Below, piece after piece: positions 1 to 64,000 of a stretch of DNA of 64,000 nt. The position numbers and the translations under genes are program-made. This DNA is from Laetmonice hystrix. Lineage: Eukaryota. The stretch lies in assembly GCA_965235115.1 (NCBI GenBank), contig OZ249436.1:60512001-60576000 (forward strand), given 5' to 3'. Within the stretch, counting starts at the first letter, position 1, and every line of letters starts with the position of its first letter. Under the pieces are notes generated by a model. The model worked only from the letters and a program-made list of their open reading frames with translations. It did not search any database and was not told the origin of the DNA.

Positions 1-3000
1 CAGGAGTAGCAGGTCGGATGGAATGCACATGGTATGTATATAGTTTTTGTCCAATGTATAGTTTCCATACTGATGCTGTTAATCATTCTGGTGGTTTTCA
101 TAACCACCCTATTTTCATGATGTACGACCTCATTGTTTTGCCTGTCTATAGTTAGTTACCTAAAACCTCCCACTTGACATGGGCCGCCCGGGTAGAATCG
201 TGCAAAGATTTACCAAATCGGGCCAAATCGGGTACCGTCAGTGTGGCATTTGATTCCCCACATCCCATCTATCGCATGGTAAATTTCTGATTGCGGTCCT
301 TCAGAAAGTACAGAGCTCACCCTAAACAGTTATGTGAGTCGTTTGGAGTTATCAAATGAGGTGTCCGACCTCAGGCCAGGCGTCCACACCCTGAGGGCCC
401 TTGGTGACCGTACGGCGGGAGATGATACACTCTGGTCGGAGGATAGGGCTGGTTGTGATTAAGGCGATGATGCTGTGAAGAATGCCCTTAGAGCACCCAT
501 CCTCCGACCCAGGTCAATGATCTCTGTGACCTAGATGAGAACCAGGTTGTAATAGCGAACATGTGGTGTACCCTAAACCAAGGAAAGATGTATCATAATC
601 ATTATAGTAAAATGGGTTTGGAACAGGATGTGTCTTGGCGGCCTTTCACATATTATGGGCTTTCATGTGGCGTACTTGGTCCATCCAGACTGTACCCGCC
701 CCCTCCCTCCGCTACCAGGGGATGGTGATTCAGAATCAAGAGGATCCGACTTCTGCTCGGGTCACAGGGCACTGTCTCCACTGATTAACCTAACTTAAAC
801 AGACATTAAAAGCCTGGCCAAGAATCTACAACTCGAGGTGAGATTTAGGATCGGGAACAACAGTTTTCCTAGATTCGAAGGAACATCGCTCAAAGAGTGA
901 AGGAATCTGCTGTATACCACATGGTTACATAGCTACCGGGGGTACTCCAATCATTCACTGATAGGAGATTTTGTACAATTAAAGTATACACATGGTAATA
1001 TTTTAATAGCTAACAGCAAACCAAAATATCCTTCAAACATTTTCAAGTGGAGCTCGGTCAGCCAGTACAGAAGTCTTTGTCAGTGGGCCCAGCAGGTCGA
1101 GAGAGAAAGAGAGAAAAGTTGCCCGTTTTCACCGTCAGGACGGAGTCTGGCCGGCTGCCGTCTTCTTTATCCCTGACCTCTTGGTGACTGGGTCGTTCAC
1201 CATCACAGAACTGACCTGGTGGAAACCACAAAACCTGATTCAGGATGTCCGCCTATACCACGGGTTTCCATCACAAACGTGTCTGTTATTTCGAAATAGA
1301 TGTGGTAATTATTCATAACACGAATACGATTTGTTGGTCGTGCGTGTGGAGGGATTGTTGTAGGGACTGCTGCACAAAGTTTACGATTTGGCCATGAGAA
1401 ATGTCAGATCATGATCTTGTTGACAGTGGCTCGTTTTGTCGGTATCTCCTTGTTGGATCCTAGGATTTCGTATAAATCTACATGTATATCCTCTTGAAGT
1501 GTGATGGAGCCATTACACAAGTTTAAAATAGAGGGTCGAAAACGAAACCATACCCAGGTGTAACATTAGGCACCTGGAGTATTTTCCAGGTGTGAATAGT
1601 ATTAACCCGTACAAAAGCAGGTGGGTTTGTGAATGAATATTGGCTCTGGCTTCTTTGTATGGGTAGAAACAAAGACCCTTGGAAGAGTTATTGATCTTCA
1701 AGGCAAACACGAACAGGGCAGCAGTTAGGTCATGTTGACCTTAGAACAAAAAACAAATTGGCTGCTCACAGTAACGAGCAACAACAGCAGGGGCTCAGTT
1801 TACTCGGGATAGAATTTCTCATAAAAAATACGGCTGTGACATGGGCCAGATTGTCGAAATCGGTGGTCATGGTGGAAGGGGTCAGGGGAAGGGGTAGAAA
1901 GATAGCGGTAATTCAACCGGGCAAAGGTTGTGACTGTGTAAAGATGCCTGTCACTGCCATCTGGTCGTCGCTCAGACTGAACTGTCTACACTATCATGGT
2001 CCAGCTTGAGGCAGTCGGGGTGCTGTTTGACAGGAGGCCAAGTTTTCCATCACTGAACACATACTGAGTGGTTCAAGTTTGTGTTGATTCTTCCACTCGG
2101 AGCCTGGGACCTGACAGCGGTCAGCTGTATGAGTTAACGGGGAGAGCGACTCCAGCCGCCGGCCCAGGCAAACAGTGCTGGTGGACTTGACCCACGGGAG
2201 TAAGCACAGCTGACCGCTGCATTGACCACCGGGGGCTGCCTGACCAAACAGTCGGCAGAGACCACGCATTGAGGACTTGGAAATTCTGTCACTTGAGGGT
2301 CATCTTCCGCGGAATTATAGTGTATGCATCAGTCCTTTAGAGTTCACAGACTCGGTGACTTCATGAAATAGGCCGGCCTTTACAAAATAGTTTACACGAA
2401 AGGTGCTTTTTGACAAATATTATTTCGGTAGGAAATACTTTTATTTAATTTTACTTACAATAGACACCAGGTGTCGCCTCCAGTCAGCGGCTGGGTCATT
2501 GTTAGACTGGAGCCAGCTCTGTTCAGGTCGGGCCGCCTCCAGCCAAGGTCATCGTTTCATTCCATATCTGGTAACCAAGCACTGTCGTCAGTAAAAAGTG
2601 TAGTTTCTTCTAATAGGAATTATTGAACCATTTATGGTTAAAATAAAATATTGTAACAGTCAGGTGGCAGAATATTTTTTTGTGTTTTAAAATCTGCATC
2701 CTTTACTACAAATCTGATTTAAGTGTCTTAGATTATTCTAGATTTTGTACTATAGGAAGATGATGCAGGCGAAAAAGATGAGCAGAAACTCATGTGACTT
2801 CCAATAAGTCCATGCTAGGTCAGTGGGAGCAGCATCCTTGATTCTGAGAAATTCTACTACATTTGTACATGCGGGTCGAGTACGGTTGGACTCACTGGCA
2901 TACTTAACTTTAGGGACTGTCTAAGAAATAGTGTGGGTCATGGTTCAATTTATCAGGGTTCATGATTATCAAGTTATTATTACTTCCTTCACTTTGTATT

Positions 3001-4243
3001 AACTCTAGTGGACTATTATCGGTAGTCCTGATTTGAGAGGTTTGACATCTTTGTGTTATGATGAGTAGACTCGTACTAGTATAATGTGCGGGTGGAGATT
3101 TTATTGTATTTGTATGCAGTAAGATTGCCTGCAGCGAAAATGCATAGACACAGGACAATGAAAGCGCTGAACGGCAATTCTTGATGTCGATATATGGAAA
3201 ATAACTCTCAATGGAATTGTTATTGAATTGTGGTGATGAGGTAAAGATTTCAGACTGAACTTCAGTTAGATTGATCACCGAGACTAGACATCTAGTCTCG
3301 TTTTATTGATACATGTTGTACATGCATGATGCTTGAGAGTGAATTCCATGTCGTGTGCACGTGAAACATAACAATGCAATTTTCTATACGGGGCGTGGTC
3401 AAACACTAGGAGATTCCCCATGTGACCTTATTTGGCAGTTGACGAGGAACTTTACATGGCACCCTGAGTGTGTGGGGGACTATGACAATGTGCCAGGGGA
3501 CCCGATTACCGAACCCCTGCCGCGCCCTAGTTGCCTTGGATCTTATGGCAGAATCTAATGGAATTGTTACCCAGGGGAGGAATTCAGTTTAGATGTTGGG
3601 TCCGAGTCCCGCTTAATAAGGACCCCACCACCCCCGCGCGATTGTTCTACCCCACCCATCTAAACGGAGGGTAGTTCGTGAGGATGCACCTAATGACCTC
3701 AGGTCTGATGCGTGTCACAGACAATCACAATTGGATCGAAGCCTGGGTCCATTAAGCGACCCCGCCCCTGATCATATCAACGCAGGGAGTGATATTAAAA
3801 GTCAGCAGCGGATGCTGCCAGATTGTGAGTGTGGAATGTGACTGGGGTGTAGGGTGATGGGGTGCCGGCTGAGGATGCAGGGCCGTGCATACATACCTAC
3901 CTACCCCATGTGCCTGACCCAGTGCCTCCGTAACGGGATCCATGGCTTCATGCTGAGCTCGGCAGAATGTGGGTTAAATGACGTGTACAGGCACGTGGTC
4001 AGATTCGTTCACAGACGACTGATCCGTTACTGAGTTTGTCACAACACCGCTCCACGGAAAGCGAGTTCATTTGAAAACCAAGACTTGCATTGCAAGCCAG
4101 ATTGAATCTGCGTTATGAATTTATTATGAGACACTGGGGTGCGTTCCTCATCTATCGTTATCATGTCGTGCGTTAAAGTCCCCATTGAAAATACATTGGA
4201 GTTAACGATACGACAAGCTAACGACATGATGAGGAACACCCCT

Positions 4244-4572
4244 CAGGGTTCCCACGGTCATGAAAAGTCATGAAAAGTCATGGAAAATGAAATTTGGTTT
4301 TCCAGGCCTGGAAAAGTCATGGAAAATAGAAAAACGAGGGAGAGTCATGGAAAAGTCATGGAATTTGAGATTTCTTCTGAATCACATTTCAGTTTCTGCA
4401 CATTGGGTCTGAATTGTAAAGTTTCAGAACGTACTATATGGGGGACAATTCTGGGATTTTAGTCTATTTTGTTAATTTCATCCGGAATTGGTCATGAAAT
4501 TTGGGAGTTTTGGTCTGGAAAAGTCATGGAGAAGTCATGAAATTTCAATATAGCGAACCTGTGGGAACCCTG
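4244..4572. mobile_element. hAT-like MITE (329 bp)
   Basis: 12-bp terminal inverted repeats CAGGGTTCCCAC / GTGGGAACCCTG and many internal (A)AAGTCATG(G) subrepeats. No clean 8-bp TSD (ACACCCCT vs TGAGGAGC). Confidence 0.75.
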
Positions 4573-5996
4573 TGAGGAGCCGTTTTAATTTCTATTATCA
4601 GCGGCGGATCCACAGGGGGAGTGAGGGTTAACCCCCCTAGGCAGTCAATTTTTCTTTGGTCGCCATAAAACTTTCTGAATTAACCACGATAACCCCTCCT
4701 AACATTTACAATGTCGTGACAGGCAAAATTCCGTCGTTTAAATTGAAATTGCAGTGTTGAGGCTAGACTGGGGCTGGACGGATGCTGATCGGATATTTGA
4801 ACTCGTGCAGTAGGTTTTTACGTCAGAAGTTCCCTCCAGGTTTATGTGTGTGCCGCTAGGCCAGCTGGAATTTCTAAGAAGCATGGACTGTTGAGTTCAA
4901 ACTCAAGTCATTTATAAAGCCTGTGGTTAGAGAGAAAGATGCTGTGCAACCAAGGCTAAAGGCAAGAGTTAATATCGGTATGTTGGATCTGTAACTGACA
5001 GCTTACATCGTGAAGACAAGTTTCGTCCAGAAATGGTAAGCTCCATCCCTCATTCATCCAGGGCATGATGCCATCCAGTTCAAAATTGAAATATAATATT
5101 GTTTTTGTTGGCATTCCGATCATGTAAAGCCTTTCCCATTGTCGCCTTTAATTCCTAATTCCCGCCATATTTACGTGCCGATGCTTTCACTGTGCCAGAC
5201 TGAGTCTCACTCCAATAACATTCTCTGGCCTGATTACAGGACTATGTACCAACAAAAGAGGCAGGAAGTTGTCAATTAATGTAATTAGGCTTCCTGACAT
5301 AGGAAACTTTCCAACACTTCGTTTCTGTCTGCTGGAGTATTTTTTATATTATTTTTAAACGCAGTACTTCAGAATGAACCAGGGATATATTTGCCGAATG
5401 GAGAACAATGATGCTGATATGAGACCAATCTGAAGACATGAGATTTGTGTCCTTTTGTCGGCGACCTGCTGATAGGCTGAACACCACCTTTTGTTGGACA
5501 AACTGCATGGATGTCGGAGGGCAACAACTTTGGCTCATAAATGTCAGAGGAAATGCACGGAATGTCTCCTGGTAAACTGGAGTTAGGTTGTGAGATCAGA
5601 TGGTCTCATGTTCTGACTGTGGTCAGCTTTTGAGAGCTCCGGTATTTCGCCAGTCGGCAATCATTATAGGTAACAGCTGTACAGATTTAAAAACCGTCAT
5701 TAACTGCGGCGTAGTTCATGTTCTAATATACCAGAGGAGACATATACATGTATAGTGGATACTTGACCCACAAGGGTATTGTGCCAGAAGAACTACTGTG
5801 CAGTCAACCGAGTGAAAATAAGTAAAATGGAATAAATTGAAGTAAAAAGAAGTGAAGACTTTACGGCCAGGTGAACGTTTCTCTCTGCCCCGTAGCCGTC
5901 CGTAAAGTAGTGGCTATTTCAGACCTTCCGTTATAATACGTCACCTTTTGAACTGCCTTCCTATTACTGAACTCTGAATGGTTGCAGCTTGCAAGT

Positions 5997-6182
5997 GATT
6001 CCCCCATGTAGTAACTTTCAGATAAAGGTTTTGGTAAGGGGTTCGAGTTAAGGTCAGGGATAGGGGAATGTTTTTGGGAGGTGTAGGGACCGGGGTTAGG
6101 AGTTAGGGATAAGGTCAGGGCTATGGACCTTTACTTCCGACCAAATTTCGTGGGTTTTAAGTTACCACTGGGGATGTACCGT
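5997..6182. mobile_element. Degenerate MITE with a GGTTAGG-like G-rich core
   Basis: Imperfect inverted ends TTCCCCCATGTAGTAACTT / AAGTTACCACTGGGGAT. The core GGGGTTAGGAGTTAGGGATAAGGTCAGGG resembles the core of the 6671-6938 element. Confidence 0.4.
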
Positions 6183-6670
6183 GGACAAACACGACGTCTG
6201 TGAATGCAATACGGAGCCCTCTCTCTCTAAACTAAACTTAAACTAAGAGCCATGGCTGTATTGGAGGATAGCATGAATAATTTCCTACACCTGTGCCTAG
6301 ATGGGTGAGAATAGGTCTCTCGAACAGAGCTCTACATCTGTCACCGTGCATAGACTGACAAGGAGTTTTATTACATCGCTTGATTTATGTGATGTACCGG
6401 TATGTGAGTCACGTGAACATTGTCACATACTTGTACTCTAAAATATTTCGCCTTCTCCGCAAGTTCGATACGAGAGAGCATAATTACGAAATGAAGATTT
6501 GCCGTATTTTCGGACAGTCTACGGAATGACGATTTTTATTGTCAGTCACTTCCAGCAAACAGACTAGGATAGGTCGATTGAAAAGCATCATTTATGATTG
6601 TTTAGTACATGTGTATATCAATAATGTATCGAGACCTTTATGATGAGGCAAGTCATTGTAATCGCCAACG

Positions 6671-6938
6671 CCGGTGTCCCAATTTCAAATTACCCCCCTG
6701 TTCAGGTTACCGTACCCCCGGTAATCTGAAGTTGGTTTCAAAAAGCCCCTCGGTTAGGGTTAAGGTAGGTTTAGGGTTAGGTCTATTTGAATTAACGCGC
6801 GAAACATTTTTTATCCGAAGTTTATTTTTGTAACTTGAATCTGGGGGGAGGGGGGTAATTTGAAGCTAGCTTCAGATTACCGGGAGGTAACTTCAATTGG
6901 GGGGGGGGGGGGGGGGTAATCTGAAATTGTTACACCGG
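6671..6938. mobile_element. MITE with a telomere-like internal tract
   Basis: Inverted ends CCGGTGTCCCAATTTCAAATTACCCCC / GGGGGTAATCTGAAATTGTTACACCGG, an inner inverted pair CCCGGTAATCTGAAG / CTTCAGATTACCGGG, and an internal GGTTAGGGTTAAGGTAGGTTTAGGGTTAGG tract. Confidence 0.7.
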
Positions 6939-8425
6939 TGCATATTTTGCCATGGCTCAGTGGAAAGCCAGACTGGTTTGGACGCCGACATGATCTTCGG
7001 CAGATATTACACAAACTTTTGTTATTGCGCATCACTTGGGCGTATGCTTTCAAACTGTATCAGTAGTTGTTTCGTGTAAATTGTAATCTTTGGGTTTCTT
7101 AAATTGAATGTTGATTTTAAAATGTGGTGATATATTCTGTTGAAAGATGACCTTATAAATGTAGATTATATGCAGTGGCTGGCACCTTTATCATCTATAG
7201 TCGTCTGCCGGAACCTGCAACAGTATGTTGTTTGCCCTTTATATCACAGTAGCCGGGCCTTTAGTTTGCATGTTGAGCTGGTATTTCACCATTATCCTGT
7301 TACATGCAGCTGGGTGTATTAAAGAGTTGTTGTGGCACACATTTCGTGAACACTAGCCTGTTGCATGTTAATGGGAGGTGTAGTTAGGAGGGAGTCCAGC
7401 TGACATTAGCCCGGCTGGTGACCCGTTACGATATATATGACCGTTTGGTATTCAATCCTGCTAGAAACGCACGCGTACCACAAGGGCTCAGCAGTCATGC
7501 CAGAATAGTTTAAATGAAATGAAAAGTCATGAGCGGTGGTTTAATTTTATAGTAGATTTGATAATTATGCATTTGTTATAAGAGGAATCTACCTTAGGAA
7601 TTCCACATGCATTTCTCCTTGTATTGTATGTTTTTATCCCAGTCAGGAGTTGCATTGCAGGCAGCCTTATCTATAAAAACATATCTTAAGATTTTCCCCA
7701 GCGCCTAAACAAAAATTCAAAATGGACATTTTCTCTGTGAAAGGCGACAGAAATAACGCATTCGCAGCAAGCATTGACCATGATACTTCGGGTATACTTA
7801 TACATGATACTTATACATATAAGCCGACAGATAAAAACATCGTTGAGATCAAACTTCTGCTGAATGTGAAATCTGATTACTTCTATATTAACAGAAGTAA
7901 ACCTGCCCCCACCTATGTGTCCCAAACTTCAAAGTTCTGATACACAATGAGATGTCATGGTTTTTCAATGTAATTGTCCATATTCCAACCTCGAAGCTAT
8001 CCCAGTGCCGAACTGAAGCTATGAATTAATCAGTGGACCAGCCACTCTGACACTGACTGGCTGGTCGGCTGAAATCCAAAGTGTCGTGACTGGCGTGGAG
8101 ATCAGACTTCTGCAGTGACCTTGACACCGTTTTTCTGACATGTTGTCATATCTCGAATTTGTTCCATGGCTATCAGGTGAACGTGATAAAGAAGTCCAGC
8201 TACCATGGTAGAACTACTTCTGGTCGGGTCGGGAAATTCCTGAGTGATTGTCACAGTAAAAGGAAGTTTTTGTAATAGGATATTAGGATCTGTTGTAACC
8301 CGCTATTTAGTGCATCAGGTCAAGATATTTTAGGTGCAAGGGAGAGATAATTGAAATATTGTTTGACAGACGTGATAAATTGAATTCGCTTGGGTCCCAA
8401 GATACAGACCTGACAGGAGCCTAAA

Positions 8426-8586
8426 GCCAGGAATCCATGTGTCCGGATTGCGTAGTGCGTAATCAAAACAATGAAATCACGCACTACGCACACATGGAAT
8501 CGCTGCAACTTGTTTTCATTGATTTTGATGAATACACAGTACGCATTACGCATCACGCCCACACTACGTACACATGGATTCCTGGC
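8426..8586. mobile_element. Small MITE (161 bp)
   Basis: Perfect 17-bp inverted ends GCCAGGAATCCATGTGT / ACACATGGATTCCTGGC and an internal TGCGTAGTGCGT / ACGCACTACGCA inverted pair. TAA lies one base outside each end, a possible PIF/Harbinger-type TSD. Confidence 0.7.
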
Positions 8587-10304
8587 GTAAGACCTAAAGG
8601 TTATGAACTGTCTGAGCAGGGCTGTGGTGGACCATCCAATCCTTGGCAATGCTCTCAATATAATCACTGAAAATAAAGCTAAGTTGTGGTGTTCTGGAAC
8701 TCAGACTGTTCATGAATATGAATTTTGTGCAGGCACCCTTGTTTTAGTCAGTTTAGGCAGTTTGTCTTAGGGGACACCCCCCCCCCCCCATGCCAAGTTA
8801 TTTATTGCAGGGTGTTGGTGGACTCTAACACATAAAACTACTACAATTAGGTCACCTCGAAGTGCCCTCTGGTGGTAATAGGTGTGCTCGGACAGAGAGT
8901 AGTGTGACAATATGAATGTTGCCGACGAGTTAATTTTATGGCAATGGGGAATCTTCAGGGTTGCATAGTCAGCTAGAATGTTATGGCGTGGGCGCAGAGG
9001 GAGAGGTGGTCAAGAGAGAAATTGCCGTTACTTTTACCTAGTAAAGAAGAAAATATGTAAATCGGCCATAAATGTAATGCAAACTGTGTAAACCTTGCCT
9101 CATTAATTCAGTAATTATGGAAGGATGAAAAAGATCTACAGGTCTGACAGATATGTAATTTGCTTCAGTTTTCACCGTTGGCCCATCTGTAATACCAAAA
9201 CGGCAGAATTAATTCACGGTTATAAATCATTATCAAATAATGGAAGAGAAGCTATCGTAACCATTTTGGAATTTGAATTGGCAGACAACGCGGAGAAGTG
9301 ATCACACCTGAGAATCTTTAAGCCAGCCTTCCCACGTGCTCTCCGGGTGGAATGTGTGTATAAGTCGTTTTTTACACAACTTGAGGAGTTAGATCCTGTT
9401 ACTAGATTTAACCATTCCTGTTTCATCTTTTGCCGAGTTGAGCTGGTGTACACTAACGCTTCTTACTTTTTGTGTCTGCTCGATTCCATTGGTTGCCAGA
9501 ATTTTTGAAGGAACGTTTGAGGGAATTCATTAGATCAGGTCAAAGGTCAACAGCGGCCGAATTGTAATAGAGTAATTATTAGTGTAGGAGGGTCATGCGG
9601 AATATGGCCGTAAAGTGAGCGTAAGATAGTCCTTATCAATTAACTCTAAAATAGCATACCGGGTACACTCAATTTTGTGTGCATTTTAAATGCAGGCTTC
9701 GTCAGAGCTTCAGAAGGTCTGATGAAGCATGTTAGTCAAAGGCGAAAACAGTTAACGTTGACTGCTTGTACATGTACTTTAATTTAGTTCGTTAAGCACT
9801 GAACATCCTACACGTAATTTAATAATCAATTTCCAGTTATATTTCTAATTACAAAAATGTACATCAGAAGAAACTCATGCTACTCAAAGGAAATATACAT
9901 TGAAAGATAAGTGAGAAAAGATGCTTCTGACAAAACCCAAAAACCCTTTAGAACAAACTTGAATTTAAAGGTACATCATGTATCTGAAAGTTGAATATTT
10001 ATAAGTTGATTTAAGTTCGCATAGATTTTGAAATATTGTGACTCAGTGTGACTCAAGTCTTGATGCTCTTGCGTTCGTCAAGGAGCCAACGATCAATCAG
10101 AAGTCTTTGGTTGTCAAAGAGAACATACCCTTGGAGTAGTTAATTACAAATGCCTCAGTAAAGTAAATTCTGTATGATCTAATCATTGCAATATGATTTT
10201 ATTGAAACAACGCACTGTTGTCTCATGCCAGGATCAAGAACATGAGAGTTGGTTTTGATATGTTACGCTGTTTCCCTAACTGAAAATGTCGTTTGTGATT
10301 GCAG

Positions 10305-10388
10305 TCGCGGGGAGCTGTGCACGTGCTGGTACATCCTTCTCTCTGGCAGTGTCTTCATTGATGGCTCGATGTTTCTCCCACGGAGCAG
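10305..10388 (+). CDS. RAPGEF2: Coding exon of RAPGEF2/6-like PDZ-GEF (N-terminal cNMP-binding domain, first half)
   Basis: CTAAC branch-point-like motif, gtgattgcag| acceptor and AG|GTAGGT donor. 84 nt, phase 2/2, reading t-RGELCTCWYILLSGSVFIDGSMFLPRS-ag. Matches the recalled vertebrate RAPGEF2 CWYILLSGSVFIKESMFLPRS and PXF-1 SWYILLSGSVFI. The ORF track shows this region in the wrong frame. The symbol is at family level (RAPGEF2/6 co-ortholog). Confidence 0.93.
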
Positions 10389-13039
10389 GTAGGTCATTCA
10401 GCAACCCTAACAAAACCACACGAATTCCAGGTGATCTGCTCCAGCTGGTCAACACTCGCCAGGTGGACTGGATGATTTGTTTGGGTTCTAGGTGGCCAGT
10501 CAGATGGTTGAATCCTACATGGTGGTATTTTCTTTTTAAAACATGGTAGAATATTGCCAAGGCTATGCCTTCAAGAATTGCAGGCCGTAGAAATAATTGT
10601 TGAAAATGTTGATAAGCTGTTGCCAACTTTGTGCACAGGAACGAGTAATTGCTTTAAAACAATTACCGTAATGGCGTCTCTGCCGAAAAAGATTGACGTG
10701 AAATTGCGGGATTTGCTGGACGAAATCAGATTTGTTTCTTGCGGAAGCAGTCTTGAAGTTCAAAGCCAAGACCTTTTAGCGCAATTTACGGGACAATTAG
10801 AAGCGTGTGGCAGACAAAATGTGCCTACTGGCACATTGAAGCGCTGCCGGCCGACCAGCTGGCCAAGGCTGAAGACAACCGTACATTAGATACACGCAAG
10901 GACTGAATCAGGAGACACGATCTTTTGTTTTCCTTCGACACAGAAATATCGTGTGTACCTTGTACGTACACGGATCTGCCATCATGCAGGTAGAGCAGAT
11001 GGTGGTGTTTCCAGTCCACGGGTCCAGGCTTTGTCCCACAATAAGATCGGTTTCATATAGATTGGTTTAGGGATTATTATATTGTTGGTATTCTCTTAGA
11101 AGAGAATATCGCGCAGTATTATTATACTGGTATCATGAGTCATTTGGTAAGACTTCTTTGGGAGATAACTACCGGGGTATATGCTGCGCGGGCTTGAATG
11201 CATACTCGTGGGTGGTCAACTGTCTGTGATAGAAAAACATTAGTACCGTAGATTATTTTTAAAATAAAGTTTTGATGTGCACCGGTAACCAGACCAACTT
11301 GACGAAATTGTTAGTCCACTTAAATGCTAATTCGAGAGGTGACGCGTGTTTCAATGCCAGATGTTGTGAGTTCAGGAGGATATGCCCAGCCGAATAGAGA
11401 CAGCATTATAATCCTTCTGGTGGTTTCACATTGTACTTAATGTGGCCAAAATCCGGGTACAGTGGTTTTCATAAAGTGTTGACACCCAGTGTACTATTAC
11501 TTCTGTTATTGTTTTACATGAAGTTTGACATCATAAACAATAGTACCTCAGTCTACACCCAGGAAACCCTAGCAGGCAACCCTATCAGAACGATGTCCTT
11601 AATCACACACAGGCTCTGCTCTTTAATCCAAGGATTATCCTAGAGAATGGTCCTCAGCCTGTTCACTCTTTCTGATGAACATGACTTTCGACATTTTAAA
11701 ATAAAAAATATTAAATCAGCGCATGGAATTTAAAGCTTCAAGTCCAGCTTTCCTGATTGATCTTAACATTACAAATTCAAGTCAGAATTGCACAGCAGCG
11801 TGAGCTGTTGGTTCATGTGTGGTTTGCCCTCTTCTCATCAAGTCAGAATTTTCCTTGAATAGATAAGAACTAACAGCATTGATGATTCACACTTGAATGT
11901 GATTCACCGGATATCCAAATAAGATATTCACCAGATACCCAAATAAGATTGAGATTTGTTTAAAGATTACTTTGGCTGTAATGGAAGAAACATGACAAGT
12001 TGCATTTGGCTGGCACGGACTCAACGTATCGCAACTCTCAGTGTATGTCATGTCGTACGCCACCCTCTGATAGTCCAGACGTCAAAACGTCATTACGTAA
12101 CGTCACATACGTCACCCTGTGTAATCTGTCGTACGTGGGCTACAGTACCTTAACATAACTGGGACTGGACGCATGATTCAGGTCACATCACTCATAAACA
12201 TGCCACGGTGATTAAATTCTTTTGTCATGCCACCTTCATGGGGAAGGGATGGATATACAAATAGTGAATAGCTTGACTCAAGTTTGCCTTGGAATGTTGT
12301 GCGAATTTATTTTTGAATTTGATCAGGCCAGGGAATTCTTTTGTCCAGACACTGCTACGATTTCTGCCCCCAACCACTTCTGTCCAGGCGCAGGTAAATT
12401 GTTGTCCAGCCATGTGGGTCAAGCTTACTGATTGACCGAGGTATGGTCACACCTGGCTGCACACACGGGGTACTAGTACTTGCAGCCCGCCTGGACAGTC
12501 ACTGGCTGAGGCACCTTTAACACCTGGCGGAGCAGCTCTTTGAAGTACCCCATTTACTAATCCCAGTGTCAAGGTGTCAAGCTCATTTGAACTGTAGCTT
12601 GTACAAGGTCGTAAATTTACTAAGAAAATAAGAAAAAATACGCATACTACTAGTAATGTGGCCGAAGCCCTCTATTGGGGGTGGCAATGGTCGATTGGCG
12701 AGAGTGGCGCCACCATGTGCGGACCAGAAGTTCCAACCCTAGGGGTTGTGGTATTTCATACCGTCCAGATATTTTGGGCCACGAGGAATCAGGGTTGTAG
12801 AGAGTGGTGGGTACAGGTGTAGTCAGTGAATCAAGGCGTTAATGCAGAGGGTCGGAAATGGGCTTACCACCTGGGGGTATTTTACCTTTAATGACCCTAG
12901 TTACGTGCCCCCCTCATTTCATGTAATCACAGACCAACCCCCTCCCCTCGCGTCAACCCCGTACACTGGGTAGTTAATCCAGCTGTAGTATGAAGACTAA
13001 GCACCTATAACATGCATTTCATGCAGTTAAGTTTCTCAT

Positions 13040-13800
13040 TACTGACATACGGGGGGCGGGGTGTAGTGAGCGCTTGGTTGGTGACGAGGTGTGCTGTAGT
13101 GACGGCGAGTGTGGCGAGCGTGGCCGTGCGTGCTCACACGGTGAACGAGGCAAGGAGCGGCCGGCTGAGCGTCGACACGCACTCACCCCCTGCACACTCA
13201 CCCACACACCGCTAGACACAGACCAGCAGGCCGGCGGGCAGGCAGGCAAGCAGGACCACCACCTCTATCACCACCACCACCACTCCGGCCACCACCACTA
13301 GCCCGAACCGAGCGCACCCACGCACCACAGACAGCCCCTATTGGCCAGCCGCAGCGGCACGACGACAGATCAACAGTTCAAGTGTGGCTATCTCCACTCG
13401 GCCGGTTGTTTTACAACTCTTTGACAACTCCGGGGGTCAGTTTCCCCAGGAACTGTGTGCCTCTGTGGATTCTGCCTGGGCCCAGGATGGCCGCAACTTT
13501 CTGAGCGCCGGCAGAACCAACTCTCTCCCCTGGAGTACTCACTGGAGAAGGGAGTCGCGAGTGTTGTACCTGCTGTGGTATAAGTGTGCCAAGTGTATTC
13601 AGTACACACCATAAGCTTGGCCGTGCATGAGGGAAGCCAGACTAGTGGTGGGCACCCACACCTACACACACACTCGGCGGTGTTGTCGCCGCTTCGTGCT
13701 GGATTTACCTACCTTGGATGTGTAGTAGGAGCACATCAGAAGACAACTTTCACAGACAACACCTGTAATTGTCGCGTGGACCAAACAGAGATGTAAGGAT
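13040..13800 (+). promoter_or_regulatory. CpG-rich island, candidate internal promoter/alternative first exon
   Basis: Visibly CpG-dense relative to its flanks. Contains a GC box GGGGCGGGG at 13053-13061, an inverted CCAAT (ATTGG) near 13340 and a donor-like AT|GTAAGG at 13792|13793. Confidence 0.4.
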
Positions 13801-15019
13801 ATACCAGATAACATTCATAGACAAAACAGTTGTCATCTATTCACATGTGCATGTGGATCATAGTAACAATCCCAGAAATACAGTACACGTCTGAAGATTG
13901 ACGCCCCCTTCATAACATTGAGACTGTGGATTAATAGACACGAGTGAGGATCCCCCTAGATTTGCTACAACCTGGACCAAGTAGGACGGCCAAGGAGTAT
14001 TAGGGCGTCAGCGGTCAGCCAGATCAGGTAGGTGAGAGGGGCTAGCTGTCAGTGAATCAGCAGGACACCATCCTCAGTGATGGACGCTCGCCGCCTAGCG
14101 GGCAGGTACTCAGGTAGAGTAGTGGAGAATGACACTAACAGGTATGTGCGGAATCTGGCCTGCCGCCTAGGCTTTGATCAGCATTGTCGTTCGTGTACGT
14201 ACATATAGATAGGTCAGGCTGACTACAAAACAGTAACCTTTGACCTACCAGTCTGTAGCTGACTGACAAGTTGATTGGAATACTTGGTGGTCATTGGTCA
14301 GCTGACTGGCGTTGGCAAGGACTCATTGTCCTTACACAAGGAACTACAGTCCTATACATTGTACATGTCGGTGTATTGTGTACTACGGGGAGGGGGGCAG
14401 CTGGTTAAAATGGCAGCAGGATCCCTGCTGGGATTTCCCCATAGTGTTGTTTCAACGTGCCAGTCCATCAGACTGTCGCGCTGTCATTCTCAGTGCCATG
14501 GTCCACTGGTGCAGCAGGTGAAAATAGTTACCCCCTCGTACTGCCTATAAAATACCTGTGTCGTTATACATAAGTCTGAATCATTAAGTAAGGGCCGAAC
14601 CCACCAGAGCGTTTGTCCTTGCGGCGTCCGTGCAATTGTTAATTTAAAGGCGGAAATTTACTCTGTAATATTTGCTATCTGTGTTCAGGTTTCCACCTTT
14701 AAGGGCGAAATCACAGTGAACAAGTTCCCCTAGGAATTTAAGGTGGATAGTTTGAGGTGTCATGTATCAGCATGTAAACTACTAAAATTATTCAGTCGGA
14801 TCGTCAAGTGATATTCCATAAACGTATACATGTAGTACCGTAACGGACTAACCGTAACGTTACGGTATAGCCACTGTAGGAGTGTGTCACACAAAGACTT
14901 ATCCCCCCGTCCCCTCCCCCTCCCCCCCCCCACCCGTGCTAACCCACCGTAACTAGCTAATTCAAAGATAGATGGCACACAGTCACTCATGCCATAAGGG
15001 AATTTTTCTTCTCGCATGC

Positions 15020-15109
15020 CAGTTGGCTCTCTTTTTGTGTCAGGTATGAGGCCTTGCCACTTGCAGCATTCCTATGTCGGCCGTCGTCTTGTGTCATCTC
15101 CCAACCTTG
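15020..15109 (+). other. Candidate recursive splice site with a 66-nt cassette exon (15044-15109)
   Basis: ctctctttttgtgtcAG|GTATGA at 15043|15044 and a downstream donor TTG|GTGAGA at 15109|15110. Confidence 0.45.
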
Positions 15110-16420
15110 GTGAGAGCTCTAGAGGTACTCTTGCCAAACGTGTGCGGGCCATAACAGGCACTCTCATCATACAGATCTCCTTTAAGGCCGCCTTGTGGGG
15201 CATTAGCTGCATCACACTTCATATCTGCTTGTTGCAATGGTCAAGGAGTTAGTGGCTTTTGGTTTTATATAAAACCAAATATATCACAGCTTATTAAGAC
15301 TTAAAAGGTTCATTGGTTGTGTTCGGGCATGTAGACGTGAACAGATTTTAGTGATCCTTGTTCAGGACTAAGTGCCTCGATCGCCATAAGAAACTATTGG
15401 TAGGGGGCCGTCGGTAGGCTAATCAATAAATGAAACTAAATATCAATAAATAGTCATATGCTGTAATACTACTGTCGTTTACTATGTCTGGTGTGAGTGA
15501 AAGATTGGATGTTAACCGTAAGAAAACTGTTGTATGCATTGCTTGAACACACATATGCGTTCAGACCAGGGTAGTTAAGCAAAGTGACCTAATTTTCTTT
15601 AATTAGACATGTTCGGGCACATATACTCGTCTCGTTTCGATATTTGAATCAATATGATATCATTATTTTGCTGCCTTGAAACAAAAGGCTCTTTCTTTAC
15701 ATAATCCTATCGTGATTTTGCCACCCCGGAGATTGAATATTTTATAGAAGTTGCAAAGCGGCAAGAGAGTACCCAGTCGAGTAATACGCAATAATAAGTT
15801 CTGTAAAATACACAACCAGAAAGGCTCACTGTAGGAAATACCGGGTAACCAACTGAAAAATATGCTGGTATGCTTTTAGACGATGCTGGTAGTGATATTT
15901 AAATTATGTCTAAAGTTAGAGTAGTCATTTTGTGTAAAAGAGAATGTATTTATCAAAACCTGTTACCAGGGAATCCTTTATAACAGAGTAGAGACAGAAA
16001 GCGAATTTAGTGAAGACGCAAATTTGGAATTAATATACTATGGGGTAGGTGTTTCAGATTACAGCTAAGTGTAAAGTTTGTTATTCCGCCGTGGTAAGAC
16101 TGGGAGAACTACACATCTCAGTTTACTAAAAACTATATTATTTTACCTCAATATTTGAAATCAAGAGTCGTGTTGAGTAATGAGGTCTTATATTTATGCT
16201 GAGAACACTGTAATAGCGGTATAGTAATCCGCTGGCTATGAGCTGTAATCCGCTGGCCATGAGCTGTGGAGGATGAAATCAGATGAGCAGGAAATGTCTG
16301 TATCCTTACGTTATCTCTGGCTGTACTATGATACGGTCATCATTCGGCCGGGAAGATGAGGCCGATCTGGCGAGGAGGTACAGGAACGAGTCACATGTGG
16401 ACCTGTTCCCAGTACTAGCT

Positions 16421-16481
16421 CTGACTGACTCGACTGACTGACTGATGACTGACTGACTGACTGACTGACTGACTGACTGAC
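16421..16481. repeat. (GACT)n microsatellite, about 15 units, interrupted
   Basis: Read directly from the sequence. Confidence 0.95.
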
Positions 16482-18932
16482 AAAACCCAAGCCGTAAGTC
16501 ATCGTATCATGAGCCGTCCTAAGCCAGTCATCCGCTAGATTCGCCGTTGCTCCAGATTTTGATCTGAGACTTATACCGCGGATCAGGTTTACGCCGTGGC
16601 TTGGGTTGCCGAGGAACGATCACATTTCTGAGATAAAAATATGTCCGATTGAGATGGTCGTGGATGATTCATCAGACATAGGAACATTTATGAAGAACAT
16701 GCATGGGTGATACTGGAATAGGTCTCGAAGTTTTCTCTCGCTGTTTTAGGTCGTGGAGCGGTTGATATACAGTTTGTTCCATTGAGGTCGTTATCGTAAA
16801 ACGTCATGATCATGGAGTAAAAACTGACGAGCTTCTGGGCTGGTTGAACAGTAGTGGTTTGGAAGAGGAGAGTAATTAAAGCAGGCGCTGTGGGGAGGAT
16901 GGTCCCATTCTGAATGCAGCTCGACAGGACTGTCAGACAGAGTGATGTGTCATACACCTGATGAATATTGTAGTCTGTCCGTCACTAGGCGTGGGTCAAC
17001 ATGCGAACGTGGGGCCTTAGTGGCCGACTGTGTCATGAACTGGGACTGGTGGATTAGGCCGGATCATGCCGTTTGTGAATCGTGCTAATCTCATATAAAT
17101 TATCACCAAGGACCTGGGATTCGGCGATAGGCCCTGCTCAGCTGTCACTATTTGCTCGTCTGGAGTCGAACCGCAAGGATCAAATATTAGAAATATTTCA
17201 TAAAGAACGAAAACTTTATTATCTTTCGATGATCCATCTTGGCGAATGGAAGACCTACAGATAGAGGCAGTGAGCCACGAAACCTGTGATATAGTGACCG
17301 TCTAGCTTGCCATAATAACGTGTCCTGCCTGTTGCTCACGAGACCGCCCGTCCGTACAGCCCCTCGGTGGAGGGTTCACGACCTTCCGACGTTAACAAGA
17401 CTGGTGCAGTGGCCGTGAATTTCTCTCGTACCCGGAGTATTGATCCAGGGCGTTGTGCCAGGGATGATCCGGCCGCCAGCAGCCGCCTGTCCAAATTAGG
17501 GTAATCCGGAGTGGCCTTTCATACCCGTGAACAGACCAAGTGAGAATGATGGCACTGGCCTTCACTGATACACGCCCGCAGTTGTTACGTAACCAGTGTG
17601 GTGGGCGTGACTTCCCAAATCTCATTCCTCGACCCTCGTAATTCGTTTTCCCGGGAGGGGCAGCACCTCGCATTGCCCGGCTGGTGCCCGGGGCACCAAC
17701 AAAAGGCTAATCCCGTATTTTAGTAACGTCTCGAGTTTAGTTTAATGAAGGTTTCAGGAAAGGGCAGTCATGGGGAGGACGTCCACTTCCGATACCTCCC
17801 AAGAATTGAATGCCCGGATGGGACGGGTACAGAATATAAACGTGTGTGGACGACAGTAAACCCGTGCAGCTTCTCATCGTATTTCGGGATCCAGTGATCA
17901 TAATGGTCCTATGTTTTTAAAGATGAATATTTTGAAGGAGATACAATTCAGCTCCAGATATTTGTTATATATTATTTTGATATAAATGTATGGAGAGATA
18001 GTTCTTCAGAAAAAGTGGTAAGCAGACACAAGTTATGACTTCATTATTTTTGCAATATTCCTTGACGGTACAGAGTATTAGTAATATTTTACTTAAAAGG
18101 CAAATATAAATCCAGAGAAGCCAACGTTGATGTTGCATACCGAAAGCGAGCTGTATTTGACAGCACTGGGAACTCAGGTGTAAGTGCTGTCCAGGTATAA
18201 AACCTTGGTTTCCGCGTCGGCCTTGAGACACCTGCATACAGTAGACTAGCCGCCCACGTCCGGAGGAAAAGCCTCCCGTACTTTGGTATCAGGCCAGCGC
18301 GCCTCCCAATTAACAAGGGTTAGTTATGATTCTACAGTTTTAATCTGCTACACGTACCAAATACATCCTCATGGCGATTAGTGCAGGCACAGCTTCCTCC
18401 ATGCAAAATTGCATCACTGCCATTGTCAGTGCCAAGTACAATGTATATACGTATCGGTATATGTAATCTGGTAATATCGATTACGTACTGGTTCAACCGG
18501 TTTGAGAGGAGGGAGCTGGAGATATTTGTGCGAGTTTCAGCGAGATCAGGTGAACGCCTGACCGAACCGGTGCCAATAGGGGAGTAATAGTTGAGGAGAC
18601 TGGAGAGAGAACGACGGGATAACTTTTAGTTAGGGAGCCAGCTAGGTTTCAATTACACTATTGCGTACGAAAGGTTTGATGATGGCTATCTATCAGTAGT
18701 GGTAGTGTAACAAAGAAAACCCATTTCTTAAGTTCGGCATTCCTGGCGTTAAGGGGTGGGGGACCCCCCAAACCCCCCAAAATTAACTTTCAATTACACT
18801 TTTGCGTACAAGTCTGAAACTTGGCCCTATATTACCAGTAATCATCAGTGATAACAAAAATATAACTTAAGAAAAGAAATTGTCTGGCGTTATTATTTAA
18901 GAAGGGCCCCTTTAGGGGCCCAAAAAGGGGTT

Positions 18933-19720
18933 CAATTACACTTTTGCGTACAAACAAATTACTTCGCTTTTCTTGTCACACTGAATATATCTGAAACATA
19001 AATAATGCTCAAGAAAGGCTCATTCCTGGCATTTTCGGATAAGAAGGGGTCTTATGACCCTTATATGACAAAAAGGGGTCATACGTCTCCAATTACACTT
19101 TTGCGTACAAACAAATTACTTTGCTTTTCTTGTCACATTGAATGTATCTGAAACAAAAATGATGCTCAAGAAAGGCTCATTCCTGGCATTTTCGGATAAG
19201 AAGGGGTCTTATGACCCTTATATGACAAAAAGGGGTCATACGTCTCCAATTACACTTTTGCGTACAAACAAATTACTTTGCTTTTCTTGTCACATTGAAT
19301 GTATCTGAAACAAAAATAATGCTCAAGAAAGGCTCATTCCTGGCATTTTCGGATAAGAAGGGGTCTTATGACCCCTATATGACAAAAAAGGGCCATATGT
19401 CTGCAATTACACTTTTGCATACAATAAAAATTCTTTGCTTTTCTTGTCACATTGAATGTATCTGAAACAAAAATAATGCTCAAGAAAGGCTCATTCCAGG
19501 CATTTTCGGATAAGAAGGGGTATTTTGACCCTTATGTGAAAAAAGGGGCCCCATGTCCCCAATTACACTTTTGCGTATATGGACCTTCTCAAGCTGGTTG
19601 GTATTAACATAAGTACTAGAAACAAAAAAGATGCTCAGGAAAGGCTCATTCCTGGAGTTTTCAATTTATAAGGGGTCTTTTGACCCTTCGAGTGACAAAA
19701 CGGGTTAATTAATACACTTG
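18933..19720 (+). repeat. 157-bp tandem repeat, left arm of the foldback element (4 full units + 1 diverged)
   Basis: The motif CAATTACACTTTTGCGTA recurs at 18933, 19090, 19247, 19404 and 19560. Confidence 0.92.
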
Positions 19721-21259
19721 AGAAACATTTCGACTTTAATGGTTCTCTCAGAGGGATAAATGCCATATTCAGACAGGCTCTCATTTCTAGTATTTGCAGA
19801 TAACTTTGAAACATCTTGCAGATGAGAAAGGGTCAGGGGCAGAATGTCATTTTACCAGATTCTCACGAACCATTGACAAATGGTGTACATTTGCTTTTCT
19901 GCTTCATAAATCATTCCTAAACACTTTCGCTTGAGGTTTTTCTATTTTATTGCATCTGGCTGGATGAGAGCTTTTCAAGGAAGTATACTTTTACCTATCT
20001 GCGATTTGTGACACTAGTGCCCTAAACACCACCAAAATGGTCTATGTTTTAAAGAAAAAATGCTAAAAGAATATAATATTTAAAATATGGGGATTTAAAG
20101 AAATATGCAATATTTTTGCCACTGATTTCTTCCGGTGATATATATCCTACAGATACCTCCGGAGTAATTTATTCTTCTGTATGGTCATATTATAGATCTG
20201 CTAGGACCAAATAACTAATTGTGTATTTTTCTGTCTGCGCCTCATTTGGACTCTGGTTGCAAGTCAACAAAATCATGCAGAAGTATAGTGATTTGTGTTA
20301 ATACTTGACACCCATCTACAAGCCAGTAGAGATGACCCCTTATATGTAAGGCGATTCCATATACGCAAAAGTAATTGGGGACATGTTTCTAGATAAGCTA
20401 TTTAGTCATGTTTTAGCAGCAGGTATGCAACAGCCTAAAAAAGGGCCAGTTTCATCTTTTTAAGCACTTATGTCCAATGGGTCACTATAAAAATGTAAGT
20501 TTAAAAGTGACTATGAACTGTGCAGTCTGACAAGGGCATAATATAATCTTGCAGATTTGTTACTTAAATAAGCATGATTTCTTTTTTGTTGACCAATGCA
20601 CATAATGCCTAGCGTTGGATACACAAGGTTGATACTACACGGGCCTACCCCTTACGTCTACTAGGTACAACCTCGTAAACATAGAGACTTTCGACCTTTG
20701 ACACATGATTGTAATCTCTGGCTTAGAGGAAAATTTACAGTGTGTTTGAAGTAGGCCTACATGTTGTCCTACCCATCTAGATCGTTTCGCTCCATCTTCT
20801 TCAGATAATTTGGCGATTCAAAAGGTTCGGCTAGATTTCTGCAAACAGTGACTTTTCAGAAAGAATCCGCAAATAACATTATATTATAAACCAGCAGTAG
20901 GATTACAATATACTGTCAATATGAGCTAACCCTCACAGTCCTCAAGTGAAATGAATGAAGCAAACAAAGGTAAATGCCTTAAAAGGCTAATTTTTTTGAA
21001 TGTGGGCCTACAAGAACAATTGCAAGAACAAGTTTTGTCGCTAGAATGTGGCATACGGCTTAAACAGCGTACCAAACCACCCAACCTGCGGCTTGGAACT
21101 GGAAAACATTGCCTCTGTCAGTTGACATTGGCAATCCACCCTTTAAACATTCATTTTCAAGGCTGAACCCGTGCAATATAATATTTAGAGTTCCTCCAAG
21201 CTTATTTGTACTGAATTTGGGAATGAGGTTTCCAAGTACATGTACCTCTGATGTGTAAT

Positions 21260-22049
21260 TCTCAAATATTTGTGACTCCTTTTTGTCACTTAAAGGGTCA
21301 AAAGACCCCTTCTTATACGAAATTCCAGGAATGAGCCTTTCCTAAGCATCATTTTTGTTTCCAGTACTTAAGTTAATGCCAACCAGCTTAAGAAGTTTCC
21401 ATATACGCAAGAGTAATTGGGGACATGGAACCCCTTTTTGTCACATAAAGGTCAAAAGGCCCCTTCTTATCCGAAAAAAAACATGAATGAGCCTTTCTTG
21501 AGCATCATTTTTGTTTCAGATACATTCAATGTGACAAGAAAAGCGAAGTAATTTTTTTGTACGCAAAAGTGTAATTGGGGACATAATGACCCCTTTTTGT
21601 CATATAAGGGTCATAAGACCCCTTCTTATCCGAAAATGCCAGGAATGAGCCTTTCTTGAGCATCATTTTTGTTTCAGATACATTCAATGTGACAAGAAAA
21701 GCGAAGTAATTTTTTTGTATGCAAAAGTGTAATTGGAGACGTATGGCCCCTTTTTGTCATATAAGGGTCATAAGACCCCTTCTTATCCGAAAATGCCAGG
21801 AATGAGCCTTTCTTGAGCATTATTTTTGTTTCAGATACATTCAATGTGACAAGAAAAGCGAAGTAATTTGTTTGTATGCAAAAGTGTAATTGGAGACGTA
21901 TGGCCCCTTTTTGTCATATAAGGGTCATAAGACCCCTTCTTATCCGAAAATGCCAGGAATGAGCCTTTCTTGAGCATTATTTTTGTTTCAGATACATTCA
22001 ATGTGACAAGAAAAGCGAAGTAATTTGTTTGTACGCAAAAGTGTAATTG
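21260..22049 (-). repeat. 157-bp tandem repeat, right arm of the foldback element (inverted)
   Basis: The reverse-complement motif ends at ~21420, 21577, 21735, 21892 and 22049. Confidence 0.92.
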
Positions 22050-23379
22050 AACCCCGTTTTGAGCCCCTAAAGGGGCCCTTCTTAAATAATAATGCCAGAC
22101 AATTTCTTTTCTTAAGTTATATTTTTGTTATCACTGATGATTACTGGTAATATAGGGCCAAGTTTCAGACTTGTACGCAAAAGTGTAATTGAAAGTTAAT
22201 TTTGGGGGGTTTGGAGGGTCCCCCACCCCTTAACGCCAGGAATGCCGAACTTAAGAAATGGGTTTTCTTTGTTACACTACCACTACTGATAGATAGCCAT
22301 CATCAAACCTTTCGTACGCAATAGTGTAATTGAAACCTAGCTGGCTCCCGGTCTATTTGCAGGCGTCCAGTTTGTGGCATTATAGAGTAGTATGGTGCCG
22401 TAACACTCGGCTTGACTGAGGGCTCGAACTGCAGATCTTGTGACTTGATGCAGGGTTCTCCCCCATCTGTATATTACAGTGACAAGAAACATGTCAATGA
22501 CATTAAAACTTTTGGTTCTGACTCGCACTTAATGTAGTCAGGGGATTCATTGAGAGGGGTCGTTTACACGGTTTATGTAACAACCATTTAGGTGTTTGTA
22601 AGCACTGAAACCGAGTGACCACCATGATGTGCCGTTTATGGCTTTATGACTGGGCCTCCCGTACGTTGACACAGTTTTGTCAGGGTCCAACACGGATGTT
22701 GAGACCACGGGCAGTCCACAATTGTAGGTTATAGTACCATTATGGTACAGTACTGTCGTTGGATCATTCATGGTAACGAGGACGTAGGCCTACACTGGTG
22801 GGCGGGGAGGGGGAGGGGGTGCTCGCTGAGTACACGCATACTTATTTGTATAGTGTATACATACGATCGAGACCGACAGGCACACAAAGGGATATACAGA
22901 ACAGTCTCTGGCAAAGCGGATCCTCTGGCTATTATTTACCGATCGAGTGTACATTCAAACTTCTTGGGGGAAGATATTAGCGCTCGCATCATAAGAAGTA
23001 GGATATGTAGGGTGATAAATGGCGGAGAGTTTCAAGTATTTAAATTTTTTTAGATAGCGAATGATGGTTAGGAGATAAATGGATGCTTACTCGTAATTGC
23101 TCCGTGCATGGAATGACTGCCGGACCTGTATATATAGTAAATGACGACTGTCGACCACCTGCATACATGTATGTAAACACCAACATATAGAGGCGATGTG
23201 TTTGTAGATCACTGGGGGTGAGTTTATGTGGCCAGTCAGCCGACCAGTCAGTGACCGGGTCGAGGTGACTGGGACCTCCTCCAGTTCTCATGCTCCGTTA
23301 GGTTTGACCCCCCTGGTCACGGGCAGGTAGGTGGTGGGGAGCGGTCCTACCTGTGTCCGGCCGGCCGGTCGGTCGGTCG

Positions 23380-23559
23380 GTCGGGGGTGGGGGTGGAGGT
23401 GAGCCGGGCAAACTGGGCACTCGTCCACGGCCACGCCTCACTGAGTCAGGCCGTCCAGGTGAACCCTATAAAAACACGGGCCATGGGACAGTCGACAGCC
23501 AGCCGGCCAGCACTCAGTGAACCGTACCTGGAGATTACGACTTGTTCGCGACCAGTCAG
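23380..23559 (+). promoter_or_regulatory. Candidate TATA-containing internal promoter and short first exon
   Basis: GGGGTGGGG boxes, AP-1-type TGAGTCA at 23442-23448, TATAAAA at 23467-23473, GC-rich downstream sequence and a possible donor CAG|GTACAT at 23559|23560. Confidence 0.3.
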
Positions 23560-26314
23560 GTACATGAAGGCTGAGAATGGAAGGAAGAAAAACCAGCTTT
23601 ACAATGCCATCCTGGCACGTATTGTAAAATATATTCCATGCAGTAACCTGGTGTCGACTTGATGTGTCACACAGTTAGCCAGTGGAAGCGATATGGTATA
23701 TCAGATCGTTGACATATTTCCCGTAATGCATGTAGAGCTATATTCAGTAGCTAAGGGATCCTGAAGCTGTTAATTGGGACGTTATCACCTAGAATATCAC
23801 CCACATTTTTGTCGGGTGGTCATAAATAATCTATACCAGGTCCTTTCCAATTGTCATATAAAGGTCCTATAAGTTTATATCTGTCTTGAAATGTAGATTT
23901 TGTTTTACTGGATATGCAAACCTCAGGTGTCAAAATATGGTTCACGCACACTGCGACTTCGGTCAGTGAGATTACTCTCTTTAAGCTGAGTAAAATGTGC
24001 ATTAAGTATAACGCCCCGTAGCCAACGAATATAGAAATATGCATTGGAATATGCAGGTAAACGAGGCATCAAACGGTATCTGCTGCTATAGGGAGCAAAC
24101 GCCCCATAGAAGAGGGAGGTAATGGGATCGTGTGGAGTTGGTCGTGGCCGGTTTCATCGTTTATTGGCAGAGTGTATTGAGGTCGGACTGGGAGCATACA
24201 TGACCTGTTATGTGTATTTATCAACCAGCCTGCTGAGACGAGCAGCCCGACACCGACTGGCCGTCAGGTGTAGTATCAGTAAATAACATGGATAGCTTCA
24301 ATAGAAGAAGACGACAGGATGGCATGTGTGTAGAGTACATCCCTGGCCAAATACGCTGACCTCCGAACTGCGAATCAAGAACCGGTTATGTTACGTTGGG
24401 GGGTGGGGGTTGGTGCGGTACCTGGCTGAGAGCGAGACACTCCTCGCTCAGCGGGTTGAGTCGGGTGTCATGGGGTAAATCTGGAACACAATCGTTGAGA
24501 TCACAGACTCTAGAGATTCAGCAAACAGTTCTGTGTGTACATCAGCCAGCTTGGTCGAGTGGGAACCTTTCTGTGTCGGACATGAATATTTGAGCTAAGG
24601 TGTGTTGGTCCGTAATCCAATCCAAACTCAGTGGAACTTCTGAGAATGGGAAAGAATTCTGCATTCCCAAGGGCCCATATTGGTTATCACGGAGATTGGA
24701 AGACAATTTTCTGGTTGGGTCTTCTCATGAAAGTTGCATTCTCAATTTCTGTCCAGTTTCATAGTTTCATGGGATCAATGTTCTGGTGATGTAAAGAGAA
24801 ATGAGATACATTTGTGAGAAAATAAGCGTTGTTACTGACATTTAGGGCGTATTAAAATTACGACTTCAACTTGGAGAACTATGTTTCAGCGATCAGTTTA
24901 TCCTCTTGGGTCAGACGAGGACAATTCCAGGAATTCTTCTTGTTGACTTTGGAAATGTGAGAATGAAACATGCTACAGCCTTTATAAACAGGGAGAAGAA
25001 ATACAAATACACATGAACATGTCGCCTCGAACGGGCTGTGTTATGTTTCAGCATTTGTCATTTAATCTCCTGTGCCAGTGTAATTCCAGGTTTAGCTCGT
25101 TGTTTGGTACTCAAGCACCTGAGGTACTTTGGAGGGGTTGACCCAAGATGTTTAGTAGAGAGATCGACATGCATTAGAAATTTAGTATGAGAATGATTCA
25201 TTGTGTAGAAGAAGGTGGAATCAATGCTAGGAGTTCAGATAAGGTGACAGGAGGCTTTGTTTGACGTGCAGGTCTGGGGTGAATGAGTGCAGGAGATGGG
25301 AGGTGTCGGAATGACCGGGCCTGCTGAATCTACCTCAGGGTGATGTAACCACAAACTGATAGGATAGTGAGGCCTGCATCGATCCTGATAAAAACATTTG
25401 GATGTGACCTGTCACTCAGCTGTCAGGCACTGCACTCTGGAAGGTAAAGGATCCAAATCAGCAACCTTATTACACCTGACTACTGACATCGACTGTGAAC
25501 CAAGTATACCAGGGGGATACCCAGAGGGGCGCCTACGTGTTGCACGTCAGGAACTATATTACTATAACTCGTGTATTATTAATAATTTGTAGGTCTTTGG
25601 TGGCCACTGTGACGGCAAAAGTTTGTTCCTGTCCAAATGCTAATGTCATGTCAGGAATGTGAAACGTAATGAAAGTAATTTTTTACATGTTACACATGAT
25701 ATTGAGTGAAAAGCAGCATGCCATTTACATAATAACCTTTTCAGTGGAGGATGAGCGTGGCATATCGGATGTCCCTGGACGGACACCTGCCACACTGACA
25801 GCAGTATTTCCTGTAGGAATGAGTCACACGTTAACGTTGCCTCTCATGATAAGGAACTGGTCAAGTTTCGTCCCTACCACCACATGCGGTACCCAACGTT
25901 TCCTGGGAGATACAAGGATGATTGTGTTTTAGATTCAGTCTGACCGTTTTCCTTGTGTGTTCATTGTGCCATTTTTTATTATAGCCACAGTAGGAAGCGG
26001 CAGGTCAAGATGGAGATTGTGAGCCATTGTTGTCGAGATGAGTATAGTGCTCCGAATGTCCGGTGTATCGCCAAGACGTGTTCTGATTACATCACGAACC
26101 TGTTCACATCCAGGGACGAGTGACGTCACTCCGTCTTGTCGTCGTGACATGGGCAGCAAACGTGCCGCTAGTGTATCACGATGGACACATTATAAACAAC
26201 CCCGGAACTCTGGGCTGATGACAAAATCCGCGCCCATTACCGGTGCAGAGATCGGGTTGGGTGCAATGACATCAAGTTGACATCCCAGTGACATCACGTA
26301 GGGCGTAGTTACGT

Positions 26315-27632
26315 CACATGGGGTGCAGTGGTATCCCATGGGGCGCAGTGGTATCCCATGGGGCGCAGTGGTATACCATGGGGTGCAGTGGTATCACATG
26401 CGGTGCAGTGGTATCACATGGGGTGCAGTGGTATCACACGGGGCGCAGTGGTATCACATGCGGTGCAGTGGTATCACATGGGGGGGGCAGTGTTGTCACA
26501 TTGGGTGCAGTAGTATCACATGCGGTGCAGTGGTATCACATGGGGGGGGCAGTGTTGTCACATTGGGTGCAGTAGTATCACATGCGGTGCAGTAGTATCA
26601 CATGCGGTGCAGTTGTATCACATGCGGTGCAGTGGTATCACATGCGGTGCAGTTGTATCACATGGGGTGCAGTGGTATCACATGGGGGGCAGTAGTATCA
26701 CATGGGCGGCAGTGGTATCACATGGGCGGCAGTGGTATCACATGGGCGGCAGTGGTATCACATGCGGTGCAGTGGTATCACATGGGGTGCAGTTGTATCA
26801 CATGGGGTGCAGTGGTATCACATGGGCGGCAGTGGTATCACATGGGCGGCAGTGGTATCACATGGGCGGCAGTGGTATCACATGGGGTGCAGTGGTATCA
26901 CATGGGGGGGCAGTGGTATCACATGGGGGGCAGTGTTGTCACATTGGATGCAGTGGTATCCCATGGGGCGCAGTGGTATCACATGGGGTGCAGTGGTATC
27001 CCATGGGGCGCAGTGGTATCACATGGGGTGCAGTGGTATCACACGGGGCGCAGTGGTATCCCATGGGGTGCAGTGGTATCACATGCGGTGCAGTGGTATC
27101 ACATGGGGTGCAGTGGTATCACATGCGGTGCAGTGGTATCCCATGGGGCGCAGTGATATCACATTGGGCCCAGTGGTATCACATGGGGTGCAGTGGTATC
27201 ACATTGGGCCCAGTGGTATCACATGCGGTGCAGTGGTATCCCATGGGGCGCAGTGGTATCACATGGGGTGCAGTGGTATCACATGCGGTGCAGTGGTATC
27301 CCATGGGGCGCAGTGGTATCCCATGGGGTGCAGTGGTATCACATTGGGCCCAGTGGTATCACATGCGGTGCAGTGGTATCCCATGGGGCGCAGTGGTATC
27401 ACATGGGGTGCAGTGGTATCACATGCGGTGCAGTGGTATCACATGCGGTGCAGTGGTATCCCATGGGGCGCAGTGGTATCCCATGGGGTGCAGTGGTATC
27501 ACATGCGGTGCAGTGGTATCCCATGGGGCGCAGTGGTATCCCATGGGGTGCAGTGGTATCCCATGGGGTGCAGTGGTATCCCATGGGGTGCAGTGGTATC
27601 ACATGGGCGGCAGTGGCACCACATTGGGCGCA
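26315..27632. repeat. 20-bp minisatellite (consensus CATGGGGTGCAGTGGTATCA), about 65 units
   Basis: Direct 20-bp periodicity with variants CATGCGGTGC, CATGGGCGGC, CCCATGGGGCGC and CATTGGGCCC. Confidence 0.97.
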
Positions 27633-30600
27633 TTGACGTCGCATTGGTCGCAGCGTGCGGCAGGTTGGTCGTGCGTGACGGCTGTGGTTAAGATCCTACC
27701 GTTGTATCAAGTCGATGATCCCCCTACGGCTGTCCAGTATCCGCCCAGCCTCACCTAATCTGAGGATCATCAGGGATCAACGCAATACCTGAGAGCACTT
27801 CAAAGTCACCGTGCAAACGTTCGGTCCGATCATTTTCACTGACATTCGGCACGAATCGTTCCTGAAATAGAATGTTTGTAACTTTACCTGATTTAAATTC
27901 AGACCTGCGCCAGAGTTCCAATCACGAAGGGATCGCAAGGGATACGGTTCAGTTTCCACTTGTAAAAGGTTGTCAATCGATAGGAAAAGACAACTCTGAG
28001 GAATCTGAAATGGGATTTTGATCAAAGACAACTATTTTCCCCGGTGACCATGTTAGTTTTTTTTAACATTTAACATAACTAAACGTCCTTTCTAGTACAT
28101 AATGTAAATATAGGATTAAATGTGTTAGGATGAAATGTGATTCATCGCACCTGGCGGGGGTAGTAGGAACTATGGCTAGTGGGGAGGGCGGCAGCTTATC
28201 ATAGGTATGGTATGTGTTAACGGGAACTTTGACTACGTGGGGGAGAGATTTTGTGTGATGTGTGCCAGCCAGCTGGTAGAAGTAGGAAGTACGATTCCCT
28301 CTCAGTAGAAGAGAGAACACTTGGTCTGTGTGCACCGTTTCAGAACACAGATCTCCATACGGCTGAACCCACTACGTCTTTGGAGAGAAAGTACTATGGC
28401 TCGACGAACACTCCTAAAGTGCACTGAAAAGTTGCCCTTCTGCTTCAATTCATCGATGGCATTTTACATATTATCTTTTTTTTCTGTAATAGACATGACA
28501 TGTGAGACTCCGTAGGGTTTACCGATAGGGGAAGCCTTAATAAGGCGGTCAGTTGAATGCGTGGTTCTCAGTGCCAGGTCAGCACTGAGTAAAGAAATCA
28601 AGTTAGAGGGGCACAGATCGTATGAACGTGTCGTTTGGATGGAGAGATGTATTCTGTGCGGACGGCGGGGGGTGAGAGTGGCCAGCTGGGCCGGGTTTGT
28701 TCACGCTTCCTGCCCTCAGGGTATGGACCGACACGGGATATTATAGATCCAATCTGGATCCTGTCATGTGAAGCAATAATCACCACGTGAAGCTCGGGTG
28801 TAGGATTACAGGTATCGGTAAGGCACACCTCAGTGGTGAAAGGGACAGGTGAGGCCGTTTTTAACAATAGCGCATGTAGAGGTTTTGTGAAAGGCTGAGG
28901 GTGTGTGTGTAGTAAATTACTTAGTCTTTAATAGCTCTTTTCGCCCAGTTTCTCTTAGAAAAAGATTTGTAATGTAGTTATCTGAATATAGCAGATTTTT
29001 TTTCGGGAAGAACGATGTTTTTTCCAGCATCTCTCTTTTTTTTTAGAATTACACGATAATTTGTTTTGATTATGTTTGTAAGGTTGTCATTTTCAGTGTT
29101 TGCCAAGTACCAGTCGATAGACTCATTCTGTCCTTGAAATCTCTCACATTATTTACGGTATAGATACCGGTCTAATTGAAGTGTCGGGGATGTTCTGTAA
29201 TATTACACAGAGCCCCGACAGCCTGGATACCCTCACAAGATAAAGTGGTTGTACCTGTAAGTTGTAATCCAAACTGGGTCAGCACCTGAACTGTGATCTG
29301 AACTGATATCATCATACACCCCCCCCCCCCTCCCACACCGTCCACGTTTATCTGTCAGCCAAAGAAGCCGACGTGTAACCATTCGGAAGAACACCACGCA
29401 GAATGGCGTTCTTGCTGGCAGCAGAAACCAAAAGACATGCCAAAGTTTGAGCGCACGAATGCATACAAGAGTCAATGATGGGGTCTTTCTTTACCCATGA
29501 ATTGCGTGATTAGTCAATTGCCTTGATTGCACAACACAGAATAATTGGTAATTGGACCTTTTTGATTCGAATGTTTTTTTAATCCATTTTTGACCGACTA
29601 ACTCCTGCGCGTGTGCGATGCAGCAGAAAGGCCAGATGAAAGAAATCGGTCGAACAGAGGACAGATGCCGCATTATTTGGTTGTCGTGTTCAATAGGGGG
29701 AAATTACTCACAGAGGTTTGCGAACAATCAAAGGGCAACCGTAGGGTCCTTGGGGCGGGGATACTCGGGATGAGGACCGACTATAGCAACAAAGATGTGA
29801 GGGAAACCGAAGGTAGACAATTGGGCTCCACCTCCCCAGGTAGAAAATATATGTTTCGGGGGTAGGACTGAACCTAGGTGTACAAACGGTCATTGTGTGT
29901 GTAACTAGAGCTTTATTTGGGTGACGTTAGGAATCGTGAAATATATCTAGACACACTTTGAGAGATGCAATAAATAACATTCATATTGTGTACTATCTAT
30001 ATTTGAGATCAATTAGGATACTCCTCTCAGTCAGTAGTTAATTGTGGCATATGAACTACTATTTCCTGATTACCTAGGTGATTAGAAATTCATAGATAAT
30101 GAGTATGTTGGTATCTTAACACTCGGAATCTATTTAGACTGAATATCATCTTGTTATTTAACAAACTAAAGTATTAATATTTTATGGTAGTTCCTTAAAA
30201 AAAATAATAATACAGTAGTGTGTTGTGTGTAAGTGTAGTGCCTGAGGACTAGAGTGACGTCAGGTGAGCGCAGGTGTGTTGCTGCAATCATCAACTAGGT
30301 CACAACCAGTGAGCCACAGCCAGACACTGGGAGGCTGTTGGCCATCGTCAAGGTACGCTGGCTCACCTGTATTACTGCTTCCATTGATGCTTGCTGGTGG
30401 TGGGCAGGCAGTCCACCTACCTTCAGTCACAGATGGCCAGCCTGTCAGACCTTACCGTACCTGGACAAAATTAGCGGATCACTACAGTACCACGGTTTCT
30501 ATGTGGGTTTTAAATCAAACCAAGGATATATTACTGGATTTAAAGGGACATGTCTCCAGGGAAATGTACGGTGACAGACACAACGGCTACTATCGTTACA

Positions 30601-33600
30601 ACCACGGACAGGATCGCCATACTGTGACACGCTTCGGGTAGGTTTTATTGCCAGCTGTTGTTCCATTGTTGCTGTCTGTTGTTCAGTGGTAGCAGACTTT
30701 TAAAAATCAACGGTTAAAGGAATAGCGTGAACAGCTCCGGCAAGGACTGGACGGGTGATTTCAGATTTTACTGTCGTCAGGATTCATTATAATTGAAGAT
30801 ATAAATCGTGACGCACACGACTATAAATTAGTGGGGCTTCAATATTATAGTGTTATTTACAGCCTTCAGGTGTCCGGATCATATAATATCTCTGTTTTCA
30901 AATTGACAGCAGGTCTAGACCGTAAGATTGAATGATTGCAGGAAACTCGGTGAGATTTTGACTGACAGTCGTCAGGATGTATCATAGTTTGCACGGGACG
31001 TTGAGTCATTGGTTTCCTGTGTCGGATTTTATTACTGGTTGCTCCGTCAGTGGAATTTGATATTTAAACAAATGAATATCAAATCAAAAAGGGATATGTT
31101 CAATAGGAAGGGGCGGGGGGGGGGGGGGGGGGGTAGAAAGCTTCTGCGTCATGTGATGGTTAGGCTACAGCTCAATGTTTTTATCACGACTAATGAATGA
31201 ATGTGGTGTTTCCCGAGTCCAGGTAGATACTGAGACCGAGGTGTAGTTGTCATGGTTTCAGCCCACGGGTCGTCAGGAGCCCACTGGTCGAGGTTGGCCC
31301 TAGGTTAGGAGGAAGGCCCCTGAGCTCTACATCATGAATGGTGGGTTGTAAGTGTGGGTACAAAGAACACTGGTAAACGTCATGGTTGACGTACAGCAGC
31401 AGTTTATATAGCAACGGTCCCACAAAGTGGATTACGGCAGGAGAATTCGTCGTTTGACGTGCAGCATTCTTGTCATCATGAACGGAGACTGATGTTGGTA
31501 GACGCTGTCTGAGGCGACCAGGCGGATTGAAGATCTGTAAGACAGACAAGGGTTGTGACCAGAGTCAGGTTCAGCCCGTATGTTCGAGGGTCACATTCTG
31601 CGACAGTAGAAAATATGACCGTTTCGAGTTGAGCTACTGTGTGACAGACAAGGGATGTGACAGGATTGACCAGAGTCAAACTCAGCCCTCTCTGTGACAG
31701 ATGAGGCGTGCAGCGCCCACCTGACATCTTGAGGCCGAAATCAAAACAACCACAGGCCATTGTTCCGCTCAATCAGAATTAAAATAATTGATTTCTGTGA
31801 ATAACACTTAATGAGCTCTTTGTGGCTTTCAAGCTCGACAGCTCTTCTTCCTGCACTGTATTCCAGCTTTCAAAAGTATAATTTTCTTTTTCAACCCTTT
31901 GCGGTTGTCTACCACTATTGAATCCTAAAATAAAACGTGTCCATGATTACTAGGAGTGGACATGAAGTGAAAATGGATCCACTACAAGAATTCCACATCG
32001 ATAAAATAACAGATCGATAAAAAGCTCCGTGTTAATCAAGACACCACCTGAAGCGAGAGAGGTGAAAACGCATCATGACATCCTGTGTTTTCAACAGTGA
32101 AACCAATTTCGTGTAGAACCAAAACGACGAAGAAAGTGATTTAATATATTCTGGTCGGACCCCACGCTCATTTCGTCTTTGATGCCACATGGGTATGATG
32201 AATTTACCGGGTTGTAACTCGAGTGTAATTGAACCCGGGGCCAACATGCAATCCTGTCATGAGAAGTAGCGGAGTTCATTAAACCATTGTCTGCTCGGAG
32301 ATGGAACCCTCTCTGGATGAAGGCCGATACCGGCTTTAATAACCCGTCAACAGAACACCTTAATAAAGGACAATAGATACCTGTGAAAGCTGGAAGGGGT
32401 AGGCGTCAGGGGGTACACAGGCTGTACGGGGACAATAGGGGTAGGTTACCCTCAAGGTGACGGCACGCCATTAGCGGCTCTTGCCAGGCAGTTAAGTGTG
32501 ACGTGCCAAACCCATATGTAACCATATGTAATTAAGGGTATACTGGTAGTATATATATATGTATATTGATATACCATCATGGTGTAATACAATATGCACA
32601 ATTAAACCGGAGGACCCTACTTCATCCTGTATTCTACCTCTGGCAGGCACGGAGTAAAAGCTTTCGACAAAGCATGGGTCCGGGCAAAATATATTTTCTT
32701 TGAAGTTAGTTGATTTTACAATAATTTATCTTTTCACCGGTGGACATGTCAAAGATAGCAATACCTCGAACCAGATGCTCCATCCGACCCGATAACACCC
32801 AAACGAGGGGGTATTTATAAAGGGAGACCTGCTTAGTGTCAGTGTCTATAAATGACACCTGTAAAACCTGATGGTGATGACAATCGACCAGCTGGGTGGT
32901 CGGTGTATCAGTATTGGATCAGCACGATGACCCTGCTGGTAATAGCCTTCGAACTCACCATCGATATCCTCAAATCTGATAACAAGCAACCCACAAAGTG
33001 ATGATGATATAATCTTATATTATATTACACAGCAGGAAGTATTAGGTTTATGATAAACCTTTGGAGCACCACCATTTACGTGTACTGGTTATGGATTAAG
33101 GAGCTGTTAATCTGACAGGACAAGTAATGTGTCAGTGGGGAATATTGGAAGGAACAGTGCACAGATGACATAATGGACAGAATTCATTACAGTGCCAGGG
33201 TCAGTCTGGCATAGTTAGGGTGGGATGCACAGCATGGGACTCCTCATTTGACCGTCCGTTTATGTGGCAAACAGGCTGGGGGCACACTGGACTATAATGG
33301 TTAATTTTGATTTTTATTACCAGTTGAATATTAGATTTAAATATGGCAAATCGCTGAGTCATCAGTTGATTTAAAATGCCAACACTGAAAACATAAGTTT
33401 CCTAGACTGTTGAGACGTAGCTCAAGGTCCTTGCTATTGTTTGGTACATGTTGAAGATGATTTTGTTCTCTCGCTCAGATCGACTCGGGAACAGTAAAAG
33501 TCAGAATCCGGTGAAAGATGTCTGTTGTTACACAGTGGTAATAACACAGAAAAACAGAACGCTTTCACTCGTTAACCCATGAATAATTTGACCGTTACGA

Positions 33601-35269
33601 GGTGTCGGTAGACTCATACAGTCAGGATATTAAAAGGTCATTAAGCTGACCCATTAAATGTCGTGTAAATGGGTCAGTATGGAGAATGGCAATCGGCCAG
33701 GGTAATTAATGAAATGCATGTATGGTATGAATAAAGGGGGCTTTTTTTAATGGAGGCCTGTCCCAGTTTGATCCATGAATCCTTTGATACTTTTACGTAC
33801 TGATTCATTTTCACAGAACCTGTTTCAGGTTCGACCATGATGTTAAATAAGTTGATTGAACATTTTCCTTGGTCGTATAAAGATGTATTACTTAAAGGTT
33901 TTACACCTGTAGAACGACTTCTGTGGAGGAGATAATTTTTCTGCTTTATGATGTGCAACATGTATGGCATGAGATCCCCCTCCCTCCTATACAAAAAGAA
34001 AACATTGGGTGCTTCGAGGTGTACGTAACCCGAAGCTACCCCCCAGTTTATGACTGCAATCTACTCGACTAACTTGAATACTTTAAAAGGAGTTATTATG
34101 GAAGGAGTCAGGGGTCAGGGGTAGCCCCAAACCATAATACAGCTATCCCTGAGTCCATTGACAGCCAAGAGGTGTGGTGTGACGGAAAGAAATCGTTGTA
34201 ACCCTTCCCTGGATGAACTGACCTTGGCACCAACAACTTCCGGTGGCGTTCTTTCCAATGGGTCGAGATCGTCTGATGTTGACCTTGGAGCGGTCAACCA
34301 ACCGTGGAGCAGCTAGTCCGGGTTGACCTCATGTCGCAGGTCACCGGCTGGGACAAACGGGATCAGTGGAGCAAGGCGGTCTTATGTCCTCACTGGATGC
34401 CAGTGTCACCCAAATAATCTTCAGCATGTTTTATGGAGGGAGAATTCGGTCAAAACTTGTAAAATCCCTCTGGAGTGTGCTGAGGAAACGATGCAAAAAG
34501 AACTCAATGGGATGACCTATTTTAATTTGGTGACTAAATACTGGCCCTGACGAAGTTGTTGGAACCAGGATGAGATTCAACCATTTTACCTTCAATAGTG
34601 AAAACAGGAGTTACCGCGTCTTCCGTCTGGAACGTTAGGTTTAATTATCCTAATCTAGAGAGCACCAAACAGTAAATAATACTAAATGACAATGTAAATA
34701 CTGCGGAGCAAGTGGATAAAAATGAAAATTTCAAATAAAACTCTAATCTTGTTCTAGAAGAGAGCGGTGGCCGTGGTCTGGGCGAGTCGGATGTTACCGG
34801 TGAAGGTTCAGCTGGTTGTTTAGTACCTTTTCAGACGCAGCTATTTTATTTCCATTTGATTTAATTAAATTGGCACAAACTAGCTGATATAATTTACAAT
34901 GGTAATGAAGAACTTCTTTACGTACGAATCACGTAGATGACGCTGCGTATTGAATGTACAATACTTCCTCGTTCAGGTGAATGATATGAAGCTTTTTAAT
35001 AGATTTCTTTTTGTTGGACGTCCTGTTTGGAATGAACGTTGCATAGCAACTAATTGCTGATTCTTGACGTGGTAGGCAGGTGTAACTGTGTGTGGGAAAG
35101 GTGGTCAACGTCCAGTTGACAAAACGTGGCCATGGTGTTGACACTGGTTGACAAGAAACTAATTAGACATGAAGTAGTACGGTAACCAGACCTAGCGAGC
35201 CGTGATGGTAACGGGAATTTGTTCATTCTAACGTCAGAAATACTGGTAATAAATATAAAGTTGGATGTT

Positions 35270-35570
35270 GAAAGGCTTTACCGTTATGCTGAAGAAACAG
35301 TTGTGCAGTCTGTTGGCCTCATCATGAATGAGAAAGTTAACCCGTAATTCACTGTGGCTGCCAGGCGGACTTGGTTAAGATGTTGGTTGGGTAAATTTTG
35401 TTGCTGATAGCTGAATGGAAACACTGGCAGTCATCAAAAAGTACAGGATTCCTCAAATATTCTGTTGGAGACGAATGTCAACAGTAACATTGGAAACCGT
35501 TAACTGGCTACAGCCAGCAATTAAGGTGGATTGACAAACCGAATAGGAAAACAACTTTCACTAATGGAGT
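35270..35570 (+). mobile_element. Highly decayed non-LTR retrotransposon (RTE-like) ORF2 fragment
   Basis: Broken frames give RLYRYAEETVVQSVGLIMNEK, then NG/ETLAVIKK/FLKYS, then NIGNR*LATASN*GGLTNRIGKQLSL. These are colinear with the recalled post-RT motifs VGLxINxKK, NGExLExVxxFKYLG and IxxRIAKAxxAFGRL. Confidence 0.4.
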
Positions 35571-36220
35571 TGGGGATTTGAGAGCAAACATGGAATGCAG
35601 TGTTTTCCTTAGGAATTTAGGCACACTTTTTTTTCCACACTTACTTTCCCGGAACTAATAACGCTATACTCAACCAGACAGCTCTCAGTTGCCATGGCCA
35701 CAAAGCCTTTGCGAAGCCTCGAAATACGAAATTTACAGAGACGATAGGAATTTGCCCTGAAGTATATTTGATAGCCATCGTTTACCTTGCTTGGATTTAT
35801 GGTCAGTGGAGGGGGTCAGATATTGAGTGGTCTGAAGAAGTGGTCCACCCGCCCTCCCCTCCCCGGTGAAGGGCCCTTGGTGTTAGTGGCACGTCGGCTC
35901 CGGTACCACTTAATGCGGAGTCGAGCCAATCTACTGATCGGTGGTCAGTCGTACACCGGTGACTGAGCCAGGCTTACCGTCGGTACACAGCTCTCGTCTC
36001 GTGGGCGGATAGACGAGGCTTGGAAAAGTAGACAATAATGATGTGAGGGATCAGGGATGGAAGGGGATCAGAGATGTCGCCATGGTGATAGCAATCTTCC
36101 ACCCTTCCCGTGAAATCCGGGGGTAGTCAGGGCGGAAATTTTTCAAAAGCAGGGTCCCATACTGAGTGACCCTTGCCCATGTCGTAGCTATGGATCCATT
36201 CATCCACCCATACATCTGTG

Positions 36221-36265
36221 CCCCCCCCCCCCCCCCCCCGAAGAAAAATCTTGGATCCGCCCCTG
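36221..36265 (-). mobile_element. Terminus of a CAGGGGCGGATCCA-type MITE family (a related end lies at 4599-4620)
   Basis: The minus strand reads CAGGGGCGGATCCAAGATTTTTCTTC followed by a poly-G run; 4599 reads CAGCGGCGGATCCACAGGGGG. The partner ends were not identified. Confidence 0.45.
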
Positions 36266-37524
36266 GTAGTACTCTAAGGTATGGCAACCTCGTTATTTTA
36301 AAAGTTTGTGTTGAGGTAGCATAGACTTTGCGAAGTATAGCAGATTACTGCTATCTGTACCGCACCAGAATTTTCCCGACCATTCAACTTTCGTTTGAAG
36401 GTAATCCCATCATGCACCCACAAGTACATGTATAAGCCGTGAGGAACAGATGTTTTTATTTGATTTTTTTGCACTCCGATAGTGGAAGTAGAAAATGTAC
36501 CGAGCTTGAAACGTAATACAACAGTAGCATCCTGAAAATCATGTCATCCATCTCCCTTTGAGTAGTGATACGTCTATGCCGTCGTTGGTGAACGAATGAA
36601 AAAGTGTCCGGCAGCGAGTTTGTTTGCGCTGGTGTCTCGCTAAATGAGGGCCGCCCTGGGTATAGCGTGTGTGTGTGTGGGGGGGGGGGGGGGGGGGGGG
36701 TTAGCGGCTTGTACCGCCGGAGGCGTCCACGACTGGCGGTGTAACTTGCTGGCAGTTAATCCTCTGGCCGCTTTGCAGGAGGGCCAAGTCTGACTGTTCA
36801 CAGGATTATCGTCAGCTTTGGGTGTGTCATCTGAGAGGTGATGATGCTGCTGGTACAAGTCGTGACGCTGGGCGTGTTATTCCGATCCTAGGGCCGGGTT
36901 CTTAGAGAGGTGCACATAGCATGTGAGTTATATTGGGTAAGCTTACAAGAATGAAAACATAAATTTTTCCGTCCCATAGTGTCCAGTGCATGTCTGAGAT
37001 ACTGGCCGTCTTCTTAGCAGGAACATCAGTGGTTGACCATAAAAAGAGCTCAGACGGAGCGCCGAGAGATAATAGTATGGAGAGTGGTGTAGTCGTTAAT
37101 GGAACTGGACTGGGTAATATCCGGTGCTGGATGGAAAGCTCCTGTAATTGCTTATGTGCAGGAAGTAGTCGACATTTGGAAAAGGATGCAGAATATTTTG
37201 CCCTTTCATGAAATCTGGAGAATATGCTGTGAAGCCGAGCGACTGTAATGACAATTACTTTCTGTCTCTGACTTGTAGGACGTTTGATGGTAGAAAGTCA
37301 TGCACTATTCTCGATTCCAAGCTCAGTATTCTAATACAGTATTCCTGTAGAAATATAGGAATGTAATTGCCTAATGCCAAACCGTTGAAGCGTAGACCTT
37401 CATTTCCAATATGTTTTCTTGCTGCAGTAATACACGTGCTGGCTTTTACGGAGAAGGATTATAGTAGTGCATTATTATCCAGTGTTGTAAAAATTATGAT
37501 TGGAGTGAGACCATGTAATAACTG

Positions 37525-37553
37525 AATGTTTTCTTTATGTGTTGCAGGTAAGT
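37525..37553 (+). other. Candidate recursive splice site (ratchet point)
   Basis: tgttttctttatgtgttgCAG|GTAAGT: a strong acceptor directly abutting a perfect donor consensus at 37547|37548. Confidence 0.55.
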
Positions 37554-40500
37554 TGTCTCTAAAACTCGGATCCGGACCATTGAAGAAGGCTGGGTGGCGG
37601 CCTCGGACCTAGTGGAAGTCCTCTGATAAGAATTTTTCTGCTACAAGTACAAGTAACAATTTCGGTTTGATTTTCTGTCTTTTGGGCCTTTAATGCAGTA
37701 TTGAGAGTAGGATAAAATCTCTGTATAATTCGTGCGACACATAGAGAAAAATATAATTAATGCACCTTTATATATTCCTGGTCCGTAACGCGTAAGTCTT
37801 CTCATTCATGCTGCAGCAACCTGTTTTAAATACGTGTGCCGTTGGTCGTATTGTTATTACACATCATAGATCTGTCAAATAGCACGTCGATTTAAGGCAG
37901 TGAAACACTTGGCAATAGTGAATACACAGGAATTGCCTCTATGACATTGGTTGTATTTGTTGATGAGATTCATAAAGTAAAGCAGTCATAAAGTAGAGTT
38001 AGATGTTTCTCTTTACCCGCAGTCTGATTTCGTTCCGGCAGAGCCACCAGATTGGCCTGATTCATGGTTAGTACTGGGTATGGCAGCAGGAGGTGTGCTC
38101 CAGACAAATTCTTCATTAATCCTGGCCTAAACTTGGGCGGATCATTAACGGTGCGGAATGACAGCTGGAACCTAACACCGGCCTAGGGTTCCCCAAAATA
38201 GCGCAGAAATAATGAAGAGTGCCCTGCTTCAGTTTTAGCTGCCAATCTGATCTGCATGGCCGACTCCGTTGGTGGTCGTAGTTGAACAGAGGGCTGGTCT
38301 GGCAGCAAATCTGTGTCTGCAGGTTCTAACATTACTACTGAAACTTGTATCTGGCACTGTTGCCGGAGTCGAGGCGTGGGTAGGGCCATATGTTGTCAGT
38401 GGTCGGGCACTCATGATTATGGGAATTAACCCCTCCGACTGGCAAAGAGATGTGATCGTATGGGAGTTTACATACAGATGGAAGCTGATCATAAAGGGAG
38501 CATTTTCAAAGAGAGAGGAAGGATTTCCACGAGTTAGCCAATTCAGCATAGTAATACAGTGTGTGAAATGAATAAATAAATAAATAAAACCATATTGAGC
38601 AGGTTGTCCGCCTGTAATTCCCCAAAATGCCTCTGTTATTTTGACCCGTGTATTGTTCATAATTTTGGGTGTTCAAAATTGGAAAAACCGCGGAATTTAA
38701 GGGCACGCAGCAATTTTCAATATTTTACAGTACTAGCAAGCTATCGTTTACTGGCCATATGGTCCCCAAAATTAAAATCCCATCCATGTTTGTAGAAGGA
38801 TATAATGTTGAGTTGCCGTTAAGCTGGATGGCGTCTTGCCATAATTTGACAACACCCGGCGCGCTGCCAATCCGCCTACTGGCAGGGTCGTCGGTCCCAG
38901 CATATCGGGCGCGTCCTCCAATTTCTTGGACCATTACTGGGCATTAGTGCAACGGTTGCAGTCTCTGGCTTATCATAGCACCAGACTTCCGGGAGACGGA
39001 CGTCCCTATCGGAATGAAGGCGGCCATGTTTGGTCCTGGGTCACACAAACTGTGGCGACACTCAGCCGGTTTATGATTCAGGGAGAGACACAAGAACTGG
39101 CGGGCTGTCCCCCTCGACAAGCTGCTGCCAAGACGATTTCCTTTGAAGGTTACTTGACCTCCAGTTAAACAGATTGCCCAAAGGCGGCACCCTAGTGCTG
39201 AGCGTCAACTGAAACAATTACTGTTTGGCATGTTACATACACCAGAAACTACCATACAGCAATGTTGATGGTCATATTTCCATTACATTGAGCTTTATTG
39301 TCTTCCGTCGGAAGTGGAATAATTGCTCTATACATAAAAGTATATGGCCTATGGGGGAAAATGGCTGGCCAGAATGCTTCTAAAACCTCAACCGCACTAT
39401 TAAATGACTGTCCTCTAGCGTTTTCATACCGAAGTTGTGCTTTGAGGGGTTTTCATATATAAAAGGAGCTGGTATAAGATTGATGGTACTCCAGTGCATG
39501 GTAACTGTATTATTGAACCTGGTGAAAATGGGACTTGTAATAGTGACATTAGCATGTGGGCAATTCTACGTCGTCTCAGTTTTCCGATATCGCTCAATTG
39601 CAGAGCAAACATTGTCATGGACAAATTTCTATGAGAGAAATCAATTTTGTTTCTGCTTGCAATTAGCATGATCTGTCGGTAAACATTTACATTGGTATGA
39701 GCTCAGTTTGCCAAGCTATCATGTTACCATAAAAGCTTAGATGAACCATCGCTGTTTAAGTCGTTGTCTCATGTTTTGCTCCTTTTTAAAGCCGTGATTG
39801 AAAATGAAAGAGTACAGGTCAGATTGGGCGTTCTGGCACGTAATGTTTCTCCATTGTTGGTTGATTCGTGTATGTTATTGATTGAGTGGTATTGACTTGG
39901 CGGCATACCCTAGAGGAGGCTGAGTATTGCCCCTCAGTCATCAATACACGTTTAGGTGGCCAAACAGTCTCAGTTTCCAGAATGAAGGAATTAGTCGAAG
40001 TCAATGATGAAAGCTTCGGGTATGAGGGAGTTTATAATTCATTCCTGGATACGTTGACAGGCCTGCGTTGTATCCATCAGGTTTCAAGTGGAGGACGCGA
40101 AGTGAGTGCTTCAGAGCTTTAGGTTTAACCCAATTTCCCTGAAATGTTAGGTACTATTTAGCCTGTTTGATACAGCCATATAACCTGAGTCACTAAAACT
40201 ATAGTAAAAGTTATGCAAATGCTCTTAGTGACCCAGAGTCTAAGCTGCTTGGATAACTCTCATAATGTTCGAGGTGCAGTTATAGTTTCTATCCCGAAAC
40301 ACCTGAACCCGAGCTGGTCTGTTGATGATACCGCACCATGTAGTCCTAGTCCGTGCAGTAATGTTACTGCCGTGGTCATTTTCCTCAAATGCGTAATCGC
40401 AGGTGGAACAACGGCAATTTTTTTCATCACCGTAATTGGTAGGCTACATGGTGACCTTGCTTGTCACGAAGACTTTTTGCTACGCAACTGAAAAAGGTCA

Positions 40501-43500
40501 TCAAGTCGGTTGTAGTGTACAAACTTCAAAAGCTCCTGCAAAAGGTCTATGCATACCAGCATAAGAGGAAAGACATCGAAAATAGCCATGGTGCTTCCCG
40601 AAAAAGAAACGGTAGTATGCCTGAATTTAGTCAATTGCAGAATTTGTTGTGGAGTTCTTAAAGACAACAAAGAGATGTGGATGCCTGTTGCCTCCCCAAG
40701 CGTTCCCTAGTTGGACAGGTGTTAGCGTTGTGTTTCTTACAACGCTTTACCTGAGACTGTCGGCGTGGGCGGTACGGGGCGGCCTGCGGGGATCCAACAG
40801 ATTAGTTCCAGGTAGGTGGCCCAGGTAGGGTGCCTGAGTCAGTACCAAACTATGCTGGCCTGTCTGAAACCGCCTGCCTGATCCTCACACAATGTCCTAG
40901 ATTGGACACACCGGGTTGTTCACGGTACCAGAAAGGTTTCATTAAAAAAAACCCCACCTATTTAGTTACTGTCCCAACATCACGGCTGCCGGGTTTATTT
41001 CGTGGTCGTTACAATGGGCGTTTAGTGCCTGTGGTCCCATTGAACCTCGAGAGGCAGGTCTCTAGTCGAGATTTACATTTGTATGCGAACTCAGTTCGGC
41101 AGTATGTTCCTATTCGTGTTCCCACCGTCTGTGAATACGGAATAACCCCTACACATATACCGTCAGCAGAAACCGTAGATGTAAACAGCAAAACGGAATT
41201 TTGATTATTCTAATTTTCATATCACATGTGATGTCAAAAATCGAATACCGGACTTTGAATGCGATGCATGGCATTATGTGGTGAAGATCTGGTAGTGGAA
41301 ACCTCAGACCAGCAGAGTATAATTAATCGCCGTCCGGTACAATTTTCAGGGCAGTTTGAACGTTGGAGATCTCATTGGAGTTGTTTTAAGTGACAGCCGA
41401 CAGAAAGTCAGTGTTTATTGTTATGACGAGGTTGATGGGGAAACATCCAGGGCACGACTGCAGGACCTGGAGAGGTCCAGTGGTCACGGCAATAGGGTCA
41501 GACGCTGAGGTCGGTATGTGACCTGTTTTGTCCAGGACCCAGTATCACGACAGCGACGCCTCGATAACCTGGTTAGACCAACGAGTATAGAATGAAGAAA
41601 ATTGTTCCAGCTGAAGGATAGCTTAGGATAGTTATTACACCATTTTGGTTACATACCGGTAGTTATTTTGTAATGACGGGCAGGGATAATGTAGGCCACA
41701 CATCTAAACATGGTTGATCCGTGAAAAGTGATTCCCTCATTATACTGTATCATGGGATTTACCACCACGATACACTTACACCCATTATATCTGGGCCCCA
41801 GATATAACGGAGGTCAGGAGACTGATGAATGGCTTTCCCGACCAAGGTGTAGAGGAGCAACTACCAGATATACATGCATCTGTCAGACATGACACATTTA
41901 TCTACGGCTGGGTGGAAAGTGTTGGACCTATCTATTAGATTACCTGGAGAGCGATACTGGTGATCGGACATTCCAGCTTTATATTTTTTTCCGATAATAC
42001 TAAGTGTAGTGAACTGCATGATGCGAAGAAGCTTAAAACACATTTTGTGGATTGATATGTGAGTTTTGAAATGCATAAACATGGAACAGGGAGCGCCACT
42101 TGTAGCCCAATACAATTTACAGTCTTCACAGCGATCATGCAAAAATCTGCTTGAGTGCTTGTATCGAGTATTCACGTTTAAAAAATCTTTTATTCATTGT
42201 AAGACCAGGAGGTTTTTTGTGATGTTATACTTTATTGGATTGGGATTTTGTTCTCCAAAAGCATATAGGGCCTACATGTATGTTGTAATTCACGTGGTAG
42301 CAGCAAAGAAACATGATTTCACACGGCTCTCCCGAACAATATCAGTATACCATTATGCAAATAACGCCCTCTCCACAGACATTCATTGGTATACTTGATT
42401 TCCACTTGCTTGGTAACTTCTGCAGAGTCGATCACGGCGGAAAAAGAACTTGTGGTTCCTTTATAAAATGACCGGAAGTTGAGGTGGGAGGAGACCTGGA
42501 AGATAATTTATGGTGTAGTGAAAGTGAAAATACAGGTCACTGTTTGCCTGACTCGGGTACTGGTTGTATTTTGGGTGCGGATGTACTGGGTGTGTTTTAT
42601 ACGGGATGGAGTATTGCCAAGGTGTGGATCAAAAGGTCGCCGCTGCACGAATGTCGCCACTGTAGGTGCGTGCATGGCTGGAGTTTTCAGCATCGAGAAA
42701 AAGGAAAACGGGTCGCTTTCCTGAATCCAGAGCCACAGGTCAGTGGAGGAATTTGTTGTGGTGGTGAAGTCAACCTTAATTGATTGAGAACATTGACCAT
42801 TAGAGGGGATGCTCCCAGGCCAGGTCAGCCAACAGCTGCTGGCTATCTTGGCCTGCTGGTACAGTAGGCACAGTGACTGGTACTCTGTTTGGTGAGCACC
42901 GGTCCGTCGGATCACCTGCCTCCAGCACCATTCGGCAGATTCTTAATTATTACCCTAAGGAGTGTAGCGCACACATATTGTGGAGTATAATTTACGAAAT
43001 ACAATTACTACCGGCTGAATTGTGTATCTTTGGGCTAAATCGCTAAGACATTCAGTGCATCACATCCTCATCTGTAATCACCAGTTTATATACAATAGAG
43101 GTAAAAGATTGTGTCATTGCTACTGTTATAGTTGGCGACAGTCTTGGTCAGGTTGTACGATTCAAATAACCTAAGAAACATAGACTTCAGCGGCGTGAGC
43201 ATAGAGAAAACGAAGAGGTTTTTTTTACCCATAAATCAAAGTGACATAGAAATGAATAATGATGTATTGACATTAGAAATGAATTAAGTACCTGCCCTCT
43301 CTACTTGGTTCCGGTTCTATATGAGCCGTATTGCCTGTCATGGCTATGAGCTGTAATAGCTCCATGAAACCACCAGAATTGAATTATGGCTGATGATTAT
43401 CTGACGCGGGAGACACTTGGCAACATGATGTTAGTATGATAATATTTGATCGACGCTCATACCGGACATGTCAGGGCGCTGTATCAATTGCCCCGCCAAA

Positions 43501-43992
43501 CATACGCAGACGCACACAAGTAGATGTATTTCCGACGTTGTTATTGAACGTGACATATTTGACGTAACATAGGCCAATCAGTCACGAACCTCCTGACGTC
43601 ACGAACTTGCTATATTTGGTTCAGGTTGGATGGTCTGCGCGGGGGGTAGTTATGTAGTAATTGCTACAGGTGATGTGAGATGATTTGTGTAGGCGAGACG
43701 GGTATCGCTGGAAAGTGCTACCTTTGGATATGAAGATTTATTTTTGGAAGGAGCCTTAATTAGGTGTGCTGTAAGAAGTGTTGTGTATTGCACTGATGAC
43801 GTCTGTGGTCCTACAACAGGATGAATGGACGGATCTGTAATAATGCCTGCAGTGGGGACTGCCTGCTGAGATTGTGAGAGCCTTAGAATCCTGTGTGCGA
43901 TAGTGGATGAAGCCTGGAGCTCTCTGACGGATCAGTTCTGGCCGGTTGTTAGTGGCGGTGATTGAGACCAACATTGTCAGTGGCATTAGAGA

Positions 43993-44071
43993 CCTGGCTA
44001 GCATTGTCCTTGTTATTACAGTCCTGGCTATCATTGTCCTTGGCATTACCACAGTCCTGGCTATCATTGCC
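43993..44071. repeat. 30-33-bp tandem repeat, ~2.5 units
   Basis: CCTGGCTA(G/T)CATTG occurs three times. Confidence 0.85.
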
Positions 44072-46495
44072 TACTCTTTGGCATGAAAATAAACCTCCAA
44101 CGAACCTTGGCCGCGGGGGCGAGGTCCTGGAGATTATTGACTGTGGTAGTGAAATCTCTTGTTTATTAACCTAATGGCATTGGCGCGATAAGGGTAGCCC
44201 TATAGGTGGTGTTGATAACCCCGGTTACTCACCCTGAATAACCCCAACCCCAGCCCGGTCACCCCACCAAGACCTGTATCGTGTTGAATCTATTGACATA
44301 TTTGTACTACAATGCCATTCTGATGTATACAAACAGAATTAACCTTGCTAACTTGTCACCAAGTTTGATGTCGTGGTATTTGGCCTATCTAGCATTGGCA
44401 CAGGATTCGTATATGAGGAAGTAGGGAAGTAAGTAAGCTCATTAATTTTAGGTTAAGATCGGCGGAGATTTAACTTAGATGGCCAGCGCCAGCGAATGAG
44501 TCCGCAGGGGCGACGGGGACAACGCTAGATAGACTGATCTATATCAGGAGCAAAAACTGTATATCCTTTTTACACCATACATTCACCAGGAGAGTATAGG
44601 ATTTGTAGACTTTATGTAATGTATGTGCCCATTCATGACATGACATGAGCACTGCAGCTCCCGTCTCATCATCAACGGTGTGTTGTTTTCTTGGTGATAC
44701 TCCAGGGAGATAAGTTTGGGATGAGATGGACGAAGCCTGAGTTTGGACGTTAATGATATGAACCACCATGATAAGGACCTGTTTCACTGGGTCTCCTGGG
44801 GGTACGAGTCCACTGGGCCAGGCTTGAAGTGGGACCGATACGTCGACAAGATAGCACCGATGGAGACGCATTCTAGGCATTGCTAGCCGGTGATAAGACC
44901 GACCCAGAAGCGGAGGCAGAAGCTGGAGTCTTGGCGGGCTTCTTCCGGCCTGAATTCCTGGACAGTTTTTGCCACAAGGTATTGCTCACCCCTACACCCT
45001 TTCGGACTGGGGCTACTTTGATGTCCGTATCATAGCCGCTGCAGTCAGATAGTTCTTTCGTTCCAGATGTCGGTGGCTCCTGGCTGGTTTCTTTAGTTTA
45101 GGAATAAGGTCGACAGACCTTAGGATAACGTGTAGAGTGGATATAAGTTAGGGTGAAGGGGGGGGGGGGCAGAATCTTGTCATCTGTCCCAGTGCTATAA
45201 CTAGAACCATGGTTATGTAAAGCACGAAGGTGTACAACGGCTGCTAATTTCGTGGAGTCTTCCGAAAGTTGTGATTGAGCCTGAAGTCTGTAGCGGAGTG
45301 TGGCAGCCATGTAACAGAATGTGACCTTGCCCACCTTTGACATGGGCCGGCGGACTGGGGTCAGCATGATGACCAGCTCCGTTCGCGCCACATAGTAAGC
45401 ATGTTTACATGGGACGCTCCGAGGACATGAAGGGACAGACTGGCCTGGAAAATAATACATGGTATCCGGGGGGAGTGCAATCACACGCAGGACGTGCCCC
45501 CACGTCGCCGGGCCAGTGGGATAAAAACGGCCTTGTCGATGAGAAGCCACCGCTCGAAGTGTTTGCATACAGGTCTATGAGATGAGGTCTATACAGGATT
45601 GTACACCCCAGGGAAATGTCGATGTGGGCAGTGTGACCTTCACTCAACATTACGTTCGCCATGGTTTGGATTGGTTGTTTGCATTGGAGAGATTGACATG
45701 GTTTGGACGGAGGGAGATCGCATGTTACGACTGCTGGCCTTGACAATCGCCATCGCCGCACCCATCGGAGAAACTTATCAAGCGGTAGTTGACGCTTGAT
45801 TGACGTCTCTGAGTATGGCATGTAAATAAAGTAAAGTAACTTTTATATGGAATACACTATGGCGTGTATCTGATCGTTATCTGATGGCATGCAACTCATG
45901 GCGTGCAACTGGCATATCTGAGTTGTTTTAAGTAGCGGACAGCAAGCAACCTGCCGCAGTGTTTGACATGGGGTCAGGTTGGCGGCAGGTTGTGGCGGGC
46001 ATGTCTTGACGGTAAACGGCAGAGTACAGACCCTTGCATTTGTCATCTCGTCACAGTGAACCGGGCATGCTTGGAACACGTGTAGAACAATGCCTGCGGC
46101 ATGTAAAGGGCACCTCAATTGTCACGGCGTCTGCGTTTTTTGTCCGTCTTTTCTCCAGGCTTCTACCCCCCCCCCCCCCGACCGCCGCTCGTCTGCGTGC
46201 TTCACCCCCTCATTAACGTACAATTAAAGGTGTCAGAGTGCGGGGTTATAGAAGCCAGAGAATGCGGCGCCGGGGTCCCCAGGGGGGCCAGCACGGCCAT
46301 TCAACTGGGTCCGTCCCGGGGCATCCCGACCCATGGGCCCATGTCAACAAGCGGGACCCCCGACCGCAGTTTTTACCCCGGCTCCGAGCAGGCGACCTGT
46401 GACGAGCAACATAAAACCAGAATAATGGGGTTTTGTTGTTGGCATTGTTACGGGGGAACAAGAGGCCTGTGACCGTCTCTACTGGAACTAACAGG

Positions 46496-46576
46496 TGTAT
46501 TGTGGCTAGCGTTAGGCCGGACAGGGCGGGTCAATGTATTGTGGCTAGCGTTAGGCCGGACAGGGCGGGTCAATGT
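46496..46576. repeat. Perfect 39-bp tandem duplication
   Basis: TGTATTGTGGCTAGCGTTAGGCCGGACAGGGCGGGTCAA occurs twice. Confidence 0.95.
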
Positions 46577-48597
46577 GGGATGACGGTTCCCCATCACTGA
46601 TTTAACACAGCAGGACGTGATGGCCACCACGACTAGAGTTACAGGGTCAGAGAACCTGCTGGAGTGTTCATTAGAACAGACTGATGGAGACAGGGTCAGT
46701 CGAAAGGTTAAACGCTCATATTGAGGAATCGTTAAAGGGTACGTGTAAAAAGTTCCAGCGTCGGTGAAGCTCTCGGCATGGCGTGGCGATGCAATGATGG
46801 CAGTGCCACCTAGGAAGGGACAATGAAACTATATTATTTGGCGTGAACACTAGATGTCGCCCATGTATTCATACACAGCACTGAGAGCAAGGCCATTGAA
46901 AGATCCCACCCAGGAATTTCGGAGGAGGGGGAATTGCTCCTCATGTGAAAAGTACATGCAAGAACGCTCCAAACACGGATTTAATGGAATTGCCATACCA
47001 TTGTTTAGTGTAGGGGTTTTACTGTTCAAGTGTGTAATATCGAATTGGATCATTTGCTTTTAGATATGGTTGGCCCATATTGTAATGAGAGATTATCCAC
47101 CCTTTGTAAGGGTGTAGACCTCTAGGCCTACTGGACGAGGAGAAGGGGATTTAGAGCCGCCTGATGTCTGTCTCCATAGTCTTTAGACTATTTTCAGGAA
47201 TCGACGTGTTCCGGGGCATATGGAGCCTGTTTAGATGCGCCTCTTACAAATTTACTGTTCATTGGTGTGTGTGTGTGGGGGGGGGGGGGGGCGCTCTAGA
47301 GACCAAGAGGGACTAAGGTGTCAAGGTACCTTTAGGGAGGACCATAGTCGATGATCTTCCAACCCCGATCTCCTGTCAGTCGGTTGTCCTCATCGCCAGA
47401 TTCAATTGGCTGTCAGCCGAGCCAGACGGAGTGGCCGAGCGCTCAGATTGCGTATGACAGGGTAGGCCTATAAAGTGACACCTGGTGGAGGAAGAAGAAC
47501 GAAGCTACAGTTGCGCCATCTGGTGGCAAATTGATCGTAACTGCAGGACTGACGGAGGGGAGTCGCTGTAGTATCAGTGACAAGATGACCGAGCTAAAAG
47601 CTTGTACTGGTAATTATTCCCGTACAAGATGAGTAGATGATTGTAACTTTTCAAATTAGTTTTTTTTTCAATGTAGTCAATAACTGGAACAGGTATTTGA
47701 TAAATTAATATTCACTTAGTCTTAGAAGAGGATTTTCTTGGACATTGCCTAAGAGCTGTTTTGTTTATATTGACTGGTTTTAATCATTTCATGCCCTACA
47801 TATTTTGACCTTTACAACAATCGTTTTTCAAAATGCTTTATATATGAGATTCAGAGAGACAAACATTTAGACTCTTGCTCCAGGCTCTTGCGCGGATTGT
47901 TCGGGATTGCAGTAATTTTGTTACAGACCTTGAAGGCATCTGTAACAAAGCCGACATTTCAGTTGAAAATTATTAGTAGAAAAAGTATTAAGTGAGCTGC
48001 TTTGTTAAAAGTGTTTTCAAGTCAAGCGTGTAGTTCTCTTGTACGGCAGGCATTTATTTGATCTCCCTCAGGGGATATGTGTAACACTCCTGGAAGTGAA
48101 GTGTCAATCTTAAGTGTTTCACGGAAAGGACACGAACCTGAAACAATCCAAGAATCACAATGTCAATTTACGTTAGTATTTTATTGGCGAAAATGCAACG
48201 TCGACAGCGTGTGATGTTCAAATGACTTATTCGAGGTCGAGACGAAAGAAATCTTATTAGAAGCCGAGACATAAATAAATTAGTACAATCATATTGTTCA
48301 CTCGAATGTATATCCTTGATAAAATCAGTGTTGTCATGGAGTATTGTGTGCAGTACGGCATTATGTCTTGTGGAATCTACTTAAAGCTGATTTATATGTG
48401 CAGTTATGTTACGTGAGACTGGTTCCCAGATTAAATGGATTAGGGCTCTAACCTGTAGTACCTTCGAGCACGGGTAAAGTTTAGTAGCAGACTTGTATTG
48501 AGAGGGAAAGCTGGCACCGTACTGTTGAAAGATCAATGGTGTACCGTAGCAGCTGTTCTCGAGAGTTGGCTACCTTCAGCTTCTGCTCGGTTATACG

Positions 48598-48712
48598 AGC
48601 CTGTTAGCGGCTCAAGGCAGCCAACAAACAACCTGTTAGTGCTAAGGGGCCACTGCAGCCAACGGCCTGTCAGTACTAAGGTGCCATTGCTGCTAACAGC
48701 CTGTTAGTGCTC
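48598..48712. repeat. Degenerate ~33-bp tandem repeat, ~3.5 units
   Basis: CCTGT(T/C)AG at 48600, 48632, 48666 and 48700, with GC(C/T)AAC near the end of each unit. Confidence 0.75.
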
Positions 48713-51133
48713 TATGTAGTAGAGACGTTTTCATCGGACATCTACATTTTCTTTTAAGATAAAGTCTGTTTGTCTTCTTTTCATCACAAAGTTGTCTTCT
48801 TTTCATCACAAAGTGGCGAGGTTATCGAGATATTATAGGGCTTGTATTACAGGTCGGTTGGACCTATGTTAGCAATCTACACTACGCTTTGTTTTAACAA
48901 TAGAGAATATGTACAATTTGGAAGACGTTCTGTCTACATTTAACAAGAAACGAGTACCTGTCGCCCGTTTGTATTTAAGCTGCACTCGGTATTAGACGCC
49001 CGTGTCTGGGGTCACCAACAATAGTTGGCGCGAGCTGGGAGACAGGGAATGAATGAGTGGTTTGACATGACAGGAACTGCTGCCAGCCATGCCATGCAGT
49101 GTCACTCATTGAACTGGTGTGAACGCCATCGTGCCAAGCGTCAATGCCCATTCAGCATAGGGGTAGAGCTGCTCAGGGTTTCTACATGATGCTACTTTAA
49201 TTAGACAGCTAGGTCGAAGAGTGTACCTTCTAATTACAGAACGTACAGTCAATTTCGTGTTAATGAGTGAGAACGAGACAGAATCACTGTTAGCAGGTGC
49301 ACTGTAGCTGCAGAGATCAGGTTCAGGCATTACAGAGTAGTGTTTGGACTTACGTTTATTAACATTTCTCTTGAGAAAACAGTATAGCCAGTATTGTGCA
49401 GGAATAAAATATTAGAGATACAAGAAAATCTTATCAGTGTCCGAGTGGGCTTCACCTTCCAACCACTCACAACATGCATACACTCTACCCCAGCGAAAGA
49501 CGTTAACATTACCGGAGCTTGAAGTCTACGTCAGAAAATGTGGGGGGGAATCGAGTTCCCAGACCCAATAACGGTAAGGGTCTCTTGGAATAATAATTAT
49601 TAATGTCGTGATGAATGTTCCATGGAACTAATCCTTACCGGCGTCAAAATGTGGCTCCCTGGCGCCAACTGTGATGACAAACAGCTCTTTATTGAAAAAT
49701 TTCTCAGACAAAAATATGTTTACCTGAGCCCGTGAACATAGATCATTACAGATCATACTGTCTCCTCCGCATTCCATGAGATGAACATTACGACAGGTGA
49801 AATCCTAGCGGTAATTAGTCAGAGTTAGGGTAAGCATTGCCACAACAGGGATGAGGCAAGCAACAACGAGCCGGATTAACTTAACCGCCCACGTGCAGGC
49901 ATATAATGATCTATGTGTTATCCTTCCAATTCTAGTAATATTTTGCATGGAATATTACCTTCTTTTAGTATTCTGCAAGGAGCTATTCATGGCCAACCAG
50001 GTGTTTGTACATGCCAGAAACAGGGGAGATTTCTGGTCTTACGTAATCAAAATTACAAATAGGAATTGTAAGACATCGTCGTGTATTTAATTTGCCCCAT
50101 AGTAAAATATATTGCGTTTTGTCAATTTGAAATGAACAACACCAAGGTTTATTTCCATAAATTTCAAAACCAAATTGGTGGAAGTAGACCGGTCAAGGCC
50201 GGAGAAGCAGGACAGCGGAATAATGGTTTTGTGAAGACATTGACAGAACCGCCATGGGGAAGTTGTTGGATTGTGAGGAATGGCTCGATGGTGAGATACA
50301 CTAATGGAATGGAGGTTGGCTGTGCTCTACTGGTCTCCGTTGGGACTGCTCCTCTCACGGCTGAGGTGTTGGGTGGGTTGGGGGGCGGACCTTGTTAGGG
50401 ATGGCGGCGGACGGCTGGGCGCCAGTGACGGAGGGCCAGGGTCGCGGGTTTGGCCTGGCACTGATGGCACCAGCATCACAACACCAGGTCGACATTAAAG
50501 ACTCTTCGACCTCTTAATGTTTTTGGCCGGTGACTCCTGCTCCACACCCCACCACCCGTGACCATCGAAGGCCCCCCTGTAATGATAAGTGTCAGAGGTA
50601 GGAGCTGTGGCCCACACGTTTTCGCTCTGTTTACTGGAGTACCAGTACGGTAACCTACGTATTCTCTCAGAAATACTGTGAGATAAGATTGTTAGGAAAG
50701 AGAAAAGGCAGTGTTGTCGGATTGGCATGGCAGGTAGTGTCCGGAAAGTCATGTATTATTCGGGTTTACGTTATATAAGTTGGGATTAACATGGCGAAAA
50801 TAGTTGATTAAGATTAGGAGTGTATGAATTAATGTCGTACGTGAAATCCTATAATGTTTGAGAGAGGCACAAAGATGGGATATATGTAGTGAATCAGCTT
50901 GGGTGTACCAGTGTATGTTAATGGCTCAGCGTGACCGTTACTGGGTATCAACTGGTATCTAATTCAGTTACATGTGTCAGAACATAACTTTTGCAAATCA
51001 CAAATTTGATAATACTCCGAATGTCAAGTCATTCTACTGAAGAGATATTGCTGGATACATAAACTATCTTAGATCAGATGATTATGTGTATGTTTCGATT
51101 TTTGTAACGTGAATCTTTGTTGTTTGTTTTCAG

Positions 51134-51209
51134 TTTTGGTAAGCGGACAGCAGGATGTGTTCGACGACCGAACGAGTGCCTTATTCTCGAACCATCCGAG
51201 ATGATAGTG
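51134..51209 (+). CDS. RAPGEF2: Coding exon of RAPGEF2/6-like (cNMP domain, second half)
   Basis: tctttgttgtttgttttcag| acceptor and GTG|GTGAGT donor. 76 nt; the first t completes AG|T (Ser) from the previous exon, then FGKRTAGCVRRPNECLILEPSEMIV. Matches the recalled RAPGEF2 SFGKRSAGSFRRGCECIVLEPSEMIV. Confidence 0.93.
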
Positions 51210-52221
51210 GTGAGTGTTGTTTTCTCCTTCCTATTCACCTGACCACACAATAAATGATAGAGAAATCAATTTCACATTTTATCTGGCCTTGACAGCATTA
51301 TTATATTAATGATATTGACAATTTCTCTTGGCGATTTTCTTACAAAAATTCATAGGCTTTTTCAATCTCTGAATGCGTCAAACCCGCCTGAATCGTCAAT
51401 CTCGCCTTTATGATCCAATAACGCCTTCTTCTCTGCCTTCCTCTGTATCATATAGACCTAAAGAAATAATAATTAGGTCCTAATCTGGACCTAACAAGTT
51501 GAAATAATCGGAAGGAGGCGGTGTTCCCTATGAGGGGGCTTCTATCGTGTCTGTATGAAATTAAAATCATGCCTACAGTTTACTTAATAAATCTGGGAGG
51601 GCATGACTGCCAGATTTCACCAACTCACTCTCTGAAGTTCTGACATGGAAGGCTGCACACGGATTTAATTAAAGGATGAATTTTGGCCACTGAACGGCTT
51701 AGGTAGTCTGAAGAACGAGGGCAACGGTTTGCGGTTCCATTTAATGGGGCCGACTAGCGGAAAGGTTATGAGGGTTGCAGGATTCATTTTCAGGTGGCCA
51801 TTAGTAAATGCTGGGTGACTTAACTGTGCATGCGTCAGTGCGTTTAATCCAATTCAATATAATTCAGTTCGACCTTACTTGGAGCAACACGAAGATTTTG
51901 AGAAAATGTATTATTGTCGAGGGCCATTGAATCTACCTTTTCAAATTCCTTCTAGACAGTTTTACATTCGTGGCTCATTTCTTTTCAAGCCGGTTAAAAA
52001 TAATTTTAGCCTTATGTGCTCTGACGTCATAAACTTGATATGACGTATTTTTTTCTCACTTGACTTCATTTCGATAAACGTGACAATATTGAATGACTGT
52101 TGTATGAAGGATGTTAACGGTAACCATGCACTTTAAATTCACTGCTGTAAGAATGTACCGGGTATCCGTTAACCGACCTGAAAGAAAGTCCCAGTACATG
52201 TAGTTCTAAGGTTGGTGGCAT

Positions 52222-52405
52222 GGCTTGGCTTGGCGTCATTTAACGCCCCAGGAACAGCTAGAGTCATATCAAGGATGGTCAGGTATTATAGTCTGTGTTG
52301 GAGGAAACTGGAGTACCCGTCGAGAGTAGGTGTCCTGGCAGCATGTAAGTAACTGACGCGCTTACTCACATGAGAAGATGCGAGGTTTAGTGACCACAAA
52401 ACTAC
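52222..52405 (-). mobile_element. SINE fragment with a V-domain-like core
   Basis: The minus strand contains CGGGTACTCCAGTTTCCTCC (52301-52319), close to the recalled V-SINE core CGGGTACTCCGGTTTCCTCC. TTTAACGCC and GTAACTGAC occur in the order seen in recalled molluscan SINEs. Confidence 0.55.
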
Positions 52406-52451
52406 GGAGCTACTGCAGCCCCCCCCCCCCCCTCTCTCATGTTTGTCAATA

Positions 52452-53785
52452 TATATGTCATGGTTGAGATGAGACCCAGAGTAGATTCTGAATCTATCTG
52501 GATGATATCAGAGTTCTGAGTCTGACCGGCTAGTATCAGGATTCCAATCGCATCTGGGTGGGATGGGAATTCTGATTTCAACCAGTCTCAACCGTGGATG
52601 AGATCAGAATTCCAATCTCAACCAACTGAAAACGGGATCAAACCAGATTAATAAGACAGGCCTGATCTTAATAGCAAAATTTGCGCAACCCAAAAACTGT
52701 TCTCATGAATATTGGCTTGCATAACCCGTAGTTCGGTTATATGAAATTTGTTTGCATAACCAAAAGGTTACGCAAATAGGTTACCAAGAAAGACTCCTGA
52801 CTGTGTCACAGTGTATTTTTATATTTGGGCGACCGGGGCGTCACCACTGTGCAGAGGTTGATATGCAGGCCTACTCTGACAAAGTTTGGCCGCACGGGCT
52901 CGTCATTTGTTGCATGTTGGGAGAGAAAAAACGAGAAAAATCGGCAAAATTTGTAGGGGAATGGATTCTCGTTCCCACCGTTTTCCTTTTAGGTGAATGA
53001 CACGCCAACGGAACGACCGTAAGAGCCTGGCCTGTAAGATACCATAACATACAAATTTCTCTTAAAAAATTACAAGAAATTGTTTTGGTATATGAATTTA
53101 TTGATCGATAAATTGTACATTACAATTTGGAGGTTTCTTGCGTTTTTTTCACTGTGATGGAGATCTGATTAATAATAATACTTTATTCGCTGAAAACGGC
53201 GAATAAAAAGGCTGATTTCAGCAGCTACATATTACAAAATCGCAAGAAACCTCCAAACTCTACTGTAAAATTTATCATTTAATGCCAATTTATTATTTAA
53301 TGCGCTGTGATCAATAAACAGGCTTATACAAATACCCAAACAACTTGTAATTTCTTATGAGGAATTTTATGGTACATACCTTATTAATCTGGTTTGATTC
53401 AGTTAAGTTGCTTAATTGAGATTAGAATTCTGATCTCATCCAAGATTGACTTGTTTAAATCAGAATCCTGTTTCTAGATGGTTAAATTTGGAATCAGTAT
53501 AAATCTTAACAGATTCTGGGTGAAATCAGAATTCTTATTTGAACTACCGTAGTTACGTTGGTTGAGATTGGAATTCTGATGTCATCCACGGTTGAGACTG
53601 GTTGAAATCAGAATTCTGATTCTAACCAGTTAGAATTGGAATTGAGAAAAAATTCATTGAAAATTCCCATCCCACCCAGATGCGATTGGAATCCTGATAC
53701 TAGCTAGCCGGTCAGATTCAGAACTCTGATATCATCCTGATATCATCCGGATATATTCAGGTTCTCATCTCAACCATGACATATA
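52452..53785. mobile_element. Palindromic (hairpin) DNA element
   Basis: Ends TATATGTCATGGTTGAGATGAG / CTCATCTCAACCATGACATATA. Inverted symmetry continues inward (AAACCAGATTAATAAG / CTTATTAATCTGGTTT; TTTGGAGGTTTCTTGCG / CGCAAGAAACCTCCAAA) to a central TATTCGC-8nt-GCGAATA hairpin near 53190. TA-flanked. Confidence 0.85.
52657..53034. mobile_element. 378-bp insertion nested in the palindromic element, 5-bp TSD TAAGA
   Basis: TAAGA|CAGGCCTG ... CTGGCCTG|TAAGA. The segment is absent from the mirror arm, which reads straight through. Confidence 0.8.
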
Positions 53786-54945
53786 CGTTGGTACATGTAT
53801 ATACATTGCATTTGTTCTGCTAAACCAAGGCCTGAGCCGAGCTGGTGACTGGTTCAGGCCACCTCATCGCTATGAACAGCGGGAATGAATGCATTTGGTC
53901 GTCAGGTGTTGATGGGATATGGCCACGTGTGCTGCCCACCGTCGTCCTGTATGCGATGAGCCTGTCAGTCGTGAGCCAGCCCTGCGGTGGGCCCGGTGGT
54001 GGGTCAGTCGGTGGGCCAGGCGGTGGGTCTGCGCCGTCCCCGCCAGACAGGAAATTGGCTTTGCATGGGTTCTAGCTGTCATTCTCAAACATCGAGTCGG
54101 TCCAATGTCATTTCCAGCCTCAGACACACAGGAGGAAAATCACCGTGTTTATGAGTGCTTGAAGACGCAGACACTGCTGTCTTAGCCTAACGTTCCCTTT
54201 GGGTAGATACCCCGTGAGGCAAGGAAGCTGATATTGAACACTTTCTGGGAAATCGGATCCCTGAGATGTCGGCATTATAGTACCTTCCCAGAAAATAGTG
54301 AAAAATAGTGCGAAAAAGAGAAGAACTGCAGATGTCGCTAATCACGTCGGCCCACCTTAAAAAATTGTTTGTTCCGAAGAATCCGGCCGTATGACCGAAA
54401 ACCTTGCGGTTTGAAATTGTCATTTTTGTTCAGACACGATTTCAGACACTCACGGACACCTATATTATAGATGGCCGTTATTTCGATTTTTCCATGCGTG
54501 ATCTCTTAAAGCAGGAAAACAATTTTTTTTAAAAGAAAGAAAAAGGTCCCCTGCTTCATCAGATTTTTTAAGGCCGACCTCGGTGAAGTATGTAATTTGT
54601 GGCCTGTAAAGGACGGCAAAGAATTTGCTGGGGTGGCGAAGCCCGATGTAGAGTTGGGTGGAATCTATTATTGTACGCAATAAGCCGTATCTTCAGCACT
54701 GAATGCCGACTGTCGCTAAAACTACCTTCTCTGCCTCTTGGGGCACGTATTCAAATTCGTCAATTAAATGATGCCGTGTTATGTAATATTGAGAGACTAC
54801 CAGAGGAGTTTTGTACGAGAACCTGTCAGTAACAGAACCTGGCGGAATTGTTGTCAAATATTATCAGAGACAAAAATAAGTTGGTTTGAAGTTTTGTTTT
54901 TGTTCTAGTTGGATTTGATTATGTGATAACCTGGGTTGGTTTCAG

Positions 54946-55095
54946 ATTGACTATCCTGACCACCAGCTGATGAAGCCCGGCCAGCGCCTGTCGTCATCAG
55001 CCATGAGCAACATTGACAAGTTACTGGCCCTGGACCACGAGGACGTCAAGATGGGGCGCGGCCGGTACCCGTCCGATCCCAGCCAAGAACCCGCG
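54946..55095 (+). CDS. RAPGEF2: Coding exon of RAPGEF2/6-like (linker)
   Basis: ggttggtttcag| acceptor and GCG|GTAGGT donor. 150 nt, phase 0/0, reading IDYPDHQLMKPGQRLSSSAMSNIDKLLALDHEDVKMGRGRYPSDPSQEPA. The junction EMIV|IDYP matches the recalled PXF-1 EMIVIDYP. Confidence 0.88.
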
Positions 55096-56617
55096 GTAGG
55101 TGTGCCCCCGCCACCCCCCTGCTCGTCCCAAACCCACCGGGCCGGCCCTCACACCGGCCCGGTCGGCGCTCCAACTCGCTTTTAATAAGCTCCAGCCTTG
55201 ATTGGCAACCCATCATCTAGTAACAGTTTCAAATGGCAGGTTCTGCTCATCATATGAATATTTTATGATTGCCTATCATGCACGTAAATTTAAAAGGAAA
55301 TATCAGCTGTGCGGCGAAACGTAGTGGACGAGTGTATGCCGTAACGGCAGAGCCGAATTGAGGAATTCACTGCAGCTTCAGACATTTAAAAAGTTAAAGT
55401 CTCAAAATAGAAGTTTTATGTTGATTGAAGTAAGGGTATCCTGTCATGATTCCATGAAACCTTAATTTGAATGGAATCGTTTCTCATTGATGGAGATTCA
55501 AGCTAAAAATCCTTATTTCTTTAGTCGTGACATCTAGCGGTTCTAGAGAGAAAAGCTATTATTTTATACGATGAAGGAAACAAACCGGTTCCATTTAAGA
55601 TTTTCATGTTGGAATTGTTAAAAATCTCATTAACTGATTATTACTGTAGAGATTTGTTGACGAGTGCATTAGTTTGATTGCGGTGTTTGTCCGGTGTTTC
55701 CTAAGATGGCGTTACTTGAGACGCTGCAGTGAGACTGTCAATATTGTTGTAGTCTTTATGTTATGACCCATAGTGATAATGCATGTTTGTGTTACTGCGT
55801 TTTAGTTTGCAATCATGCTAAAAATTGAAATTTGCATGTTCATTTGACAAAATATTTGCAGTCACTTAACATATACCGTATCAAGAGTGCTTTGTGGCAA
55901 TTATTGCTGGATGTCCTTTCCTTAAAAGTGTTTTTCATACCTTTTTCTGATCTTTGGAGATTAACAAATATGACAGATTACTAAATGTCTATGAGGCAAT
56001 CAGTCTGAATTAATGTCCTTCACATACTGGGTTAAAGTTTAGCTAAAAAATAAAACGTTTGAACCACCAGTCTATCTAGTTGGTTTGAACAAAAGGATTT
56101 CCCTCAAAAATTTGGAGTTCTTGTCAGAGGCTGGACTTCTGACTCTTTTATAGATGTGTTTTGGTGGTGTTCCCGTTGGGACCCGGGATAAAATAGGTTC
56201 CTTTGGTTTTATGGTCTCATAACTATGTTTTCGCCGTGAAGATGGCCCCGGATGCCGACACGGCGCAAAACCACCACTACTCACTCACTCACTCCCTCAA
56301 AAATGCTCTTTTTCCATAATGTTGATCTAACATTCATTCCTGGCACTTTCTTTTTGACCGCAAGTGGTACCTTAACACGTGGTACGCGAGGCACTGCGCC
56401 TGGAACTTTGCAATACCATCGATTCCTGTACTTAAAAGATCTTAACCATTTTGATAAGGCTATTGGAGCTGTCCGCAAGTCATTTTCACATCACAAACCT
56501 TGCTGTATTGAGACTGCTTGATTTTAGATTTAGGTTTTACGTTTCATGTCCCGTCGGGTTAGTATTTGGTTGGTTTACATTTGGTTGCAGTGGTACAAGC
56601 AATTGCTTTTTATGTAG

Positions 56618-56637
56618 TGCATGTAGGTAAGTGCATG
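56618..56637 (+). promoter_or_regulatory. Paired UGCAUG (Rbfox-type) elements just upstream of the 56659 acceptor
   Basis: TGCATG at 56618-56623 and 56632-56637, flanking TAG|GTAAGT. Two further copies lie at 55780 and 55833 in the same 1.56-kb intron. Confidence 0.5.
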
Positions 56638-56658
56638 TGGACGTGCCTCCTATTGCAG

Positions 56659-56886
56659 CTGCCCCCAGAACTTCAGAATGTCCAGTCTGTTCTTCAGCGG
56701 AGCGAGCAGTTCCTGCGAAGTGAACACTACCTGAAGCGGAACTCGCGAGCAAGTGACACGTCCAGTGCGTACTCAGGTTCGGACATGATGCAGTCTTCCA
56801 TAGACGACCAAGACCTTGACCTTACTGGACTTCCTGAAACTCTTGTCGATTCCGATGATGAAGAAGGATATGTTGAAACGTCAGAG
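56659..56886 (+). CDS. RAPGEF2: Coding exon of RAPGEF2/6-like (Ser-rich/acidic linker before the second cNMP domain)
   Basis: ctcctattgcag| acceptor and GAG|GTAAGT donor. 228 nt, phase 0/0, reading LPPELQ...SDTSSAYSGSDMMQSSIDDQDLDLTGLPETLVDSDDEEGYVETSE. Similar to the recalled RAPGEF2 DMDLSGLPETAVDSEDDD. Confidence 0.9.
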
Positions 56887-58613
56887 GTAAGTTGTATATT
56901 TTGCTCATCACGTTTGCCTATCACAGTGACAAATAGTGACAGATCCTTAAATTGGTCCCGTGTAGAATAAATGGATGGTATTCGGTTAGTAGTCACTGTG
57001 AAGTATGGTCAAAGATCTTCCGAAATCCTCCCAATCTGGCATATATAAATGTTTGATATTTGATCACGCTGAAGCCTTGCCCATTGTTACTCACTGGGGC
57101 AGCACAGGATGGCTATAGATAAAAAAAATAGTCATTTACTTAAAGTTTTGTCTGATGAAAGACGGGCTTAGTCTGAAGTAGCTTCACTTCTTGAGCATTT
57201 GATACTTGATTTACAGAGATGAAATATGCAATACAAAGATCGGTGGTACACCCGTAGGTAGGGTTGCTTTGATATGTCGTAGACAGAGACTAATAAAAGA
57301 ACAGAATGACTTGTCCGCCGTCTTTAAAGGACTAACAATCTTTAACGATACTGCCGAGATGGTGGGAATTATTAAATGCCTTTTCTCAGTAAACCCTTCT
57401 AGAGGTCGGATCTTTGCGCTGAGTAATTAGATAAAAAAAACCGGATAATGGATTAGCTTAAGAAGCCTTTGACAATGCTATACCCCATCATTACAAGATG
57501 ACGTCGTGCTTATGAGAACTCTAATAGTTAATCGATAATTAACGGCCTTGTTTTACGGCTGACAACGTAAAAAGGCAGGCAGCTTATGGCAGGGAGAGCT
57601 AACGATGTGAAGGGTCGGCGGGAAATGTCGTCCCAGTCGACTCCAGGCTGCGGCAACCAGAGTGACTGCAAGCAATGCAGAATGAAGATTATTATTAGCA
57701 GCAGATAAAGTATAATTGATGGATTCATAGAGCAAGATCGTTATTTTTAGATCTAGGCACAAAATTGAAGTAACAGGATGTTATATTACCGGATACGCGA
57801 ATCTGAATGTGAAAGTGTAGCCCTGAAGGCCCAAACATTGGGAGCGAAATGGCGTATCATTTAAACAACATAATAAAACACCTATATGATGGAGAGCCTC
57901 ATTCCATCACAATGCCTTGCTCGATCATTATGGTTTGGACATATCTACCCAGAAACGACATGTAAGCAAGCAAGCTAGCGTGTATCGATATACATCATTA
58001 ACTCCCTTGTAAAATCATCGCTATGCCATCCTTAGGGGGGAAAATGTGCCTTATCTGATGTTAACATCCCTTTAGAGAACTGCGGTTTGCACAATCTGGC
58101 CGTTTGACGGCAGTACCGGGACCATGCTCGTGACTCTTTGGTTGTTCCTCCTTGACGAGGCAGGTAAAAATAACTATGGTACCAGGTCATTTCGTAGAGT
58201 AATGTAATTTTTAATCCTCTCATAGTAACATAGCATCCTGTAAGACCACGGCGTGGAGTAATTTGATAACAATACGTCTCGTCACTGTTCAGTATGTTTT
58301 AACACATTAGAGAGTCGGAGTCTCAGTCTGTTATGAAGGATTGTGGGAAGTAAAATTTGAGATTGCGCCTTCGTCTCAACACGTCATAATTACCTGACCT
58401 TGAAAGTTGACTTGACTAATTCGACGTTGGCAAATGAGGAGATAAATTCCAGCCCATTGATTAAACACGGAATCAGTTACACCTGACTTGGTGATCCCTT
58501 GACGGGGTCCCTGCTCAATACGTCAAGGTTCCCTTTAGACCGGCCGTCCCCCTCCGGCCGTGTTCAGTATACGGTGCTATTTAACCTGGGCTCCACTGAT
58601 GATTGATCAGGTC

Positions 58614-60257
58614 AGTGAGAAACCTGAACACGAAGATCTATGAGAAACGTTACATGCTAACCGTGCATGAGGAGGAGGGTAGTAGTGAGAAACCTGAACA
58701 CGAAGCTCTGTGAGAAACGTTACATGCTAACCGTGCGTGAGGAGGGTAGTAGTGAGAAACCTGAACACGAAGCTCTGTGAGAAACGTTACATACTAACCG
58801 TGCGTGAGGAGAAGGGTAGTAGTGAGAAACCTGAACACGAAGCTCTGTGAAAAACATTACATACTAACCGTGCGTCAGGAGGAGGGTAGTAGTGAGAAAC
58901 CTGAACACGAAGCTCTGTGAGAAACGTTACATACTAACCGTGCATGAGGAGGAGGGTAGTAGTGAGAAACCTGAACACGAAGCTCTGTGAGAAACGTTAC
59001 ATACTAACCGTGCGTGAGGAGAAGGGTAGTAGTGAGAAACCTGAACACGAAGCTCTGTGAGAAACGTTACCGTGCGTGAGGAGGAGGGTAGTAGTGAGAA
59101 ACCTGAACACGAAGCTCTGTGAGAAACGTCACATACTAACCGTGCGTGAGGAGAAGGGTAGTAGTGAGAAACCTGAACACGAAGCTCTGTGAGAAACGTT
59201 ACATGCTAACCGTGCATGAGGAGGAGGGTAGTAGTAAGAAACCTGAACACGAAGCTCTGTGAGAAACGTTACCGTGCGTGAGGAGGAGGGTAGTAGTGAG
59301 AAACCTGAACACGAAGCTCTGTGAGAAACGTTAAATGCTAACCGTGCGTGAGGAGAAGGGTAGTAGTGAGAAACCTGAACACGACTGTGAGAAACGTTAC
59401 ATACTAACTGTGCGTGAGGAGAAGGGTAGTAGTGAGAAACCTGAACACGAAGCTCTGTGAGAAACGTTACATACTAACCGTGCGTGAGGAGAAGGGTAGT
59501 AGTGAGAAACCTGAACACGAAGCTCTGTGAGAAACGTTACATACTAACCGTGCGTGAGGAGGAGGGTAGTAGTGAGAAACCTGAACACGAAGCTCTGTGA
59601 GAAACGTTACATACTAACCGTGCGTGAGGAGGAGGGTAGTAGTGAGAAACCTGAACACGAAGCTCTGTGAGAAACGTTACATACTAACCGTGCGTGAGGA
59701 GAAGGGTAGTAGTGAGAAACCTGAACACGAAGCTCTGTGAGAAACGTTACATACTAACCGTGCGTGAGGAGGAGGGTAGTAGTGAGAAACCTGAACACGA
59801 AGCTCTGTGAGAAACGTTACATACTAACCGTGCGTGAGGAGGAGGGTAGTAGTGAGAAACCTGAACACGAAGCTCTGTGAGAAACGTTACATACTAACCG
59901 TGTGTGAGGAGGAGGGTAGTAGTGAGAAACCTGAACACGAAGCTCTGTGAGAAACGTTACATACTAACCGTGCGTGAGGAGAAGGGTAGTAGTGAGAAAC
60001 CTGAACACGAAGCTCTGTGAGAAACGTTACATACTAACCGTGCGTGAGGAGGAGGGTAGTAGTGAGAAACCTGAACACGAAGCTCTGTGAGAAACGTTAC
60101 ATACTAACCGTGCGTGAGGAGGAGGGTAGTAGTGAGAAACCTGAACACGAAGCTCTGTGAGAAACGTTACATACTAACCGTGCGTGAGGAGGAGGGTAGT
60201 AGTGAGAAACCTGAACACGAAGCTCTGTGAGAAACGTTACCGTGCGTGAGGAGGAGG
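58614..60257. repeat. 70-bp tandem repeat, about 23 units
   Basis: Unit AGTGAGAAACCTGAACACGAAGCTCTGTGAGAAACGTTACATACTAACCGTGCGTGAGGAG(G/A)AGGGTAGT; the period is 70 (for example 59581 to 59651). Confidence 0.97.
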
Positions 60258-61169
60258 TATGTCAGCAAGATGGCTGGCGACGTTTTCGCTCTTTCAGCAA
60301 TCTTCTCACAAAGCAGATGGCTATACTGTAATCAGCCCAAACAAGTACATGTCCAGCCGCTTAACGTCTTCATTAGGGGGCAGGGAGATATGGATCACCA
60401 CTGTGGGCGGTAACTGGAGGAAGGGGCCAGTTTGTAAGAAAGTGCTCGCTCCTTTAACAGACGCCTTATACAGTTTGTCGGTTCAGCTCAGGGCTGGACT
60501 ATAGACCATATGGTATTTAGAAAATAACGACCTCATATAACCGGGCTGAGTGATTGATTGCATTACGCCCTGTCGGCAACTGTTGGCGATCAAATATGTT
60601 GTAGGAAATGTCGATCCTGTACATTACAGGCGGGCCCAGATTGGCTGTGGTCCACCTTATCTATATCATTCAAATACGGAAATATGAGATTATGAAGATT
60701 ACTCTAAAATTATGCCGACTTGGAATGTGCACAAAGGATAAATTATGCGACTTATCTGCTGTCAAGTCTGTAGGATAAATGCAGTTGTCCGGCGGCTTTT
60801 TATTTGTATTGGTCACAGTCAAATTTCCTTTGGCGGAGATAAGGCCATTACAGCTATATTACCATCACTATACACAAGGTTAAGCGTGTCCTCATCCATT
60901 ATTTTCTTCATGTCTAAGACCTTTTTCAGGTTCCAACTTTAAACTACTGGATTACCTAGCTACGCAAACAGAAACTGTGCCTTAAACAACATAAAACAAA
61001 CGTTAATCTATCGGCTGAAATCCAAATAAACATCCTGATTTATCCTCATACATTGTCAACCAGAGCGACCAAACGGAACCGTAGGGGACCGTTTTGCATT
61101 ATCCAGTTTGCATCTGACGACGGTCAGTCACGACAGTCCGTCAGTCGGTTGGCCTTGGATTAGATTTAA

Positions 61170-61690
61170 AGGGGCATATTATGAGGAAACGTGAGAAATC
61201 GGTATTTCAAAGAACTTATGCTGTTTTCATAAAGAGATCCTTCATTACAATTGCTTGGTAAACAAAGACAGACTTATCGGTTTCATTTTCTGTGAGAAAT
61301 CGAAGTTTATGAAGCTCCCTTGCCTGCTTCTCTGCCGATTTCGTGAAATATTTTTTGGGTGGCATTCTGATGCCGGACGATCGAGTGAAACTGCTGAATT
61401 TTTTACAACTAAGCGAAGAACGTGACTAAGCACATGCAGAGAGTGCACACGCAGGATGTGACGCGATTACACGGGTTGATGGGAGGTTATCTACCAAATT
61501 ATGGCGGGAGATGTGCTATCGGGAGAAATCTATGCGTTTGGTTGTATAGAACCTACTTGTGCTGCATACGCAGCGAAAACACGTCGAAGGACAAAATGCT
61601 GTGGTAGGATCATTTACTTGGATCCCTAGTACACGGTCATGTTGGATAATTGCCGGAAATCCTCCAAAACGTGTTCCATAGCATGCCCCT
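61170..61690. mobile_element. Kolobok-like non-autonomous DNA transposon (521 bp)
   Basis: TTAA|AGGGGCAT ... ATGCCCCT|TTAA: TTAA TSD, RR...YY termini, and imperfect inverted similarity extending ~20 bp. Confidence 0.75.
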
Positions 61691-62347
61691 TTAAACCATG
61701 GGCGTCTATCTACGTCTATGATTTAAACCCTGCCGGCTATGGGAACTCATTGGTTACACAACCCTGGATGGGAGGTTAATCCGGGATTATCCTTACCTAC
61801 GGCAGCCACTGTTTAGAGTCAGATAGGAGGATCGCCCTGATATCTTGTGTTGAGAAAATGGGATTTCCCTGATGGATTTTACACCCTACTTACAATTACA
61901 TGTACACTGTCACAACTGTATTAGGTGCTTGGCGTCGAGCAGGATGAAAAAGTACTTTTTATAGAGAGACTGGTAATTTAGCCCGTCTGCAGGCTACATG
62001 GAGATGGTACCCATGGCACCGCCGTGTAAGCATTAACAGGTTTAAACCTTGCTTAGAATTAAAACGGGATCAAAATAAGATTACCACCCTGATTGCCTGA
62101 GGCTTGTCATTCGGACCCTCCCAACGCCTTGATCTGATTGCAATACGGATCAGCGTTTGCACTGGTTGTCCTGATTGGCTCACATTACACAATCAGACAA
62201 AGTTAAAAAGGTTTAGCGTGAGAACAGGAAGCTGATCATAGTGGACAAATGGGTGTGGTGAATGTGACGGTGATGAATCATAATTATCTACCTTCGACCA
62301 GGGCACCTGGTAGGGGGCAGGGTCGACTAAAGGACTTAGAACCGGAT

Positions 62348-62470
62348 AGGGGATGGGGTGGGGTGGGGGGGTCAGTGGGGGTGGGGGGGGGGTCAGTATG
62401 GGATGGGATGGGATGGGGCGGGGGGGGGGGTAAGTGGGGGATGGGGTGGGGGGTAAGTGGGGGATGGGTT
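62348..62470 (+). repeat. G-run-rich low-complexity tract (potential G-quadruplex)
   Basis: More than 15 closely spaced G3+ runs. Confidence 0.8.
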
Positions 62471-64000
62471 TACAGAAAATACGCGTCGATCATACAATGA
62501 CTGGGCAAAGGTGCTTGTGTGTCCGAGTTGCCTGAACTGAAGGCGATCGTTAACGATTATCACGACCGCTATATTTGCGACATCCCTCAGTTCAAGGTTG
62601 GACATAAAGATTGTGTAAGGATCCCCATGCAGTCGACTCTCCATTTACTATTAATGTATAAATAGACCCGTAGCTTAGGCCTGTCCATCTTATTTGTGTC
62701 ACGTTGACCGTTGTAGCATGACAAACTTCCACAGGTATTGTATCTTACATTTCATGACAAACCCAGGTAAGCCTAGATCTCGGACGGGTGGAAGATGTCG
62801 TAGGCCTCAGATTCATTCGAAAGGTGGGCTACCATATGTTTTGTACTGAAAAGTCTCCCCTTTAACTTTGGTCTTTTTTTGAGAGGGCACAATATTACGT
62901 CCACGATGAAATATATTGGACATACTCCATTTAAGGCACACTTGAATAAGCATGAAGTCGGGTGGCATATGAACAGAAACAAAACCGACGTCCTCAGTAA
63001 ATGCAATCCTTCAGTGTGTAACGAAAGCCTGGTGCCGTCTCGACGATACCTTTCTCATGTCTCATCTTTCATAGCATGTTTAGACAGAGAGAGGCGCCAT
63101 ATTTGACTTGATGAATGAACACACCACATAGAGCAGTCTGGAAGTCTTCCTGTGTGAACCATGTAAAGACCACCTGTGGCTGCTGACAGCACACAGTACA
63201 GGACAGAACCATGACTGTGAAGTTCTGTATTACTGGTGGTATTGCCGACCCGGTGTATTCCAATCATGTATGGCCAGATAGAGAGCCCCTTGGCTACCTT
63301 CAGTGACAGTTGGTGAATCTTGAAGGACTTGGGTCGACTTTCCTGACAGTCAGCCAATCCGACTATAGGTTTTCTAGTTTTCAAGCAGTATTTGAGCCAA
63401 CCAAGAAGATATAAGAGGAGAAAGCGACTTCATGAGGACATGATTAAGTAGTGGGAATGATCCGGATAATAGGCTAGAGCAATGATGAGAACACAAGGGA
63501 ATCCCTCGTTCATGAAAACGGTGGAAGGGCATTGAACTGGCTGTCGCTACACGTTTAGTGCTAGGACAGTCTATGTTAATCAGGATTGAGAAAGTTGAAG
63601 GACGATTAACCCTATACTATGGATAGCATGATTGCAATACTTTGTATGTCTTTGTATGGGTATGGGGTTGTCTTGGCGGTGACGATGAAATAGATACAGT
63701 GTGCCATACTGCTGACTGGGAGATATTCTCATAGGAGCCTTGTCATATTATATCCAGCCTTGTGTCATATGGTGGTGATTTATAAAGTGACGACAGCAAG
63801 CGCCAGTGAGGAGTGACAGGTTCCCCGATGATGTTCGATAGGTTTCATCATTGGCGTGGCTGCAGCTGTACAGTAGGAGAGGTTGGGGTCGGTAGGGCCT
63901 TCTCCATTGATACACATACAGAACTCGGTCCAGGCTCGGTTAGGTTGAGGCATACATAATGCAGTAATGGGTAAGCGGGTGACGGAACAACAGAGGTTGA

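Follow-up and report, generated by a model that had tools for sequence, protein, structure and literature searches.

The host gene and its long intron

The window, by which we mean the whole 64,000-nt stretch of DNA analyzed here, carries exons of a RAPGEF2/6-like gene on its forward strand. The candidate splice site that is the subject of this study lies within a long intron of this gene:

10305..10388, + strand: exon A, upstream, cNMP-binding domain of the RAPGEF2/6-like gene, with the donor CAG|GTAGGT; the ortholog in a relative (rel1) has the same boundary
10389..51133, + strand: host intron of 40,745 nt, sense-strand GC skew +0.10
51134..51209, + strand: exon B, downstream, encoding FGKRTAGC..., with an amino-acid identity to relatives of 84-88%
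56659..56886, + strand: exon C, a linker exon of 76 codons, employed as anchor in the search for relatives

Exon A has the sequence RGELCTCWYILLSGSVFIDGSMFLPRS, its last codon being incomplete with two bases, while exon B reads FGKRTAGCVRRPNECLILEPSEMIV. Both exons are present in rel1, where position and phase of the intron are identical. The identity of the gene was deduced from the named homologs of exon C and from domain matches in relatives. The homologs, found in a clam and in spiders, are annotated as Rap guanine nucleotide exchange factor 2 or 6. Among matches that carry a name, the best is a bivalve protein, and downstream reading frames in the relatives' contigs match RasGEF_N, PDZ and RasGEF. 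Pfam and PDB matches of the small exons A and B alone were weak (E 0.25 and 0.34) and were not used for this purpose. Based on these similarities, the host gene is a PDZ-GEF (RAPGEF2/6) ortholog and its cNMP-binding domain is split by the 40,745-nt intron. Throughout the host gene the sense strand contains more G than C, in the window (1-64000) as well as at the relatives' loci L092, L095, L096, L099, and L100. Comparison of the 40.7-kb intron with rel1 revealed no conserved coding segments, and an Rfam search of the 64-kb window gave no match.

Several repeats were observed within the intron. A short dispersed repeat of ~135 nt is found at 36135-36270, 1.3 kb upstream of the candidate site. 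At least 40 scored copies with an identity of 78-89% occur among 357 genome-wide candidates, and the DNA contig depth over this repeat reaches thousands. The 20-nt unit TCACATGGGGTGCAGTGGTA is arranged in tandem with ~66 copies (26314-27632), and this array gives rise to open reading frames of up to 412 residues that are spurious. At 18933-19577 and 21273-22049, two arrays with a repeat unit of 157 bp have opposite orientation and constitute the arms of a foldback-like element.

Anatomy of the candidate site

The candidate site is located on the sense strand at a depth of 27.2 kb within the intron and comprises the following elements, given together with the sequence downstream:

37522..37526, + strand: candidate branch point CTGAA as predicted from the sequence, 21-22 nt upstream of the AG, with no intervening AG
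37527..37544, + strand: pyrimidine tract TGTTTTCTTTATGTGTTG, made up of the run TTTTCTTT, ATGTG, TT at -6/-5 and G at -4
37545..37547, + strand: acceptor CAG, read from the sequence
37548..37553, + strand: potential re-formed 5' splice site GTAAGT, which together with the end of exon A reads CAG|GTAAGT
37548..37791, + strand: sole RS-exon candidate with a consensus donor, 244 nt, weak; in the frame of exon A its second codon is a stop
37792..37797, + strand: downstream donor CGC|GTAAGT at +244, the first G of which reads C in contigs from two of three DNA runs

On the + strand the site reads TGTTTTCTTTATGTGTTGCAG|GTAAGT, i.e. a T-rich tract is followed by CAG (37545-37547) and directly by GTAAGT (37548-37553). 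The tract contains an 8-nt pyrimidine run (37529-37536) and TT at 37542-37543. It is interrupted, with pyrimidines at 13 of 20 positions and four purines in -7..-20. The longest reading frames across the motif comprise 28 residues. CAGGTAAGT occurs once in the 64-kb window if both strands are searched, and CAG|GTAAGT is the only nonamer of its kind there. In a search of the 627-Mb genome, the 401 nt surrounding the site find no copy but their own and are thus single copy. This result is meaningful, since the same search recovers the neighboring ~135-nt repeat at 40 or more places.

A first-pass annotation of the same DNA had described a strong acceptor fused to GTAAGT in sense orientation within a 40.7-kb intron. 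The sequence at 37527-37553 is exactly as described, and 40,745 nt separate the ortholog-supported exons A and B. The immediate stop AG|G TAA it had predicted is found as well: if the two-base end of exon A is joined to 37548, AGG TAA results. Its term 'textbook' suits the core motif, but neither the interrupted tract nor the lack of a decoy donor at about +50. The proposed division of the intron into pieces of 4.7, 22.5 and 13.6 kb is arithmetically correct; however, the partner site at 15043 (window 15040-15048) reads TGTCAG|GTATGA, with a weak donor and no TT at -5/-6, and falls outside the enriched motif class described below.

Such a decoy donor, which would close an RS-exon, is absent near +50: the best score in +25..+80 is -2.8 bits, corresponding to the 29th percentile of control windows. 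Further downstream, CAA|GTAACA at +104 and AGA|GTAGGA at +161 are the other donor candidates besides that at +244. The sequencing runs retrieved for this stretch were three DNA runs of one sample; aligned to 35548-39547, they gave one contig per run over 37156-39547 with even depth. The motif is identical in the contigs of all three runs. Two of the three represent a second allele that differs at 37492-94, 37734, 37792, 37799 and other places, and one of these two differs additionally at 37578 and 37584. The G>C exchange at 37792 abolishes the +244 donor, the sole consensus donor on the downstream side. Given a heterozygosity of ~1%, the intact 27-nt motif across runs is uninformative either way.

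A class of fly-type sites in the genome

Genome-wide, we searched for a class pattern of eight pyrimidines, 0-8 nt and TTNCAG|GTAAGT. This yielded 175 rows. On one strand these correspond to 39 distinct sites; the 136 rows of the opposite strand overlap and were estimated to represent ~58 distinct sites, as 68 listed rows collapsed to 29. The class amounts to about 85-100 distinct sites, the 37548 site included. Control patterns gave 4 distinct sites (donor moved by 1 nt), 7 (donor moved by 2 nt) and 19 (pattern reversed). The fly-type motif class is strongly over-represented, 5- to 20-fold against these controls and about tenfold above chance.

The verdict on enrichment varies with the definition of the class, and enrichment emerged upon requiring TT-N-CAG. 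YAGGTAAGT as such is not enriched (10,491 vs 12,358 occurrences for the reversed pattern), and many of its occurrences lie in tandem arrays. Eight pyrimidines at most 10 nt from YAG|GTAAGT are not enriched on contig C1 either, where 27 distinct sites compare with 29 if the donor is moved by one base. Ten pyrimidines followed by NYAG|GTAAGT gave 39 sites vs 19 and 11 in controls, an excess of only 2- to 3.5-fold. We attribute the null result of the broad pattern to dilution by TAG and non-TT sites. The pattern YAGGTAAGT-N{30,60}-GTRAGT was discarded as uninformative, since tandem arrays dominate it. Under the broad patterns, a chance origin of the 37548 site had appeared the somewhat more probable reading; this rating was lowered once TT-N-CAG was required. 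A second motif of this broad kind in the window, a sense-strand TAG|GTAAGT at 56624-56632, precedes the exon C acceptor by only 32 nt. Its pyrimidine tract is poor and it lacks TT-N-CAG, so that it falls outside the enriched class.

For flank analysis, 66 class members were retrieved. GT[AG]AG is present at +25..+80 in 32 of them, and 14 further members carry a GTAGG, GTATGT or GTAACA donor above the 90th percentile of control windows. By either criterion, 46/66 members possess a decoy donor at +25..+80, at a median of about +50, while ~10-15% would be expected. A GTRAG-only criterion is too narrow, as GTAGG-type donors are frequent and the donor of exon A itself is GTAGGT. Since the genome is unannotated, the direction of transcription was approximated by GC skew; in three introns of known direction the G>C strand is the sense strand (+0.10 here, +0.04 and +0.06 in relatives). 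On this strand we found 57/66 members, and 16 of the 20 members that lack a decoy. In both decoy frequency and strand, members whose -7..-20 region contains three, four or more purines resemble the rest. With the exception of one duplicated pair (L016, L017), the flanks of all members differ; consequently, the class is not a repeat family.

Some members are arranged in series on the same strand:

C11:18294368-18356747, - strand: four sites at 18.294, 18.311, 18.335 and 18.357 Mb, 17-24 kb apart
C2:22233065-22297306, + strand: three sites
C3:8308735-8391812, + strand: three sites
C2:49677400-49696448, - strand: a further same-strand series

Spacing within these series is 17-57 kb, and at most sites a decoy donor follows ~50 nt downstream. 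The fourth C11 site (L142) has no decoy and its first GTAAGT stands at +234, comparable to +244 at the 37548 site. Judged by these features, the series sites on C11, C2 and C3 are much stronger candidates for recursive splicing than the 37548 site, and the genome holds a real population of sites that resemble fly-type ratchet points. Of the 20 decoy-less members, about 2-13 would be chance sites according to the controls, and a few ordinary exon ends are possible as well; together these might make up much of the group. We estimate that between a third and two thirds of the decoy-less members are not due to chance. For the 37548 site, the odds within this group are raised by its position deep within a 40-kb intron, on the sense strand.

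The orthologous intron in relatives

The orthologous region was rebuilt in two relatives, with exon C as anchor and in 10-kb steps. In rel1 (ENA ERZ25069296), amino-acid identity is 81% for exon A, 88% for exon B and 78% for exon C, and with an exon nucleotide identity of 70-78% it is a distant relative. Its orthologous intron of 22.1 kb contains no site that combines a pyrimidine tract with a good donor, and it has no nucleotide similarity to the 40.7-kb intron. The same holds for rel3 (ENA ERZ24900295), where neither a comparable site nor nucleotide similarity was found in the 23.5 kb upstream of exon B, exon A being located beyond the examined span. A third, compact relative has an intron of only 1.56 kb at the orthologous position, and in the closest relative on record (ENA assembly ERZ26222911) exon C shares 94% amino-acid identity. 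The first-pass annotation had held that absence of the motif from close relatives, combined with a lack of splicing intermediates, would speak against recursive splicing. The motif is indeed absent in two relatives, but both are distant and their introns are too diverged to be aligned, so that this absence would count against an ancient conserved element and not against a younger one.

The rel1 intron was further observed to contain a copia-type LTR retrotransposon (gag, integrase, RVT_2; L095:1070-4857) in antisense orientation to the host gene. Both of its LTRs contain AAG|GTAAGT.

Discussion

The 37548 site is in many ways similar to known recursive splice sites. Drosophila intronic ratchet points are zero-nucleotide recursive splice sites (bioRxiv 10.1101/006163; PMC8605326; Pai et al., PMC6110457) with TT at -5/-6 in 196 of 197 cases (Duff et al., bioRxiv 10.1101/006163), and the fly RS-exon is a short cryptic exon of about 50 nt that is closed by a downstream donor (Joseph et al., PMC8605326). 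Like these, the 37548 site joins a 3' splice site to a strong 5' splice site (CAG|GTAAGT), has TT at -5/-6, is found in sense orientation within an intron >20 kb, is followed by stop-containing sequence and belongs to an enriched class. The resemblance to Drosophila extends to the class as a whole, with its decoy donor ~50 nt downstream and its evenly spaced same-strand series. In contrast to fly ratchet points, however, the 37548 site lacks a cryptic RS-exon donor around +50, its tract is interrupted and its host is a non-insect invertebrate.

With vertebrate RS-exons (PMC6224609; PMC6110456) the site has in common that the re-formed 5' splice site would open a cryptic exon, which upon inclusion would carry a premature stop, and that the host is a long intron in a long, signaling-type gene. 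Unlike in vertebrates, the only consensus donor downstream gives an exon of 244 nt, and this donor is polymorphic in the sequenced animal. Of the poison RS-exon postulated in the first-pass annotation, the stop is retained, whereas a decoy donor near +50 is absent and the +244 donor is polymorphic.

We suggest that the 37548 site might function as an intronic ratchet point of the fly type. Its 3' splice site would be formed by the candidate branch point, the T-rich tract and the CAG ending at 37547. Once transcription has passed it, exon A would be spliced to 37548, and the first 27.2 kb of the intron would be removed. The re-formed junction CAG|GTAAGT would constitute a perfect 5' splice site that is paired with the acceptor of exon B, and a second step would remove the remaining 13.6 kb, leaving zero residue in the mRNA. 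Splicing from a donor further downstream would be expected to produce an insert starting with AGG TAA and a nonsense transcript. Segments of 27.2 and 13.6 kb are consistent with the spacings of the class series. Since the site belongs to an enriched class that is mostly found on the G-rich, sense-like strand, recursive splicing is a reasonable reading. We infer both that the class may be spliced recursively and that its decoy-less member at 37548 may be used.

Among the alternatives, a chance juxtaposition of acceptor-like and donor-like halves in an unconstrained 40-kb intron has to be considered most seriously. Such a site would be unused or used sporadically, and sporadic use would be harmless, since each splice to its acceptor restores a good donor. 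Intrasplicing of a stochastic or background type, at AG|GT sites that occur fortuitously in introns, has been discussed (bioRxiv 10.1101/2024.12.11.627982). The 37548 site resembles these as an intronic AG|GT, absent from two distant relatives, with possible occasional harmless use, yet its motif surpasses a generic AGGT by far in strength and its class is under apparent selection. While the nine-base core is not more frequent than its reversed control and the loosely drawn class shows no excess over the offset control, the strict class exceeds chance 5- to 20-fold. The three controls predict that 4-19 strict-class members arise by chance genome-wide, and nearly all of these would be decoy-less like the 37548 site; however, 16/20 decoy-less members reside on the sense-like strand and one of them (L142) belongs to the clear four-site series on C11. 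The G- and T-rich sense strand favors a G/T-rich motif through composition alone, although only ~1e-4 to 6e-4 such sites are expected on the sense strand of a 40.7-kb intron. If, in addition, the lack of the motif in the long orthologous introns of two relatives and the polymorphic +244 donor are taken into account, a chance origin is quite possible while falling short of probable.

An unannotated ordinary exon boundary, be it the end, at 37547, of an alternative first exon or an untranslated exon, or the start of a poison cassette exon (e.g. 37548-37791), seems rather improbable. The junction at 37547 would place an ATG at 37537 in the frame of exon B, but stops occur in all three frames at most 40 nt upstream, no rel1-conserved coding segment exists in the intron, and neither Rfam matches nor other features were found near 37548. 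The first consensus donor downstream would define a stop-containing exon of 244 nt; this donor is polymorphic. Ordinary exon ends with a pyrimidine-rich tail would not be caught by our motif controls. Finally, a site inside a dispersed repeat or mobile element with splice-like signals, which the first-pass annotation had named as a possible refutation, is close to refuted itself, as the 401 nt are single copy and DNA contig depth across the site is at single-copy level, even though the intron contains the ~135-nt high-copy element (~36135-36270), the 157-bp arrays and the 20-nt array.

Recursive splicing, as proposed in the first-pass annotation, is thus partly supported by an enriched, sense-like class, but weakened by the missing decoy donor and by the absence from two distant relatives. 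Taken together, we consider it an even call that the 37548 site is a used or selected recursive splice site. A more far-reaching idea would be that this site and roughly one in five class members, those without a decoy, are true zero-length sites that are recognized without an RS-exon in a spiralian. This we regard as unlikely; if true, recursive splicing would not be confined to insects and vertebrates, and a mode independent of exon definition would exist.

The literature searched reports recursive splicing from insects and from vertebrates, and in line with the first-pass annotation we found no description of it in annelids or molluscs there. On its own, the 37548 site is a plausible, yet modest and unproven example, of which the mechanism is known and the lineage is new within that literature. 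It adds RAPGEF2/6 as a candidate gene and provides a borderline case, with a perfect core and no decoy exon, to test the need for such an exon. If the roughly 90 fly-type sites of this genome are used, long introns would be removed stepwise in a third major branch of animals, the spiralians, and the architecture known from flies, with TT at -5/-6, CAG|GTAAGT and a decoy exon of ~50 nt, would be much more widespread than documented.
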